DNA from: an uncultured Ktedonobacterales bacterium
GTDB lineage: Bacteria; Chloroflexota; Ktedonobacteria; Ktedonobacterales; DATBGS01
Reading direction: 5' to 3'
DNA length: 64,000 nt
Assembly (NCBI GenBank): GCA_964522745.1
Contig: CAZFWN010000007.1
Location: forward strand, 707-64,706
A program made the position numbers and the translations under genes. The notes under the pieces were generated by a model. It saw only the letters and a list, made by a program, of their open reading frames with translations. It searched no databases and was not told the DNA's origin. Shown one piece after another: positions 1 through 64,000 of the stretch. Position 1 is the stretch's first letter. Every line of letters starts with the position of its first letter.

Positions 1-270
1 AATATTTCCGAGGATGCGCGTTTGGAGGCCGGTTTCTTCCTGAACCTCGCGTGATGCTACCTGCTCGACGGTCTCTCCCTTGCGAGGCGTGCCTTTGGGA
101 AGTGCCCAGATGCCTGAGGGGCTTCTGCCCACCAGCACAACCTCAATGGCCTCTGTTCTGGTTGCTAAGAGCGAGGGTATCTGTGGGAGGGTATCGGACG
201 GCGCAGCATGACCTTGCCGGAAGACGACGCCACCGGCTGAGAAGGCCCGCTGAGTCCGGTTTCTTTGCAT
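1..270 (-). CDS. Nudix hydrolase, partial (C-terminus lies beyond the window edge)
   Basis: Not in the ORF track. Reverse-strand translation from the ATG at 270 gives MQRNRTQRAFSAGGVVF...LPKGTPRKGETVEQVASREVQEETGL. This matches the Nudix box GX5EX7REUXEEXGU exactly. Confidence 0.75.
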   Translation of the reverse strand, partial: MQRNRTQRAFSAGGVVFRQGHAAPSDTLPQIPSLLATRTEAIEVVLVGRSPSGIWALPKGTPRKGETVEQVASREVQEETGLQTRILGNI

Positions 271-339
271 GGGTTACTTCGTGTCCCTTGAGATCGCTGC
301 GAGCGATGATGGAAACGATGCTGCCTGGTGGTCAATCAA

Positions 340-993
340 CTAGACTGCTGCTACCCGTTTCTCGCGGTTGACCCGCAGAATCTTGAGCAAGTATTGTTCA
401 GAGTTCAGATAGTAGGGATTGCGCTTGATGAATTTTCCTACGACGGCGATAGGATGGAGTTTGAGCATCTCAACAACCAGGCCGCCTGGTAGCTTGGAGT
501 AATCATAGTGCATCAGCGCAATGATGGGGGCATTTTGGAAGGTAAATACGGCATCGGAAGCGGCTTCGTACTTCAGGATTTGCTCTGGGGTAGCGACATC
601 GCGTGTCAGCCAGGTCATATCAATCGAGATACGTACTGCCTGCCAGCCTTCGCGCAGAGCCTGAGCAATGAGTGTCTGATGAGTAGAAAGGAGATGGTAC
701 GGATCGAAGCGCTTCCCGACTAAAAAAGCATCGCGCTCGTTGGTAAGAGTAAGCTGGCCGCTCGCAGTAGCAGTTTCGATATTTACTCCCAGCTTGCTCA
801 ATGCCTCTTCTATATCGCGCACGGTGTTTGGCGCCCCGGCGAACAGGCATTTCTCTGAGGCAGAGAGACCACCCTGGATCATCCGGGAGGTGACGCCAGC
901 TATCTCCCCGGCTTTATTATAGAGTTGGCAGATGTGCGAGCCAGGGGGGATGCGCTCAGATTTTCCCTCAACGCTCAAATCCATCATAGACAT
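340..993 (-). CDS. MEDS-domain (DcmR-like sensory domain) protein, stand-alone
   Basis: 217-aa ORF. The N-terminal 'GSHICQLY' and the overall RecA-like layout resemble the MEDS family as I remember it. No output domain is fused. Confidence 0.55.
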   Translation of the reverse strand: MSMMDLSVEGKSERIPPGSHICQLYNKAGEIAGVTSRMIQGGLSASEKCLFAGAPNTVRDIEEALSKLGVNIETATASGQLTLTNERDAFLVGKRFDPYHLLSTHQTLIAQALREGWQAVRISIDMTWLTRDVATPEQILKYEAASDAVFTFQNAPIIALMHYDYSKLPGGLVVEMLKLHPIAVVGKFIKRNPYYLNSEQYLLKILRVNREKRVAAV

Positions 994-1659
994 CTTAGCG
1001 GTGGACTCCCTTTCCCTTTCAGGGGAATAGGAGGAAGCCGCCCCTCCCTTCGCTTGCTCAATGTGCGCCCCTTGCGGGGGCCGGTTTTTGAGAGGAACCA
1101 GCCAACCTCATCCGCTTGCGCGGGGTAAGGTTCTCCTCTGCATAACGTCTCCCTGCCGCAAGGCAGGGAAGCGGGTAAACTTCGGCGTTGAGCGAAACAG
1201 CCGCTCAACGCTCAATCCCTTCCGGGATAGGGTAGCTTACGACTTTGGGAATACTGGCTGGGTGAAGCCTCTCTATTTGGATAGCTCCTACCAGAGAGGT
1301 ATCCCCGCTAGCGCTTCCAACCAGTATATAACCGGCGATCGGGTGGCGTTGCCTCCCGTGACCGGGCGCTACATACTGGTCGATATCGAACGTTTGGTGG
1401 TCAAAGGCCGCTGTAAAGCGTCTTTTAGAGTATAATCAAACTGTGCCCTGATGTCAAGCCGAATGAAGGCTGTAGGACACAAAATAGCAGCGCCTGCCCT
1501 CAATTGACAGACGTTTAGACGAAGCTTCTTGATTCTTTACTTTCACCGTAATTTATCAACAGCATAAGCTGTGCCAGATCGGTGAGCGGTTTGGCGTTCA
1601 GATGGCAACTCTGCCGAAACGGATCTCTCAGGCAGTAATTGGTGATTGACAGAGGAGCG

Positions 1660-2067
1660 ATGAATAATCTCTTCATGGGGCATCTTTTGTTGGGATTGCT
1701 TGCAGTGGTCGGCCTTGTGGTCAGTATGCTTCTGCTACGACAGGTGCGACACCTGCCATCTGGCGCGCTTGCTTTTCGCGTGGCGTTACGCTGGCTGCCA
1801 ATCATCGTATTGGTCATTGTCGCTGGGGGAGCCGCGTTGGCAGAGAGCAGCCTGCTCACTGTTCAGGATGGGCAGGGGGTAGATGGGTTAAATGGCTTTG
1901 TTGTTGGGACATGCCTGGTTATCTTTGCTGATCTCTGCGCAGTGCTTGCCTGCATTTCTCTGAAAGAAGCACTGAAGACCGCTCGATCTGCTGATGATCT
2001 TGGTGTGTTGCTCTCGTCTCTCCCATCTTATGAGAACACTCCCATTATGCCGAGTGAGGAAGAGTAG
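1660..2067 (+). CDS. Small hypothetical membrane protein (about 3 TM helices)
   Basis: ORF 1639-2067 has three hydrophobic stretches and an acidic C-terminus. The start is uncertain: TTG at 1639, ATG at 1660 only 2 nt after AGGAG, or ATG at 1675. Confidence 0.4.
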   Translation: MNNLFMGHLLLGLLAVVGLVVSMLLLRQVRHLPSGALAFRVALRWLPIIVLVIVAGGAALAESSLLTVQDGQGVDGLNGFVVGTCLVIFADLCAVLACISLKEALKTARSADDLGVLLSSLPSYENTPIMPSEEE

Positions 2068-2111
2068 CATCCTTCTCAGAAGAAGGTTTACCAGGAAAGG
2101 ATAGTGATTGC

Positions 2112-3170
2112 ATGGCATCGTTACCGCCCGAAGGAGTGAGTCAGAGGGCAGCCGTTACTGCGCCAGAGGATGAGGGAGGGGTTGCAGAAGTAATGCCAGG
2201 TCTCTGGCGGATCACTATGCCGATGCCCTTTGCGTTACGTTGGGCTAATGCGTATTTGCTCCAGGGCGATGGTGAGTGGTGCCTGGTGGATGCTGGCCTG
2301 GCAACGCCGGAAGCCGAGGCGGTGATGCTGCACGGATTGGCTGCGGCAGGAATCAAACCAGAAGCGCTTTCGACGATCTTGTTGACTCACGCACACCCAG
2401 ATCATATTGGTCTGGCTGGAAAATTTCAGCGGGCCTCAGGCGCCCCGGTGTTGATGCTTGAGGCAGAGGGAGCGCGAATGCTCTCTATCTGGTCAGGGAA
2501 TGATGTCCAAGCGACGGAGGCAGTCAGCGCCTATTATATCCGGCATGGGATGCCAGCAGAAGAAAGTTTGCTGGAGCGGGCTGCGATAGCGGCGACGCGC
2601 CGTTTGGTGACCATGCCTCAGCAGATTACGTCGCTTGTGGAGGGGCAGGAGGTGCGTCTGGCCGGAGCATCCTACCAGGTTATTTGGACGCCAGGTCATG
2701 CCGATGGGCACATTTGCCTCTTGCGCGAAAGCGATGGTGTCTTTCTCATCGCGGATCATGTCTTACCCCGTATTTCCCCAAATATTGGCCTCTATCCTCA
2801 TTCACGGCCCAACCCGCTGGGAGATTACCTGGAATCGCTGCTGAAGGTTCGTAATCTGCCGGTGCGGCTGGCCCTGCCGGGGCATGGATTACCATTTAGC
2901 GGGCTGGCAGCGCGAGTAGATGAATTGATTGCTCACCATCGTGAGCGGATAGAAGAAACACTTCATAGTGTCGCTGAGATGCAGGGAAGAAGCGGCGTTA
3001 GCGCTTACGCGGTTGCCGGTCGCCTCTTTGCCGGTCGCTTCAATTCCATGCAGAACCGGCGCTTTGCGCTTGGCGAGACGCTGGCGCATCTCGAATACCT
3101 GCGCTTTGCCGGTCGGTTGATGCAGCGTGAGGATGAGGACGAACGACTCCTCTATCGAATTGCCGAATAA
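2112..3170 (+). CDS. MBL-fold metallo-hydrolase
   Basis: 352 aa. 'LLTHAHPDHIGLAG' is the HxHxDH metal motif, with a downstream 'TPGHADGH' and a winged-helix-like C-terminus. Confidence 0.85.
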   Translation: MASLPPEGVSQRAAVTAPEDEGGVAEVMPGLWRITMPMPFALRWANAYLLQGDGEWCLVDAGLATPEAEAVMLHGLAAAGIKPEALSTILLTHAHPDHIGLAGKFQRASGAPVLMLEAEGARMLSIWSGNDVQATEAVSAYYIRHGMPAEESLLERAAIAATRRLVTMPQQITSLVEGQEVRLAGASYQVIWTPGHADGHICLLRESDGVFLIADHVLPRISPNIGLYPHSRPNPLGDYLESLLKVRNLPVRLALPGHGLPFSGLAARVDELIAHHRERIEETLHSVAEMQGRSGVSAYAVAGRLFAGRFNSMQNRRFALGETLAHLEYLRFAGRLMQREDEDERLLYRIAE

Positions 3171-3406
3171 GGGGCAGAAAGAGCGACTTTTTGGAATAAC
3201 AGCCTCCGCTGATATAGTACGTTTGTGCTACTGCCCGCGTTGATTTTTGTCAAATATCTACAAATCTTTTTAGACCTGATAATACCTGGGTTATTGCTGA
3301 TGAGCTTTTATTGATGTCGCTTGTGGAGCGGCCCGGAACTTAAATGCCTGCTTAGATGTTGCTGCTCGCTTTGAGACCGCCTGCCATCTGAGGCGGACCC
3401 GCACGC

Positions 3407-3435
3407 TTGTGTTCAGCCCTGATGTGTGCTATACT
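3407..3435 (+). promoter_or_regulatory. Sigma-70-like promoter for the HU gene
   Basis: TTGTGT (3407-3412), a 17-nt spacer, then TGcTATACT (extended -10, TATACT at 3430-3435). It lies about 110 nt upstream of the HU ATG. Confidence 0.4.
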
Positions 3436-3545
3436 CTTTTCTGGTGCCAGGACTGAAGCGGCTCCCTCTGTTGGTTGGTGGCTTCAGCCGTGTGTTGGCA
3501 ACAGGTACGTATTACCAAAGAGTTGGAAAAGGAGGCTCGTTCCTT

Positions 3546-3830
3546 ATGGGAGCAATTGGCAAGACCGAGTTGATTCGGCGGGTGGCAACGAATTCCGGCA
3601 AGAGCGTGAAGGAGACCTCTGATCTGGTCAACGCAACGCTGGATGAAATCCGCGATTCGCTCAAGAAGGGCGAAGAGGTTCGCCTGGTGGGCTTTGGATC
3701 CTTCTCGGTCAAGACGACGGCGGCTCGCACCGGGGTGAATCCCCAGACACGCGCGAAGATTCAGGTTCCCTCAAAGAAGCGCGTGCGTTTTTCCCCTGGC
3801 AAAGAGTTGAACGACGCAGTCACAGAGTAA
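3546..3830 (+). CDS. hup: HU/IHF-family nucleoid DNA-binding protein
   Basis: The ORF track starts at 3426. The internal ATG at 3546 is preceded by GGAAAAGGAGG. The 94-aa product 'MGAIGKTELIRRVA...VGFGSFSVKTTAARTGVNPQTRAKIQVPSKKRVRFSPGKEL' is canonical HU. Confidence 0.9.
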   Translation: MGAIGKTELIRRVATNSGKSVKETSDLVNATLDEIRDSLKKGEEVRLVGFGSFSVKTTAARTGVNPQTRAKIQVPSKKRVRFSPGKELNDAVTE

Positions 3831-3864
3831 CCGATCCTCATATGTTGGGGACGGTGTTCCCAAA

Positions 3865-3916
3865 GAGACAGGGTAGGGCCGGAGAGGGGTTATCTCTCTT
3901 CGCCCTACCCTGTCTC
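3865..3916 (+). terminator. Intrinsic terminator hairpin after the HU gene
   Basis: Perfect 15-bp inverted repeat GAGACAGGGTAGGGC (3865-3879) / GCCCTACCCTGTCTC (3902-3916), followed by TTTC. Confidence 0.6.
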
Positions 3917-4049
3917 TTTCTGGCGCGGTTTTTGGTAGAGTCAACCAATAGATCGAGTTTTCTATGCTACTATAAGGCGTACAGTGTAGAGAAGGACGTA
4001 CTCCTTCTCGGTTCTCATTCTCCCTCTCATAACAGAAAGTGAGCGAGCC

Positions 4050-5147
4050 GTGAGTGAGCAGATAGTAAGCGCTGGAATTTCCGGCGGGCCATTAGTCATC
4101 GGGGTTGATCTGGGTGGCACCCAGGTGCGAGCAGCGTTGGTGCGGGATGGCAAGTTGCTCTCGCGGATAGGGTATCTCACCCAGGATGAAGATGGCTTTG
4201 AGGCAGTCATGCGCCGGATTAAAGACGCCATTCGTGATGCGGCCCGGCAGGGGGGGGCCTCGTTAGAGCAGGTGGCTGCTATTGGGATTGGCGCGCCTGG
4301 ACCGCTAGATAGCCGCACCGGGATTCTGTTTGCCCCGCCCAATCTGAAGGGTTGGAAGAACGTGCCGCTGCGCCAGATTCTCTATGATGAGTTTAGCTTG
4401 CCGGTCTATTTAGGGAACGATGCGAATCTGGCCGGTCTCGGCGAACACACCTATGGGGCTGGGCGCGGCGTGCCTGATATGGTCTATGTTACGGTTAGCA
4501 CCGGCATTGGCGGCGGGGTGCTGATTGGCGGGCGTATTCTGGAAGGGGTGAGTGGGACTGCTGGCGAGATTGGGCATATGACCATTGATATTCATGGGCC
4601 GCGCTGCAACTGTGGCAATACGGGCTGTCTTGAAGTGCTGGCTTCGGGGACGGCTATTGCGCGGCGTGCTGCTGAGGCAATTGAGGAAGGGCTTGGCGAG
4701 GGGATGCTGGCGGTGGCGCGCGAGATGACCGCGCAGAAAAATCCATTGGCGGACCTGGCTGGCTCTAGCCGTCTTTCTCCCCAGGCGGAGGTGGCCCCGC
4801 TGCCGGAGGAAGTGCAGATAGATGCTGCAATGGTCGTTGAGGCCGCGCGTCGGGGCGATCAGGTTGCCGCTGGTATTATGCACCGCGCTGCCGAGAATGT
4901 TGGCGTGGGGATGGTGAATCTGATCCATCTCTTTAATCCGGCGTTGATTGTGATTGGCGGTGGGGTGTCTAAAGCTGGGCCGTTGCTATTTGAGCCGGTG
5001 GAGCGCGTGGTGCGCGAGCGGGCGATGGAAGTGCCGCGTCAGGCGGTGCGTATTGTGCGTGCTGAGCTTGGAGAGAACGTGGGCCTGATCGGTGCCGCCG
5101 CGCATGCTTTGCAGCAGCGAGCCGAGATCGTGGCAGAGTCGTGGTAA
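4050..5147 (+). CDS. ROK-family sugar kinase (glucokinase-like)
   Basis: 365 aa. 'VIGVDLGGT' is the ATP-binding start. 'LGNDANLAGLGE' and the zinc motif 'GHMTIDIHGPRCNCGNTGCLE' are ROK signatures. Confidence 0.85.
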   Translation: MSEQIVSAGISGGPLVIGVDLGGTQVRAALVRDGKLLSRIGYLTQDEDGFEAVMRRIKDAIRDAARQGGASLEQVAAIGIGAPGPLDSRTGILFAPPNLKGWKNVPLRQILYDEFSLPVYLGNDANLAGLGEHTYGAGRGVPDMVYVTVSTGIGGGVLIGGRILEGVSGTAGEIGHMTIDIHGPRCNCGNTGCLEVLASGTAIARRAAEAIEEGLGEGMLAVAREMTAQKNPLADLAGSSRLSPQAEVAPLPEEVQIDAAMVVEAARRGDQVAAGIMHRAAENVGVGMVNLIHLFNPALIVIGGGVSKAGPLLFEPVERVVRERAMEVPRQAVRIVRAELGENVGLIGAAAHALQQRAEIVAESW

Positions 5148-5155
5148 GGAGCGGT

Positions 5156-6082
5156 ATGCAGCGTATTATCCTTGATTGCGATCCAGGGCATGATGATGCT
5201 CTCGCTATTTTGTTAGCTGCCCACGCGCCTGGGATTCAATTAGAGGCGATTACCACTGTGGCCGGGAACCAGACATTGGAAAAGACCACGCGCAATGCGT
5301 TGAAGGTTTGCACGGTGGCTGGGATTCGTCATGTGCCCATTGCGGCAGGGATGGATCGCCCGCTGGTGCGCGAGCTGCGCGTGGCTGCCGATATTCATGG
5401 GGCGTCGGGTCTGGATGGTCCCTCGCTGCCAGAACCAGGCATACAGCCTGCCCCGATACACGCGGTTGATTTGCTGATTGAGAAACTGCTTGCCTCCAAT
5501 GGCGATTTGACGATTGTTGCCACTGGGCCGTTGACCAATCTCGCGGCGGCGATGCGGCGCGAACCCAGGATTGTGAGCCACATTCAACAGATCGTCCTGA
5601 TGGGTGGAGCGCTTGGGCTGGGCAATGTGACCCCTGCGGCAGAGTTTAATATCTTTGTGGACCCAGAGGCTGCGCATCTGGTGTTCACCTGTGGGCGGCC
5701 CATCACCATGATCGGGTTGGAGGTGACACATCAGGCGCAGGCAACTCCAGCCGTGCGCGAGCGCATCCGGGCGCTGGGCAGTCCGGTGGCGCGGCTGGTT
5801 GATGATCTGCTGGGCTTCTTTGCCGAGACGTATCATCAGGTGTTTGGCTTTCCGGCGCCGCCTGTGCATGATCCCTGCGCGGTGGCGTGGGTGTTGGATC
5901 CAACGCTGATACGAAGCCGCCCAATGCACGTGGATGTGGAGCTACATGGCGAATGGACGGCGGGGCGCACCGTTTGTGATGTCTACGGGGTGACAGGCAA
6001 ACCGGCGAACGCGGAAGTTGGCCTGGGACTCGATGCGCCGCGCTTTTGGGACGTGCTGATCGAAACACTTGCGAGCTATTAG
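5156..6082 (+). CDS. Inosine/uridine-preferring nucleoside hydrolase family protein
   Basis: 'IILDCDPGHDDALAI' is the IU-NH aspartate cluster. The ATG at 5156 lies 4 nt after AAGGAG; the ORF track start at 5141 overlaps the ROK stop. Confidence 0.85.
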   Translation: MQRIILDCDPGHDDALAILLAAHAPGIQLEAITTVAGNQTLEKTTRNALKVCTVAGIRHVPIAAGMDRPLVRELRVAADIHGASGLDGPSLPEPGIQPAPIHAVDLLIEKLLASNGDLTIVATGPLTNLAAAMRREPRIVSHIQQIVLMGGALGLGNVTPAAEFNIFVDPEAAHLVFTCGRPITMIGLEVTHQAQATPAVRERIRALGSPVARLVDDLLGFFAETYHQVFGFPAPPVHDPCAVAWVLDPTLIRSRPMHVDVELHGEWTAGRTVCDVYGVTGKPANAEVGLGLDAPRFWDVLIETLASY

Positions 6083-6711
6083 CGTTGTGGCACGGGCTGG
6101 GGCAGCTGGTCTCGCGCAATCTCTTCAATACGGGGAAAAATAAACCAGGCGCTGCTTAGTCCAAACAAAAAGCCGGTAATGGTACGTAAGAGGAGATCAC
6201 TTTCGCGCCAGCCAAGCAGTTGGGTGCCTCCATCCAGCGCCATTGGCAGGATGAGGAGGAGCCAGAGCCGCCAATCCAGCGGGCGCGCGCTCTGCCGCAG
6301 GCGTGGCAGCACGGCCAGCAGCACACCGGCGAGCAAGAAGGTGCTATAGATTGCCAGGCAGCGCTCGCACAGGCAGACCTGATGCCCAAACAGGTAGTAC
6401 GAGTGTGAGGGCACTTGATCGCACACGCCATGATAGGCGTGGATGAGTGAGGAAGCGGCCTGGTTCTCTCCGAAGTAGGCGAGAATGGGACTGAGGAAGG
6501 CGCCGCCAATGAACACCCCAAGGACGCTGTTAATGATGGCTATCCAGTGGTGACCGATGAACTGGGCGCACGTTTCAGTGATATGCACCACCTGCCGGCT
6601 AAACGCCTGTCGGCGCGATGAAAGCCCCTCGATATGCTGGTCCAGCGGTAGTGCCGGGCTGGATACCGGGTCTGGCTGGCTCTGTTTGTGTTCCTGCTTC
6701 TGCTCGTGCAT
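6079..6711 (-). CDS. DUF2085-like membrane protein
   Basis: 210 aa. 'CDQVPSHSYYLFGHQVCLCERCLAIY' resembles the DUF2085 CHQxPxRSF...CxRCxGIY pattern, and four TM helices follow. Confidence 0.55.
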   Translation of the reverse strand: MHEQKQEHKQSQPDPVSSPALPLDQHIEGLSSRRQAFSRQVVHITETCAQFIGHHWIAIINSVLGVFIGGAFLSPILAYFGENQAASSLIHAYHGVCDQVPSHSYYLFGHQVCLCERCLAIYSTFLLAGVLLAVLPRLRQSARPLDWRLWLLLILPMALDGGTQLLGWRESDLLLRTITGFLFGLSSAWFIFPRIEEIARDQLPQPVPQR

Positions 6712-6718
6712 CGTGCTA

Positions 6719-6994
6719 TCACTGTTCCTGTTGTGTGCTAAAGGCGCGCTGCAATTCTGCTAGACTGATACGCCCCTCAACCGTTGTCTTGCCGTCAATG
6801 ATGATGACGGGGATGCGATAGCGATACTCCTCAAAGAGCGTAAGGTCGGTGCGGATGTCTGTCTCGGTCAACTCAAAAGGCGCCTCTGCTGCCAGGTCTT
6901 CCAGCAATTCCCGCGCCTCGTCACAGAGGTGGCACCCCGCTTTTGTGTAGAATAGCACCTGATGCGGCGTTTGACGTTCGTTTGTTGGTGTCAT
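6719..6994 (-). CDS. Glutaredoxin-like thioredoxin-fold protein
   Basis: 91 aa. 'FYTKAGCHLCDEA' is a CxxC site, and 'RIPVIIIDG' completes a small glutaredoxin-like fold. It lies 7 nt upstream of the DUF2085 gene. Confidence 0.7.
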   Translation of the reverse strand: MTPTNERQTPHQVLFYTKAGCHLCDEARELLEDLAAEAPFELTETDIRTDLTLFEEYRYRIPVIIIDGKTTVEGRISLAELQRAFSTQQEQ

Positions 6995-7241
6995 CTTTTT
7001 CCAGCAAGCCTCTCACATAGTTGCACTTATGCTATGATAGCACGGCTCATGAGCGCCGGCAAACATTGTGCTGAATTGTGCGGCGCTTTACCACTAGCGT
7101 GTGGTTTCAGAGAAAGAAGCTGTTGACAAAAACAATCACGCTTGTTTATACTTAGTCAGTCTAATACATTGGATACTTAAACAATTTACGTACCCGTGTG
7201 CATACGACAAACGTTAGCCGAAAAACGCACCACTGCACCCC

Positions 7242-7272
7242 TTGACAGGATGCTAGAAATAAGATATATCTT
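7242..7272 (+). promoter_or_regulatory. Promoter-like element with an overlapping palindrome upstream of the ABC exporter
   Basis: TTGACA (7242-7247), a 17-nt spacer, then TATATC (7265-7270). The perfect 12-nt palindrome AAGATATATCTT (7261-7272) overlaps the -10. A second TTGACA-18 nt-TATACT sits at 7123-7152. Confidence 0.35.
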
Positions 7273-7367
7273 GTTATATCGAGATAGTGTGTCATGTCAG
7301 GATTTCGTAGTTACCACTCGTCAGAGGTCAGCGTCTATCGCTCGGACTGGAATGGAGATGACAAAGC

Positions 7368-9107
7368 ATGATTAAATTGCTACGGTTCATGAAGCCGTAT
7401 CGAATGGCGCTGGTGCTGGTACTGGTGCTTGCCTTTGCACAATCGATGGCAAACCTCTATCTGCCGACGTTGATGGCAGATATTGTGGATAACGGGATTG
7501 TCAAAAAGGATACTGGCTATATCTGGGGCGTCGGTGGCCTGATGCTGCTGGTGACCATTGGCGGCACCATCGCTGCGATCATCGGCAGCTTCTATTCCGC
7601 CAGAACAGCAACCGGCTTTGGCAAAATCATTCGCGGTGAAATATTCAACCATGTAGAACGATTTTCGCTGCACGAGTTTGACAAAGTAAGCACCGCCTCG
7701 TTGATTACTCGCACGACCAATGATACAACCCAGATTCAGCAGGTACTCATCGTCACCCTGGGCTTCATGGTCACAGCGCCTATGATGTTGATTGGGGGCA
7801 TTATTCTGGCTGTCAATCAGGATGCCACGCTTTCCTGGATTCTGGTGGTCATCATTCCGATTCTGGTCGGGGTGATCATTCTCCTGATGACTAAAGCCAT
7901 CCCGCTCTTCCGCGTCATGCAGCTCAAACTGGATAAACTGAATCTCATTCTGGATGAGGGCTTGACCGGCGTGCGTGTCGTGCGGGCGTTTGACCGCGTG
8001 AAGTATGAGGAGGAGCGCTTTGATGGGGCTAACCTTGATCTGACCAATGTTGCCATCAGGGTCAACCGGCTGATTGCGTCGCTCATGCCAGTGATGATGC
8101 TTGTGGTGAACGTCTCCAGCGTGGCGATTCTCTGGTTCGGCAGCATCCGTATCAACAATGGAGATATGCAAGTTGGCGCGCTTATCGCTTTTCTGCAATA
8201 TGCGATGCAGATTCTCTTCGCGCTGCTGATGGTCTCGATGCTGTTTATTATGCTTCCACGCTCCTTTGCCTCCGCAGACCGAATCAACGAAGTGTTGGCA
8301 ATTCGACCTGAGATCAGGGATGCCGATCAGGTGAGCCGTGCCGATTCACAGAAAGGCTATGTGGAGTTTCAGGACGTGACCTTCAGCTATCCCGGCGCGG
8401 AAGAGCCAGCGCTCTCCAATATTTCTTTTCGAGCCAGACCGGGCGAGGTGACGGCGATCATTGGTGGCACCGGAGCGGGCAAATCAACATTGGTCAACCT
8501 GATTCCGCGCTTTTACGACGTGGACAGCGGACATATCCTGGTGGATGGTGTGGATGTGCGCAAGATAGCGCAGGAGCATTTGCGCGCAAAGATTGGTTTT
8601 GTGCCACAAAAGGCCGTCCTGTTCACTGGGACAGTTGCCCAGAATATCCGCTATGGCAAAGAGGATGCTTCGGATGAGGAGATACAGCACGCGGCTGAGG
8701 TTGCGCAGGCCACCGAATTCATCTCGGAGATGAAAGACGGCTTTCATTCGGTGATTGCTCAGGGTGGGACGAACGTGTCGGGTGGACAAAAACAACGGCT
8801 TTCGATTGCCCGTGCGCTGGTGCGCAAGCCGGAAATCTATGTGTTTGACGATACGTTTTCGGCGCTGGATTTTAAGACGGACGCGAAGCTGCGCGCTGCG
8901 CTCAAAGAAGAAACCATTGATGCAACGGTGCTTATTGTCGCGCAGCGCGTCAGCACTGTAATGGACGCTGATCAGATTATTGTGCTAGATGAAGGGCGCG
9001 TTGCTGGCATTGGCAGGCATCGGGAACTGATGGAGACCTGCGAGGTCTATCGTGAGATCGTGTCCTCCCAGCTTTCACTGGAAGAGATAGCGGAGAAAAT
9101 TGCATGA
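7368..9107 (+). CDS. ABC exporter, fused permease/ATPase (heterodimer subunit 1)
   Basis: 579 aa. It has a six-TM N-terminal half, Walker A 'GGTGAGKST', signature 'VSGGQKQRLSIAR' and Walker B 'IYVFDD'. Confidence 0.9.
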   Translation: MIKLLRFMKPYRMALVLVLVLAFAQSMANLYLPTLMADIVDNGIVKKDTGYIWGVGGLMLLVTIGGTIAAIIGSFYSARTATGFGKIIRGEIFNHVERFSLHEFDKVSTASLITRTTNDTTQIQQVLIVTLGFMVTAPMMLIGGIILAVNQDATLSWILVVIIPILVGVIILLMTKAIPLFRVMQLKLDKLNLILDEGLTGVRVVRAFDRVKYEEERFDGANLDLTNVAIRVNRLIASLMPVMMLVVNVSSVAILWFGSIRINNGDMQVGALIAFLQYAMQILFALLMVSMLFIMLPRSFASADRINEVLAIRPEIRDADQVSRADSQKGYVEFQDVTFSYPGAEEPALSNISFRARPGEVTAIIGGTGAGKSTLVNLIPRFYDVDSGHILVDGVDVRKIAQEHLRAKIGFVPQKAVLFTGTVAQNIRYGKEDASDEEIQHAAEVAQATEFISEMKDGFHSVIAQGGTNVSGGQKQRLSIARALVRKPEIYVFDDTFSALDFKTDAKLRAALKEETIDATVLIVAQRVSTVMDADQIIVLDEGRVAGIGRHRELMETCEVYREIVSSQLSLEEIAEKIA

Positions 9108-11029
9108 GTCAAGAGCAGCGTAGACCACAACAACCCGGTGGCATGCAGGGTGGTCCGATGGGCCGAGGGGGCTGGGGCGCGATGGGCATGCCGGTGCAAA
9201 AAGCGAAGGATTTCAAGGGAACAGCCAGGAGGCTGCTTACCTATTTCAAGCCCCAGAAATATCTCTTGCTGGTTGTACTTGCGACGGCCATCCTGGGCAC
9301 GGTGTTCAACATTGTTGGCCCCAAGATTCTCGGCCTGGCGACCACTAAACTCTTCGACGGCTTGATAGCGAAATATAAGGTGTTTCAATTCAATCAACTC
9401 CATCCTCAGCACCCGCTGCCCATGCCTGGGGTTGATTTCACGTACATTGGGACGGTGCTGCTGATTCTGCTTGGATTGTATATCATCAGTTCCATCTTCA
9501 TGTACATTCAGCAGTATGTGATGGCAGGAGTGGCGCAAAGGACGGTATATGGGTTGCGCCGCGAGGTCGAGGAGAAACTGTCGCGCTTGCCGCTGAAGTA
9601 TTTTGACTCGCGCACGCATGGCGAAATCTTGAGCCGCGCTGTCAATGATATGGATAATATTAGTTCCACGTTGCAGCAGAGCATTACGCAGTTGATTTCC
9701 TCTGCTGTAACTGTCCTTGGCGTGATTGTGATGATGCTGCTCATCAGTCCGCTATTGAGCCTGGTGGTGCTGCTCACGCTGCCGCTGAGCGTGCTTGTCA
9801 CGCTGGGACTTGCGAAACGCTCACAAAAGAATTTCCGCAATCAGCAACGGGCGCTTGGGCAACTCAACGGCCATGTCGAGGAAATGTACACGGGCCATAA
9901 GATCGTCAAAGCCTTTGGGCACGAGGCCCAATCCATCGCTGAATTTAAGGAGCTAAACGAGAAGCTCTATCAGGCCGGCTGGCGGGCGCAATTTGTTTCG
10001 GGCATGATTATGCCGCTGATGCGGGCCATTGGCAACCTGGGCTATGTCTTTGTGGCCGTTATTGGTGGCATCATGGTGACGAACGGCACGCTCGCGCTTG
10101 GCGATGTGCAGGCATTTATTTCATATGCCCAGCAGTTCACTATGCCAATCACCCAGCTTGCCAACTTTGCCAATGTCATTCAATCAACGATGGCTTCGGC
10201 TGAGCGTATCTTTGAGTTGCTTGATGAGCCGGAAGAGGTGCCGGAGGCCGTTGACGCGAAGGTCATCGAGGCTCCCAAGGGCGCGGTCCAATTCGAGCAT
10301 GTTCAGTTTGGCTATAAAGAAGATGCCATTCTGATGGAGGACATGAATATCGATGTCCAGCCCGGACAGATGATCGCGGTGGTTGGCCCGACTGGCGCGG
10401 GCAAGACCACGCTGGTCAATCTGCTGATGCGTTTCTATGAAGTCAACAGTGGCAGGATTCTGGTTGATGGCATAGACATCACGCAGATCAAGCGCGGTGA
10501 GTTGCGCCGCACGTTCGGCATGGTGCTTCAGGATACGTGGCTCTTCAATGGGACCATCCGCGATAACATCGCCTATGGTCGTGAGAATGTTACGGAAGAA
10601 GAGATCGTTCGGGCTGCTAAGGCGGCCTATGCCGACCACTTCGTCAGGACGCTGCCCGATGGCTATAAAACGGTTTTGAACGAAGAGGCGAGCAATATCT
10701 CGCAAGGGCAAAAGCAATTGCTGACGATTGCCCGCGCGTTCCTGGCCGACCCGGAAATCTTGATTCTGGATGAAGCGACCAGCAGCGTCGATACCAGGAC
10801 CGAGCAGCAAATCCAGAAGGCGATGACCGACCTGATGAAAGGCAGAACCAGCTTTGTGATCGCTCATCGGCTCTCCACCATTCGGGATGCCGATCTGATT
10901 CTGGTGATGAATCATGGCACGATCATCGAGAAGGGTACGCACAAAGAGTTGTTGGAGCAGAATGGCTTTTATGCTGATCTGTACAACAGCCAGTTCACTG
11001 CCCGAACCCTTGTGGAAGAGGCGGTATAA
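9104..11029 (+). CDS. ABC exporter, fused permease/ATPase (heterodimer subunit 2)
   Basis: 641 aa. It has Walker A 'GPTGAGKTT', signature 'ISQGQKQLLTIAR' and Walker B 'ILILDEATS'. A 4-nt ATGA overlap joins it to the upstream gene. Confidence 0.9.
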   Translation: MSQEQRRPQQPGGMQGGPMGRGGWGAMGMPVQKAKDFKGTARRLLTYFKPQKYLLLVVLATAILGTVFNIVGPKILGLATTKLFDGLIAKYKVFQFNQLHPQHPLPMPGVDFTYIGTVLLILLGLYIISSIFMYIQQYVMAGVAQRTVYGLRREVEEKLSRLPLKYFDSRTHGEILSRAVNDMDNISSTLQQSITQLISSAVTVLGVIVMMLLISPLLSLVVLLTLPLSVLVTLGLAKRSQKNFRNQQRALGQLNGHVEEMYTGHKIVKAFGHEAQSIAEFKELNEKLYQAGWRAQFVSGMIMPLMRAIGNLGYVFVAVIGGIMVTNGTLALGDVQAFISYAQQFTMPITQLANFANVIQSTMASAERIFELLDEPEEVPEAVDAKVIEAPKGAVQFEHVQFGYKEDAILMEDMNIDVQPGQMIAVVGPTGAGKTTLVNLLMRFYEVNSGRILVDGIDITQIKRGELRRTFGMVLQDTWLFNGTIRDNIAYGRENVTEEEIVRAAKAAYADHFVRTLPDGYKTVLNEEASNISQGQKQLLTIARAFLADPEILILDEATSSVDTRTEQQIQKAMTDLMKGRTSFVIAHRLSTIRDADLILVMNHGTIIEKGTHKELLEQNGFYADLYNSQFTARTLVEEAV

Positions 11030-11031
11030 GC

Positions 11032-11068
11032 GAGTTGCCGCCGGATAAGAATTATCCGGCGGCAACTC
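11032..11068 (+). terminator. Terminator hairpin after the ABC exporter pair
   Basis: Perfect 16-bp stem GAGTTGCCGCCGGATA / TATCCGGCGGCAACTC with a 5-nt loop, immediately after the stop codon. There is no strong T-tract. Confidence 0.55.
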
Positions 11069-11145
11069 ATCTCACAACATAAAGCACCCTGGAGGGAAAG
11101 ATGGTACACTTGAGGTAATGTACCAGCGAGGAGGGACCAGCCAGG

Positions 11146-14100
11146 GTGTATCTAAAACGGTTAGAGTTGCAGGGGTTTAAGAGCTTTGCAGCGCGCACTG
11201 AGCTTGAATTTTCACCAGGGATTACGGCGATTGTCGGGCCAAATGGCAGTGGGAAGAGCAATGTGGCCGATGCCGTGCGGTGGGTGCTTGGTGAGCAGAG
11301 TATGCGCCAGTTACGCGGCAAGAAGAGCGACGATATTATCTTCGCCGGCGCGCAGGGCAAGGCCGCAATGGGTATGGCTGAGGTCTCGCTGCTATTGGAT
11401 AATAGCGCGGGTTGGCTGCCCTCCGAATATACGGAAGTGAAGATCACGCGCCGCAGTTATCGCTCTGGCGAGAATGAATATCTGGTCAATAACAGCAAAG
11501 TGCGTCTGAAAGATGTGCTGCTGCTGCTTTCGCAGGCGCGCATCGGCCATGATTCCTATACAGTTGTTGGGCAGGGGTTGATCGATGCCACGCTGAGCCT
11601 CCGCGCGGAGGAGCGCCGCAGTCTCTTTGAAGATGCTGCCGGAATTCGTCATTTCCAGGCGCAGCGCGATGAGGCCGAAAATAAGCTGTTGCAGACTGAG
11701 CAAAACCTGGGACGGCTGCACGATATTCTGGCGGAGATCGAGCCGCGCCTGGCGCCGCTGGCCGAGCAGGCGCGGCGGGCACGCGAGTACGCGGCTGTCC
11801 ATGCCGACTATCAAAGCCGACTTTCGGCCTGGTATGCCCAACAATGGCAGCGAGTGCAGACCCAGCGTCAGCGCGCCGAAGAGAGCGAGGCGGAGCGGAA
11901 CGACGAACTGGCCCGTGTGCAGGCGGACCTGAGCGCGCGTGATGAGCGCCTGCAAGAGTTGCGGGGCGAGCGGGAACGGGTCACGCTTCGGGTGAATGGC
12001 CTGCGCAGAGCGCGGGGCGAACTCATGGGCCAGATGCAAACGCTGGAGCGTGATGTTGCTGTTGCCGAAGAGCGTTTAGGCAGCCTGACACGGCAGGCCG
12101 GCGAACTGGCGCTGGAGCAGGAGCAGCAGCGCCAGCAGGTAGAAGCAGCAGAGCAGCGGATGCTGGCCTTGCAGCAGCAGCTTGAGGGTCTGGCAGATCG
12201 GGTGATAGAGGGGGATGAGTCGATTCGGGAAATGGAATTGAGCGTTGCTACGCTGCGCCAGCGTCAGGAACAGGAAGATGCCCGGCTGCGCACAGTCCAA
12301 CGCGATGTAATTCAAATCCAGACGCGCCTGGGGGCTTCGCAAAGTGAGCTTGGCCGTTTGCAAAAACAGCTAGGTGAAAGAAATCGTACCCTGGCGGCGC
12401 GCCGTGAAACCCTGGCACAAAGCCAGGATCGGCTCAATACGGCGCAGGCAAAATTAGAAGCGCAGCAGCAGCAGCTTGTTGCTGCCCAGGGTGAAGAGGA
12501 GCAGCTTACTGCCAGGCGCCAGAGGCTCGCGCAGGAAGTGAGCGAGGGGCAGCAAGAACAGGAGCAACTGCGTGAGGCGCTGGGAGATGCCAGGCGCGAG
12601 CGGCGCAGCGTTGCTGACCGCCTGGCACTGCTGCGCGAATGGCGCAGCAATCTGAGCGGCTATGGCGATGGCGTGCGAGCGCTGCTTCAGGCGCCGATGG
12701 GAAAAACGCCGCCGATTTTGGGGACGGTTGCGCAACTGGCATCTGCGCCAGAGGGCATGGAGGTGGCGCTGGAAGCGGCGCTTGGGCCGCTGCTCCAGGC
12801 AGTGGTGGTGCGTTCGGCAGATGATGCGCTGGCCTGCCTGGACTATCTACGCTCCGTTCGCGGTGGGCGGGTGCTGCTTGTCTGGGCCAGCAGCGACCTT
12901 CAGCATGAAGGATCGCCCGGCGGCCAGAAATCTTCTGGCAGTGCTGAGAAAGAGCCTGATAGCTATCTTGGCGGGCGAGCCTCCTCGCTCGTTTCTGCTC
13001 CTCCTGAATACCGCGAGTTGTTTCAACGGCTGCTGGGCGATGCCGTTGTTGTGGAGAGTTTGGGTTCTTCAGGGAATGCGCTTGAGGCTGCCGCCGCCTC
13101 GTTGGTGCCGCAGCGCATTGTGACCGTTACGGGCGAGGTGCTGCATGTGCAGGGATGGCTGAGCGGCGGCCAGGAGGCTGGAGAGTCCCAGGGTATCCTG
13201 GCGCGCGAACGCGAACTGCGCGAATTGCCGGGGCAACTGGAGCAGCACGATGCCGCGATTACAAAGCTGGAGGCATCACTCAACCAGGCTCGCCAGGCCC
13301 AGGAGACACGAAAGCAGGAGTTGACCACCCTTGAGCGCGAGGCACAGCAGGCGGCGGCCCGCATTACTGGGCTGACTCGTGAGATGCAGGGGCTGCGCCA
13401 GGCGGCAGAGCGAGCGCTTAGTGAGCTACAAGTGGGCCGCACGGTCGAAGAACAGTTGGCCGGTGAGGTGGCCGGGCTGGAGCAAGAACTGGCAGCAGCG
13501 CAGGTGCGCGTGGCTGAGCAGGAGTCGGCCTTGCGCGATGCCAATGAGCGAGCGGAAGAGGTGCAGGAGGAGGTTGAGCAGCAGGCCAGAGCGTTCCGCG
13601 AACGGCAGGATGCGCTCAACCGGCAGCGTACTGCATTAGCAGTGCAGCGGCAAGAAGAGAAGGCGCTGGCGCAGAATCTGGAGCAGCAGCGCACCCAGGC
13701 GCGTGAGAGTGGGGCACAGATGAAGCGGCGGGCAGAGCGCCTCAACGAAATGGAGCAGCAGTCTCAGGCGCTCTCTATGCAGACTGAGCAGCAGAAAGCC
13801 CAGCTAGAGCAGGCGCGGGAAGCGGCACACGAGGCTGGCGCTCGGTTGCGTGAGGCTGAGGAGCAGGCGGCAACCCACAATCAGCAGTTGCTTGAACTGG
13901 AGCGCGGGTTGTCCAGTCTGCGCCAGGAACAGACAAAGCTGGAGGTCGAGTATCGGCGCTGCCTGCTGGATGCGCAGCGCAGCCGCGACGCGCTGGAGAC
14001 CCTCGCGCAGCAGATGCAGGAAGAGTTGGGATTCAGCGACCCGACACTGCTCTCGTTGAATGGCAGCGCTGTGGATGGGGCACAGGCAGAAGAGCGTGAT

Positions 14101-14766
14101 GCCAACGCGCTTCGGCGCCAGGTGGATGGGCTGCGCGCGCGCTTGAAAGAACTCAGCAACCATGACCCAAATGCGCCCCAGGAATATGAAGAGGCCCGCG
14201 AGCGCTATGAATTTCTGAACTCTCAGGTTCAGGATATGGAGACGGCTGCGACCAATCTGCGCCAGTTGATTGGCGAACTCGATACGACGATGAAGCGCCA
14301 GTTTGAGGAGACGTTCCACACGGTCAACGAGCATTTTCGCCGCCACTTCACCACGCTCTTTCGTGGTGGGGCGGCGCATCTGGAACTGACGGCCCCCAAG
14401 GATGAGGAACGCAATGGGCCAGCAGGAGGCATCGAGGTGCTGGTGCAGCCACCGGGCAAAAAGGTGCAAGATCTTTCGCTGCTTTCTGGTGGCGAGCGGG
14501 CGCTGGTTTCGGCGGCGCTCTTATTTGCACTGCTTGAAACAAATCCGCCGCCGTTCTGCTTGATGGATGAGGTCGATGCGGCGCTGGATGAATCAAATGT
14601 CGTGCGCTTCTGTGATATTCTCAAAGCGCTTTCGGAGCGCACGCAGTTCATCGTCATCACCCATAATCGGGTGACGATGACCGCCGCCGGCGCGATTTAT
14701 GGCGTCTCGATGGGGGCAGATAGTGTCTCGCGTATCCTCTCGATGCGCCTGGCAGCAGTTGGATAA
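11146..14766 (+). CDS. smc: Chromosome segregation protein SMC
   Basis: 1206 aa. It has 'LELQGFKSF...IVGPNGSGKSN' (Walker A), long Q/E/R/A-rich coiled coils, a central hinge, and the C-terminal 'LSGGERALVSAALLFAL...CLMDEVDAALD'. Confidence 0.95.
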   Translation: MYLKRLELQGFKSFAARTELEFSPGITAIVGPNGSGKSNVADAVRWVLGEQSMRQLRGKKSDDIIFAGAQGKAAMGMAEVSLLLDNSAGWLPSEYTEVKITRRSYRSGENEYLVNNSKVRLKDVLLLLSQARIGHDSYTVVGQGLIDATLSLRAEERRSLFEDAAGIRHFQAQRDEAENKLLQTEQNLGRLHDILAEIEPRLAPLAEQARRAREYAAVHADYQSRLSAWYAQQWQRVQTQRQRAEESEAERNDELARVQADLSARDERLQELRGERERVTLRVNGLRRARGELMGQMQTLERDVAVAEERLGSLTRQAGELALEQEQQRQQVEAAEQRMLALQQQLEGLADRVIEGDESIREMELSVATLRQRQEQEDARLRTVQRDVIQIQTRLGASQSELGRLQKQLGERNRTLAARRETLAQSQDRLNTAQAKLEAQQQQLVAAQGEEEQLTARRQRLAQEVSEGQQEQEQLREALGDARRERRSVADRLALLREWRSNLSGYGDGVRALLQAPMGKTPPILGTVAQLASAPEGMEVALEAALGPLLQAVVVRSADDALACLDYLRSVRGGRVLLVWASSDLQHEGSPGGQKSSGSAEKEPDSYLGGRASSLVSAPPEYRELFQRLLGDAVVVESLGSSGNALEAAAASLVPQRIVTVTGEVLHVQGWLSGGQEAGESQGILARERELRELPGQLEQHDAAITKLEASLNQARQAQETRKQELTTLEREAQQAAARITGLTREMQGLRQAAERALSELQVGRTVEEQLAGEVAGLEQELAAAQVRVAEQESALRDANERAEEVQEEVEQQARAFRERQDALNRQRTALAVQRQEEKALAQNLEQQRTQARESGAQMKRRAERLNEMEQQSQALSMQTEQQKAQLEQAREAAHEAGARLREAEEQAATHNQQLLELERGLSSLRQEQTKLEVEYRRCLLDAQRSRDALETLAQQMQEELGFSDPTLLSLNGSAVDGAQAEERDANALRRQVDGLRARLKELSNHDPNAPQEYEEARERYEFLNSQVQDMETAATNLRQLIGELDTTMKRQFEETFHTVNEHFRRHFTTLFRGGAAHLELTAPKDEERNGPAGGIEVLVQPPGKKVQDLSLLSGGERALVSAALLFALLETNPPPFCLMDEVDAALDESNVVRFCDILKALSERTQFIVITHNRVTMTAAGAIYGVSMGADSVSRILSMRLAAVG

Positions 14767-14778
14767 TGAGGTGGGCTG

Positions 14779-15123
14779 ATGACGTTACCCCTGGTGTCCA
14801 TTGACGATTTCCAGCGCGTTGAGATGCGGGTAGGGCGCATCCTTGAGGTTGAGCCATTTCCAGAAGCGCGCAAACCGGCCTATAAACTGCGCATTGATTT
14901 TGGGCCGGAGATCGGTGTAAAACAATCGAGCGCTCAGTTGACGGCTTTCTATGCGGCAGAGCATCTGGTAGGCCAGCTTGTTGTCGGTGTGGTCAATTTT
15001 CCGCCACGTCGCGTGGCCGGCTTTCAATCAGAAGTGCTGGTGTTGGGTGCTGCGGACGCTGATGGGTCGGTAGTGCTGTTATATCCAGAACGGGATGTGC
15101 CGCTGGGCGCGCGTATTTTCTGA
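14779..15123 (+). CDS. tRNA-binding-domain protein (CsaA/YgjH-like)
   Basis: 114 aa. 'FQRVEMRVGRILEVEPFPEARKPAYKLRIDFG...VVGVVNFPPRRVAGFQSEVLVLG' fits the OB-fold tRNA-binding domain pattern. Confidence 0.75.
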   Translation: MTLPLVSIDDFQRVEMRVGRILEVEPFPEARKPAYKLRIDFGPEIGVKQSSAQLTAFYAAEHLVGQLVVGVVNFPPRRVAGFQSEVLVLGAADADGSVVLLYPERDVPLGARIF

Positions 15124-15215
15124 GCCGGGGGCAGAGTATCCAGGTAAATACAGGAATTCTGTGTCAGGATGCTCTGTGTTTCTTTCTGCCAACAAGAACG
15201 ATGTTGAGGGTATGT

Positions 15216-15842
15216 ATGACGATAGGATCGCGGGCGCGTGATACTGGCCTCACGTTGCGTCCCCATGTGTATTATCTGGAAATGATTGTTGGGCCGATGT
15301 TTAGCGGCAAATCTGAAGAACTGATACGCCGTGTACGGCGGGCAATGATTGCCGAACAAGAGGTCAAAGTATTCTCTCCTGCGCAGGATACTCGTACCAG
15401 TAACGGTTCGATCACCTCGCGCAATGGTCTGACAGTGGTGGCAGAACAAGTTGGAGAGGTGCGCAAATGCCGTGATCGCCTGCTTTCGCTGCCGCATATG
15501 CCAGAAGTGGTTGCGTTTGATGAGGCGCAATTTTTTGATGCCGGGTTGGTAGCGCTGGCCGAGGAATTAATTGCAAGCAATGTGCGCGTGATTGTTGCCG
15601 CTCTTGATCTTGATTTTGCTGGGCGCCCCTTTGGCCCGGCCATCCCCCATTTGCTGGCAATTGCCGACCGGGTAGATAAGCTGACTGCTGTGTGCGCGGT
15701 CTGTGGGTCTGAAGCTGCCGTGCGTACCCAGCGCCTGGTGGATGGACAGCCAGCAACGAAAGAGAGTCCGCTCGTTCTGGTAGGCGATAGCGCGGAAGGC
15801 TACGAGGCTCGCTGCCTGCGCTGCTATGAGCCGCCAGGCTAG
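15216..15842 (+). CDS. tdk: Thymidine kinase
   Basis: 'GPMFSGKSEELIRR' is the P-loop, 'FDEAQFF' follows, and the C-terminal zinc lasso is 'CAVCG...CLRCY'. The ATG at 15216 lies 5 nt after GAGGG; the ORF track start is 15201. Confidence 0.9.
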   Translation: MTIGSRARDTGLTLRPHVYYLEMIVGPMFSGKSEELIRRVRRAMIAEQEVKVFSPAQDTRTSNGSITSRNGLTVVAEQVGEVRKCRDRLLSLPHMPEVVAFDEAQFFDAGLVALAEELIASNVRVIVAALDLDFAGRPFGPAIPHLLAIADRVDKLTAVCAVCGSEAAVRTQRLVDGQPATKESPLVLVGDSAEGYEARCLRCYEPPG

Positions 15843-15872
15843 GGCTGATGTACCAACCACGAGTTGCTCTCG

Positions 15873-17198
15873 CTATTTGCGTTCAGCCTCGGCTACAGGA
15901 GTGATGTCCTGAGCGATGATTGGGGCAAGTTCTTCCCACTCGATGCTGGTCTGGCGCCCGTTGTCGAATTCCTCCATAAGCCAGGCATATACTTTTTGTA
16001 GACGAGGATCGTCTTTGGGAAGATCGAGACCTGTGTGCTGACGGATGAGAAAAATCAGCCCGGCAAGCCCGCTCTCCTTGGTCAGTGATACCTCAAGCGG
16101 TCTGCCAAGCAGTTGAGGAACATTGAAGGGGGCGTACATCCACCAGAATTTGTTGAGGCCGTCGGCGTGGACGCCGGCCCTGGTGCGATGCGCATCGCGG
16201 CCATAGAGGGGATATTTAGGGGGAACAGGCTCCTTCATTTCAGCATACAATGCTACGAGCGCATTGAGTGCTGTGAAATCCGGCTGCTTTTCATGGAAGT
16301 AGCCCATACCGATGAGGTGCATCAAGACGGCTTCAAGAGGAGCGTTCCCTGTTCGCTCACCTTTGCCCAGGGCTGTGCCATTGATGACACTACAACCGGC
16401 GCGCACGGCTGCCAAACAATTGGCGACGACAAGCCAGGTATCGTTATGTGGATGAAACTCCAGGTCGGCAGAGCGCAGGCCCAATTTGTGTATCTCTTGG
16501 AAGATACGGGGAATGCTGCGGGGTAACGCAACCTCTTCATAGGGCAATCCAACGCCCATTGTATCGCAGATGCGAAATTTCGGGCGCAGTTCGGAACCAT
16601 AGGCGGCGCTCATCTCTTGAACATTCTCAATGAATGGACGGAGAAAGTCCATTGGAGCGCGCGTGGCGTCCTCCAGATGGAGCCTGGGGCGGATTCCCGC
16701 ATCCAGCGTCATTTTCAGCGCCTCCAGGTAGGTTTGCGCGGCCTGATTTCTGCCTCCAGGCTTGAACTTGTGGAAGGTATGATAATCAGAAGCAGAGGCA
16801 AGCATTCCTGTCTCATGAATACCCAGATGTTGAATGAGGCCAACATCTTTGGTTGTTGCGCGAATCCAGGTCGTCGGCTCTATCGGAGCGCCGCTCTGAT
16901 AGCGCTCCAGGGCGCCTTCAAGCGCTGCGCGATCCGAGGGACGGTAGACGAAAAACTCAGCCTGTCTGATTGCTCCAGAGTCAGCAGTGAAACGGCAGAA
17001 TATATCGTAGATTTTGATACTCTGCTCAGTTGAGAGTGGGAGTCCTCCTTGCTGGCCGTCTCGATGGGTCGTCTCTGTCGTCCAGGCATCCCCAGGCAAC
17101 GTCGCAGGCCGATTTGTCCATTCATACGTGGGAAACGCATCGCGCGGAAAACTCGTAAGGAAATATTCAGGCTCTGCTGGCTCTGGAATGGTGTGCAT
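15873..17198 (-). CDS. HMGL-like (DRE-TIM) family synthase, homocitrate/isopropylmalate/citrate(Re)-synthase-like
   Basis: 441 aa. 'TTETTHRDGQQG' is a variant of DTTLRDGEQ, and 'HPHNDTWLVVANCLAAVRAGCS' is the HxH metal site. AGGAG precedes the ATG. Substrate specificity cannot be assigned by eye. Confidence 0.65.
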   Translation of the reverse strand: MHTIPEPAEPEYFLTSFPRDAFPTYEWTNRPATLPGDAWTTETTHRDGQQGGLPLSTEQSIKIYDIFCRFTADSGAIRQAEFFVYRPSDRAALEGALERYQSGAPIEPTTWIRATTKDVGLIQHLGIHETGMLASASDYHTFHKFKPGGRNQAAQTYLEALKMTLDAGIRPRLHLEDATRAPMDFLRPFIENVQEMSAAYGSELRPKFRICDTMGVGLPYEEVALPRSIPRIFQEIHKLGLRSADLEFHPHNDTWLVVANCLAAVRAGCSVINGTALGKGERTGNAPLEAVLMHLIGMGYFHEKQPDFTALNALVALYAEMKEPVPPKYPLYGRDAHRTRAGVHADGLNKFWWMYAPFNVPQLLGRPLEVSLTKESGLAGLIFLIRQHTGLDLPKDDPRLQKVYAWLMEEFDNGRQTSIEWEELAPIIAQDITPVAEAERK

Positions 17199-17276
17199 CT
17201 TTTCTGCTCCTGATCGTTCTTCTGCCTTTGCAGTTTTGTTGTCTACGCATCTTTTATTGAACTCGCTGGCAATCCA

Positions 17277-17326
17277 TTTATGTAGATTTATGTAGATTAT
17301 AGACGATTTATATCGATTTGTCTAGA
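17277..17326. repeat. Five tandem 10-bp direct repeats (consensus TTTATnTAGA)
   Basis: The units are TTTATGTAGA, TTTATGTAGA, TTATAGACGA, TTTATATCGA and TTTGTCTAGA, read directly. The array sits in the divergent intergenic region between 17198 (-) and 17414 (+). Confidence 0.8.
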
Positions 17327-17332
17327 TGAAGG

Positions 17333-17361
17333 TTGACGAACGTTTGAGCGGCCCATATACT
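17333..17361 (+). promoter_or_regulatory. Sigma-70-like promoter for the HTH gene
   Basis: TTGACG (17333-17338), a 17-nt spacer, then TATACT (17356-17361). It begins 6 nt after the repeat array. Confidence 0.45.
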
Positions 17362-17413
17362 TATCGGCAGTAACAGGTAGCGAGAGTCCCTGTGCTGGAA
17401 AGGGAACGTTTGT

Positions 17414-17695
17414 ATGGTGGTCATGAACGGGGAAGAGTATCTTACTGCTGAGGAGGCTCGCAGTCTGCTGGGTGTGAAGGCGGCGACCCTTTATACCTAT
17501 GTGAGTCGAGGGTTGCTTGCAAGCTACCGACAAGGAATGAAGCGCCAGCGGCTCTATAAAAAAAGTCAGGTAGAAGGGTTGATAGCCCTTGAGCCTGGCG
17601 GAAAGCCTGAAGAGCCACGCTCCCATCCGACTGCTGAGGCGACCCCTGATGAGCCAATCATTCCCTCTGCGGACTCGTGGATTCCTTACGTGTAG
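17414..17695 (+). CDS. Small helix-turn-helix (excisionase/MerR-type HTH_17-like) DNA-binding protein
   Basis: 93 aa. 'YLTAEEARSLLGVKAATLYTYVSRGLL' is a typical HTH, and the C-terminal tail is Pro/Glu-rich. Confidence 0.6.
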   Translation: MVVMNGEEYLTAEEARSLLGVKAATLYTYVSRGLLASYRQGMKRQRLYKKSQVEGLIALEPGGKPEEPRSHPTAEATPDEPIIPSADSWIPYV

Positions 17696-17728
17696 AGAAC
17701 GGTAGTGTCTGGAGCGTTTGCACTGAAA

Positions 17729-17767
17729 AAGCCGCCGATGTCAGCGATAGACTGACATCGGCGGCTT
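17729..17767. terminator. Bidirectional terminator hairpin between convergent genes
   Basis: AAGCCGCCGATGTCAG / CTGACATCGGCGGCTT forms a 16-bp stem with a 7-nt loop. An A-run flanks the 5' side and TT the 3' side. Confidence 0.6.
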
Positions 17768-17799
17768 GGATTTGCGGGGTGTGATGCTGTGATCCTTCC

Positions 17800-18786
17800 C
17801 TAGCGATTCCGGGCTACCATGAAGTAGGTTAATTCATCAAGCACCGCGCGATCTTTGCCTGGTGGAAAGATCGCGAGCGCAACGCGGGCGCGCTCAGCAA
17901 AGTGTTCGGCTCTGTCTAAGGCGGCATGGATACCTGGACTTTGTGCCACCCAGCGGACGATGGTGTTTACATTGTCATCGTTGGAACGCTTCGAGGTGAG
18001 GATGTCACGGACCTCATCGTTATGGCCGTTGTTTTGGGCCTGGAGTGCATAGATCAGCGGTAAGGTGATAAGACCCTGGCGCAGATCGTTGCCGGCGGGT
18101 TTGCCAATACTTTCTTCAGAGCCGGTGTAGTCAAGGACATCATCCACAATTTGGAACGCAATACCCAGATTGAGTCCAAAGTCATAGAGCGCCTCAGCCT
18201 GCTCTGGCGTCGCGTTACTGACTATCGCGCCACCTTTGCAACATGCTGCCATTAAACAAGCGGTTTTACGAGAGATTCGTTCCAGATAGGCATCAACCGA
18301 AAGATCAAGTTTACCCGCAGAGAGTGTTTCCAGGATGGTGCCTTCACAGACGGTAGCAACGGTCTCGGAGAAGAGACGGATCACGCGGGTATCATTGAGA
18401 TCAGCAATAATCCCAGCAGTGCGAGCAAAGAAATAATCACCTAACAGGATGGCAACGCCCTCACCCCAGCGAGCATTGATGGTTGGCATGCCCCGGCGGG
18501 TGTCAGCATGATCGATGATGTCGTCGTGAATGAGCGTTGCCAAATGGACCATCTCAAAAGCAACGCTTACCAGCAACAGTCTCTCAAAGAGATAATCACC
18601 AAGTTTGCCAGAAAGGAGGGTGAGCGCGGTTCGCAGGCGTTTGCCAGGCGAACTGAGCGCGTAGGCGCCAGCCGCATTCAGAATATCAAGCTCAGAACGG
18701 GCGCGCTCCTGAAATGTTTGCTCTACTACATCGAGGTCTTGCTGGATGCCGGAGAATAAGCGGCTCAACGTGGCCGTGTCGTTCAT
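17800..18786 (-). CDS. Trans-polyprenyl-diphosphate synthase (hepta/octaprenyl type)
   Basis: It has the first DDxxD in 'LIHDDIIDHADTRRG' and the second in 'FQIVDDVLD'. The ATG at 18786 lies 5 nt after GGGAGG; the ORF track start is 18798. Confidence 0.9.
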   Translation of the reverse strand: MNDTATLSRLFSGIQQDLDVVEQTFQERARSELDILNAAGAYALSSPGKRLRTALTLLSGKLGDYLFERLLLVSVAFEMVHLATLIHDDIIDHADTRRGMPTINARWGEGVAILLGDYFFARTAGIIADLNDTRVIRLFSETVATVCEGTILETLSAGKLDLSVDAYLERISRKTACLMAACCKGGAIVSNATPEQAEALYDFGLNLGIAFQIVDDVLDYTGSEESIGKPAGNDLRQGLITLPLIYALQAQNNGHNDEVRDILTSKRSNDDNVNTIVRWVAQSPGIHAALDRAEHFAERARVALAIFPPGKDRAVLDELTYFMVARNR

Positions 18787-18930
18787 GCAGCCTCCCAAAT
18801 GACCATGAGACGGTGGGTGGGCCGGGCGATACCAGTATCGTGTGGTTTGTTGCCCCGCTCCCTACATCAGATTATAGCATGGGGCTGCCAAAGCTGCATG
18901 GGGCGGCTTACAGAGAAGCGCGCGGGCGGT

Positions 18931-20754
18931 TTATGGAGAAAGTGGGTTGGGTGGTGAATCCACTGCTGGTGTGGAGGCGTTTTTCTCGCCGTCTGGTGTT
19001 CCATGCTGGTTGCTATCGCCCGGTGGGGCGACGCGCACCCGCAGTTCCTCCAGGCGCATGGGCTGGGTTGACTCACGCTCCAACAGCATCAATTGTTCTG
19101 CGCCACGCAGCATCTCGCTAATCTCCGGGCGCATGCGCAGGTTATTGGCGGGGATACGTTTCCATTGGTTGAGCGCGGCATTATAGTAATTGGCGCGATA
19201 ACAAAAGTAGCCAAGCGCCGCGCGCGCATCAAAGATGCTGACCCGCTGCCAGAGGAACGCCTGCTCAACCGGGTTTTGTAGGGTCTCTTCTCCTATCTCT
19301 GGAACGGTCTCGACGAGATGATAAGCTGGCTTGCCGAAGAGCAGGAATGGATAGCCATAGAATAACGCGAGCTGGCGTGAGCCAGGCTTTTTCAGTGGGT
19401 GAAGTCCTATGAAATAGCTGCGTGTCCAGCGGCCAGTGCGCCAGACGATGACAGCGATGAGCAAGGCCGCTCCACGTGCTAAATAACGTTCCCAGGTGAA
19501 GGGGGCCAGCGCGGCAGCGACGGCCAGCGTGGCGAAGCCTGCTCCCAGCGTCCAGGCGCCATAGACCAGCCTGCGGCGATCCCACCCCAACAGATCAAAG
19601 TGATGGTGCATCGGCGTTGCCATGAAAGGCAAAGGAAACTCGGTATGAGGCACGATATGTTTGGCGTTGGTATAGCGCACGACTCGCAGGAAGCGCCGGA
19701 GGAAGCGGACAAACACGCGCTGATAGAGGGCGGAGAAGCCTTCGAGGACAAAGGCGGCTCCGATAAAGATCAGCGGTAACTCCTGGCGGGACACGATGGC
19801 TATCAAGCCAATCAATCCCCCCAGGCCGAGCGCGCCACTATCGCCCATTATAATGCGCGCGGCTCGGATTACCCGTCGGCTGGGGCCGCGTGCAGCCCAG
19901 GCAGAAGGCCAGTTATGGGGCAAGAAACCCAGCGCGGCCCCTGATGCGGCCAGCGCTGCCAGCACTAATGGGTTACTGCCTGGGTCGTGCTGGTCGAGGA
20001 TGATGACCGCAAAAGCCAGCGCTGCGCTGACAACTAGCCCGCCTGCCAATCCATCCAGGCCATCGGCAAAATCTACTGAAAGCGCGGTAGCGCTGCTGAC
20101 CGTGCTGGTCAGCAGGAGAAAGAAGATCGGCCAGGCGAAGTGGATATGCTGGATGATTGGGCCAAGTAACGGAACCTCGCTGTAGGGCGAGTAGGCATGT
20201 TTGGCTGAAGGGATCAAGCGATTGAGGGCAGCGCTAACCAGGATAGAAACCAACAGCACGCCAGCGAACTTTTGCAGTTCGGAAATGCCTTTGCCCCGAC
20301 GAAACTTTTGGAAATCATCAACAAAACCAACCAGGGTGAATCCTGCCAGACCAGCCATGAGTATGATGAGCAGCGTCCACTGATCAGTTGAAATGTTGAG
20401 AATGAAACCGGTGAGTAGACAGGCACAAATAGCTGCAATTGCCATTGCCGGGCCACCAACCAGGGGCAGTTCCATTGCAGGTACTTCACGCCCACCGGCA
20501 GGTTGCTCTACTCGGCGCAGCCGAGAGTCGAGATCGAGCCGAAGACTGCCGGTTGATTGGTCTGGTCGAAAGACGCCTTGCTTGTGTTCGCCACTGCGGA
20601 AGCGTGGAAACAACCGTTTCGCCACCAGGCACAGTACCAGGCTGAGTGCGAGCGCAGCTATGAAACCGAGGAGCAACATGATAGTATTAGTGGCAGACGG
20701 AGAAGCAGATAAAGAGAAGGTAAAAGGTAAATTTGAAGAAAGTACGCTTATCAT
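18931..20754 (-). CDS. MraY-like polyprenyl-phosphate phospho-sugar transferase (GT4 family) with a long C-terminal extension
   Basis: About 607 aa. It carries 'VGFVDDFQKF', 'VDFADGLDGLAGG', 'IIMGDSGALGLGG' and the MraY-type 'TPMHHHFDLLGW'. About 190 extra residues follow the last MraY-like helix. Confidence 0.75.
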   Translation of the reverse strand: MISVLSSNLPFTFSLSASPSATNTIMLLLGFIAALALSLVLCLVAKRLFPRFRSGEHKQGVFRPDQSTGSLRLDLDSRLRRVEQPAGGREVPAMELPLVGGPAMAIAAICACLLTGFILNISTDQWTLLIILMAGLAGFTLVGFVDDFQKFRRGKGISELQKFAGVLLVSILVSAALNRLIPSAKHAYSPYSEVPLLGPIIQHIHFAWPIFFLLLTSTVSSATALSVDFADGLDGLAGGLVVSAALAFAVIILDQHDPGSNPLVLAALAASGAALGFLPHNWPSAWAARGPSRRVIRAARIIMGDSGALGLGGLIGLIAIVSRQELPLIFIGAAFVLEGFSALYQRVFVRFLRRFLRVVRYTNAKHIVPHTEFPLPFMATPMHHHFDLLGWDRRRLVYGAWTLGAGFATLAVAAALAPFTWERYLARGAALLIAVIVWRTGRWTRSYFIGLHPLKKPGSRQLALFYGYPFLLFGKPAYHLVETVPEIGEETLQNPVEQAFLWQRVSIFDARAALGYFCYRANYYNAALNQWKRIPANNLRMRPEISEMLRGAEQLMLLERESTQPMRLEELRVRVAPPGDSNQHGTPDGEKNASTPAVDSPPNPLSP

Positions 20755-21199
20755 CACATCGCTACCCCAATAAGCGGTTCTATACGTGTTGTTGACCCAG
20801 TGACGTGTTTTTTCAACGGTTCAAAAGAACGTTTCCAGGTTGTTTCATCGTGTGTTTCTGAAGTGTAGAACGCCGCTACGCTAATGTCGGTAACAGCGTG
20901 AACCTTCTGGAATACGGTCTTTCACGTGCTATATATTACGTATGCTAGCTATATAGGAATCAGCGGAAGTCCGGCTCTATTGTATCATGGGTTCCTTCGG
21001 ATTGCATCATTGGCTGAGGTGCCCTGCAAAGCGGGCAGACTCGGCTGCAAATTTGATACCGATCTCAAGCAGCGAAGCTGGTCCTTCCTCGCTATGGCTG
21101 GTCGAGAGCTTGAACGAGGTGTCGGTGCATGGTACACTGCATGCGAAAATTTGCCCTGCTTTGCAAGCCTTTGTCTACCCTATCTAGGAGTATTTGCGG

Positions 21200-22786
21200 A
21201 TGCAGATTACGTTTTTAGGCCAGGCCGGATTATTTATAGAGACACACGGCAAAAGTATCTTATGCGACCCCTGGTTTAATCCAGCGTACTTCGCTTCCTG
21301 GTTTCCCTTCCCAAGCAATGAGAAAATTGACCCACAGCGTATTGGTCATCCGACCTATCTTTATGTTTCCCATCTTCATCACGATCATTACGATCCTGCA
21401 TTTCTGGCGAAGCATGTCTCGAAAGATGCGACGGTTATTCTTCCAGCGTACCCGCTCGATCATCTGGAGCGCGAACTGCGCGCATTGGGATTCACTTCGT
21501 TTCTGCGCACGGAGCATAATGTGCCCGTCAGCGTCGATGGCTTGAAACTGATGGTGACGGCGCTGGTCGCGCCAACCGATGGCCCAATCGGGGACTCGGC
21601 GCTCTGTATCGATGATGGAGAGGTGCGCGTCCTCAATCAGAATGATTCGAGGCCCATTGATCTGGAACCGCTGCTTGCGCAGGGGCCGTTTGACGCGCTT
21701 TTCCTGCAATTTTCCGGCGCAATCTGGTATCCGATGGTCTACGATTTTGCTCCTAAAATGAAGGCCGCGCTTGGCCGCAAAAAGCGGACCGATGGCCTGG
21801 CGCGCGCCTATCGCTATATTGAGATGATCAATCCGCGTGTGGTGGTGCCCTCTGCCGGGCCGCCCTGCTTCCTGGATGACGATCTTTTCAGCTTTAATGA
21901 TATTGACCGCGATCCCGCCAATACCTTTCCTGACCAGACGGTCTTTCTGGAGTATATTGCTGAGCGCAATACATTTGATGGCCGTCTGATGATCCCCGGC
22001 AGTGTGGGCGAACTCACGCCAGAGCATTTCACGGTCAGCCATCCGGTCTCTGATGATGAGGTGCAGGCGATCTTTACTGAGAAGCTGAAGTATCTGAAAG
22101 CCTATCAGAAGCGCCAATGGCCGGTGATTCAGCAGGAGCGTGCCAGGTGGCCGCGCGGTCAGGTGGATGTCCTGGGCGAGTTGCAGCAGTGGTTTGAGCC
22201 GCTGCTGGCGCAGGCTGATTATATCTGCGCTGGGGTAAACGACGCGGTGCTGCTGGATGTTGGTGATCTCGGGGTACTCATTGATTTTCGGACGCGCAAA
22301 GTAACGAAATGGCAGGGCGAAGAGTGGACCTATCGGTTTCGTATTGAGCGTGGGCTGATAGAGGATTGTATTGTCCATCACCATGAGGATTGGGTCAATG
22401 AGCTTTTCCTGTCTTGCCGCTTTGAGGCCAGCCGCACAGGCAGGTATAACGATTACATCTACACTTTCTTTAAGTGTCTTAACGAAGAGCGTCTTCAGTA
22501 TGCTGAAGGCTTTTATGCCGAGCATGGTCCAACCCAGGGAACATGGGAAGCGTGTGGCTATCGTATCCAGAAGCGCTGTCCTCATATGAAGGCTGACCTG
22601 ACCCGCTTTGCCGTCATCGAGGATGGGGTATTGACCTGCCGGCTACATAACTGGCAATTCGAGTTGGAAACAGGACGATGTCTCACTGCTGATGGGCATA
22701 CGCTGTATGCCAGGCCAATTGAGCAGGAGGAAACCCCTGCTGAGCATATGAGAGCGCCTATCCAGCAAGAGGCTAAAAGAGAGTAG
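21200..22786 (+). CDS. MBL-fold domain protein with a C-terminal Rieske [2Fe-2S] domain
   Basis: 'ITFLGQAGLFIE...YLYVSHLHHDHYD' is MBL-like. The C-terminal 'CPHMKADL...CRLHNWQF' (22577-22648) is a Rieske CxH...CxxH. The ATG at 21200 follows TAGGAG. Confidence 0.75.
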   Translation: MQITFLGQAGLFIETHGKSILCDPWFNPAYFASWFPFPSNEKIDPQRIGHPTYLYVSHLHHDHYDPAFLAKHVSKDATVILPAYPLDHLERELRALGFTSFLRTEHNVPVSVDGLKLMVTALVAPTDGPIGDSALCIDDGEVRVLNQNDSRPIDLEPLLAQGPFDALFLQFSGAIWYPMVYDFAPKMKAALGRKKRTDGLARAYRYIEMINPRVVVPSAGPPCFLDDDLFSFNDIDRDPANTFPDQTVFLEYIAERNTFDGRLMIPGSVGELTPEHFTVSHPVSDDEVQAIFTEKLKYLKAYQKRQWPVIQQERARWPRGQVDVLGELQQWFEPLLAQADYICAGVNDAVLLDVGDLGVLIDFRTRKVTKWQGEEWTYRFRIERGLIEDCIVHHHEDWVNELFLSCRFEASRTGRYNDYIYTFFKCLNEERLQYAEGFYAEHGPTQGTWEACGYRIQKRCPHMKADLTRFAVIEDGVLTCRLHNWQFELETGRCLTADGHTLYARPIEQEETPAEHMRAPIQQEAKRE

Positions 22787-22885
22787 AGTCTATTCTCCGT
22801 AATGCTTTTGCTGTGTTCGCAAAAGCTTCATAGAAGGAGCAGTGCGCGCAAGAGCGTTGTACCAGGGGAAGAAAGGCCGCTGCTG

Positions 22886-24523
22886 ATGTCAGGGAAATGG
22901 AATCCTACCTGCCAAATGTGTGGCTTCGTTTTGCCAGCGCAGGCTCAACGCTGCCCAGCCTGTGGCGCCCTGGTGTCTGAACGCAAGGCTCCTGGCGGAA
23001 CGTCAGATGCCTGGGATGCTGGATCTTTCTCCCCGAAAATCCCTGGCGGCGCTGCCAACGTGTTTGCTTCTCAGCATGAACCATTCTCTGAGCGATCTTT
23101 GGATGTGGTTCTTTCGCTCGCGCCGGAGACCTCTGAGGAGGAGATGCTCCTCTCTGCCGGAGAAGATGTGGTGAGGCTACCAGCAGGCGCCACTCCAGCA
23201 GCCACCCAGGTATTTCTGGATGCGCCTGATGCAGCGTTGATGGAAGGCGCTTCAGACAAGCCGGCTGAATCAGCGCCAAATGCTGTTTTGCTTCCGATTC
23301 AGGCTGCTGATGAAACAGGGGAGCCACTTTTTGCCAGCGCGCAGCATGATACCTTCGCTGGCGGGGATACGGTCCGGCAGAAACCAGGCAGCGTAGCACG
23401 CTGGGCCTCGCCACGCCTTGTCTGGGGGATTGCGCTGGCGCTGCTCGTTCTCTGCGGACTGGTGGTCCTGTTTGCCAGGTCTTCATCGTCAGAGGGAGTC
23501 ATTGAGCCAGATTGGGGGCTGGCGAGTGCGCGCATAGGTCTCGTAGCTGTCGTGTTCAGTGGGCCTGCTGTTGTGGTCTGTGCCCTGCTCTGGCGTGCCC
23601 AAGCGCGCACAACTTTGAGACGTGCCGGCACGCTTGCTCTGGTGGTGATCCTGCTGAGCGTTGTGGGCCTGTTGAGCGCTGGTGCGCTGCATCGCTTGCA
23701 GGGCCAGTTGTTTGAGGTGCGTGGTCAGTATGGGTTGGCATTGGAAGCATATCAACTCAGTGGCGATAGTTTGGCAACAGATCAGAACATGGTGCGTATC
23801 GAGATAGAATGGGCCGAGCAACTCGGCACTGAGCATCAGTATGGCGAGGCAGTGGCAGCGCTTCAGCCAGTCCTCCAGCTTTCTTCTCTCGATGCTTCAC
23901 TGAGGGCCCGCGCCAGCAAGGATCTGATCCAGAATTATCTGGCCTGGGGCGATCAGGCGCGTCAGCAGCAGGCGTTTCGTACAGCACTTGCGCGCTATCA
24001 GGCACTTGGTCAGGCAGCCTATTGTGACTTGCCCTGCCAGAGCCAGGTACATGCAGCAACTGCTCAGGCATTATTGGGGCTGGCCCAGCAACTGACGGCG
24101 GGCAAACAATACGATCAAGCGATTGCTACCTATCAGACGCTTGTGGCGCAGTATAGCGATACCCCGGAGAGTCAGGAGGCGCAGACGGCGCTGATGGCTC
24201 CTCAGACCCTTGTTGGTCGTCTCATCTATCATGATATGACGCCGGCAGCAAACTTCCTGGTCTTGCTAGCGAGCCAATGGGTGTTTGATAGCACTGCTCA
24301 GATCTTCAAATTAAGGGGTCAACAATATCAGACCCGTACCGATGCAACCGGCGCCTTTGTTCTTTCGTCTGTAGCTGTTGGAACCACATATATGATTGCA
24401 TGGGTTGATGCGAACGGGAATGGTGGGACGTGTAGTACCGTGAACAATCAGCCGTTGTATACCGTACATGCGCAGCCGCTGAGGGCGACTGATGCGGGTG
24501 CTATCAATATTGAGTGTGCCTGA
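22886..24523 (+). CDS. Zinc-ribbon / transmembrane / TPR-like / beta-sandwich protein, function unknown
   Basis: 'CQMCGFVLPAQAQRCPACG' is an N-terminal zinc ribbon. Three or four TM helices follow, then helical repeats and a C-terminal 'TDATGAFVLSSVAVGTTYMIAW' (carboxypeptidase-regulatory-like). I chose the ATG at 22886; the ORF track start is 22802. Confidence 0.5.
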   Translation: MSGKWNPTCQMCGFVLPAQAQRCPACGALVSERKAPGGTSDAWDAGSFSPKIPGGAANVFASQHEPFSERSLDVVLSLAPETSEEEMLLSAGEDVVRLPAGATPAATQVFLDAPDAALMEGASDKPAESAPNAVLLPIQAADETGEPLFASAQHDTFAGGDTVRQKPGSVARWASPRLVWGIALALLVLCGLVVLFARSSSSEGVIEPDWGLASARIGLVAVVFSGPAVVVCALLWRAQARTTLRRAGTLALVVILLSVVGLLSAGALHRLQGQLFEVRGQYGLALEAYQLSGDSLATDQNMVRIEIEWAEQLGTEHQYGEAVAALQPVLQLSSLDASLRARASKDLIQNYLAWGDQARQQQAFRTALARYQALGQAAYCDLPCQSQVHAATAQALLGLAQQLTAGKQYDQAIATYQTLVAQYSDTPESQEAQTALMAPQTLVGRLIYHDMTPAANFLVLLASQWVFDSTAQIFKLRGQQYQTRTDATGAFVLSSVAVGTTYMIAWVDANGNGGTCSTVNNQPLYTVHAQPLRATDAGAINIECA

Positions 24524-24639
24524 AGACTTGCTGCTTGCCGTGTGGGCCGGTGCTGGTGCGTTAGAATGACGTACTTTATTGTGTAGGGCTGCAACTGCTG
24601 TCTGCCCAATCGTGGGGCGAGAGAGGATGGTACTATCTT

Positions 24640-25332
24640 ATGGAAACGACTGCTCAGGATATTCCGAACCTTGCACGTGTGCCCTTGTTTGCTGATTTGG
24701 ATGAGGAGAGTTTGAAGGAACTCTCCGCAGTCGCACGCAAGCGTGTTTTTCGTCAAGGCGAAGTCATCTTCCACCGAGATGATCCAGGCCAGGTGCTTTA
24801 TATTGTCAAGGAGGGCAAGGTCAAGATTGGTCTCACGAGTCCAGATGGTCAGGAAGTGTCCCTTACTGTGTTTGGCGCAGGCGAATGTTTTGGCGAACTC
24901 TCAATTCTCGATGGCGAACCGCGCTCGGCAGATGCGATTGCTCTGGAGCGGGCAGAACTCTACGCACTCCAGCGCCAAGATTTTGTGAATGTGGTGATGA
25001 ATCATCCTAAGATTGCGGTTCAGGTGATGAAGGTCATCTCGCAACGGCTGCGCCAGGCGGATCAACAAATTGAAGACCTGCTTTTCCTGGATGTCTATGG
25101 GCGCGTGGCAAAAAAACTGCTAGAACTATCGGAGACACATGGAGTGCCGACCAGCCAGGGCGTGCGGATTGAGTTACGGCTGACGCAGCAGGAACTGGCT
25201 TCAATGGTGGGCGCTTCCCGTGAGAGCGTCAATAAGGTCATGGGGTACTTTACCGACAAGCGCTATATCATGACCGATAAGCATAAGATTACGCTCATGA
25301 AGTTGGCTGATCTACGAAAGCGGGTGTATTGA
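24640..25332 (+). CDS. Crp/Fnr-family transcriptional regulator
   Basis: 230 aa. The cNMP-binding fold shows in 'FGELSILDGEPRSADAIA', and the C-terminal HTH in 'LTQQELASMVGASRESVNKVM'. Confidence 0.9.
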   Translation: METTAQDIPNLARVPLFADLDEESLKELSAVARKRVFRQGEVIFHRDDPGQVLYIVKEGKVKIGLTSPDGQEVSLTVFGAGECFGELSILDGEPRSADAIALERAELYALQRQDFVNVVMNHPKIAVQVMKVISQRLRQADQQIEDLLFLDVYGRVAKKLLELSETHGVPTSQGVRIELRLTQQELASMVGASRESVNKVMGYFTDKRYIMTDKHKITLMKLADLRKRVY

Positions 25333-25456
25333 TGCAAGGCGGTGACCGTTCTCGCCCGATAACCGTTCTCCAAACAAGAGAAGGTACAATGCCTAGCCTA
25401 CCTGGAAGGGTGCATGAAGCGAACCTGATAGGGAGCGTAAGTCGGGGCGTAGCACG

Positions 25457-26539
25457 GTGAAGAGTGTCGCTGAAAATCAAGGAACCCTCCAAAATACTGG
25501 ACGTGGGCCGGAAGTCTCGCTTCCTGCCCCGCGCTTTCTCCAACTCTGGTATCTGCTGAAGGCTATGCGCCCGCGTCAGTGGACGAAAAATCTGTTAGTC
25601 TTTGCCGGGCTGGTCTTTGCGCAGCGGATACTTGATCTGGGGGCTGTGGAGCGTGCGATTGGCGCTTTTGGAGTGTTTTGCTTGCTATCAGGTCTTGTCT
25701 ATCTCGTCAATGACCTGAGCGATCTGGAGTCAGATCGACAACATCCAGTAAAATGCCGTCGCCCGCTCGCATCGGGAAAGCTGGCAGTGCCAGTTGCGAT
25801 TGGTGGCGTAGTAGCGCTTGCCATTCTGGCAACGCTGCTCACGATACTCCTGGTGGTCTGGCCGGGGCCGGCTGGTTCGGCGCAAAGCTTGCAGGTGACG
25901 CTGGAGCCGTTTGGGATGCGTGTGGTTCCGAGCCAGTTGCTCTCAGGTGAGAGTCAATATGGCATCCTTGGCAATCTAGGGGGCGCACAGTATTTGTTTG
26001 CAGTGGTAGCGGCTTGCTATGTGCTGCTCAACCTGGCTTATACGTTTCGGCTGAAGCATGTCGTTATTATTGATGTGTTCTGTCTTGCTGGGGGCTTTGT
26101 CCTGCGAGCGATAGCTGGGGCAGTAGTCATTCCCGTACCGATCTCTCCCTGGCTGTATCTCTGCACAATTTTGCTCTCGCTGTTTCTGGCCTTAGGCAAG
26201 CGCCGACAGGAATTGATGATGTTGGGGGCTGACGCAAGCTCGCACCGGCGTATCTTAGAAGAGTACAGCCCGCAGTTGTTGGATCAGATGATGACGATTG
26301 TTACGTCGGCAACGGTGATGGCCTATAGTCTCTATACGTTTCAGAGTACGACGGGCAATCACCGGCTGATGATTACCATCCCGTTTGTCCTTTATGGCAT
26401 TTTTCGTTATCTCTATCTGATCTACATGAAGATGGAAGGTGGAAGCCCTGAAGAGGTGCTGCTGAAAGATAAACATATTCTTGGCGCTGTTCTGCTGTGT
26501 GTACTCAGCATGCTGGCGCTGCTCTATCTTTCTTTTTAA
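25457..26539 (+). CDS. UbiA-family decaprenyl-phosphate phosphoribosyltransferase-like enzyme
   Basis: GTG start. 'RPRQWTKNLLVFAG', 'YLVNDLSDLESDRQHPVKCRRPLASG', 'LKHVVIIDV...LRAIAGA' and 'GKRRQEL' align by eye with M. tuberculosis Rv3806c (from memory). Confidence 0.8.
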   Translation: MKSVAENQGTLQNTGRGPEVSLPAPRFLQLWYLLKAMRPRQWTKNLLVFAGLVFAQRILDLGAVERAIGAFGVFCLLSGLVYLVNDLSDLESDRQHPVKCRRPLASGKLAVPVAIGGVVALAILATLLTILLVVWPGPAGSAQSLQVTLEPFGMRVVPSQLLSGESQYGILGNLGGAQYLFAVVAACYVLLNLAYTFRLKHVVIIDVFCLAGGFVLRAIAGAVVIPVPISPWLYLCTILLSLFLALGKRRQELMMLGADASSHRRILEEYSPQLLDQMMTIVTSATVMAYSLYTFQSTTGNHRLMITIPFVLYGIFRYLYLIYMKMEGGSPEEVLLKDKHILGAVLLCVLSMLALLYLSF

Positions 26540-26615
26540 GCGCAAACAGCCACGCGCAAAGAACGACACGAAGCATGGGTAGACAGGAAACATTGCTGAT
26601 AAAGATAACGAGAGA

Positions 26616-27647
26616 TTGGTGGTGGTGATGGCTCACCTGCGGACGAAAGTGGTCATCTCGCTGGTTTTTGGCGTGGTAGTGATTGCCGCTATTTCCTTCT
26701 ATGCAGACTTTCCACGTCTCTGGCAAGCGCTGCACCTGTTTCCCTGGTTGCTGCTGCCGGCGATTTTAGGGTTGACGCTGCTAAATTATGGCCTGCGTTT
26801 TGTCAAATGGCACTATTACCTGCGCCTTCTCCATTTAGGGGTGCCGCGCTGGGTCAGCCTGAAGATTTTTATCGCTGGACTCTCAATGGCGATTACCCCA
26901 GGAAAGGTGGGCGAACTGCTCAAAGCCTATCTCATCAAGCGCTACAACGGGACGCCGATGAGCCGCACCGCTCCGGTCATTATGGCTGAGCGGTTGACTG
27001 ATGGCCTGGCAATGATTTTCCTGGCTGCTGGTGGGCTGGCGCTGTATGGGATCGGCTGGCAGGGGTTGCTGGTGATTCTGCTAGCAGCAGTGGCGCTGAT
27101 CAGTGTGATTCAGTACCGTCCGCTTGCGCTCAGACTTTTGTGCTGGGGAGAGCGCCTTCCGGTGGTGCGCCGGTTTGCTCAAGAGATACGTACTTTTTAT
27201 GAGAGCGCCTATGTGCTGCTCCGCTGGCGGCCTCTGTCGCTGGCGGTGGTGATTGGTTTGGTCTCCTGGTCGGGAGAATGTGTCGCTTTTTATCTGGTGC
27301 TGGTTGGCTTGGGAATGCCTGCGACGCTGACGTTGCTGATCCAGGCAGCGTTTATTTTGGCGACCTCGACGCTGGTAGGTTCGGTGACCGGACTTCCTGG
27401 TGGGCTAGGGAGCGCTGATTTGAGTATTTTGGGCCTGATGTATGCGCTTGTAACGCACAATACGACCATTGCTGGCGCCTCAACGCTGCTTATTCGCTTC
27501 TGCACCCTCTGGTTTGGGGTGAGTATTGGCGTGGGAGGTCTATTGCTCTTCCGGCGCTCGCTGCGTTCTTTAGGTGGGCAACCTACGCAGCCAGACCCAG
27601 GAAATCAGCAGGCTGCCGAATCAGGCGCACTTGCAACGGTAGATTGA
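26616..27647 (+). CDS. Flippase-like membrane protein (lysyl-PG synthase TM-region / UPF0104 family)
   Basis: 343 aa with about 8 TM helices. 'PGKVGELLKAYLIKR...RTAPVIMAERLTDG' is the family signature as I remember it. An alternative ATG lies at 26628. Confidence 0.65.
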   Translation: MVVVMAHLRTKVVISLVFGVVVIAAISFYADFPRLWQALHLFPWLLLPAILGLTLLNYGLRFVKWHYYLRLLHLGVPRWVSLKIFIAGLSMAITPGKVGELLKAYLIKRYNGTPMSRTAPVIMAERLTDGLAMIFLAAGGLALYGIGWQGLLVILLAAVALISVIQYRPLALRLLCWGERLPVVRRFAQEIRTFYESAYVLLRWRPLSLAVVIGLVSWSGECVAFYLVLVGLGMPATLTLLIQAAFILATSTLVGSVTGLPGGLGSADLSILGLMYALVTHNTTIAGASTLLIRFCTLWFGVSIGVGGLLLFRRSLRSLGGQPTQPDPGNQQAAESGALATVD

Positions 27648-27729
27648 ATCAGGGTTCGCCTCCTGCTTGAAACGTGCTAACACCCGCGGGAGGCTTGCTA
27701 GAGGTGTTGTTACGAATGGAGTGTTTTAG

Positions 27730-28524
27730 ATGAAATCGCTGATTGTGATGCCAACCTACAACGAGCGTGAGAATATTAGCGCTATCGTTGAGGAAATTGT
27801 TCGCTATGCCCCCCAGGCCGACCTGCTCATCATTGATGATCATTCGCCTGATGGCACTGGCGAGGTTGCTGATGGTCTGCGCGAGCGGTTCCCGAATGTG
27901 TCCACGATGCACCGAGCGGGAAAGCTGGGCCTGGGGACGGCTTACATTGCTGGCTTCCGCTATGCGATAGAGCATGGCTACGATGTAGTCTTTGAAATGG
28001 ACGCGGATTTCTCGCACGACCCTCGCTATCTGCCGGAGTTTTTAGCGGCAGCCAAGCAGGATGATCTGGTAATTGGTTCGCGCTATATTCGTGGTGGCGG
28101 TACGCCAAACTGGTCACTGCTGCGGCGGTTCGTCAGCGGCGGCGGCAATATCTATGCGCGAATGCTGTTGGGGCTGCCGATCAAAGATGCTACCTCTGGC
28201 TATCGCTGCTACCATACCAAGGTGCTGGCCGCGCTTGATTTAGGTGCGGTGCGCTCCCAGGGGTATGCGTTCCAGGTCGAGATGGCCTATCAGACGCTTA
28301 AACATGGGTTCAGTGTGCGCGAGGTGCCGATCATTTTTGTGGATCGCCGGGTCGGCAAATCCAAAATGTCGCGCAAGATTTTTGTGGAAGCCTTCTTCTA
28401 TGTGCTGCGCGCGCGTTTTGGTCGAGATCAGAGGCCGGTCAAGCAGGTTATGGCAAGCCGGATCACCGAGCCATTAATTTCTTCGACTGCCCCTGATGAG
28501 CAACTGAGTACCTCATCTCGATGA
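27730..28524 (+). CDS. Polyprenol-phosphate mannose synthase-like GT2 (Dpm1/Ppm1-like)
   Basis: 'IVMPTYNERENI', 'IIDDHSPDGT', 'EMDADFSHDP', 'IGSRY' and 'QGYAFQVEM' follow the classic Dpm1 layout. Confidence 0.85.
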   Translation: MKSLIVMPTYNERENISAIVEEIVRYAPQADLLIIDDHSPDGTGEVADGLRERFPNVSTMHRAGKLGLGTAYIAGFRYAIEHGYDVVFEMDADFSHDPRYLPEFLAAAKQDDLVIGSRYIRGGGTPNWSLLRRFVSGGGNIYARMLLGLPIKDATSGYRCYHTKVLAALDLGAVRSQGYAFQVEMAYQTLKHGFSVREVPIIFVDRRVGKSKMSRKIFVEAFFYVLRARFGRDQRPVKQVMASRITEPLISSTAPDEQLSTSSR

Positions 28525-30881
28525 ACGCTGGAGAAGAACCATCCGCTGGCCCACCCTCTGCTACCCATCAGGAGAAGGTGGGCCAGTCGCTTGCACGTCC
28601 ACCCGCTGGCGCTCGCTGGCGCATGCGCGTGGGGGTGGCATGGATAAGCGCGCTCCTCCTGGCCTATTATCTGGTACACCCCCCGCTCTCAGCCAGTTTT
28701 TTGACTACACTGCTCACTCCAGCACACCAGCTTGCTCTGGATTGGCAAATCCCTGCGCGGCTGGCCGGCCATCTCCTTGATCTTCTCATCGCGTTTTGGT
28801 TGCTGGTGCTTGCGGCAGCGCTTGGCCTGCTTCTCTGGCGGCTCTGTCGCCTGCCGGCTGCTGAGGATATGCTGCGAGTGGCGCTGGGAAGTGGCCTGGG
28901 CCTGGGGGCACTTGGCCTGGCAAGCTTTGCGCTGGGTATCGCTGGCTGGCTTTCGTCATGGGGGGGGTGGGCTGGGTTGCTTCTGCTCTCGGTTCTCTGC
29001 GCGCGTGATGGCTGGTGGCTCGCGCGCTGGCTGAGCAGCCAGGCGCACCAGATGCGGCTAGCAATTCGGGCGGGTTCCTGGTTAGATCGTCTGCTCTGGG
29101 GCTATATCCTGCTGACGCTCTTATTGATGGGGCTGGCTGCGCTTTTGCCCCCAACGGCCTGGGACGCGCTCATGTATCATCTGGCGGTGCCGGCTGTCGA
29201 TCACGCGCGCGGATTGGTGCTGCCTGATCCTGCTAATCCTCAGGGCTATCAGCCGGAACTGGTCGAGATGCTCTACCTGGATACGCTGCTGCTGCGCGGC
29301 GATGGCTCTGCGGCACTGATCCATCTGGGCTTTGGTCTCTTGAGCCTGCTCCTGCTTATCGCGCTGGCACGCCGGATAGCAGACCGGGCGCATAGTACGA
29401 CGATGGCGCTGCGCGCTGTGGCGATCTTCTTGAGCATTCCAAGCTTCGTTCTGGTGCTTGGCTGGCCCTATATCGATGGCGCCCTGGTGTATTATGAGCT
29501 TGCGGCTTTGTGCGCGCTGCTTTGCTGGTGGAACGGGCAGAGGCACCAGCATCCTGGCTGGCTTCTGCTCTCAGGGATCTTGCTCGGACTCGCGCTCGAT
29601 ACGAAGTATACGGCGGCGTTTGCTATCGGGGCACTGGGGCTGCTTGTCCTCTGGCATGCCTGGCGAGCGGATGGGGCGCGCCGGGCGCTCTGGCAGGTCA
29701 CTTTGCTGGTTGGTGTGGCGCTGCTGGTTGGCTCGCCCTGGCTGCTGCGTAATCTGCTGTTGATGGGCGATCCAATCTTCCCCTACCATCTGGGGCATCT
29801 TTTCCCGGCGGGGCCATTGTGGGATGATGGGCGTAGCCAGCAGATGACGGAGGGGCCGGGCTGGGGCTGGGGACAGGTCTGGAGGCTGCTCACCTTACCT
29901 CTGGAAGTGACGCTCTATGGCACGCAGGGGTCAGTCGAGTTTGATGCCACGCTTGGCCCAGTGTTGCTGCTCTTACTCCCGCTGGGTTTGCTGGCGGGTT
30001 CTCGCATTCGAGGGCACTCAAATCCACTAAATGTATCGGATACAGCAAATTCATCCGATCCCCCCGCTTCGTCCGCGCGCTCTGACCTGTCCGATCTGTC
30101 CGATCCAACGTGGCATTGGCCGGAACGGCAAGTGATAGGCGTGCTGCTGGCGTTTGCTGCGTTTCAGATGCTCTGTTGGGATATTGAACTCTTCAGCGTG
30201 CATGTTGCTCGCCAGAGCCGCTTATTTTTCCCGCTTTTTGCTGTCCTTGCATTGCCTGCGGCAGTGGCCTGGATGCGCCTGAAGCGTCCGCCTTTGCTGC
30301 TGCCTGGCTTGTATCGCCTGGCTTCAGGCGCGGTAGTTGTCGCACTGGTGTGTGGTTTGCTTGGGCAGATGGCCGGCGTGCTGGGCAATGGAAATGCCCC
30401 GTATCTCTTGGGAGTGCAAAGCCGCCAGTCCTACCTGATCGATCATTTAGACCCCTATTATGCGGCGATGAGCGCTGTGAACGCGCTGCCCGGCGCGGCG
30501 CATGTCCTCTTCCTCTGGGAAGTAAGAAGTTATTATGCCTCCGCTTCGCGCATGGTGCAGCCCGACCCATTTTTAGATACCTTCAACTACTATTACCGCT
30601 ATTGCCCGACGGCTGAAGCGCTGGCCCGCTGTTTTCATCAGGCGGGTTTTACCCATCTTCTTTTGTATGCTCAAGGCTTACAATTAGTGCTGGATGGGCG
30701 CCCAGGCGATGAAACTTCTCAAGAATTGGCTGCGCTCTCTGCTTTCCTTGCGCACTATGCCCGGCCTGTCTATCAAGACAGCGTGCCGATTGTGCGTGAG
30801 GCTCCTGGAAATGCCTCTCTTGGAGTGCAAGTGGTAGGCGAGCGTGGCTGGTATCGGCTCTACGCGCTCACCGGGCCGTGA
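28521..30881 (+). CDS. Large polytopic GT-C-like membrane glycosyltransferase (ArnT/PMT-like), putative
   Basis: 786 aa with at least 12 TM helices and 'WDALMYHLAVP' in the first loop. A Ser/Asp-rich insert 'SDTANSSDPPASSARSDLSDLSDP' is present. A 4-nt ATGA overlap joins it to the Dpm1-like gene. Confidence 0.5.
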   Translation: MNAGEEPSAGPPSATHQEKVGQSLARPPAGARWRMRVGVAWISALLLAYYLVHPPLSASFLTTLLTPAHQLALDWQIPARLAGHLLDLLIAFWLLVLAAALGLLLWRLCRLPAAEDMLRVALGSGLGLGALGLASFALGIAGWLSSWGGWAGLLLLSVLCARDGWWLARWLSSQAHQMRLAIRAGSWLDRLLWGYILLTLLLMGLAALLPPTAWDALMYHLAVPAVDHARGLVLPDPANPQGYQPELVEMLYLDTLLLRGDGSAALIHLGFGLLSLLLLIALARRIADRAHSTTMALRAVAIFLSIPSFVLVLGWPYIDGALVYYELAALCALLCWWNGQRHQHPGWLLLSGILLGLALDTKYTAAFAIGALGLLVLWHAWRADGARRALWQVTLLVGVALLVGSPWLLRNLLLMGDPIFPYHLGHLFPAGPLWDDGRSQQMTEGPGWGWGQVWRLLTLPLEVTLYGTQGSVEFDATLGPVLLLLLPLGLLAGSRIRGHSNPLNVSDTANSSDPPASSARSDLSDLSDPTWHWPERQVIGVLLAFAAFQMLCWDIELFSVHVARQSRLFFPLFAVLALPAAVAWMRLKRPPLLLPGLYRLASGAVVVALVCGLLGQMAGVLGNGNAPYLLGVQSRQSYLIDHLDPYYAAMSAVNALPGAAHVLFLWEVRSYYASASRMVQPDPFLDTFNYYYRYCPTAEALARCFHQAGFTHLLLYAQGLQLVLDGRPGDETSQELAALSAFLAHYARPVYQDSVPIVREAPGNASLGVQVVGERGWYRLYALTGP

Positions 30882-30906
30882 AGAACTCTGCGAATAGCGG
30901 GCCGGC

Positions 30907-32193
30907 TCAGGCAACCCATCCCCAGATCAAGAAGATCAGCAGATAGATGCTTAAAAGCAGACCTGAAGCCAATGCCGCGCCCAGCCTTGCAATTCGGGGC
31001 CAGCGGCTTATGACCATGCCAAGGATGATAAAAGCTGGAAAGAGGGCGAGCATATAGCGGCTGATACTTGTCGTATAGCCATCAGCCGTTACTTTGATAC
31101 TAGAACTGAACCACATCACCGCAAGGAACGTTGCTAATGGGACGTTAAGGCGGCGAAAAGCGACGATGGTGCAGAGCGCAAAAAGCAGAGCAGTCAACGG
31201 ATCGAGCAGCTTGAAGGAGAAGATGAGGCTCAGATCATGCTGGCTGATAAGTGCGCCAATATCCTGGGCGATGCCTTGCCAGGGCCAGGCGTAATGGAGG
31301 CGCCAGGGGCTATTTGTAGAACTGAGCGGCTCCCAGGGGGGTAGGATGCTTTGTGTGAGCCAGATGAACATGACGTAGAGCGCCAGAGCGGCTGGGGCTA
31401 TGCCCAGCCCGAACCAGGATTGCCAGCGCCGCAAGTCGTTTCGATGGATGAGCCAGAGTTCCAGGCCGAGTAGCACCAGCAGGATGATCCCCTGTAATCG
31501 CGTGAGCGTCGCCAGGGCGACCAGTGTTCCAGCCACCAGCCAGTAGCCGCGCCGCGCCGCCAGGTATGAACCAATTGCCAGCGCTAGAAACAGCGCTTCG
31601 GTATAGCCGGCCATCAGGAAAAAAGAGGTAGGAAAGAGCGCCAGCGAGATTACTGAGGCTTTCGCAATGGCTGACGAGCCAGTGAGTTCTTGCGCCAGTT
31701 GGTAGAGTAGATAGCAGGCGGCATAGCTGGCGATGCTGGAGATTACCAGTGCTGCGGCCAGCATATTGCCGCCCAGCACGGTGCCCAGGCCGCGCATCAA
31801 GAGGGGATACAGGGGCATGAATGCTGTGCTGCCGTAGCAGGTGTAGCCATGATTGGCGATCTCTACATACCAGAGTGTATCCCAGCGGCCCCAGATGCCG
31901 ACCAGCGCCCCACCCAGTCCAGTAGATGGCACAAGGTATTGCGGCGGGCAGGAAGTCAGATGCTTATCAAAGACGATCTGGATGAACGTTTTGAAAGAGG
32001 CAGGAGACACAGCCACAGAGAGCGCGACTCCGAGCATGATGCAATACAGGCGAAGCGCTAACCAGACCCCTAGCGCAGTTTTGGCTGCATCACTGTTGAT
32101 CTGTGACTGGATCCAGTCACGTAAGGGATGGGCGTGCTGCGTCTCACCTCGATCGGAAGATTGAGCAGGTATCGGTGTTAGCTCTTTTTTCAT
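30907..32193 (-). CDS. PIG-V-like/GT-C membrane mannosyltransferase family protein
   Basis: I trimmed this from the 656-aa ORF to the ATG at 32193 (MKKELTPI...), because the upstream part overlaps the next gene. 'WGRWDTLWYVEIANHGY' is typical of this family. Confidence 0.6.
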   Translation of the reverse strand: MKKELTPIPAQSSDRGETQHAHPLRDWIQSQINSDAAKTALGVWLALRLYCIMLGVALSVAVSPASFKTFIQIVFDKHLTSCPPQYLVPSTGLGGALVGIWGRWDTLWYVEIANHGYTCYGSTAFMPLYPLLMRGLGTVLGGNMLAAALVISSIASYAACYLLYQLAQELTGSSAIAKASVISLALFPTSFFLMAGYTEALFLALAIGSYLAARRGYWLVAGTLVALATLTRLQGIILLVLLGLELWLIHRNDLRRWQSWFGLGIAPAALALYVMFIWLTQSILPPWEPLSSTNSPWRLHYAWPWQGIAQDIGALISQHDLSLIFSFKLLDPLTALLFALCTIVAFRRLNVPLATFLAVMWFSSSIKVTADGYTTSISRYMLALFPAFIILGMVISRWPRIARLGAALASGLLLSIYLLIFLIWGWVA

Positions 32194-32246
32194 GTGCTGG
32201 TCAGGCTCCTCATAGAAGCTCTTATGGTCATCTGGCGTTTCCCATC

Positions 32247-33746
32247 TCAGCCGCTTGCTGCTTCCCTGGATGAACCTGCTCGTGTGTTTATAAGCGCTGC
32301 CGATAGCTCTTGCTCTTCTGATACCAGCGGCGGCGCTCGAAAGAGTACCGCCAGCGCCAGAACAGGGAGAAACATCGTATAAGAGATCAGGCTGCGCGGG
32401 GCAAGCAGCAACGGCAATGGCGCCAGCACTAGCCAGCACGCATCTGTTGAGGAGGTCTGCCGACTTTTGCCTGTGCGAGCAAATTGGCGGGTGAGATACC
32501 AGCCCAATGCTGTGACATAAGCGAGTATCTCTAGTATCGTATACACCGCTGTCGGGATGATAGGAAGCAAGCCCCCCTGTGCCAGGGTAATCAGTCCAAT
32601 GCCACCAGGAAAAGCCGGTTCGGAGACTGGCAGCAGCATGCTGCTGGCCCAGGCGCCTGGAGAGAGAAGGAAGAATGGCGCGTTGATCCCCAAAAAGACC
32701 AGGCCACACAACAGACCATTCAGCGCCGCTTGCCGCCACCCGGCGCGCCGGGCGATCCAGATGAGATAAAAGGGCACAAACAGCCAGGTCAATTGTTTTA
32801 CCGAGCAGCCGACTCCAAGGATGGCACTGGCGAGCCAGGGATGCCGCTCTTGAGCGCGCCAGGCGCCCAGGATGCACAAGATACAGACAACTTCAAATGA
32901 AGATCGCAAGGTGAGCAAAAGAGCAACGGAAAGGCTGGCGAACAGCAAGAGCGTTTGCCAGTGCTGCCCGCTGGGGGACCAGCGCAGCAGCAAAACCAGC
33001 AGAAGCGCAAGGCAAAGTATATACAGTGGCTGCGTGCTGGGTAGCCCGGCCCAGACGAAGGGCACGGCCAGCAGGAATGCGCCCGCTGGGTAGCTGTGCA
33101 GGGAAGCGGGATCAAACTCTGATCCTGCCTGGCTGGGATGCTGCGCATAGAGATGCAGCAGTCTCAAAACAGTTTGATCTTCAGGGGCAAAAGCGTATTG
33201 GCTGAACTGGCCGCGTTGCAGCGGGGTCGCTCCAGCGTAAGGAAATTGTTGGATCGCTTTCCAGAACCCTGTCTGATCGCTATAAGGGTTCATTCCATGA
33301 AGAATATCTTCTGCCTGGTAATGAATAAAAGCTGCGGCGTCAGAATCATACGTGTCTGGGTCCAGCGGATGCTGGATAAGAAATGTGCCGCTGGTAGCGA
33401 TAGTCCAGAGGACTGCCAACGCGAGCAACCCCACGTAGGCTCCCTGTATCATTCGGCGTATCTTCGTTGCAGGGCCACGCTGAGATGCTGCTTTCGCTTC
33501 TGCTGCACGCTTCTGCTGGTTTGCAAAGCGCCAGAGAGCCAGCCAGAGCAGGGCGACACCCAGCGTGACGCTGCTAAAGCTGATCAGTGCTTTTCCTGGC
33601 GGGAGCATACCAGATGTGCCAATGCTCAGCGTTTCTCCTAACGTTTGCAGAAGCCCCCCGGCGGCGATGAGTATGAATGACTGGTTTATTTCGCCCGCCT
33701 GGTGCGAGGGAGAGAGGTCAGATACCTGGCTTGTGTTCTGTTTCAC
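32247..33746 (-). CDS. DUF2029/GT87-like polytopic membrane glycosyltransferase, putative
   Basis: 499 aa with many TM helices. 'DSDAAAFIHYQAEDILHGMNPY' resembles the Dxx(F/Y)...GxNPY loop of GT87/DUF2029 proteins. Confidence 0.5.
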   Translation of the reverse strand: MKQNTSQVSDLSPSHQAGEINQSFILIAAGGLLQTLGETLSIGTSGMLPPGKALISFSSVTLGVALLWLALWRFANQQKRAAEAKAASQRGPATKIRRMIQGAYVGLLALAVLWTIATSGTFLIQHPLDPDTYDSDAAAFIHYQAEDILHGMNPYSDQTGFWKAIQQFPYAGATPLQRGQFSQYAFAPEDQTVLRLLHLYAQHPSQAGSEFDPASLHSYPAGAFLLAVPFVWAGLPSTQPLYILCLALLLVLLLRWSPSGQHWQTLLLFASLSVALLLTLRSSFEVVCILCILGAWRAQERHPWLASAILGVGCSVKQLTWLFVPFYLIWIARRAGWRQAALNGLLCGLVFLGINAPFFLLSPGAWASSMLLPVSEPAFPGGIGLITLAQGGLLPIIPTAVYTILEILAYVTALGWYLTRQFARTGKSRQTSSTDACWLVLAPLPLLLAPRSLISYTMFLPVLALAVLFRAPPLVSEEQELSAALINTRAGSSREAASG

Positions 33747-33965
33747 TGGCAGAGCGCCTTTACGCGAATGTCGTTGTGTTCGATGCTGCCATTCTACGGA
33801 GCAACGCTCTATCCGTCAAACAATCCGCGCAGATTCGCCGATTGGGCTATGGTTCCCGTGATATGGAGCCAATGGCCGTTCTGGGTGGTTGACAGGTAGT
33901 GGGTGCCCGCGATAGGATGCCGATGCTGTTTTTGAGAACGTATTGTAGAGAGAGGCTGTTTTGGG

Positions 33966-35177
33966 GTGAGCATCATGCCGTTCTTACGTGCCTTCGTGCA
34001 AAAGCCCAGGGTAACGTTCTGGGCGCTGATTGGGCTGGCTCTTGGGCTGCGCCTGATGATTCTGGCCCTCACCAGCGGAGCGGCATATGATCTCGCTTCC
34101 TATCACCTGCAAGCAGCAAGCGTCTTCGCGCACCGCAATGTCTACCTGCTGACTGACCGCTATCCCTATCCGCCGGTGTGGGTCTGGCTGGTGAGTCTGG
34201 CCCAATGGGGGGCGAACATCACCGGCTGGCCTTTTGCCTGGTTTGTCAAACTGCCAGGGGTTGTGGGCGATTGTCTGATTGTGGGGCTGCTCTGGCGGCG
34301 GGGAGGTGCGCGGGCTGCGCTCTTTTATGCGTGTAATCCGGTCTCGCTGTTCATTACGGCTGGTCATGGGCAGTTTGATGGCCTGGTCATGGCGCTGGTG
34401 GTTGCTGCCTGGGTGGCATGGACGAGCCAGAGGCGAATGGCGCTGACCTGGGCGGCGCTGGCGCTGGGTGTTGCAGTGGCTCTCAAGGGGTATCCCCTGG
34501 TTCTACTCCCGGCCTTGATAGTCAAGGCCGATTCACCGCGTCAGCGGCTGCTCGTCACGGGGCTGGCCTTTGTCCCTTTGATTGCTGCTTTGCTTGTCTA
34601 TGGCGCGCTCTTTGGGTGGGAACCAGCAATGGTGACGCACGTACTCGGCTATAGCAGCTATCCGTATTTCGGGTGGGCGCTCTATGCCGATGTGTTTATC
34701 AAGCATATCTGGCCTGCCAGTTTCAGCGCGATTGTTGATGCGCTCTCGCTTGTGGCGCGCGCGGCTATTCTCTTGCTGGCCGGGCTGCTGCTCTGGCGCC
34801 GGCGGGGCTGGCCGCTGGAGCGCCTCTGGCTGACGATCATTTTGGGTATTTATGTGCTGGCGCCAGGGATTGCGGTCCAATACTTTCTTTGGGCACTGCC
34901 GGCGTTGGCTGTGATTGATCGGAAGCGCGGGCTGAGCTATACTGCCTTCTCGTTCCTGGCAATGGTCTTTTTCTACCTGACCCAAGAGCCTGGCGCGTTG
35001 CCCTGGGGCGCGCAGTTGGCAAGTGTTGCACCTCAAGCGGTATGGTTGAGTTGCTATGTGCTGCTCAGTTTGCCCTGGTGGCTTGTGTGCATCTGGCTGC
35101 TGTGGGGCATGCTTCGGGAGCATGATGCTGTAGTGGTAACTCCTGGTGTCGCTGAGGAAATGGCGCTGGCAAAGTGA
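33966..35177 (+). CDS. DUF2029/GT-C-like polytopic membrane glycosyltransferase, putative
   Basis: 403 aa with about 11 TM helices, plus 'YDLASYHLQAASVFAHRNVY...YPYPPVW'. The start is GTG 33966 or ATG 33975. Confidence 0.5.
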   Translation: MSIMPFLRAFVQKPRVTFWALIGLALGLRLMILALTSGAAYDLASYHLQAASVFAHRNVYLLTDRYPYPPVWVWLVSLAQWGANITGWPFAWFVKLPGVVGDCLIVGLLWRRGGARAALFYACNPVSLFITAGHGQFDGLVMALVVAAWVAWTSQRRMALTWAALALGVAVALKGYPLVLLPALIVKADSPRQRLLVTGLAFVPLIAALLVYGALFGWEPAMVTHVLGYSSYPYFGWALYADVFIKHIWPASFSAIVDALSLVARAAILLLAGLLLWRRRGWPLERLWLTIILGIYVLAPGIAVQYFLWALPALAVIDRKRGLSYTAFSFLAMVFFYLTQEPGALPWGAQLASVAPQAVWLSCYVLLSLPWWLVCIWLLWGMLREHDAVVVTPGVAEEMALAK

Positions 35178-35235
35178 GTCGCCAGTCTCTTGCCGCTGGC
35201 CCATATCTATGCTATACTGCATCTGGACCACAGAA

Positions 35236-35321
35236 GGAGAGGTGTCCGAGTGGTTTATGGTACCGCTCTCGAAAAGCGGCAGGCGCAAGCCTCGTGGGTT
35301 CGAATCCCACCCTCTCCGCCA
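35236..35321 (+). tRNA. tRNA-Ser (anticodon CGA), CCA encoded
   Basis: Acceptor GGAGAGG/CCTCTCC, anticodon arm CCGCT-CTCGAAA-AGCGG, long variable arm CAGGCGCAAGCCTCG, T-arm GGGTTCGAATCCC, then G-CCA. Confidence 0.9.
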
Positions 35322-35331
35322 TATGCTTACT

Positions 35332-35414
35332 GGAGGAGTCCCATAGTGGCCTAGTGGGCGCGACTGGAAATCGCGTGTGCGCAAGCACCGTGGGTTCGAA
35401 TCCCACCTCCTCCG
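35332..35414 (+). tRNA. tRNA-Ser (anticodon GGA), CCA not encoded
   Basis: Acceptor GGAGGAG/CTCCTCC, D-stem CCA/TGG, anticodon arm CGCGA-CTGGAAA-TCGCG, long variable arm, T-arm GGGTTCGAATCCC. GCCT follows, not GCCA. Confidence 0.9.
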
Positions 35415-35442
35415 CCTAAACGGGCGTGCGCTCCCGTATCGT

Positions 35443-35470
35443 GGCCGGGTGATAGAAACAACACCCGGCC
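35443..35470 (+). terminator. Hairpin downstream of the tRNA pair
   Basis: GGCCGGGTG / CACCCGGCC forms a 9-bp stem with a 10-nt loop. No T-tract follows. Confidence 0.3.
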
Positions 35471-35531
35471 ATTGCTCTATCATACCGCTCTCTCTGACCA
35501 GGAAAAGATTGTCAGGAAGGAAGAAGAATTC

Positions 35532-36299
35532 ATGCCGGCTGGTTTCCTCCTCTCCATAGTCATTCCGGCGTATAACGAAGAGCAGCGCCTTCCTGACAGT
35601 CTGGCTCAGCTTGGAGCCTATGCCTCGCAACAGCCGTACAGTGTGGAAGTGGTAGTAGTAGATGATGGCAGCGAAGATAGAACGGTTCAGGTTGTAGAGG
35701 CGGCAGCGAACAACTGGCCTGAACTCCACATTCTTCGCTCAGCGCATGCTGGAAAAGGACAAGCGATTAAATGGGGCTTGCTAGCGGCGAGCGGAGACCT
35801 GATCTTTATTTGTGATGCCGATCTCTCTATGCCCATTGAGCAGCTTGCTCGATTTATAACAGCCATGCAGGAGGGAGTGCAGGTGGCTATCGGTTCGCGT
35901 GAAGCGCCGGGCGCGGTTCGCTACGGCGAGCCGACGCTTCGCCATCTGATGGGGCGGGTCTTTAACTGGCTGGTGCGGCATCTGGTCTTGCCTGGAATCC
36001 AGGATAGCCAATGTGGGTTTAAGTGCTTTACGCGAGCGGTGGCGCGCGATCTGGCCTTATGCCAGCAGATCACTGGGTGGGGATTTGATGTGGAACTGCT
36101 TTCCATTGCGCGCGCACGCGGATATAGCATTCGAGAGGTGCCTATCTCCTGGTACTATAAAGCCAGCAGCCGCATTCATCCGCTCCGCGATACGATCCAG
36201 ATGACCCGCGACCTTTTTACGGTGCGACGTAACCATCGAGTGGGTCGCTACGAGCGTGTACCCGAACCAGAGGGCGCCCTTTCTCCTGGCAATCAGTGA
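35532..36299 (+). CDS. GT2 polyprenyl-phosphate glycosyltransferase (Alg5/dolichyl-phosphate glucosyltransferase-like)
   Basis: It carries 'SIVIPAYNEEQRL', 'VVVDDGSEDRT', 'FICDADLSMP' and 'QDSQCGFKCF'. The ATG at 35532 follows GGAAGGAAGAAG; the ORF track start is 35472. Confidence 0.85.
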   Translation: MPAGFLLSIVIPAYNEEQRLPDSLAQLGAYASQQPYSVEVVVVDDGSEDRTVQVVEAAANNWPELHILRSAHAGKGQAIKWGLLAASGDLIFICDADLSMPIEQLARFITAMQEGVQVAIGSREAPGAVRYGEPTLRHLMGRVFNWLVRHLVLPGIQDSQCGFKCFTRAVARDLALCQQITGWGFDVELLSIARARGYSIREVPISWYYKASSRIHPLRDTIQMTRDLFTVRRNHRVGRYERVPEPEGALSPGNQ

Positions 36300-36360
36300 C
36301 CAGAGGAAGGGCGCCTTCTTTGAGAGCATCGGCAAGATAGCCGGCAGCGTAACGAGGGCG

Positions 36361-36783
36361 CTACGAGTGCTGCTCTTCTCCTTCTCGGTGATGGGCGATA
36401 CGCTGATGGTCTTGGCGAACAACGGTGGTGCCGATGGCACGCGCAACGACCAGTGGCGATGGCAGCACATCGGCAGCGGAGTCGCTGATGTCTGGGCGTG
36501 GTCGAATGACTTTACGCGCCTCAAATTCGATCTTGCGTGAGGTGCGGCCTATGTGCGTGATGTGTCCGGTGGCTTCGATGAAATCGCCTGCGAAGATCGG
36601 GGCCAGCAACTCGACCTTTTCATAGCCGGCGAGCAATCCCTCATCGCCGTCGCACAGAATAGCCAGTTCCGTCGCCACGTCCCCAAAGAGCGAAAGGACA
36701 TGCGCCCCATTGACGAGATTGCCGCCATAGTGCGCATCAGACGCGCTCATGCGCACGCGAATAGTGGAGGTGTATTCCCGCAT
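36361..36783 (-). CDS. Hotdog-fold protein, 3-aminobutyryl-CoA ammonia-lyase (Kal)-like
   Basis: 140 aa. '[30 protein letters not shown]...[27 protein letters not shown]...[15 protein letters not shown]' resembles the Kal-type hotdog family as I recall it. Confidence 0.5.
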
Positions 36784-36810
36784 GCAGATATTGCTCCATT
36801 TCTTGTGGCT

Positions 36811-38871
36811 TTATGCTCCGCTGGCTTCCTCGGCAGCCTTTTTGGCGTTAGCGATGATCTGCTGCTGCTGGAGGGCGGGCACTTCTTCATACTGGGAAAA
36901 CTCCATATGGAAGGTGCCACGCCCCTGAGTGATCGAGCGAAGATCGGTGGCGTAGTGCAGCATCTCGGCCATCGGCACAGTCGCTGTGATTTGCTGCATG
37001 CCCCCGCCGGTTGGCTCCATACCGAGAATGCGTGCCCGCTTGGTAGTGAGGTCGCTCATGACATCCCCCATGTTGCCGTCCGGCACAAAGACGGTCACGT
37101 TCATGACCGGCTCAAGCAATGTGGGATTCGCCTGTGGCACGGCGTTTTTCATGCCCAGCGAGGCCGCCACTTCAAAGGCTTGCGCAGATGAATCTACGGG
37201 ATGATAGCTGCCATCCACCAGGGCGACCTTGATGTAGATCATGGGATAGCCCGCGACAAAGCCTTGCTTTAAGGCTTCTCTCACGCCTTTTTCTGTCCCT
37301 GGCACATATTCTTTCGGGACGACGCCACCGACGATCTTGTTCTCAAACTCGAACTCTTTTTCACCGCCCTGAGGCAGCGGATCGATCTCCAGCCAGACAT
37401 CTCCGAACTGGCCGTGACCGCCGCTTTGCCGCTTGTGGCGTCCCTGCGCGCGGGCGTGCTTGCGGATGGTCTCGCGGTAGGGAACGCGCTGATCGTGCTT
37501 TTCGACATCCACGCCAAATTTGCGCTGCATGCGCTCAATGGTGATGTCGATGTGCGACTCGCCCATGCCAGAAATAAGCGTCTCGGCGGTTTCTTGATCG
37601 CGGGTGATATGGATGGTTGGGTCTTCCTCGGTGACGCGGCTGAGTGCAGTGCCCATCTTATCCAGATCGCTCTTTGTCTTGGGCGCAATGGCCGCAGTAA
37701 ATGCCGGCGGCGGGAAGGCGATGGGACGGAGGCTCACCGGCTTTTCTTTAACGCTGAGGGTATCGTTAGTATGGGTGTTCTGAAGCTTGACGACGGCTCC
37801 GATGTCACCGGCGGGAACTTCAGTCGCGGTTTCCTGCATCTTTCCCCGCATCAGCAGAATCTGACCGATACGCTCGTCCGTATTGGTGCGCCCATTCCAG
37901 GTATGAGAATCTGCTTTCAGCGTGCCGCTGTAGACCCGGAAGAACGTAATCAGGCCGCGCGTGGCATCCGCAGTGGTTTTATAGACAAAGGCCGCCAGGT
38001 TTCCATTGATTTCGCCAGCCATGCTTTTCTGTGCCTGGGCTGCACTTGGCAGAAAATCAATGATGGCATCAAAGAGGGGTTGAAGGCCAATGTTTTTGGC
38101 AACGGAGCCACACAGCACGGGAACCAATTCTCCAGAACTGGTGCCGGCTCTGATAGCGCGTTCTATCTCGGCCTGAGACAGTTCTTCGCCCTCCAGGTAC
38201 TTGCTCATCATCTCATCGTCGCTCTCCACTGCCGTTTCGATGAGTTGCTCGCGGTAGCGGGTGACCTGCGCTTCTAGATCACTGGGAAGCGATCCCTCTA
38301 GCACCTTGGTGCCATCAAAGGTGTAGGCTTTGCGTGTGACCAGATTGACCAGTCCCTTGAATCCAGCCTGTTCGCCAATAGGCACCTGGAGGGGCACGAC
38401 TTTTTTGCCGAATTGTGCCTGGAGCGATTCAAGCGCGCGCTCAAAGCTGGTGTTTTCGCGGTCAAGCTTATTCACAAAGACGATGCGTGGCAGGTTGAGT
38501 TCATCGGCATATTTCCAGACCAGTTCGGTGCCCACCTCAACGCCCTTTTCGGCAGTCACCATGACTACAGCGGCGTCTGCCACACGCAACCCGGCTTTGA
38601 CCTCACCGATAAAATCGGCATATCCCGGCGTATCGAGCAAGTTAATCTTGGTATCATGCCATTCTATGGGGACTACGGTGAGATTGATCGACATGCGGCG
38701 CTTCATCTCGTCGGGATCGTAGTCCGAAATCGAGCTTCCCTCATCGACCTTCCCTATCCTGGTTACGGCGCCCGTATCATACAGCGCAACGTCCACCAGC
38801 GATGTCTTACCGGAACCGCCGTGAGAGATGAGGGCAACGTTGCGAATCTGCTCCGCCTTGTAGACCTTCAT
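36811..38871 (-). CDS. Elongation factor G paralogue (EF-G2-like translational GTPase)
   Basis: 686 aa with G1 'ISHGGSGKTS', G3 'LLDTPGYADF', G4 'FVNKLDR' and EF-G domains II-V. G1 differs from the canonical 'AHIDAGKTT'. Confidence 0.9.
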   Translation of the reverse strand: MKVYKAEQIRNVALISHGGSGKTSLVDVALYDTGAVTRIGKVDEGSSISDYDPDEMKRRMSINLTVVPIEWHDTKINLLDTPGYADFIGEVKAGLRVADAAVVMVTAEKGVEVGTELVWKYADELNLPRIVFVNKLDRENTSFERALESLQAQFGKKVVPLQVPIGEQAGFKGLVNLVTRKAYTFDGTKVLEGSLPSDLEAQVTRYREQLIETAVESDDEMMSKYLEGEELSQAEIERAIRAGTSSGELVPVLCGSVAKNIGLQPLFDAIIDFLPSAAQAQKSMAGEINGNLAAFVYKTTADATRGLITFFRVYSGTLKADSHTWNGRTNTDERIGQILLMRGKMQETATEVPAGDIGAVVKLQNTHTNDTLSVKEKPVSLRPIAFPPPAFTAAIAPKTKSDLDKMGTALSRVTEEDPTIHITRDQETAETLISGMGESHIDITIERMQRKFGVDVEKHDQRVPYRETIRKHARAQGRHKRQSGGHGQFGDVWLEIDPLPQGGEKEFEFENKIVGGVVPKEYVPGTEKGVREALKQGFVAGYPMIYIKVALVDGSYHPVDSSAQAFEVAASLGMKNAVPQANPTLLEPVMNVTVFVPDGNMGDVMSDLTTKRARILGMEPTGGGMQQITATVPMAEMLHYATDLRSITQGRGTFHMEFSQYEEVPALQQQQIIANAKKAAEEASGA

Positions 38872-39067
38872 GTCTGATCTGCTCCTTGTCTAATTCCGGG
38901 GGTGGGGCGCTCGTTGACGCCCTTGATGGTAAAAGGGTTCCCTTGATGTCATGCGGCATGCGTGAATAACAGTATTATAACCAGACTTTTGAGAGAGCGG
39001 CAAGTGTCTGAAAGCGACTGCATCCCCCTTGAATTTCTGCCATGTTGCTGCTACACTTTCGTGCATG

Positions 39068-39768
39068 AAGTTGACCCGTGCTGTGCATCACATTCGCCTC
39101 TCGGCAGCCAATCGTGAAAAACTGATGGGAAACAGTACGGCAGCTTTCATGGGAAACTGGCGGCGCGGCACAAACGGGACCGCGAGAAACGCCGGCGCAA
39201 GGCGAAGCTCCGGGCGTGTCTGAAAAAGAAGGGTGTGAAAAAGCTGCCCTCGACGGCCAATCAGAAGCTCGCCCGCACCGTGCGCCAGGAGATCAATCGT
39301 GCCGTTAATCAGGTGGTCAGGGAACATCCTGGCTGCCAATTTGCCTATGAACAGTTGAATGTGGCGGGGATGAAGTTCAAGGCCCGCCGGATGAATGCCT
39401 ATCTCTATGCCTCCAACTTGGGCCATCTCCCAAGGCAGTTCGCCTGGGCCGTGACTCGCAGTGGGGGCCGTGCCAGACGGGTGAAAAGCGCGTATTCCTC
39501 GCAGGAATGCTCACGCTGTCACTATACAACCCGCCAGAACCGGCCAACACAGCAGACGTTCTGTTGTGGGGTCTGCGGGTGGACCTGCCATGCCGATGTC
39601 AACGCGGCGCTTAATCTGGCGTCTCGCTTGGGGGATACAGCCCTCCAGGCGTGCCAGAGCCGCAAGGACATCAAGGCGCTTTTGGAGCAGCGTCACCAGG
39701 TATGGCAGGCGCTCCAAGGGATGGCCGTAGTCCATCCCCCCGCCGAGTTGCCCTGTCAACCGGCGTAG
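39068..39768 (+). pseudogene. Decayed IS200/IS605-family tnpB-like gene (internally deleted and frameshifted)
   Basis: The N-terminal-like 'MKLTRAVHHIRLSAANREKL' (frame of 39068) jumps frame to '...KLAARHKRDREKRRRKAKL...EQLNVAGM...CSRCHYTTRQNRPTQQTFCCGVCGWTCHADVNAALN' (frame of 39235). That second stretch is the RuvC-II/III plus zinc-ribbon end of TnpB. The middle part, including the first RuvC Asp, is missing. Confidence 0.6.
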
Positions 39769-39903
39769 GTCAAGCGCTGCAACATCTGCGGATGTTGCGG
39801 CGAACTATAACAACATCGGCGTTGATCTTCAAACGTCTCGAAACTGCCGGGCGATTGTATTTGTTGCGGCTCGCGTGCGGGGTCTGAAGCAAGCTCTGTA
39901 CCA

Positions 39904-41364
39904 TCATCCCTCAGAAACTGGACGCGGCTGATAAAATTGCGCCAGGAATTTTCCGCCGGGCTTGGCATCATGCGGCCCGTTGCCGTTTATGGTATCGCCG
40001 GCCCATTCCATCGAAGTGGCCCAGCCCTGCACAGAAGAGCGCGGCCATTTCGGCTCATCATAGGACCAGAGGACGCCAACAAACCAGGGAGCAGCCTGAG
40101 GCGTAAACGCCTGGAGCAATGCTTTCATATCATTGCCCTGCTCTAGAATGTCTGGTGCGGTTTGATCGGTTGTGCTGGGAGCGTTATTGGAACCGGGTGC
40201 GCTCTCATAGCCGGCCTCAGTGAAGAGCAAGGGGTGCTTGTATTTCTGCACGACGGCATTCAGCCGCCCGATGATGTCACCCTGACCGGCCAGGTCGAGG
40301 TCATCTTGCTTGCCGTGCCAGGCGTCAATCAGAGTCTTGACCGGCGGGTCCGCCGCAGCTTTGGTGAGCGGGAAATAGCCGCTGACTCCGATGAAATCAA
40401 CGGCGTCCCACCAGGTAATATGCTCAAACTCAACGGGAGCGGCATCCACACTCCCCCAGGAGGCGCCATAGATCAGTTTTCCCTGATAGCCCCCTCCAGT
40501 CTGTTTCTGGCCCTGGTAGTCAGTATACGACTGGCTCTTGATGGCGTTGACCATATGCCGCCACTGACAATCCCGGCGGCCTTGACATTGGAGTTGCTCA
40601 CCTGGAGCGCCAGAGGCTCCATAGCTCCCCTTGCCAGTTGTATCAGTATCGGTAGTGATATTGACCAGATCATTGCCAAAAATGAAGTAAGGCAGATGAT
40701 GTTTTTGGGAGATTTGCGCGTAATGGACGGCAAACGCGGTATAACTATCGAACCATTGATGTTCTGTCTGACCAACCGAATTTCCCTGGATGGGTTTCTC
40801 GCCTGGAACCCCATACCAAAGGTTGCCAATAAAGCTTGAGGATGTGTAGATCGGATCGTTCGTAAGCTGGATTTTAAGCGCCAAGATGGGCGTTAGCCCG
40901 GCAGCCTGGGCGTCAGTAATCGCTTGCTCAATATCCTGATCTGGCAGCGAATTGCTATTTCCTGCATCGCTGGGATTATAGGAGACGGTGGTGCTGGTGG
41001 TGTTATTCTGGTCTGCGGTCACATCGATAGCGACCGCGTTCATGTGATAATCGGTGGCCTCAGAGTTCATGATATGCGCTGAATCTGGCTGGAGAAACTG
41101 GTGGTCGCCCCATTTGCGCAGCCAGAGGTCGTGAAAGCCCTGGAAGGCCAAAGGCGTGCCCGGCGAACCGACCTGCGCCTGAGCGCTGTGTGCCGGCAAA
41201 AAGAAGGTAGCGCCGGTGAGCCAGCCGGTTCCGAACACCAAGATGACCGCGAGCGAGATGAGGGCAATGGCGGCATTGACAAACCCGCTCAGCCGGCCAT
41301 GTGGCCGACTTGGGGGGGGTACTAAGTGTTGCGCTGTGGGAGAGGCGTTGGGCAGAATAGGCAT
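39904..41364 (-). CDS. Membrane-anchored clan GH-A-like TIM-barrel glycoside hydrolase, putative
   Basis: 486 aa with one N-terminal TM helix. 'YFIFGNDL' sits at the usual NE acid/base position but reads ND. 'PLLFTEAGYES' is nucleophile-like TExG. Confidence 0.45.
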   Translation of the reverse strand: MPILPNASPTAQHLVPPPSRPHGRLSGFVNAAIALISLAVILVFGTGWLTGATFFLPAHSAQAQVGSPGTPLAFQGFHDLWLRKWGDHQFLQPDSAHIMNSEATDYHMNAVAIDVTADQNNTTSTTVSYNPSDAGNSNSLPDQDIEQAITDAQAAGLTPILALKIQLTNDPIYTSSSFIGNLWYGVPGEKPIQGNSVGQTEHQWFDSYTAFAVHYAQISQKHHLPYFIFGNDLVNITTDTDTTGKGSYGASGAPGEQLQCQGRRDCQWRHMVNAIKSQSYTDYQGQKQTGGGYQGKLIYGASWGSVDAAPVEFEHITWWDAVDFIGVSGYFPLTKAAADPPVKTLIDAWHGKQDDLDLAGQGDIIGRLNAVVQKYKHPLLFTEAGYESAPGSNNAPSTTDQTAPDILEQGNDMKALLQAFTPQAAPWFVGVLWSYDEPKWPRSSVQGWATSMEWAGDTINGNGPHDAKPGGKFLAQFYQPRPVSEG

Positions 41365-41401
41365 CCAGTATAGTCCTCCACTCCTGGCTGATTACGGGAA
41401 C

Positions 41402-42433
41402 TCAGGCGCTGGCAATAAGCTTGCGATATTTTTCGGCTGACTCTTTCCAGGCTTCTTCGGAAAGGCCCAGATGTTCGCGCAGCGTATCCAGCGTGATCCC
41501 TTCCTGAAGCTGGCGCACAGCATAGGTGTCGCGGAGCAGTTGAAGCGTGACCCGCTTTTGGATGCGCGTTTTGCGCACCGCTCGCGCCAGAATATAGTTG
41601 AGATTGCGGTCAGTACAATCAAACACCCGCACCTGAGGTCGGTATTTATTGAGATAGCGTTGAAATGCCTCGGTAAAAGCAACTGGCAATACGAGCTGGC
41701 GGTGTTTGCGTTGTTTGATTTGATCGTTGAATTGAATGGTGACAGCCGGATGGGCCGGGTTGCTCAGGTCAAGATGGCTGAGCTGTAATGCCATGAGTTC
41801 TTCTTTTTTCAGACCAGCATACAGAACCAGCATGACCAAACACTGGCTCCGGCTATCGTCGGCAGCAGCCGCTTCCAGTTGAGCGATCTCTTCTTCATCT
41901 AACATCTCTGGCAGCGGAGGGAGCGGACGTGTCAGCATGATGCCGGCAGCCGGATTTTCAGCGATGATGCCTTCGCCTGCTAGCCAGCCAAAAAAGTTCT
42001 TCAGGAACGTTGCCCGGCGCGCCATCGTTTTAGGTGCCGGTTGATGCCCACGCTCCCAGCGCAAGTGCATCAGCCAGCGGGTGAGGTCGCCAGTAGCAAT
42101 GCGCCCGACAGGAGTGTTCCTTCCCAAATAGTCACTTAATAACCGCAGATCGGAGAGAAAGCAGGTCACAGTGTAGCGTGAGTGATTAGTGAGGCGCAAA
42201 TAATCTTGATAGGCTGGGGCGCATTCGACCAGACTGCTTTCGGCGGTTGGCGGTATGATCTCAACAGGCGGAGCCTGGACAATCTTTACCTCTGTCGAAA
42301 ACAGGCTTTGTTGTCCAATGATGGCACTGGCCTCGGCATGGTCTGTTGGCCGATGGTCTGTATCAGGAGAAGCGGCTGCTTTGTTTGTTTCATTCTCATC
42401 GGGTTGAGGGTTGGGGTAATCGCTGTTGGACAT
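41402..42433 (-). CDS. Tyrosine-recombinase (XerC/D, phage-integrase)-like protein with non-canonical catalytic motifs
   Basis: 343 aa. The N-terminal SAM-like domain shows in 'YQDYLRLTNHSRYTVTCFLSDLRLLSDYL'. The C-terminal domain has 'YAGLKKEEL', 'LQLLRDTYAV' and 'HLGLSEEAWKESAEKY'. Confidence 0.65.
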   Translation of the reverse strand: MSNSDYPNPQPDENETNKAAASPDTDHRPTDHAEASAIIGQQSLFSTEVKIVQAPPVEIIPPTAESSLVECAPAYQDYLRLTNHSRYTVTCFLSDLRLLSDYLGRNTPVGRIATGDLTRWLMHLRWERGHQPAPKTMARRATFLKNFFGWLAGEGIIAENPAAGIMLTRPLPPLPEMLDEEEIAQLEAAAADDSRSQCLVMLVLYAGLKKEELMALQLSHLDLSNPAHPAVTIQFNDQIKQRKHRQLVLPVAFTEAFQRYLNKYRPQVRVFDCTDRNLNYILARAVRKTRIQKRVTLQLLRDTYAVRQLQEGITLDTLREHLGLSEEAWKESAEKYRKLIASA

Positions 42434-42590
42434 GATGCTTTGTCTCCATCAATCCCTGGGCACCACACGAATCGGCGCGGTAATTTTTACCACGCCGATG
42501 TTCATTATAGCAGACTGCGCAATCAATCACGCGCTTTTGCAGGCAATGATAGGACCAGAAGGCTACTGGGAAGAACTGGTAATCCGGTTC

Positions 42591-43538
42591 TTAGGCGGCA
42601 GGCTGAAATCCATAGTAGCGCCAAATGAGGCTGGCCGCAGAGGAGTGCATGAAATCGAGGAGTTGCTGTGCCAGGGCTGGGTTGGGAGCATGGCTGACGA
42701 TGGCGCCAATCATCTGGATGGGAGGGTTAAATTTGGTAGGGATGGAAAGCACTGGTAACGCCTGGTTTCCGCGCTGCTTTTGCACTGCCAGGTAATTGGT
42801 GTGATAGGCAATGGTAAAGTCCCCCGCCGGGTTCGGCTGAGCAATGGCCTGAGTGGCAGCTACTCCATCGGAGTAATTGACAGTGAGATTGCCGTAGACA
42901 CGGGCTGAGTAGTGAACTCCAAAAGCCGGATCAAGGTTCATGCTTTCGAGTGTCCGCAGGATATGCAGGTTGAGGCCATCGGAAGCGGAGATACCGATAT
43001 AGCGATGGCCTGGCACAGCCAGGTCTTGCAATCTGGTGATCTTCCCTGGATTGGTTGCCGGCAAGATGACGCTCAGGTAATCGGTCGCCAGCACGGTGCC
43101 TACGCTGCGTGTGAAACCAAGGAATCGGGCATTCACCATCGTATCTCGATCATCGGTGATGAGTAGATCGGCATCGGTTGCCGTATTGGCTATATTTGCA
43201 GCTTGCTTAGCGTTGGAAAAATCAAAAACGTAAGGCACGTGAAGGTGGTGCGCTTTCATAAAAGCATTAACCAGAGGTGGCATGACAAACTGAAGGGTCG
43301 GAACGGAGAGGATAATCAGCCCTCCCTGGTTCGTAATTGATAGGGTGCTAGCGTTTCCCTGAGTACCTCCTGGCCCCCAAAGTGCCAGGCTGTTGCCCCC
43401 ACAGGCCGCGAAGATGAGCAGTGGCCCTAGTAAAATGGCGAGCTGCGTATATCTCCTTGTTTTGCCTCTAAGATGTCGCACCCAGCTCATATATGTGAGA
43501 GACTTTTCAGAGCCGAGGCTCGTATATTGTCTGTTCAT
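42591..43538 (-). CDS. Periplasmic-binding-protein type 2 (ModA-like fold) lipoprotein
   Basis: Lipobox 'LIFAAC'. The pattern 'LVNAFMKAH...VFDFSNAKQAANIANTATDADLLITDD' parallels ModA-type binders. No cognate ABC permease or ATPase is adjacent. Confidence 0.5.
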   Translation of the reverse strand: MNRQYTSLGSEKSLTYMSWVRHLRGKTRRYTQLAILLGPLLIFAACGGNSLALWGPGGTQGNASTLSITNQGGLIILSVPTLQFVMPPLVNAFMKAHHLHVPYVFDFSNAKQAANIANTATDADLLITDDRDTMVNARFLGFTRSVGTVLATDYLSVILPATNPGKITRLQDLAVPGHRYIGISASDGLNLHILRTLESMNLDPAFGVHYSARVYGNLTVNYSDGVAATQAIAQPNPAGDFTIAYHTNYLAVQKQRGNQALPVLSIPTKFNPPIQMIGAIVSHAPNPALAQQLLDFMHSSAASLIWRYYGFQPAA

Positions 43539-43609
43539 CAGTGTGACCTCCTACCCACCAGCGAGGCAGTTCAAGGAGAGAAAGGAGCGATGGTCCTCTG
43601 CTCAGCTTC

Positions 43610-44917
43610 CTATGGCTTACGCGGAATATCGCGCGATGGTGGTGCGTATTCATTGGTGGGCACCATATTAGGACTCTGCGGTGCGATATACATGTTCCCA
43701 TAGATTAAGAAGGGTCGGCGAGACTCTTCACGGATTAACCCCATATCAAACATCATGCCTACGACCAGCAGTCCGAGAATGAGCAAGACCGTGTGTGGCA
43801 AGATGCCGCGCGCGCCCCATTTCAGACCTGATTGAATAGAACCCAGGTAGGTGCCAAACATCAAGAAACCGCTTAGTGTCAGTCCGGCCAGCGAGAGGTA
43901 TTTCCAGGGGTTCATCAAGCCGAGCTGCCCTAAGAAACCTAAATTTAGCCCTAGTAGATTTGGACTCCAGTGTGGGGGCAGGCAGAGCCAGCCGCCAAAA
44001 AAGAGCAGCAGAAGCATGAGAACAAAGGCTGCGCGAGCATTGCGTGCCCCGGCCTTTCTCATCTGCGCGGTGATATACACTGCGCTGAAGAAAAAGAGGG
44101 CGGTCAGCAGAAAGACCTGAATCAAAAAGAGCCAGGAGCGGTCACCGCCGCCCATAATGCGGAAGAAAGCGCTGTAAGAATGATCGCGGATCAGCGCGGC
44201 ATATTGCCAGCCAATAAAGGGTTGCAAGATCATCAGGCCAATGCCAAAGAGCAACCCCAGCGCGCCGACGAAATCCCAGAAAGCTTTATTCTCTAACGAG
44301 CGGGCGCGTAGAAACTTCCAGGCGCCAAAACCACCCATTGCGAACCCGGCGTAGGAGATATTCCCGACGGTGCGATGCAGATCAAGCACGATGTCAGTTG
44401 GATTGAACATAATCGATTGGAGACTATCTGGCGTCGTGGGAGTGAGCATATAGGAGGCCATAACATCAACCATAAATTGCTGCGACCAGCTCACGAACAT
44501 CAGCAAAAAACCAATCGAGATATGCAGGGCGCGGAAATCTTTCAAGGCGTCCCAGGTGTAATACCAGGTGTAGAGGTAAAGAACCCAGAGAACAAACGAT
44601 GCTGCCTCCATGACCATCGGCCAGAAGGCGATGCGCATAATGGTTCCCCAGAAGAGCGGCCAGAGCATCATCAACGCCAGGATGGACATGATGGCGATAA
44701 AGCTGCCTGGCGCAAAGAAGATTACCTGCGTTTTGGCGATGCCATGCGCGATCTTGTCCCAACGCTTATCGCCGGTAAAATAATAGACGCTCTCAGTGGC
44801 GACCGCGATAAAGTTGAGTCCCGTCAGTCCGGCAGCGATCAAGATATGCGAGATAAATATCATGGCGATCACCAACTGGCTGCCCCAGAAGGAGAAGATG
44901 CTATCTGCGAGAACCAT
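43610..44917 (-). CDS. Cytochrome bd subunit-I (CydA)-like membrane protein, paralogue B, no Q-loop
   Basis: 435 aa with about 9-10 TM helices. 'ISHILIAAG', 'VMEAASF', 'LHRTVGNISYAGF' and 'FFRIMGGG' align by eye with CydA ligand regions. GGAGG lies 6 nt before the ATG. Confidence 0.65.
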   Translation of the reverse strand: MVLADSIFSFWGSQLVIAMIFISHILIAAGLTGLNFIAVATESVYYFTGDKRWDKIAHGIAKTQVIFFAPGSFIAIMSILALMMLWPLFWGTIMRIAFWPMVMEAASFVLWVLYLYTWYYTWDALKDFRALHISIGFLLMFVSWSQQFMVDVMASYMLTPTTPDSLQSIMFNPTDIVLDLHRTVGNISYAGFAMGGFGAWKFLRARSLENKAFWDFVGALGLLFGIGLMILQPFIGWQYAALIRDHSYSAFFRIMGGGDRSWLFLIQVFLLTALFFFSAVYITAQMRKAGARNARAAFVLMLLLLFFGGWLCLPPHWSPNLLGLNLGFLGQLGLMNPWKYLSLAGLTLSGFLMFGTYLGSIQSGLKWGARGILPHTVLLILGLLVVGMMFDMGLIREESRRPFLIYGNMYIAPQSPNMVPTNEYAPPSRDIPRKP

Positions 44918-44937
44918 AGCTCACCTCCGTGATGTCT

Positions 44938-46158
44938 TTACTGGGTCGGAACGTTTTCGATGCGATAGATTGCCAGCAGCAGCAAAATAAAGATGCTGAA
45001 GGCAACGATGACGCCGGTTGCTAGGGCAACTGGGCGCCTGAAGATGTTCATCGATTTATGGCGGTCTACAAAGGGGAGCAGGATCAGGTAGGTGATAAAT
45101 ACACCAAAGATCACCGGCAAGAAGGGAATCATCCAGCCTGGCAGATATGGAAGCATCTGGTCTGCCGGCAACATGAACCATTCTGGCAGCGGTACAAAGG
45201 TCTGGGTAGCGGCGTTGGCCGGCGGGTCGAGCGTTGGATAGGCCGTGAATGTGAGTAACACCACGACCAGGAAACAAATAAAGGCGACCGTACCTTCACG
45301 GAAGGAATGTTGTGGGAAGAAATAGTCGGTGTCGTCAGGGAGTTCGCGCTTGTGCGTTTCGGGGCTGTTCACTTCCTCCTGGGCCTTGACATAGGAGGTA
45401 AATTCGTCACCCTCCATGGTGAGGGTATCAGCCATCTTCTCGCCCCGACGTTTGCGGTAATTCAGCCAGGAGCCATATTGGCCCTGCAAAACAACAAACA
45501 AAACATGGATAAAGATAAAGAGGAGCAGCAGCGCTGGCAATGCCCAGACGTGCAGTGCAAAAGTGTTCGTAAGTGAAGCTGGATTAATCCGGTCGCCACC
45601 CAGCCAGATTTCCTTAAACCAGAGACCGACGATGGGGGTCCAGCCCATGATATGCTCACCAACCATGAAGGTATAGAATCCCGTCTGGTCCATGCGCAAG
45701 CAGGCCCCGGTATAGGCAACGGCGGTCATCAGAATAAAGAGAAAGACGCCGAAAACCCAGGTTAATTCACGTGGCCGCTTGTAGGCGCTGGAAAAATAGG
45801 TGCGCGCCATATGGATGCCGACCAGGAAGACCAGCATATAAGCGGTCCAGAAATGGAAGCCGCGTATCCAGTTGCCAAAGAGGATCGTATAGTTGATAGC
45901 CTGGATACTATTGTAGGCATGCTCCCAATCGGGGATGTAGTGAAATAGCAGCATGATGCCGGTGACGATCTGGAGCACAGTCAGCAGTACAATCGCGCCG
46001 CCAAAGGTATAGAGCCAGCCAAAGCGCTTGGGCACCGGGTCAGAGAGCAGCCGGTTGAGAAACCAGCTCAGCGGATAGCGCTCATCAAGCCAGTCGTAGA
46101 TGAACCGGCCTGTCCGGCTAATGATATTTGGCCCCTCAGGGCGAAGCGTGGCGTGCAT
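44938..46158 (-). CDS. Cytochrome b (b6-type N-domain fused to a subunit-IV-like C-domain)
   Basis: 406 aa. 'GFHFWTAYMLVFLVGIHMAR' gives H-x13-H and 'LHVWALPALLLLFIFIHV' gives H-x14-H. The Qo motif is 'LPEWF'. GGAGGAG precedes the ATG. Confidence 0.9.
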   Translation of the reverse strand: MHATLRPEGPNIISRTGRFIYDWLDERYPLSWFLNRLLSDPVPKRFGWLYTFGGAIVLLTVLQIVTGIMLLFHYIPDWEHAYNSIQAINYTILFGNWIRGFHFWTAYMLVFLVGIHMARTYFSSAYKRPRELTWVFGVFLFILMTAVAYTGACLRMDQTGFYTFMVGEHIMGWTPIVGLWFKEIWLGGDRINPASLTNTFALHVWALPALLLLFIFIHVLFVVLQGQYGSWLNYRKRRGEKMADTLTMEGDEFTSYVKAQEEVNSPETHKRELPDDTDYFFPQHSFREGTVAFICFLVVVLLTFTAYPTLDPPANAATQTFVPLPEWFMLPADQMLPYLPGWMIPFLPVIFGVFITYLILLPFVDRHKSMNIFRRPVALATGVIVAFSIFILLLLAIYRIENVPTQ

Positions 46159-46221
46159 CAGTCTTCTCCTCCAGCATGGATGCGATACTCTGCTGCCTTC
46201 AGCGGGCGATGCTTAAGCGGC

Positions 46222-46698
46222 TCAGTCCAAAATATCGATATAGACATAGAGATCCCCATTGATGATCTTGTGTTGGAATTGGCGCAGCGCGTAGGGAGGT
46301 GGCCCGCCGATGACTCGGCCCAGCCGGTCATAGACACCGCCGTGGCAGGGGCATAGGTAGACCTGTTTATATGGCTGCCATTGAATAGGGCAGCCCATAT
46401 GTGTACAACCGTTGTAAAAGGTAAAGAGTTGGTTGCCCGTTTGAAGGACGAATACCCCGACTGGCCGCGTGGTCTGGAGCCCATCTCCAACAATAGGAAC
46501 GTTGACAGCGAATTCGGTTGGTTTATTTGGTGGAATTCCGGCTATTGGACCGACTCGAACCCAGCTCGTTGGCTGTGGGGCAAAAATGACCCCGATCAGA
46601 TAGCCGGCTACCGGTATTGCTACCAGCGCTGCCAGTGTGCCCTGGATAGCAGCATTGCCGGCGATGAAGAACTTACGCCGCGAGATTTTCTCTGCCAT
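46222..46698 (-). CDS. Rieske [2Fe-2S] subunit with a Tat signal
   Basis: The product starts 'MAEKISRRKFFIAG' from the ATG at 46698. The cluster boxes are 'CTHMGCP' and 'CPCHGGVY'. Confidence 0.9.
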   Translation of the reverse strand: MAEKISRRKFFIAGNAAIQGTLAALVAIPVAGYLIGVIFAPQPTSWVRVGPIAGIPPNKPTEFAVNVPIVGDGLQTTRPVGVFVLQTGNQLFTFYNGCTHMGCPIQWQPYKQVYLCPCHGGVYDRLGRVIGGPPPYALRQFQHKIINGDLYVYIDILD

Positions 46699-46758
46699 AA
46701 TGCCAACCCCTCTCTGAGTCCTGGTCTCTATCAGGTGACATGGAGCCACTCCATTCAG

Positions 46759-46995
46759 TTATTGATAAGGAATCTTGATAGCGATAAACATCGGGAGTAC
46801 CGAGGCCAGAATAATCAATACGGTCGTAATCCAGATAAAACTCATCAGCGAAAAGAGCGCATAGCGACGTTTGCGCCAGAGGCTGGGAAGCTGCGCAACC
46901 ATGACAACCAGGGGCACCAGAATAAAGACTGAGAGTAGAAAGATAACAAGCCCCCAGCCTATCCATGCCTCAAAATTTATTTGAACACCTGTCAT
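46759..46995 (-). CDS. 78-aa two-helix membrane protein (possible small subunit)
   Basis: It has two hydrophobic helices separated by 'WRKRR'. GAGGGAAAAG precedes the ATG. It is embedded between the bd-like and Rieske genes. Confidence 0.5.
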   Translation of the reverse strand: MTGVQINFEAWIGWGLVIFLLSVFILVPLVVMVAQLPSLWRKRRYALFSLMSFIWITTVLIILASVLPMFIAIKIPYQ

Positions 46996-47065
46996 GCTTT
47001 TCCCTCATTTCCAGGTCTGCTTTTCACTGATGAGCTATCTGCTCTTCTTCCTCATCGCCGCATAC

Positions 47066-48466
47066 TTATCTTGTTTGCTTAATAGGCAACTGTGGCAGCG
47101 GCATGGTGCCATTAATGACATTGGTTTGGGGATTGCTGTAGCGGATGCCGCCCATCACGATCATGATGAGTATCAGCACCACCGCCAGGCTCACCAGGGT
47201 CCATTGGGCTGCCGCGCCCATGTTGCCCCAGGTCCATCTGCGCTTCTCACGCCAGTAGATGAACAGCGTGAGCAGGGTAAAAACGACAAAACCAATCAGA
47301 CTGACGTACTTGGCGACCATTGAGCCAAGCACTGGAACGCTCTCCGGGATAATACCAAGCACGGTGAGTACGATGAGAGCGACTAGCCCCCAGGAGGTGT
47401 AGATGCGGATCATCTGCTCGTGCGAGGTCATCTGTCCTTCCCTGCGGCCCAGTCGCATCACCTGCTTGAGCGTACCCGCGCTGCGTAATTCTTCGGGGGC
47501 AAGCGGTCCACTGCCGGCGCCGACCCGCATGGCTGTCAGAGCGCGCGCCCCCTGGCGCTCGATAGCGGCGCGTCTGATGCTGAGCCACATATAGAGATCA
47601 GAGAGAACAAAGGTCAGGCCGACGAGCGCCATCTGAAGCAGCCAGGCCCAGGATTTATCGCCCAGCATCATGCGATAATAGGTGGTTGGATTGCCGGCCT
47701 GAATCCGCAAGACGTAGAAGTAACCAACAAGTGGCTGGAACATCTCAAAAACAATGCCCCAGAGAAAGCCAAAATGTGCTACCCAGTGGTAATAGGCCCG
47801 ATCCAGCGAACTGCCGCGCCGACGCTTGCGCCAGGCGCGCCAGCCACCCCAGCCGGCGAGTACGAATCCGGCATACGAAATATTGCCGATAATGCGGTGG
47901 AAGAGTTCTGGTCCCCAGGTAGCGTTAAAGGCGGCGCTCACGGCATCCCGGCCATTGGGCGTGAGCATATAGGAGGTCCATATGGTAATCAGGACAATAA
48001 AAGCCGTCTCTGCGAGAGCATAGACGTAAATCAACGATTGATGTAAGACGCGGTGCCCTTCACGTTTCGGCCAGAGATAGGCATAGGCGATGAGGGAGAG
48101 GGTCATAGTAATCCAGGAGCCGAAGATGGCGAGCAGCGGGGCAAAGAAAAGGCTCGCCATAATTGCCATCAGGCGTGGATAAAGACCGAACATCAGGACC
48201 AGTCCAAAAACTGCCAGAGTGGCCCCAAACGAATAAAGCTGGACCAGGAACCAGGCAAATGTTTTGGAGAACCGCTCCCAGGGTTTGCTTTGCTTGTGCG
48301 GGGCCACACTTCCACTGACCGCCAGAATAATCGCGGTGCCCATGATGAAGGCGACCACCAGGATATGGAACTGCATGACAATCCCGATGGTGTAGCCATT
48401 AGGGATGAATGGAAAGTGAATAGGGCCTGGCCCCAGGTTTGGACTAGGCATGATGGGTTGCTCCAC
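47066..48466 (-). CDS. Cytochrome bd subunit-I (CydA)-like membrane protein, paralogue A, no Q-loop
   Basis: 466 aa and Cys-free. 'QFHILVVAF', 'LFHRIIGNISYAGF' and 'YYRMMLG' align with paralogue B and with CydA. The start is GTG 48466 or ATG 48451. Confidence 0.65.
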   Translation of the reverse strand: MEQPIMPSPNLGPGPIHFPFIPNGYTIGIVMQFHILVVAFIMGTAIILAVSGSVAPHKQSKPWERFSKTFAWFLVQLYSFGATLAVFGLVLMFGLYPRLMAIMASLFFAPLLAIFGSWITMTLSLIAYAYLWPKREGHRVLHQSLIYVYALAETAFIVLITIWTSYMLTPNGRDAVSAAFNATWGPELFHRIIGNISYAGFVLAGWGGWRAWRKRRRGSSLDRAYYHWVAHFGFLWGIVFEMFQPLVGYFYVLRIQAGNPTTYYRMMLGDKSWAWLLQMALVGLTFVLSDLYMWLSIRRAAIERQGARALTAMRVGAGSGPLAPEELRSAGTLKQVMRLGRREGQMTSHEQMIRIYTSWGLVALIVLTVLGIIPESVPVLGSMVAKYVSLIGFVVFTLLTLFIYWREKRRWTWGNMGAAAQWTLVSLAVVLILIMIVMGGIRYSNPQTNVINGTMPLPQLPIKQTR

Positions 48467-48525
48467 TCATAGATGAATCTGGCGATGTCATCTCTCTACA
48501 AAGACTGATTTGCACTGGCCCCTCC

Positions 48526-49365
48526 TCAGCAGAAACGCTTGATTTTCCAGACGGTGCCCCCGATGCCGACGCTTGCCAATGCGACGAACGCAGCGGCAGT
48601 CAGACTATACAGCAGCGGATTCGCTGAGCCAGCCAAAAGCTGCCGGACCAGGGTGACGGTATGGCTCACCGGATTGACCAGCGAAAGAACGTGCATCCAG
48701 CCGGGCAGCAGGTTATCTGGTAGGAGCGCGTTGCTGCCAAACAGGAAGAGGAGAAAGAGGAACATCTCAATCAACATGAGCGCCTCAACACTTCCGGTCA
48801 GCAGGGCCACCAGATAGGACAGTCCGGCAAAGGCCAGGCTAAAGACGATGAGTATCCCTAGCACGCCGAGCAAGCTGGCGAATCCAGCCTGTACGGGGGT
48901 GTGCAGGAGCGCAAGCAGCGCCAGCAAGATGAGCGCCTGGAGCAGCGTGCGCGTGCTATCGGCCAGCGCCTTACCGAGCAAAATGGCGCTGCGGTGGATA
49001 GGGGCTGCCGCCAGGCGTTCGAGAAAGCCGGAGTCTCTATCCCCCAGCAGGCCAATTCCGGCGAACGACGAGCCAAACAGCGCGGCGATGACCAACATGC
49101 CAGGCGCGAAGAAGCTCAGTGACTGGCTGGCCGAAAGGCCGGGCGTCTGGTGGATGCTGGTAAAGAGTTGGCTCAAGAGCCAGAGTGTGACCGCCGGCAA
49201 GACTAACACCAGGGCCAGTACCAGCGGCAGCCGCAGCGTCTTCTGCCAGGCCCGGCAAAAGAGCCAGAACGTTTCTGACGCACAAGCTCTGATGCCCGTC
49301 TGGCCTTGCGTCGGGTGTTGCACTTGAGCTAGCTGGCCCTCTGAGAAGATGGCGAGTTGCCTCAT
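48526..49365 (-). CDS. ABC-2-type transporter permease
   Basis: 279 aa with six TM helices in the ABC-2 layout. A 4-nt overlap joins it to the upstream ATPase gene. Confidence 0.8.
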   Translation of the reverse strand: MRQLAIFSEGQLAQVQHPTQGQTGIRACASETFWLFCRAWQKTLRLPLVLALVLVLPAVTLWLLSQLFTSIHQTPGLSASQSLSFFAPGMLVIAALFGSSFAGIGLLGDRDSGFLERLAAAPIHRSAILLGKALADSTRTLLQALILLALLALLHTPVQAGFASLLGVLGILIVFSLAFAGLSYLVALLTGSVEALMLIEMFLFLLFLFGSNALLPDNLLPGWMHVLSLVNPVSHTVTLVRQLLAGSANPLLYSLTAAAFVALASVGIGGTVWKIKRFC

Positions 49366-50465
49366 ACCTGCCCTCCTTGCGCCCTCTGGTGTCGAAACGG
49401 AGATCGTTTCTGGCGGGCATCTCTCTCAGCAGCGGGATGTTGAGCAGCAAAAGCTGTACTGGCGCTGGCTAGCTGCGATCCGGTAGCGTGAAAAAAGACA
49501 TCTTCCAGCGTTGGATGGCTGAGTGTGAGCCGGCGCAGGTGCAGTCCGGCAGTTTCAAGCAGCCGCGCTAGATGCGGGATGGCCTCCGGCCCATCGGTCA
49601 CTTCCAAACTGAGTTGGCCCTCCGCCTGCCCACTAGAGACGGCCTGAACCAGCGGATGCTGTTGGAGCAGAAGGCGCGCTGGTGCTGCCTGGTCTGGCTC
49701 GCCAGTCTCGATAGTGACCATATCTCCCTGAATCTGTGCTTTCAGCGCGACAGGTGAACCCTCCAGGATGAGCTGCCCATGATTCATCAGTGCGATACGT
49801 CCGCAAGAGCGCTCGACCTCCTGCGTATCGTGACTGGAGGCAATGATGGTGAGTCCTGCTTGCTGAAGTTCCGCCAGATAGCCCCAGAGGGCGGCTTTGC
49901 CGGCGGTGTCAAGCCCGGTGGTTGGCTCATCCAGCAGCAGGAGATCGGGGTGATGGATCAGGCTGCAAGCCAGCGCCAGCCGCCGGCGCATGCCACCGGA
50001 GTAGTGCGCCACGCGCCGGTTGGCGTGTTCGGCCAGTCCGAGCAGTTCCAGCAAGACCTGGGTGCGCTGCCGCAGCGCAGTGCTGCGCAGGCCATGCAGC
50101 CGCCCGGCCAGCACGAGATTGCCGCGTCCAGTCAGATACTCATCTACACCGCTGCGCTGCGCGACGTAGCCAATGCGCCGGCGCGTGGTGATGTCCTCTC
50201 GTCGGATTGGGAGACCAAAGAGTTCGATAGTGCCCTGAGATGGAGCGAGCAGCCCCGCCAGCAGCCGCAGCAGGGTTGTCTTGCCCGCGCCGTTTGGCCC
50301 AAGAATACCCAGGCATTCCCCTGAAGCCACCTTCAAGCTGAACGTGTCCAATGCGCGAGTGCCATCTTGAAAGGTGACAGAGACGTCTTCCAACCGCGCG
50401 ATGCACTGGCTGACGTCGGTAGCTGTCTGCTGAAGGCCAGCCTGTGAGGGCTTACTTATAGCCAT
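49362..50465 (-). CDS. ABC transporter ATP-binding protein (DrrA-like, with a C-terminal extension)
   Basis: Walker A 'GPNGAGKTT', signature 'YSGGMRRRLALA', Walker B 'LLLLDEPTTGLD'. The ATG at 50465 (GAGGGA 4 nt upstream) overlaps the end of the preceding gene by 14 nt. Confidence 0.85.
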   Translation of the reverse strand: MAISKPSQAGLQQTATDVSQCIARLEDVSVTFQDGTRALDTFSLKVASGECLGILGPNGAGKTTLLRLLAGLLAPSQGTIELFGLPIRREDITTRRRIGYVAQRSGVDEYLTGRGNLVLAGRLHGLRSTALRQRTQVLLELLGLAEHANRRVAHYSGGMRRRLALACSLIHHPDLLLLDEPTTGLDTAGKAALWGYLAELQQAGLTIIASSHDTQEVERSCGRIALMNHGQLILEGSPVALKAQIQGDMVTIETGEPDQAAPARLLLQQHPLVQAVSSGQAEGQLSLEVTDGPEAIPHLARLLETAGLHLRRLTLSHPTLEDVFFHATGSQLASASTAFAAQHPAAERDARQKRSPFRHQRAQGGQV

Positions 50466-53184
50466 AACGTCCCTCGTGGAAATCGCCAGTGGTGCGCCAC
50501 TTCTCAATGACGCGGTCTAAAACCTCGCTGCTCACCTCGGCAACGCCCATCTGTCGGGCGTTGCCCTCTACTGACTGGATCACCTGGCCCTTCACGAAAT
50601 CGGGTACTTTTTCCATCCGCTGCTCGGCTTCAGTTGTCCAGTTCAGACGTGGTTCCTGGCGTTCGCGGATGTGTTCAGAAACTTCGCCCCAGAGGCCGTA
50701 TTTGACCTCCATCGCTTCAGGCGTAATCAGCCGGCCCAGGTTCTTCTTATAGGCTGTCCATTCGACGCGCCAGCGGGTGAGGTCACGGCAGAAATCTGGC
50801 ACCTCTTCGAGCCTCGCCAGTGCTTCCGGTGTCCACACAAAATCCAGTTGATAGGTTTTCTCGCTCGCCGGATGTCCGTAGCCCAGCTTTTTTCCCATCT
50901 GGGCGATAAATTCTGGCGTCACTTCATTCAGACCCTTGCGCTCGGCGATCTGGAGCGCTGCATTTTCGACAAGCTGACCAGCGCGCCCGGCGGAAGCCTT
51001 GCCGCTCGCTTCTGAGCGCTGAGCCAGAGATTCGATGTGTTCCCGCGCCGCTTCGCTTACCGCTGGCCGTTCTGCCGCCTCTGTCTGGGACTTCGACGTT
51101 TCTTCGTTGTGTGAAACCGGACAGGTTCCCTGGCTGATGTTGCTTGTGGCTCCATTGTGAGGAACTGGGCATACTCCATTGGCTGGGCTGGTACTGGTGT
51201 TTGGCTTTTTCTTGCTCTGGCGGTCCATTTTGGCCTGGATCATTGCCACCATTTCGCCCTTGGCGAGTTCAATCCCTGCTTCGGTGATTTCCAAGGTGAT
51301 GGTGCTGGCCTGAAGTTCCGCCGCATGACGGAGGATAATATCCTCAGTCATCTCGCGCATATAGCCATCAGGCACACGCTCCATGCGTTGTTTGGCTTCT
51401 GGTGTCCAGCGTATCTGCACAGTTTCCAATAAGCTCTGCTCGCTCGTGTCTGTGCTTTCCTCAGGCCGTTCTGCTGGTATTGGTGCTGCACTCTCAGGCT
51501 TGGGGGCGGCTTCAGTTGGCTGATGGAGTGGTGGCTGCTCTTGGGGCTGTGCTGTTGGAGCGTTGGCGTGCAGGGTACTCAAATCACCAATGGTTTCCTG
51601 GACAATGGGATTGGCAAAATCAACGGTGACGGCTGGAAGGCGCTGTACCCGCGCCATCTTTTCAATGCGTGCTTTGGCGCGGCGGCGCGCATAGGCATCG
51701 GTCATCGTCCAGAGCAACTTCTTGGCTTCTTCGGTCCATTTGACCTTCACGCCATCAAAGCTCGTCTCCTCGGAGAGCGCGCCTTCCTGCGTGGCAGTCT
51801 GCTCGATCAAGCGCTTATCAATCAAGGTGAAGCGAGCCGGCCCGGAGTGGCAGACCGGGCAAGCAACAGGTAATACGTTGCGCGCAGCATAGCCACATTC
51901 CCCGCAGATATAGGTCACATCTTGATCGGGCGACGTGGCGCGCTCTTCGATGGCGATGGTCCTGGCAGCCACGCCCATCGCGCGCGCTGCCGATTCTGGC
52001 AGAATATCGCGCACTGCGTCATCGACAATGCTATTGGTAATCACTGAGTGCCCGCGCTCCATAGCGTAGCGATGAATGGCGGTGCGGGCGATGCCACGCA
52101 CAAACACCGGCACTTTTTCCATGCGGGCGCTGGCCTCATGAGTCCAGGTGATGGTTGCTTCGGCGCGCATATCAATTTGGGGAACATAGGTGCTGCTGCA
52201 CAGCAGGATATTGCAGGAGACCTGGCGCAAGAGCGCGTGGCTGTTACTGCCGATATCCATGTCCTGATCGCTATGCACCCCGATGCGGCCCATGACCAGC
52301 AGCCAGGGGCGTTCGCGCCTGGTCCACTGCGCAATCTTGTCCCAGGCTTTGCCATCCATCAAGGTGACTTTGAGTTCGACGCCCTCTTCAGAGGCGATGC
52401 TCTTGGCGATCTGGAGATGGGATTCATAGATTTTTGCCAGGCCGGTATCAATGATCTCTTCATGGAGTTGTTCCTGCTCTTTGAAGCGGAACACTTTTGA
52501 GGCTTCTTGTGAGAGGACCGTCACAATGTTATTGAAGACTGAATAGTGCAGATAGGGATCATAGATGGCAATGGCTTCTACCGGGCGATTGAAGGCGCGT
52601 CCTAGCTCAAGCGCTATCTTCAAGCCGCCAAATGACTGGGGGCTGCCATCGATGGCGACGGCAATGCTGCCGTCGCGCTGCTCGTGCCAGGGGCGAGTAT
52701 CTTTCATCACCAGGGTATCGGTCCTGACGCGGCGGATGACCCGCTCGCAGACGCTGCCGATCTGGCTCTCTTTGACGGCGCCCATGCCCAGCGCGCCCAT
52801 GATGACCATGCTATACTGACTCGCTTCGATGTCTTTAACCAGTTCTTGCCAGTTTTGTCCATCAAAGGTTTTGTCCTGAAAAGGGATCGCAGCTATCTTG
52901 CAGCGCTCTTCCATCACGTCCAGATAGGAATCAGAAATCAGGCGCAGGCCGCGCGTGATCAGCGTATCGTGAATTTTGCGCTGGCGCTCCAACTCCTGCT
53001 CTTCCTGATATTCTTCAGGCAGGGTATATTCCATTTGCTTGAAGCGGTAATCGTGCATGCGCGCGGCATAGACATGGCTGCCAATCAGTTGAGAGCCGAA
53101 AGCGCGGGCAAATTCGATAGCTACATCAACAGCAGCATTGGAGTAATCAGAGTTATCAACGGGAACGTAGATGCTTTCAAACAT
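50452..53184 (-). CDS. Multidomain protein: 2 x universal stress protein (USP) domains + rubredoxin-like zinc ribbon + 5-6 PCP_red (BchB C-terminal-like) repeats
   Basis: The ATG at 53184 (AAGGAG upstream) gives 910 aa. 'MFESIYVPVDNSDYS' and 'IAVAIDGSPQS' are USP starts. 'CGECGY...CPVCH' is the knuckle pair. Repeats of the form WT(x)EA...(V/I)P(x)F(V/x)...: 'ITWTHEASARMEKVPVFVRG', 'VKWTEEAKKLL', 'IRWTPEAKQRMERVPDGYM', 'FVWTPEALARLEEVPDFCR', 'LNWTTEAEQRMEKVPDFVKG'. Confidence 0.75.
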   Translation of the reverse strand: MFESIYVPVDNSDYSNAAVDVAIEFARAFGSQLIGSHVYAARMHDYRFKQMEYTLPEEYQEEQELERQRKIHDTLITRGLRLISDSYLDVMEERCKIAAIPFQDKTFDGQNWQELVKDIEASQYSMVIMGALGMGAVKESQIGSVCERVIRRVRTDTLVMKDTRPWHEQRDGSIAVAIDGSPQSFGGLKIALELGRAFNRPVEAIAIYDPYLHYSVFNNIVTVLSQEASKVFRFKEQEQLHEEIIDTGLAKIYESHLQIAKSIASEEGVELKVTLMDGKAWDKIAQWTRRERPWLLVMGRIGVHSDQDMDIGSNSHALLRQVSCNILLCSSTYVPQIDMRAEATITWTHEASARMEKVPVFVRGIARTAIHRYAMERGHSVITNSIVDDAVRDILPESAARAMGVAARTIAIEERATSPDQDVTYICGECGYAARNVLPVACPVCHSGPARFTLIDKRLIEQTATQEGALSEETSFDGVKVKWTEEAKKLLWTMTDAYARRRAKARIEKMARVQRLPAVTVDFANPIVQETIGDLSTLHANAPTAQPQEQPPLHQPTEAAPKPESAAPIPAERPEESTDTSEQSLLETVQIRWTPEAKQRMERVPDGYMREMTEDIILRHAAELQASTITLEITEAGIELAKGEMVAMIQAKMDRQSKKKPNTSTSPANGVCPVPHNGATSNISQGTCPVSHNEETSKSQTEAAERPAVSEAAREHIESLAQRSEASGKASAGRAGQLVENAALQIAERKGLNEVTPEFIAQMGKKLGYGHPASEKTYQLDFVWTPEALARLEEVPDFCRDLTRWRVEWTAYKKNLGRLITPEAMEVKYGLWGEVSEHIRERQEPRLNWTTEAEQRMEKVPDFVKGQVIQSVEGNARQMGVAEVSSEVLDRVIEKWRTTGDFHEGRYGYK

Positions 53185-53197
53185 GGTGGCTCCTTGG

Positions 53198-53803
53198 TTA
53201 CATACCGAGACTATTATCCTGGGTTGGGAAGGATTGGAAGTTAAGTGTGAGGCTGCTGCTGCCTGCATGAATATCAAAGACTATTGAACAGGTGTATGGC
53301 TGGTTCGGTTGCAGTTGTGCTTGGAGAAAATTGGTCGTTTTTTGCCACGCTGAAAGCCGCGCGGTGGTCTGGGCATCGCTTTTGTAGCTCTTGTTCGCAG
53401 CAGTATCCTCAAGCTGGAGCATGTCGGCGGTAGGCTGTTGTGGGGTATTGGTCAGATTGGTGAAAGTGAAATCAATCACGATAAATTCACCGCGCGCCTT
53501 CACCAGATGCGATCCCAGACGGAGCGCCATCGTGGCATGGGCAGCATTGATCTTCCATTCGGTGTTGCCTACATCGAAGATTTGCCCAAATTTGTGAGGC
53601 GAGTCTTGCTGCTGTTGTAGCTGCATCATCTCGCCCAGGAAGGGGTCTCGCTGTGCTGCCTCCTTGCTGATTTGACACCCCATCAAGAGGCTGCCAAGCG
53701 CCAGCATCAGGAGGAGCAGCCCAGGCAGGCGAAAGCGTTGAACGAGATGCAAAGCGCGCTGCCGGCTGATGAGCCGCAGCACTGACTGTTGCTGTTCTTT
53801 CAT
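53198..53803 (-). CDS. DUF4352-like lipoprotein
   Basis: Lipobox 'LLMGC'. 'ARGEFIVIDFTFTNLTNTPQQ' and 'YTCSIVFDI' follow the Ig-like DUF4352 pattern. The stop lies 13 nt before the next gene's ATG. Confidence 0.6.
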   Translation of the reverse strand: MKEQQQSVLRLISRQRALHLVQRFRLPGLLLLMLALGSLLMGCQISKEAAQRDPFLGEMMQLQQQQDSPHKFGQIFDVGNTEWKINAAHATMALRLGSHLVKARGEFIVIDFTFTNLTNTPQQPTADMLQLEDTAANKSYKSDAQTTARLSAWQKTTNFLQAQLQPNQPYTCSIVFDIHAGSSSLTLNFQSFPTQDNSLGM

Positions 53804-54053
53804 AGCAATCCAGGTATCTTGGATGTAATAAGACCATCACTGGCAATGCGATGTGCCTCTGAAGCCAGTGTAGAGGGGCGAGGTAAAAGGGTAAGGGAAA
53901 GAGGTGAATAGTGGGTGAACAGGCTCTAGCATGGTATGGGGCACGGGCAGGCAAAGTAGAGCAAGTGACAAGGCAGCAGCGATGAGAGGGGTGATACTGC
54001 TGATCTATCCGCTGCCTTGCTGCTCGATGTGTTGAGCAATGTTGGATAGATGC

Positions 54054-54722
54054 TTAGCTGCTTGTTTCGCCTAAAATAGTTCCACGCAGAGCAGCTTCTC
54101 CTATATCCTTGACCAGTGCAAATATCTCATCTTCGGCTTGAATAGGGGTATCTCCGGTGGGTTGGATATACTCCTGGCCGCGCACGATGAGTACGACATT
54201 GCATTCTCCTGGGAGCTTCAGCCCCGCGAGTGTTTTTCCAATGGCTGGCGATTGGGGGGGAACACTGACCTCGACAAACTCTAGCCCAGCTCGTCGCAGC
54301 GTCATCAAGGGGATCACTGTGTGGTGAGGAATCTCCGTCTCGATCAGCCGCAGAATGGTTTTGGTCGGACTGATGGTAATATCGATACCGAGTTTGGCGA
54401 ACGTGCGCTCGTTCTTGGGGTTATTGACGCGCGCGATGGTTTGCTTGACATGAAAGCGGTGTTTTGCCATCTGGCAGATGACCAGATTATCTTCATCATC
54501 ACCCGTGACGGCAATAACAATTTCGGCGCGGCTCCCCCCCACTTCCTCCATCGTGCGGGCTTCGCAGGCATCCCCTCGCAAGACGGCTGAGCCAAGCTCA
54601 TCTGAGAGCGTTTGCACCCGGCGTGGGTCTTTATCGAGCAGCAGAACTTCATGTCCTTGCGCCAGCAGCCCCTTCGTGACATAGTAGCCAATCTGGCCGC
54701 CACCGCCAACGATAATATACAT
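54054..54722 (-). CDS. TrkA/KtrA-family K+ transport regulatory protein (RCK N + C domains)
   Basis: 'MYIIVGGGGQIGYYV' is a Rossmann GxGxxG, followed by a C-terminal RCK_C-like domain. Confidence 0.85.
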   Translation of the reverse strand: MYIIVGGGGQIGYYVTKGLLAQGHEVLLLDKDPRRVQTLSDELGSAVLRGDACEARTMEEVGGSRAEIVIAVTGDDEDNLVICQMAKHRFHVKQTIARVNNPKNERTFAKLGIDITISPTKTILRLIETEIPHHTVIPLMTLRRAGLEFVEVSVPPQSPAIGKTLAGLKLPGECNVVLIVRGQEYIQPTGDTPIQAEDEIFALVKDIGEAALRGTILGETSS

Positions 54723-54734
54723 ACCACTCGTCTC

Positions 54735-55175
54735 CTAGCGCGTTCTGGGCGCTGTATTCGGTGCTGATTTTGTCAGGTTCTTCTCGATAGCATCGCGGAA
54801 GAGGTCAGACATGACCAGCGTTGGGCTGATCACTTGAAGCCCAAGGTTTTGATACACTTCTGTCCGAATGGGATCGTAAATCCGGCACATGACAGTAGGC
54901 ACATTAAAGATGTCTTTAGCGATCTGACTTGCCATGATATTGCGATTATCCCCATTGGTTACTGCGACAAATACAGCAGCTTGCTCAATACCTGCCCGGC
55001 GCAGTACCTCTTCATCGATGCCGTCACCCATGAGCGTTTCGCCACTGAAACTGCTATCCAATCGCTGGAACGCATCAGTGCTGTAATCAATAATTGTCAC
55101 GCTATGACCTGCGCGATTCATCATCAATGCCAGGGTAGCACCAACGCGCCCACAGCCGAGAATGATGATCTTCAT
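54735..55175 (-). CDS. TrkA-N (RCK N-domain) protein
   Basis: 'MKIIILGCGRVGATLA' starts a 146-aa protein that carries the N-domain only. Confidence 0.8.
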   Translation of the reverse strand: MKIIILGCGRVGATLALMMNRAGHSVTIIDYSTDAFQRLDSSFSGETLMGDGIDEEVLRRAGIEQAAVFVAVTNGDNRNIMASQIAKDIFNVPTVMCRIYDPIRTEVYQNLGLQVISPTLVMSDLFRDAIEKNLTKSAPNTAPRTR

Positions 55176-55358
55176 TCTGATCCTCCTCTGAATGCAGAGT
55201 ATTTACAAGGAGCCTCTTTGCTGCGGGCGATGATTGAACCAATGAAACGGCGCACTCATCCACCACTCGGCAAACCACCTCTGAGAGCGCTGAAAGGCTC
55301 CAGAGATAGATTATAGCATCAGAGCCATATTTCCACCTGCATGGTAATGCTGCTGCGC

Positions 55359-57125
55359 TCAGGTCTGCTCAGCGACCTTGGGGAGTGTGATTGGGCTGTT
55401 GGGTGAGAAGAGTGCTTCGCCATCCTCAATCAGATAACGATAGCCTTGCTCGGTGAGAAATAATTGGCGGTTGGCTGAAAAGTCCTGATCGCGTGTGTCG
55501 CGGGTCACAATGCTGTAAAAATAGGCAAAGCCGCCATCGGCCTTTGGCCGAAGGATACGCCCCAGGCGCTGGGCTTCTTCCTGACGCGAGCCGAATGTGC
55601 CTGAGACCTGGATGGCAACATTCGCATCGGGCAAGTCGATGGCAAAATTCGCCACCTTACTGACCACTAATCGTTTCAGTTCTCCGCGCCGAAATTGCTC
55701 GTAGAGCTTCTCCCGCTGGCCGTTGGAGGTACGCCCGGTGATGAGTGGGGCATTCAGCAGTTCGGCCAGAGCTTTGAGTTGGTCAAGATATTGGCCGATA
55801 ATCAACACCTGATCGTCCTGGTGCCTGGCAACGAGCCTCTGCACCATCTCAATCTTGATTGGATTCTCAGCGGCAATGCGATACTTCTCGCGCTCTTCAG
55901 CGACGGCGTATTCCAGCCGATCATCTTCGCGCAGGCTGACGCGGATTTCATGACACTCGGCGGTAGCGATCCAGCCCTGGCGCTCTAAATCTCGCCAGGG
56001 TACATCATAGCGCTTGGGGCCAATCAGGCCAAAGACGTCTGCCTCGCGGCCATCCTCACGAACCAGCGTCGCGGTTAAGCCCAATCTGCGCCGGGCCTGA
56101 ATCTCGGCAGTAATACGGAAGACGGGCGCGGGCAGCAGGTGAACTTCGTCGTAGATAATCAATCCCCAGTCCTGGCCGGTAAAGAGGCTGAAATGTGGAA
56201 AGTCGCTCTCTTCTGTCGGGCGATACGTCAGGATTTGATAGGTGCTGACGGTAATTGGACGAATCTCTTTGCGTTCCCCGGTATATTCACCAATCTGGTC
56301 TGGCTGGATAGATGTTTTATCAAGCAGTTCGCTGATCCACTGGCGCACGGCAACGGTGTTGGGCGTTAAGATCAAGGTGCTGCGCTGGAGCGCGGCGATA
56401 GCGCCGATGCCGACAATGGTTTTGCCCGCGCCACACGGCAGGACAATGACGCCACAGCCCCCACCAGGGCTGCCATCCAGATAGAAAGCGCTGACCGATG
56501 CCTCCTGGTACGCGCGTAGACTAAAGGGCTTCTGAGTGGTCGTCATCTCGCGCAGCGCGAGTGGCAGAAGGGTGCCCTCGCTATAGCCGGCCAGGTCTTC
56601 TGCTGGAAAACCAATGTGGATGAGCGCCTGCTTGATATGGCCGCGTCGTTCCGGGTCAACGCGCAGCGTATAGGCATCGATCTGACTCAACAGGTAGGGT
56701 TCCATGCGCTTATGATGGGCGATTTCGCTCATGAGCGTCGAGTCAGGGGAGCGCAGGACCAGTTGGCCGTTTTCCTTCAGAAGTTTGAGCCGCCCATAGC
56801 GCTTCATGTAGTCATGAATGTCGGTAGTGATATTGGCCGGGAGATCATATTTGCTGTATTGGGAGAGCAACTCAACCACCTGCTCAGGTGTCAGACCTGC
56901 GGCGGCAGCGTTCCAGAGTGAGAGGGGCGAGATGCGATACGTATGGATATGTTCCGGCGATTTCTCGATTTCGGCAAATTGTGCCAGCGCATCGCGTGCT
57001 TCGGCATGGAGCGGGTGATCAACTTCCAGCAAAATAGAGCGATCACTTTGCACAATAACGGGGTTGAGCGGATTCCTTGGCACAGTGGTTCCTCGTGGGT
57101 CTGTTTCAGCACCCGGTTGGCTCAC
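55359..57125 (-). CDS. XPB/Ssl2 (ERCC3/Rad25)-type SF2 DNA helicase
   Basis: 'LRAYQ', 'VLPCGAGKT' (motif I), 'IIYDEVHLL' (DEVH), 'GLTATLVRED', and an XPB-like N-terminal domain 'VQSDRSILLEVDHPL'. GTG start. Confidence 0.85.
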   Translation of the reverse strand: MSQPGAETDPRGTTVPRNPLNPVIVQSDRSILLEVDHPLHAEARDALAQFAEIEKSPEHIHTYRISPLSLWNAAAAGLTPEQVVELLSQYSKYDLPANITTDIHDYMKRYGRLKLLKENGQLVLRSPDSTLMSEIAHHKRMEPYLLSQIDAYTLRVDPERRGHIKQALIHIGFPAEDLAGYSEGTLLPLALREMTTTQKPFSLRAYQEASVSAFYLDGSPGGGCGVIVLPCGAGKTIVGIGAIAALQRSTLILTPNTVAVRQWISELLDKTSIQPDQIGEYTGERKEIRPITVSTYQILTYRPTEESDFPHFSLFTGQDWGLIIYDEVHLLPAPVFRITAEIQARRRLGLTATLVREDGREADVFGLIGPKRYDVPWRDLERQGWIATAECHEIRVSLREDDRLEYAVAEEREKYRIAAENPIKIEMVQRLVARHQDDQVLIIGQYLDQLKALAELLNAPLITGRTSNGQREKLYEQFRRGELKRLVVSKVANFAIDLPDANVAIQVSGTFGSRQEEAQRLGRILRPKADGGFAYFYSIVTRDTRDQDFSANRQLFLTEQGYRYLIEDGEALFSPNSPITLPKVAEQT

Positions 57126-57796
57126 ACTCCGGGCATTTCAACCCAGCGTCTGATATACGTCATAATAGCACCGATAGTCTCATTTTCATAGCCACGCATG
57201 AGATGACGCGCGCCTGTGATGATCTTGATCCCTTTCGGGCCTGGCAGGGCCGCGACAAATGGCTCAAGCTTGTGCCGGGGACACACTTCATCAAATTCTC
57301 CGGTGACAAACAGCTTGGGGCGTTCATATTTTGCGGCAAATCCCTTCCCAACGCGGAAAAGCGGTAAACTGATCGCCACGACGGTGCGGATACGCGGGTC
57401 ATAGGGCGCGTAGGTCAATGCCATAAAGGCGCCAAACGCATGACCCACCAGACACAGCTTCTCTCGATTGGCCTCGCGTTGCTGAAGGAGGTATTCCACT
57501 GCTCCAGCCACATCAAGTGGCTCAAAGCGCCCGTCCGTTTGTTCTCCTTCACTGCGTCCAACCCCCCGAAAATTAAAGCGTAGCGTCAGGATGCCATTGT
57601 GTGCCAATTCCCGCGCCAGAGCGAGCAATAGCGGATCGCTCATATCAGTGCTGGCGGGCTGTGGATGGCAGAGAACGGCTGTGGGGAAAGAGGTGAGCAG
57701 CCCAGTAGCCGGTGGGTAATGAAGCACCCCTTCTAAGATATAGCGTGATCGATCACGGCTTGGAAACATGACTGGTCGCTCTTCTCCCAACGGCAT
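57122..57796 (-). CDS. Alpha/beta-hydrolase-fold protein with Ala at the nucleophile position
   Basis: 224 aa. The nucleophile elbow reads 'VGHAFGA', with a GCG codon at 57437-57439, instead of GxSxG. The Asp ('GEFDE') and His ('GARHLM') positions are retained. A 4-nt GTGA overlap joins it to the XPB gene. Confidence 0.7.
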   Translation of the reverse strand: MPLGEERPVMFPSRDRSRYILEGVLHYPPATGLLTSFPTAVLCHPQPASTDMSDPLLLALARELAHNGILTLRFNFRGVGRSEGEQTDGRFEPLDVAGAVEYLLQQREANREKLCLVGHAFGAFMALTYAPYDPRIRTVVAISLPLFRVGKGFAAKYERPKLFVTGEFDEVCPRHKLEPFVAALPGPKGIKIITGARHLMRGYENETIGAIMTYIRRWVEMPGV

Positions 57797-58025
57797 CAGT
57801 GTGAACCTCGTATCTCAGAATTGGCTGCGCGCTTCAAAGCCAGAGAATAGTATAGTCGTCTCGGCATACGACGTCAACCAATCCGCATGCCCAATTCGCA
57901 GGTGGCTGAGTTTCTCAAGTGAGTTCCAGTTGCGTGCCAGTGGCATCGTTTAGCGAAGAAAGGGCTAGCACACTCCGAATGAAACCTGTGAAGTATGCTA
58001 GCCCATTGCGATAGGTATATGCCGA

Positions 58026-58208
58026 TCAGGTTTCCTTGAATTCATCAAGATAACGATGTTTCACCAGCCAACGAGCGAAATTACGCAGGGAATCTTCTTG
58101 CGCTTGCTGGCATTCAATACGCTCTCGGAGAGAAACCAACTGCTCAGCCTCATCCACCGTAAATCCTTTATCCAAAAGCGCGTCGATCAAGAGATCTCGA
58201 TATTGCAT
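58026..58208 (-). CDS. Small hypothetical protein (60 aa)
   Basis: The ATG at 58208 lies 6 nt after GGGAGG. The product is helical and acidic, 'MQYRDLLIDALLDKGFTVDEAEQLV...'. I do not recognise a family. Confidence 0.4.
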   Translation of the reverse strand: MQYRDLLIDALLDKGFTVDEAEQLVSLRERIECQQAQEDSLRNFARWLVKHRYLDEFKET

Positions 58209-58544
58209 ATTCAACCTCCCGGTAAGACACTCTATCCATCAGTTGGGCAGTCGCCCTTTCAATCTGTGTACAATCTGGCGGCGAGATGACCCTGTCGGCA
58301 AGAGCGTTTTCTTCATCCAGGCAGATGCGCTCTCTACTGAATTACGACGTATAGCGCCTTTGAGAAGTTTCGTCGTGGCTGAAGGATGCTGCTCTCTGGT
58401 GTCTTACTTCTCAGAATAGCAGATGGCATGCCAGGTTCCCTTGGAGGTGAGACAAAGGGGGGTACTCACGAGGGATGTGAACCCCATGTGTCAGTGAGGA
58501 ATAAGCAGAACCAGGATGTCAGAGGGGCGCGCTATGAACGGCGC

Positions 58545-58799
58545 TCAGGATTTTGACGAGCCTTCGTACATGATGTAGCGGGAGATTTCTGCTTCGTGAT
58601 CGTAGTAGTAACTGATGGCGTCATACACCTCGCCAAGCAGCAGATGATACGTCCGGGCAATTTCTTCCGGTTCCTGACCAGCGCGGTAGAGCAAGACGAC
58701 GTGACGGACACTTGTGCGTGTCCCATCGATAATTGGCTCGCCGTCCAAAATATCTGGGTCATGAACGATATGCGGGTGTTCAGTTCGCTCGGCGGCCAT
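58545..58799 (-). CDS. DUF433 (antitoxin-like HTH) protein
   Basis: The ATG at 58799 follows AAGGAG. 'IVHDPDILDGEPIIDGTRTSVRHVV...PEEIARTYHLLLGEVYDAISYY' is the DUF433 pattern. Confidence 0.75.
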   Translation of the reverse strand: MAAERTEHPHIVHDPDILDGEPIIDGTRTSVRHVVLLYRAGQEPEEIARTYHLLLGEVYDAISYYYDHEAEISRYIMYEGSSKS

Positions 58800-58876
58800 G
58801 CTTGAGCAACTCCTTTCTCTACCAATATGGGCTGTATCAGGAAAACAACGTGGGGTAGTTTTTTCAAGCCTACCAT

Positions 58877-58913
58877 GTAATCGGGCTGCTGTCAAGCGTA
58901 GCAGCCCGATTAC
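58877..58913 (-). terminator. Terminator hairpin after glgB
   Basis: GTAATCGGGCTGCT / AGCAGCCCGATTAC forms a 14-bp stem with a 9-nt loop, 25 nt downstream of the glgB stop on the minus strand. Confidence 0.55.
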
Positions 58914-58938
58914 GCGGAATGAGTCGTAGAACCATTCC

Positions 58939-61233
58939 TTATCCCATAGCCTGATGCTCCTTTGACCCGTCTGCTTCTCCTGGCTTACCGTCCTGTTCTC
59001 GCTCCGGCTTCAGGACAACCACCGCCAGCGGTGGGAGCGTCAAGGTGATGGAGTAGGGATGAACATGCCAGGGGAACGCTTCAGTTTGTACACCACCCAG
59101 GTTGCCGACGTTTGAACCACCATAGATGTCGGCATCGCTATTGAGAATCTCTTGATAGAAGCCGGGTTGTGGGACGCCCAGACGGTAGTTCTCTCGTGGG
59201 ACAGGCGTGAAATTGCAGGCAAAGAGTAAGGAGTCCTGCGGGTTCTTGGCCTTTCGCAGAAACGCAACCACGCTGTTGTCGGAATCGCGGAAATCGATCC
59301 ACTCAAACCCCTGCCAGTCAAAATCAACCTCAAAAAGCGCTGGTTCACTGGCATACAGGTGATTCAGATCGCGTACAAACCGTTGGAGCTTCTGGTGAGG
59401 CTCATATTGCAAGAGATGCCAATCCAGGCTGGCGTCGAAGTGCCACTCGTGCCATTGTCCAAATTCGCCGCCCATGAAGAGCAGTTTCTTGCCGGGATGG
59501 CCGTACATAAAGCCGTAGAGCGAGCGCAGATTGGCAAACTTCTGCCAGAAGTCGCCGGGCATCTTATCCAACAGCGATTTTTTGAGATGCACGACCTCAT
59601 CGTGCGACAGCGGCAGGATAAAATTTTCGGAAAACGCATACATCAGGGAAAACGTAATACGATCCTGCTTGTAGCGGCGGTAGATGGAGTCCGACTCGAA
59701 GTAATCGAGCAGATCGTGCATCCAGCCCATGTTCCATTTGAGGCTGAAGCCCAGCCCCCCCAGGTACGTTGGACGCGAGACCATCGGCCAGGCGGTGGAT
59801 TCCTCAGCAATCGTCAGGATGCCTGGGTGATAACGATGGGCCAGTTCATTGAGCGTCTTGATGAAGTCAACCGCTTCCAGATTCTCACGTCCGCCAAAGC
59901 GGTTGGGGAGCCACTCACCCTCTTTGCGTGAATAATCAAGGTAGACCATCGAGGCGACGGCATCGACCCGCAGCCCATCGATATGGTATTCATCCAGCCA
60001 GAAGAGCGCGTTGGCAAGCAAGTAGTTGCGCACTTCATTGCGGCCATAGTTATAGATCATCGTGCCCCAGTCGGTATGCTGGCCCATACGGGGGTCTGCG
60101 TGTTCATAGAGATGGGTGCCATCAAAATAGACCAGTCCATGTCCATCTTTCGGGAAATGGGCCGGCACCCAATCCAGGATGACCCCAAGCCCGGCCTGAT
60201 GGCAGGCATCAATCAGCGCGCGGAAATCATCGGGCGAGCCAAAGCGGCTCGTGGGGGCGTACATGCCGACGGGCTGATAGCCCCAGGAGCCGTCGAACGG
60301 ATGCTCTGAGATAGGCAGAAACTCCACATGCGTATAGCCCATCTCGCGCACGTAGGCAGGCAACTGCTCAGCCAGTTCACGGTAGGTGAGGAAGCGCCCG
60401 CCTTCATCTGGAACACGTCGCCACGATCCCAGATGAACCTCGTAAATAGCCATCGGGGCATCAAGTGCCTGGCGCCGCTCCCGTTCGCCCATCCACGTGT
60501 CATCTTGCCAGTGATAGTGTTTTAGATCGTAGACGATAGAAGCGGTTGCAGGCCGGAGTTCTGCCTCGAAGCCGTAAGGGTCGGCGCGTTCGGTGTAATA
60601 GCCTTGTACGTTTGAGGCGATGGCATATTTGTAGTGTTCGCCGGCGCCAATATCTGGGATAAACAACTCCCAGATGCCGCCGTCGTTTCGTCGTTGCATC
60701 GGATGCCGGCGGCCATCCCACTGATTGAAATTGCCAATGACGCTGACGCGATGCGCGTTCGGCGCCCAGACAGCAAAATTGACCCCGGTGACGCTATGCA
60801 CCTCGCGCAGATGCGCGCCCAATTTCTCGTAGCTCTGATAGTGTTGCCCCTCGCCCAGCAGTTGTAAATCAAAGTCCGTCAGCATTGGCTCGAAGGCATA
60901 GGGATCATGCAGCTTCGTCTCGTGCCCATCGGGTTCCACGATGACGAGGAGGTAGGGAGGAACCTGCTTGCGGCCACGAACGACGACTTCAAAGAAGCCT
61001 TCTGCTGCCACGCGCTGCATGGGGTGGCGAGTCGAACGGGGCTTCTTGATTTCCAGAAAGACGCTGGCCTCGGCTGATGCTTGAGGAAGAAAGGCTCTGA
61101 CCACCAGGGCAGGTGAATCCTCTTCTTCGGTAAGGTGTGGCCCTAACACCTGAAATGGGGCACCATGTGTAGCGTTGATAATGGCATCAATTTCACCATA
61201 AGCAAGATTTTGCACGAGACAACCCTCCTCCAT
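58939..61233 (-). CDS. glgB: 1,4-alpha-glucan branching enzyme
   Basis: 764 aa. It carries the GH13 motifs 'DWVPAHF', '[10 protein letters not shown]', 'IAEEST' and 'LSHDEVVH', plus the branching-enzyme N-domain. Confidence 0.95.
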
Positions 61234-61429
61234 ACAGGCGGAATCATACAGGCAGAACCGTTCTTAGAAGAAAGGTGCTTCAGGGCGGCTGAAGCAGCAT
61301 TGTTTGAGTACAGATTATTCTGCCTATAGCATACACTATGGCTTCTCATGCTACCAAATTGGACGGCTCTCTTGCATCCGGCTGACCTGGCGTGATAGCG
61401 TGTATGGCAGAGAAAGGAAGGAATGTGCT

Positions 61430-62983
61430 ATGGCAATTGCAACGTTGCAATCTCTCCACTTTACCCTCACCGATCCCGAACTCAAAGAGTTGTATGAGCG
61501 CACCCAGGAGCTTCAGGATTTGGGAGATTTGCTTGGCCTGTTGGGATGGGATCAGCAGGTAAAAATGCCACCTCAAGCCAATCAGGTGCGCGGGCCGCAG
61601 CTTGCGACCCTGGAGTCTATTTATCACGAACGTTTGACTGCTCCACGCATTGGGGAATTGCTCACGCTCGTAGAACAGCGTGTTCAGGGAACGAGCTATA
61701 CCGATGCAGATCGCGGGCTGGTTCGGCAGACGCGCAGACAATACGATCAGGCAGTGAAATTACCGGCGGCGTTTGTCAGGGAGCGCTCTGAGGCAAGCTC
61801 TGAAGCCTGGGGCGCCTGGGAGAAAGCCAAGCCTGCCAACGATTTTGCGTCATTTGCACCCTATCTGCGAAAAGTCGTTGCGCTCAAGCGCCAGGAAGCC
61901 GACTACCTGGGTTATCAGGGGTCGCCCTACAACGCGCTGCTTGATCAATTTGAACCTGGCATGACGCTAGCTACGCTCAATCCCATCTTAGAGCGGGTGC
62001 GAGAGGCGACGGTTGATCTGCTGCGCCGCATCCGGGTGTCTAGCGCGAATGTTGATACGAGTTGCGTTCATGGCAGCTTCGAGAGCGTCAAACAGATGTA
62101 CCTCTGTACGGAGATACTCAAGCAGATGGGCTATCAGTTTGACGCTGGCCGGCTGGATGTTTCATCGCATCCCTTTACCTCTGGCGGCGGCTCGCCATTT
62201 GATGTGCGTGTGACCACGCGCGTTGATCCCGCTTACTTCCCGGCAGCATTGATGGCAGCGATTCACGAGGGCGGCCACGCGGTCTACGAGCAGGGCAGCG
62301 CGCCTGTGCTAGCGCGTACACCGCTGGCAGGTGGCGCGTCAATGGGGTTGCACGAGTCGGAATCACGGCTTTGGGAAAACTATATTGGGCGCTCGCTGCC
62401 CTTCTGGAAGCATCACTTTGCCCTGCTGCGCGAAACCTTCCCAGAAACATTTGCCCATCGCGGCGTAGAGGAGTTGGTACGTGCGCTCAACGTCGTCAAG
62501 CCGAGCCTGATCCGCGTCGAGGCCGATGAGGTGACCTATAATCTGCACATCATCATTCGCTTTGAATTGGAGCAAGGGCTGATAAACGGTGAGATTGATG
62601 TGGCGGACCTGCCGCGTCAGTGGAACCAGAAGTATCACGATTACCTGGGCGTTGAGCCGCAGACGGATACGGAAGGCGTCTTGCAGGACATTCACTGGTC
62701 GGGTGGTTCATTTGGCTATTTTCCCACCTATACGCTTGGCAATCTCTACGGCGCGCAAATCTATTACACGCTGCGCCGCGAGTTTGCTGATTATGATGCG
62801 CGTTTGGAGCGAGAGGGAACCGGGTTTATCCTGGCGTGGCTGCGCGAGCATATGTATGCCTATGGGCAGGTCTATACTCCTGGTGAACTGGCGCGGAAGG
62901 TGACGGGCGAAGAGTTGAACCCAGAATACTTTGTGCGCTACGCTAACGAGAAATTTGGCGCTGTCTATGGTCTGAAAGCCTGA
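61430..62983 (+). CDS. M32 carboxypeptidase (Taq-type thermostable carboxypeptidase family)
   Basis: It has 'HEGGHAVYEQG' (HExxH), 'HESESRLWEN', 'IRVEADEVTYNLHI' and 'DIHWS'. The ATG at 61430 follows GAAAGGAAGG. Confidence 0.9.
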   Translation: MAIATLQSLHFTLTDPELKELYERTQELQDLGDLLGLLGWDQQVKMPPQANQVRGPQLATLESIYHERLTAPRIGELLTLVEQRVQGTSYTDADRGLVRQTRRQYDQAVKLPAAFVRERSEASSEAWGAWEKAKPANDFASFAPYLRKVVALKRQEADYLGYQGSPYNALLDQFEPGMTLATLNPILERVREATVDLLRRIRVSSANVDTSCVHGSFESVKQMYLCTEILKQMGYQFDAGRLDVSSHPFTSGGGSPFDVRVTTRVDPAYFPAALMAAIHEGGHAVYEQGSAPVLARTPLAGGASMGLHESESRLWENYIGRSLPFWKHHFALLRETFPETFAHRGVEELVRALNVVKPSLIRVEADEVTYNLHIIIRFELEQGLINGEIDVADLPRQWNQKYHDYLGVEPQTDTEGVLQDIHWSGGSFGYFPTYTLGNLYGAQIYYTLRREFADYDARLEREGTGFILAWLREHMYAYGQVYTPGELARKVTGEELNPEYFVRYANEKFGAVYGLKA

Positions 62984-63013
62984 TGGGCTGCTAAAGGTCC
63001 ACTCTTTTGTGCC

Positions 63014-63070
63014 AAACAGCAGGGTCATAAATAGGAAATGGAAATGGTGCGAATGGCCCTGCTGTTTTTT
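63014..63070 (+). terminator. Possible intrinsic terminator after the carboxypeptidase gene
   Basis: AAACAGCAGGG ... CCCTGCTGTTT is followed by a T-run (TTTTTT), but the loop is long at about 32 nt. Confidence 0.35.
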
Positions 63071-63081
63071 GCAAATGTGTA

Positions 63082-63960
63082 TTAAACGTGGGCTTCTGAG
63101 CGGCGAAGCTCGATCTTTCCATTGCGTACTCTGACATCAAAGGGACGCTCATCGAAGGTGGCCGGGCCGCCGAGAACGCGGCCAGTCTCCATACAGAACT
63201 TGGAGCCATGCCAGGGGCAGACAATCACCTCACCCTCAAGCGTTCCCTCATCAAGTGGTCCACCAGCATGCGTGCAGATGGCTGTGATCGCAGCGATCTT
63301 TCCATCGTGGCGTACAAGAACAGCAGGAGCCTTCCCCACCATCACGCGGATGGGCGTATCGGGTTTCAGCGCAGCTTCATCCATCACTGCAATATACTCT
63401 TCGCTCGCTTCTAGCCAGGCAGCGTGGTTTACGCCGGTGCCCTGGCCGAAGACGAGTTCACCCCCCAGGTACGCTGCCAGCCAGAGCGTTCCATAGCCCA
63501 GCGTAGAGAAGAGGAATGCTGTCCCTCGCCGCTTGCGGCTGCGCAGAAGCAAAGAAGAGGTATAGAAGGTGAGGGAGGTGGCATTGAGCAGCCCGTGTAG
63601 CAGGCCGACGCGGCGCTCGCGCCCATAGGTCTCTTGCCAATCTGCCAGCCCGGTCAAGGCTGATGCCAGGGCGCCGGCCAGCCCAATGCCTAAGGTGATG
63701 TCGGCGCCGCGCTTGAGCGCCTTGTTGCGACTGACGCTCAGCAGGTCCAGAATGAATGAAGCGCTCCAGGCGCCAACAGGGAGATCGGTTAAGGCCGGGT
63801 GCAGGGGATGGCCGAGCCAGGTGCCATGCAGTATATCTTTCAGAGTTCGGCTCGGCCCTTCGCGTTTCATCACTTTGCCGATGGCCTGCTGTAGCGCGTC
63901 GCCGGTTGGCTCTAACCACTGCTGCTGGTCGATTGTATCTTCCAAGAAGGCATGTGCCAT
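63082..63960 (-). CDS. DUF2231-like membrane domain fused to a Rieske [2Fe-2S] domain
   Basis: 'HGTWLGHPLHPALTDLPVG' (DUF2231-like) is followed by four TM helices. The C-terminal 'CTHAGGPL...CPWHGSKF' is Rieske. Confidence 0.75.
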   Translation of the reverse strand: MAHAFLEDTIDQQQWLEPTGDALQQAIGKVMKREGPSRTLKDILHGTWLGHPLHPALTDLPVGAWSASFILDLLSVSRNKALKRGADITLGIGLAGALASALTGLADWQETYGRERRVGLLHGLLNATSLTFYTSSLLLRSRKRRGTAFLFSTLGYGTLWLAAYLGGELVFGQGTGVNHAAWLEASEEYIAVMDEAALKPDTPIRVMVGKAPAVLVRHDGKIAAITAICTHAGGPLDEGTLEGEVIVCPWHGSKFCMETGRVLGGPATFDERPFDVRVRNGKIELRRSEAHV

Positions 63961-64000
63961 TGGCTATTTCTCCTTTGCTGCTCTGTAGAGAACCATTGAA

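Follow-up and report, generated by a model that had tools for sequence, protein, structure and literature searches.

A conserved Ktedonobacterales operon encoding a Rieske/cytochrome b module and two cytochrome bd-like proteins, but no cytochrome c

The window analysed here, 64,000 nt of DNA from an uncultured Ktedonobacterales bacterium, carries at positions 43610-48466 a genuine conserved operon in which a Rieske/cytochrome b module is encoded together with two bd-like proteins and without a cytochrome c. Using published residue numbering and descriptions, we place it as a Ktedonobacterales member of the OR-N5a/OR-N5b class with petA/petB/petD, and its products probably, if by no means certainly, form one membrane complex that would oxidise menaquinol and reduce O2 with no c-type cytochrome. 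All genes are on the minus strand: bdA (47066-48466; 466 aa, bd-like, OR-N5b-type), an ORF for a 78-aa protein with two TM helices (46759-46995), the Rieske [2Fe-2S] protein (46222-46749; 175 aa, Tat signal and one TM helix), cytochrome b (44938-46158; 406 aa, b6-type with a subunit-IV-like half) and bdB (43610-44917; 435 aa, bd-like, OR-N5a-type, 10 TM helices). The five co-directional, closely spaced ORFs of the original prediction were recovered with gaps of 70, 57, 63 and 20 nt, the second being counted from the Rieske start preferred by homologues (Met17, 46701), which is likely the true one and would give a protein of 159 aa. The true start of bdA is probably Met6 (48451). A motif check bore out the claim that CXXCH is missing from all five proteins (count of zero), and the reported absence of a CydB-like ORF extends to the whole 64-kb window, where neither CydB nor a canonical CydA was found.

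All five ORFs are intact and share 73-86% identity with counterparts in many related MAGs. The neighbourhood comparison proposed with the original prediction found the five-gene order in 15 species-level genomes and in locus L082, down to 27% identity, and successive operon genes in syntenic loci, L082 included, have 4-nt stop/start overlaps. The bd-like paralogues split into two clades (bootstrap 98% and 72%), each with a fixed operon position, and these clades stem from an ancient duplication. The His ligand residues are invariant among the compared bd-like homologues. Given this conservation and the confident structure models of both bd-like proteins, it is so improbable that the genes are decaying, or lie together by chance, and have no function that we regard this reading, for which we found no evidence, as effectively refuted.

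Profile matches and predicted structures identify both flanking proteins as CydA-fold paralogues. Both exceed the 26.2-bit cutoff of the Pfam family Cyt_bd_oxida_I (PF01654), bdB with 65.6 and bdA with 35.0 bits, covering only model positions ~3-237 of 418. The ten top Foldseek matches of the bdB AlphaFold model (pLDDT 85, pTM 0.87) are all CydA chains (TM up to 0.62), as are all ten of the bdA model (pLDDT 85.5); the PDB, covered to April 2026, gave no OR-N structure among the top matches of either model. Profile-profile alignment with E. coli CydA agrees with the His19 and His186 equivalents first aligned by eye: hhalign pairs H24 with H19, E104 with E99 and H181 with H186 in bdB (95% probability), and H34 with H19 and H190 with H186 in bdA (70% probability), where F115 is found at E99, so that the acidic residue is indeed confined to bdB. 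The bdB profile also matches Geobacillus CydA (E=3.6e-17), and bdA aligns with the bdB family over its full length (hhalign 100%). Further residues of note in bdB are H132, R182 next to the His186 equivalent, and E397 in 'IREESRRPF', comparable to 'AEYGRQPW' around Glu445. In bdA H34, H190-R191 and M267 are retained, all three acidic positions are gone (G52, F115, Y443), Cys is completely missing, as had been noticed, and a Ktedonobacterales-specific cytoplasmic insertion occupies residues ~300-350. Two details of the original prediction need correction. The motifs 'FFRIM' and 'YYRMM', proposed to correspond to the Met393 region, are never paired with it by profile methods, and no equivalent of Met393, a ligand of the entry haem, was identified in the bd-like pair in the profile alignments; the published alignment of the OR-N5a/b subfamily gives none either (bioRxiv 10.1101/2021.01.16.426971). 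The Q-loop is missing in both proteins, as predicted, but the connection between TM6 and TM7, estimated at 15-25 residues, comprises ~30 residues including two short helices in the AlphaFold models.

These residue patterns make bdB the putative catalytic subunit and bdA a putative non-catalytic partner standing in for CydB. The pet-linked N5a clade throughout keeps the CydA O2-site residues His19, Glu99 and Glu445, the last within a conserved E-x-x-R-x-P-[FW] motif, and the four-helix core binding the active-site haems is the best-conserved part of the bd-like proteins. No conserved gene for a partner enzyme was found in the cluster in the syntenic loci or L082. All three observations speak against the quite unlikely alternative that the pair is not an O2 reductase, being instead a haem-b module that delivers electrons to another acceptor (e.g. 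NO, H2O2 or a periplasmic partner) or mediates reverse flow into the quinone pool. Such a role would fit Trp111 of bdB, which stands where the second channel Glu is expected (all N5a proteins of Ktedonobacterales have Trp or Tyr at this proton-channel position), as well as the Met393 equivalent that cannot be aligned. It would also fit the bd-like proteins of Nitrospira and anammox bacteria, which cluster with NXR-type anchor subunits and for which a role in anchoring electron transfer or in reverse electron flow has been proposed.

The Rieske protein (Pfam Rieske, 38.5 bits) contains the expected SRRKFF Tat signal and the CTHMGC and CPCHGG motifs, and the solved structures nearest to it are b6f Rieske proteins. 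Cytochrome b (Pfam Cytochrome_B, 118 bits) has the anticipated His pairs, H102/H116 (x13) and H203/H218 (x14), with PEWF as its Qo motif at 325-328; NCBIfam gives a b6/ExtP match and the top PDB match is cytochrome b6 (2zt9_A, E=7e-37). For the fused subunit-IV-like C-domain there is a weak match to TIGR01156 that falls below the cutoff (24.6 bits, E=1.8e-5). Because Thr occupies the position of b6 Cys35, this cytochrome b lacks haem cn. The 78-aa protein has neither His nor Cys and is 73-81% identical among close relatives, similarly to the neighbouring genes. In 11 of the 15 syntenic loci its position is taken by an ORF that matches it in size and topology, the small-protein gene of distant loci shares 4-nt start/stop overlaps with both neighbours, and in L082 it was called independently by JGI as a 97-aa gene. 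This hairpin protein is likely a small structural subunit.

Whether a cytochrome c connects the two halves of the operon is central to its interpretation. None was found within about 8 kb in 13 of the 15 syntenic loci (Chloroflexota/Dormibacterota), in L082 or in the window, and as a control the same query readily picks up cytochrome c genes next to most other OR-N genes. In the two remaining loci, assigned to 'Myxococcales', the homologous operon contains an extra monohaem class I cytochrome c lipoprotein gene, whose ATG lies across the stop codon of the N5a gene, the second bd-like one, indicating translational coupling. A c-type link is therefore used in at least one lineage, and in the present organism it could lie elsewhere in the genome. 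On this basis the operon might encode two linked but separate enzymes. The Rieske/cytochrome b module would reduce a carrier in the periplasm whose gene lies elsewhere, either a cytochrome of the c type or a blue-copper protein (Chloroflexota use auracyanin, for instance), and the bd-like pair would oxidise it, with clustering reflecting co-regulation. The cytochrome c genes of most other OR-N loci, the fused haem c domains of the sister family OR-C (bioRxiv 10.1101/2021.01.16.426971) and the fact that the genome is viewed here through 64 kb are compatible with this arrangement. However, the absence of cytochrome c spans two Chloroflexota-related lineages, the fixed gene order and 4-nt overlaps are typical for subunits of one complex, and the Rieske/cytochrome b genes have a bd-like gene on either side, so that the latter do not form a separate block; we consider separate enzymes unlikely.

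The conserved cluster extends upstream. A co-directional ABC pair, consisting of an ABC-2 permease (48526-49365, minus strand) and a DrrA-like ATPase (49362-50507, minus strand; both by Pfam and NCBIfam), lies 59-74 nt upstream of bdA and accompanies the operon in L002, L004, L007-L015, L017, L010, L044 and L082. It is preceded by the gene of a cytoplasmic 941-aa Usp-PCP_red protein (50452-53277, minus strand; Pfam, NCBIfam, PDB) with two Usp domains, four PCP_red repeats and a CxxC...CxxC zinc-ribbon/rubredoxin-like motif; PCP_red is the domain at the C-terminus of protochlorophyllide reductase subunit B. This gene is directly upstream of the operon in 14/14 syntenic loci with sufficient flank, in L008, L011, L012 and L017 its stop codon and the start of bdA share 4 nt, the gene calls of L082 agree with its placement, and about 20 additional loci have it next to a bd-like gene that stands alone. 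It is thus a conserved companion of the genes for OR-N-type bd-like oxidases, and the Usp-PCP_red protein and the ABC-2 exporter probably have a role in regulation or cofactor handling.

We infer that the subunits associate physically, by which path the electrons travel and that O2 accepts them. In the single complex that we favour, quinol would be oxidised at the Qo site (PEWF) of cytochrome b, one electron passing in Q-cycle style to the Qi site by way of haems bL and bH and the other to the Rieske [2Fe-2S] head. Rather than cytochrome c1 or f, this head would use as its docking site the periplasmic side of the bd-like heterodimer, where loss of the Q-loop may expose the His186-ligated low-spin haem. 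Electrons would then reach the high-spin haem pair of the N5a subunit (bdB His24, Glu104, Glu397), at which O2 would be reduced with protons drawn from the cytoplasm. The N5b subunit, bdA, would occupy the place of CydB; because every acidic channel/ligand residue is gone while both His are kept, it may have a structural role or serve purely to relay electrons. The 78-aa hairpin would be a small subunit of the complex, and the Usp-PCP_red protein and ABC-2 exporter would be parts of the same conserved cluster.

The arrangement had been thought undescribed, but both it and the same hypothesis were published in 2021 (Murali et al.; Yu et al.). OR-N5a/OR-N5b 'oxygen reductases' with petA/petB/petD, exemplified by Rubrobacter xylanophilus (WP_143528031.1/WP_143528035.1) and Chloroflexi (TMC48000.1/TMC47996.1) pairs, were described with quinol as the proposed electron donor (Murali, Gennis and Hemp, 2021, bioRxiv 10.1101/2021.01.16.426971); a 2025 paper still calls the oxygen affinity of OR-N unknown. 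The published numbering is matched by bdB (N5a: H24, I76, E104, W118, H132, Q146) and bdA (N5b: H34, V86, L89, T122). Shared features are two CydA paralogues of ~10 TM helices each without Q-loop or haem c motif, an 'a' copy with and a 'b' copy without the channel Glu, three genes between the paralogues including Rieske and cytochrome b/subunit IV, and the proposed donation from quinol through a bc-like module. In the window, however, Trp replaces the second channel Glu (E111), the N5b copy also lacks the Glu445 equivalent (Tyr443) and has the cytoplasmic insertion, and petB and petD are fused. By its published description, the 'TO_4' cluster of Ca. Manganitrophus noduliformans likewise encodes a canonical Complex III (Rieske/cytochrome b) alongside a pair of bd-like proteins of 'clade V'; it is transcribed (67th percentile) and its authors propose quinol-linked O2 reduction (bioRxiv 10.1101/2021.11.15.468770), but the host belongs to Nitrospirota and the genome context is rich in c-type cytochromes.

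Other relatives are more distant. CydAA' shows that a pair of CydA paralogues is able to work as an O2 reductase with b haems only. In that enzyme (qOR4a/qOR4b, Caldivirga maquilingensis) a CydA-paralogue heterodimer with a degenerate second copy also replaces CydAB, but its CydA has 8 TM helices, keeps the quinol site and oxidises quinol directly, with no Rieske/cytochrome b partner. Canonical CydAB[X] has the same fold of subunit I and the same His ligands (His19, His186) and shares Glu99 and the Glu445-type motif with bdB, whereas the window pair lacks the Q-loop, quinol site, CydB, CydX and an identifiable Met393 equivalent, has 10 instead of 9 TM helices, and has a C-terminal half not recognisably homologous by Pfam. 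The actinobacterial obligate bcc-aa3 supercomplex similarly hard-wires a Rieske/cytochrome b Q-cycle module to a terminal oxidase without a soluble carrier. Set beside it and the b6f/bc complexes generally, the cytochrome b of the window is of the b6 type, with 13/14 His spacing and a split-type architecture, although fused here. These complexes, however, always have a cytochrome of the c type, be it c1, f or dihaem cc, between the Rieske protein and the oxidase, and the oxidase is of the haem-copper type, whereas the window has neither haem c nor the haem cn cysteine. The text describing OR-N5a/b does not mention a small 2-TM subunit, a Usp-PCP_red gene or an ABC-2 exporter. The Ktedonobacterales operon thus adds to the published picture a conserved, likely structural small subunit and a tight linkage to the Usp-PCP_red and ABC-2 exporter genes, as well as the loss of the second channel glutamate in this order.

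Five co-directional minus-strand ORFs were found at 43610-48466, exactly as the original prediction had placed them. In order they encode bdA, the upstream bd-like paralogue (47066-48466, 466 aa), a small protein with two transmembrane (TM) helices (46759-46995, 78 aa), a Rieske protein (46222-46749, 175 aa), cytochrome b (44938-46158, 406 aa) and bdB, the downstream bd-like paralogue (43610-44917, 435 aa). The N-termini of homologues point to Met6 (48451) as the probable start of bdA and to Met17 (46701) as that of the Rieske protein, and with these starts the intergenic gaps are approximately 70, 57, 63 and 20 nt. Counts from a promoter and terminator scan of 42.4-53.6 kb did not exceed the shuffled expectation.

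The two central electron-transfer proteins are readily recognized. The Rieske protein (Pfam Rieske, 38.5 bits) contains the motifs SRRKFF, CTHMGC and CPCHGG, and cytochrome b (Pfam Cytochrome_B, 118 bits) carries the His pairs H102/H116 (x13) and H203/H218 (x14) together with PEWF at residues 325-328, so that all the motifs claimed for them are present. Two bis-His haem sites, a PEWY-type Qo motif and the CTHxGC/CPCHG pair are what defines Rieske/cytochrome b complexes of the bc1 or b6f type. According to NCBIfam the N-terminal half of cytochrome b is b6-type and the C-terminal half matches subunit IV weakly, and the closest relatives in the PDB are cytochrome b6 (E=7e-37) and, for the Rieske protein, b6f Rieske proteins. 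Compared to cytochrome b6f proper, however, the haem cn-binding Cys35 of b6 ('FYCLGG') is replaced by Thr ('LYTFGG'), and the c-type subunit of Rieske/cytochrome b complexes (c1, f or dihaem c) is absent from the window operon. A second Rieske-type gene lies approximately 15 kb from the operon (63082-63960, minus strand); its 292-aa product joins a DUF2231 membrane domain to a Rieske [2Fe-2S] domain and is unrelated in sequence to the operon Rieske protein except in the cluster-binding motif region.

Both flanking proteins had been proposed to be homologues of cytochrome bd subunit I (CydA), and this identification is well supported. Matches to Pfam PF01654 (Cyt_bd_oxida_I) exceed the gathering cutoff of 26.2 bits for bdA (35.0 bits) as well as bdB (65.6 bits), and in both they are confined to the N-terminal ~237 of the 418 model positions. 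A PDB search with bdA as a single sequence gave no match, and profile and fold searches were therefore needed. The profile of bdB homologues matched Geobacillus CydA with E=3.6e-17, and the families of bdA and bdB aligned to each other over their full length in profile-profile comparison (100% probability). AlphaFold models of bdB (pLDDT 85.1, pTM 0.87) and bdA (pLDDT 85.5, pTM 0.86) have ten TM helices each, and the top ten Foldseek matches in the PDB were CydA chains for both models (TM scores 0.50-0.62 for bdB and 0.40-0.51 for bdA), followed by CydB chains. In the models, approximately 30 residues with two short helices connect TM6 and TM7, and the alignment of bdB to E. coli CydA stops at the Q-loop; the predicted lack of a Q-loop thus holds. 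In contrast to the canonical quinol-oxidising enzyme (qOR, CydAB), bdA and bdB have no Q-loop quinol site, and no CydB is encoded: neither a canonical cydA nor a CydB-like sequence was detected in the window (best tblastn E=3.2 for the latter), and Pfam revealed no CydB in the operon. As also predicted, CXXCH is missing from all five operon proteins and bdA has no cysteine at all, which sets the two paralogues apart from the OR-C family, whose CydA-like protein carries the CXXCH motifs of a fused haem c. Residues ~300-350 of bdA comprise a charged insertion of ~50-60 aa between TM7 and TM8, predicted to be helical and presumably cytoplasmic, that is specific to Ktedonobacterales and missing from the Dormibacterota homologues.

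Two of the three suggested haem-ligand matches were reproduced. In CydA, His19 binds the active-site haem, and His186 and Met393 are ligands of haem b558. In profile-profile alignments to E. coli CydA, taken from the K-12 genome, H24, E104 and H181 of bdB were equivalent to His19, Glu99 and His186 (95% probability), while H34 and H190 of bdA were equivalent to His19 and His186, with Phe115 at the Glu99 position (70% probability). H24 is invariant in 48 homologues of bdB and H34 in 41 of bdA, and so are H181-R182 in bdB and H190 with the following Arg in bdA. The third match, of 'FFRIM' and 'YYRMM' to the 'FAFRIM' of the Met393 region, appeared in no profile alignment and is rejected as unproven. 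Near-invariant Met residues do exist (M255 and M335 in bdB, M267 and M383 in bdA), and none of these candidates was paired with Met393 when the C-terminal parts of both families were aligned to E. coli CydA. Compared directly with CydA TM7-TM8, the penultimate and last helices scored 12.0/10.8 and the 'FFRIM' hairpin 5.5/4.0, all non-significant. The published residue table likewise gives no Met393 equivalent ('-') for the OR-N5 class (Murali, Gennis and Hemp, 2021).

Glu445 and the proton-channel residues Glu99 and Glu107 are represented differently in the two paralogues. In bdB, E104 retains Glu99 and Trp111 occupies the place of Glu107; the 'IREESRRPF' around E397 resembles the 'AEYGRQPW' around Glu445 at the motif level, the alignment itself being non-significant. 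In bdA, F115, T122 and Y443 stand at the Glu99, Glu107 and Glu445 positions, leaving no acidic residue at any of the three. Among bdB-type proteins H24, E42, H181-R182, R396 and R400 are invariant, E104 occurs in all members linked to Rieske/cytochrome b (pet) genes, as does E397, which is present in 35 of the 48 sequences overall. The second channel Glu (position 111) is retained in Dormibacterota and is Trp or Tyr in all Ktedonobacterales; other OR-N classes have Glu there but Tyr at the Glu99 position. The bdA-type proteins of Ktedonobacterales have lost three acidic positions (G52, F115, Y443) and kept both His residues and M267. This residue pattern fits a catalytic bdB-type subunit and a non-catalytic bdA-type partner that possibly still holds haem.

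It has been proposed that the bd superfamily be divided into qOR, OR-C and OR-N (Murali et al., 2021). Within OR-N, the OR-N5a protein of Rubrobacter xylanophilus is described with 10 TM helices and H24, E104, E111, W118, H132, Q146, H183 and E406, and without Met393; OR-N5b is listed with H34, V86, L89, A115, T122 and H202, and a Chloroflexi N5a/N5b pair is included in the same residue table (Murali et al., 2021). The accessions within each reference pair are four apart, and thus three genes lie between them. At identical numbers bdB has H24, I76, E104, W118, H132 and Q146 of N5a, and bdA has H34, V86, L89 and T122 of N5b, which by residue signature in the published numbering, the one basis of this class placement, makes bdB N5a-type and bdA N5b-type. 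The window proteins also resemble OR-N5a/5b in having approximately ten TM helices and neither quinol site nor CXXCH, in being two co-encoded paralogues, the 'a' form with the channel Glu (E104 in bdB) and the 'b' form without it (F115 in bdA), and in sharing an operon with counterparts of petA (Rieske), petB and petD. No Rubrobacter-named protein was among the best 120 matches of the family-profile search; this search and cluster look-ups yielded only proteins of uncultured MAGs with the generic name 'cytochrome ubiquinol oxidase subunit I', and all close relatives were from Ktedonobacterales.

The exact arrangement, which the original prediction did not know to have been described, is in fact already published (Murali et al., 2021; Yu et al., 2021). 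The 'TO_4' of Ca. Manganitrophus combines two clade-V bd-like proteins with a canonical Complex III, and its expression lies at the 67th percentile (Yu et al., 2021), and in a survey of Nitrospirales OR-N5 genes were found downstream of Alternative Complex III (ISME J, 2025). Taken together, these descriptions make the proposed hypothesis the published one, and the locus is another member of the published OR-N5 class. The oxygen affinity of OR-N enzymes 'still remains unknown' according to the same survey (ISME J, 2025), and no OR-N structure was among the PDB fold matches to the bdA and bdB models; on these two grounds we refer to OR-N as uncharacterised.

Conservation of the gene order was surveyed in 80 loci, with one genome per species, by mapping the window proteins with tblastn and iterated HMMs, and four groups can be delineated. 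In the first, 15 loci share the order N5b - small ORF - Rieske - cytochrome b - N5a; its members belong to Ktedonobacterales (81% identity), to other Chloroflexota and Dormibacterota, and to two 'Myxococcales' MAGs, with identity falling to 27%. The order is therefore conserved in relatives, as the prediction required. The small two-TM ORF is found at the equivalent position in 11 of these 15 loci, and in distant ones it shares 4-nt overlaps with its neighbours; in L082, a 1-Mb metagenome contig, it was independently called as a gene by JGI. The second group consists of approximately 20 loci with a lone bd-like gene, and the fourth of Gammaproteobacteria with longer bd-like genes. In the third group, from Nitrospira, the order is looser: L060-L079 have a bd-like gene, a ~1.4-kb gap, Rieske, cytochrome b, a ~1.2-kb gap and a second bd-like gene, with class I cytochrome c genes closely flanking the cluster on both sides; presumably this corresponds to the OR-N1/pet arrangement already published. 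In a neighbour-joining tree the upstream paralogues group together (72% bootstrap), as do the downstream ones (98%), which indicates a single old duplication, with each copy fixed in its place in the operon. That the cluster should have no function at all is hardly credible.

Three co-directional genes follow the operon (39904-43538, minus strand) and encode a ModA-like solute-binding protein (SBP_bac_11), a XerC/D-type tyrosine recombinase and a GH113 glycoside hydrolase. All three are syntenic in the Ktedonobacterales MAGs L001 and L002, and hence the recombinase marks no mobile-element boundary; a mobile element or chance juxtaposition was rejected on the basis of this synteny.

The absence of a c-type cytochrome was followed through the 15 five-gene loci by screening for CXXCH proteins shared between them. 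Only the two 'Myxococcales' loci (L005 and L006, GC 0.70) encode such a protein in the operon, a 162-aa lipoprotein that is a class I monohaem cytochrome c (PF13442, 36 bits; PF00034, 31 bits) with the motifs CAVCHG ... MPMPGF. Its gene follows that of N5a on the plus strand (L005, 9296-9784; L006, ~9780-10222), and in L005 the ATG overlaps the N5a stop by 4 nt. Upstream, the opposite strand carries a second cytochrome c gene. When the operon-borne protein was used as a query, cytochrome c genes were detected beside the bd-like genes in most non-pet OR-N loci and in the Nitrospira loci, and nothing was detected in the 13 Chloroflexota/Dormibacterota five-gene loci; the best window match had E=0.045, and no plausible c-type cytochrome was found in the 64 kb. 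As the query does find cytochrome c elsewhere, the absence in these 13 loci and the window is real and lineage-specific. The claim of a cytochrome c-free module therefore stands for the window and 13 of the 15 loci, whereas one lineage, 'Myxococcales', uses a c-type partner.

We consider it rather probable that the five gene products form a single complex which passes electrons from quinol to O2 without cytochrome c. The Qo site in the b6-type cytochrome b would oxidise menaquinol; the first electron would cycle via bL and bH, and the second would pass from the Rieske head to a His186-type haem exposed in the bd-like dimer and from there to an O2-reducing haem pair in N5a. The c-type partner in 'Myxococcales' keeps alive a different model, in which two separate enzymes are joined by a carrier encoded elsewhere; with no cytochrome c in the window or the other 13 loci, we regard this as unlikely. 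Slightly less likely still is that the two bd-like proteins work with an acceptor other than O2 or as a relay. The single-complex interpretation is thus reasonable, although it had already been published and is in part qualified by the 'Myxococcales' cytochrome c.

The conserved neighbourhood extends beyond the five genes. Upstream of the operon and co-directional with it on the minus strand are genes for an ABC-2 permease (48526-49365), a DrrA-like ABC ATPase (49362-50507) and a 941-aa protein, here called Usp-PCP_red (50452-53277), in which two Usp domains are combined with four PCP_red repeats and a zinc-ribbon motif. PCP_red is the C-terminal, tetrapyrrole-capping domain of protochlorophyllide reductase subunit B. 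The 'CPVCH' of the protein, the sole CXXCH in a genuine gene close by, was considered as a haem c site and rejected, being half of a cytoplasmic CxxC...CxxC zinc ribbon; the counterpart of this region in L082 is annotated by JGI as a rubredoxin-like domain. In all 14 five-gene loci with enough flank, the operon is immediately preceded by a Usp-PCP_red homologue, and homologues also adjoin lone bd-like genes in approximately 20 further loci of several phyla. Altogether the gene adjoins OR-N-type bd-like genes in ~36 of the 80 loci, with or without Rieske/cytochrome b (besides the window, L001-L006, L008, L009, L011-L015, L017, L019, L020, L022, L024, L025, L029, L030, L032-L034, L036, L039, L042, L045, L047, L051, L053, L055, L063, L077 and L082), and in L008, L011, L012 and L017 its stop overlaps the N5b start by 4 nt.

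The ABC ATPase and ABC-2 permease genes are linked to the operon in the window, L002, L004, L007-L015 (L010 included), L017, L044 and L082. They are located upstream in Ktedonobacterales and L004, and downstream, after a response-regulator gene, in loci of the Dormibacterota/Chloroflexia type. In L082 the JGI gene calls form one tightly packed run: Usp/PCP_red/rubredoxin-like - bd-like - 97-aa protein - Rieske - cytochrome b - bd-like - 143-aa protein - response regulator - ABC ATPase - ABC-2 permease. By analogy to CcmAB or CydDC, the ABC pair could be guessed to export a cofactor. The accessible text of Murali et al. (2021) names only pet genes as partners, and no mention of the link between Usp-PCP_red and bd-like genes was found in the accessible parts of the literature on these oxidases. 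Usp proteins encoded beside respiratory operons in Nitrospira marina increase at low O2, which suggests that Usp-PCP_red might have a regulatory role, and the PCP_red domain suggests that the repeats might bind tetrapyrrole; both are speculative. Tentatively, the functional unit could be larger than bd-like plus pet genes, with the cytoplasmic Usp-PCP_red-rubredoxin-like protein and the ABC-2 exporter as obligate OR-N partners across phyla (to deliver or sense haem, or to exert control that depends on energy or O2) and with the degenerate N5b as a haem-b replacement of cytochrome c1/f. N5b, which has both His residues and no proton channel, would then receive electrons from the Rieske head. 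If true, this would be a c-cytochrome-free Q-cycle module wired to an oxidase with a dedicated cofactor-handling system.

Since the arrangement is published and the organism uncultured, the window does not itself open the question. What is added here is the conserved small subunit, the Usp-PCP_red/ABC-2 module with its strong linkage, and the presence or absence of cytochrome c according to lineage, all of which can help in selecting constructs and organisms; of these, the module and the loss or gain of cytochrome c by lineage deserve to be followed up. OR-N-type oxidases are widespread (388 were counted among 24,706 genomes surveyed in 2021) and are regarded as the principal terminal oxidases of nitrite oxidisers and of other bacteria of environmental importance. 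Among them, pet-linked N5 offers the simplest setting for testing a Rieske/cytochrome b complex that feeds an oxidase without cytochrome c. If confirmed, it would mean that electrons can pass directly from a Rieske head to the b-type haem in a bd-fold protein, and charge translocation, estimated from established bd and Q-cycle energetics at ~2 per electron, would place this branch between bd alone and bc1 plus aa3.
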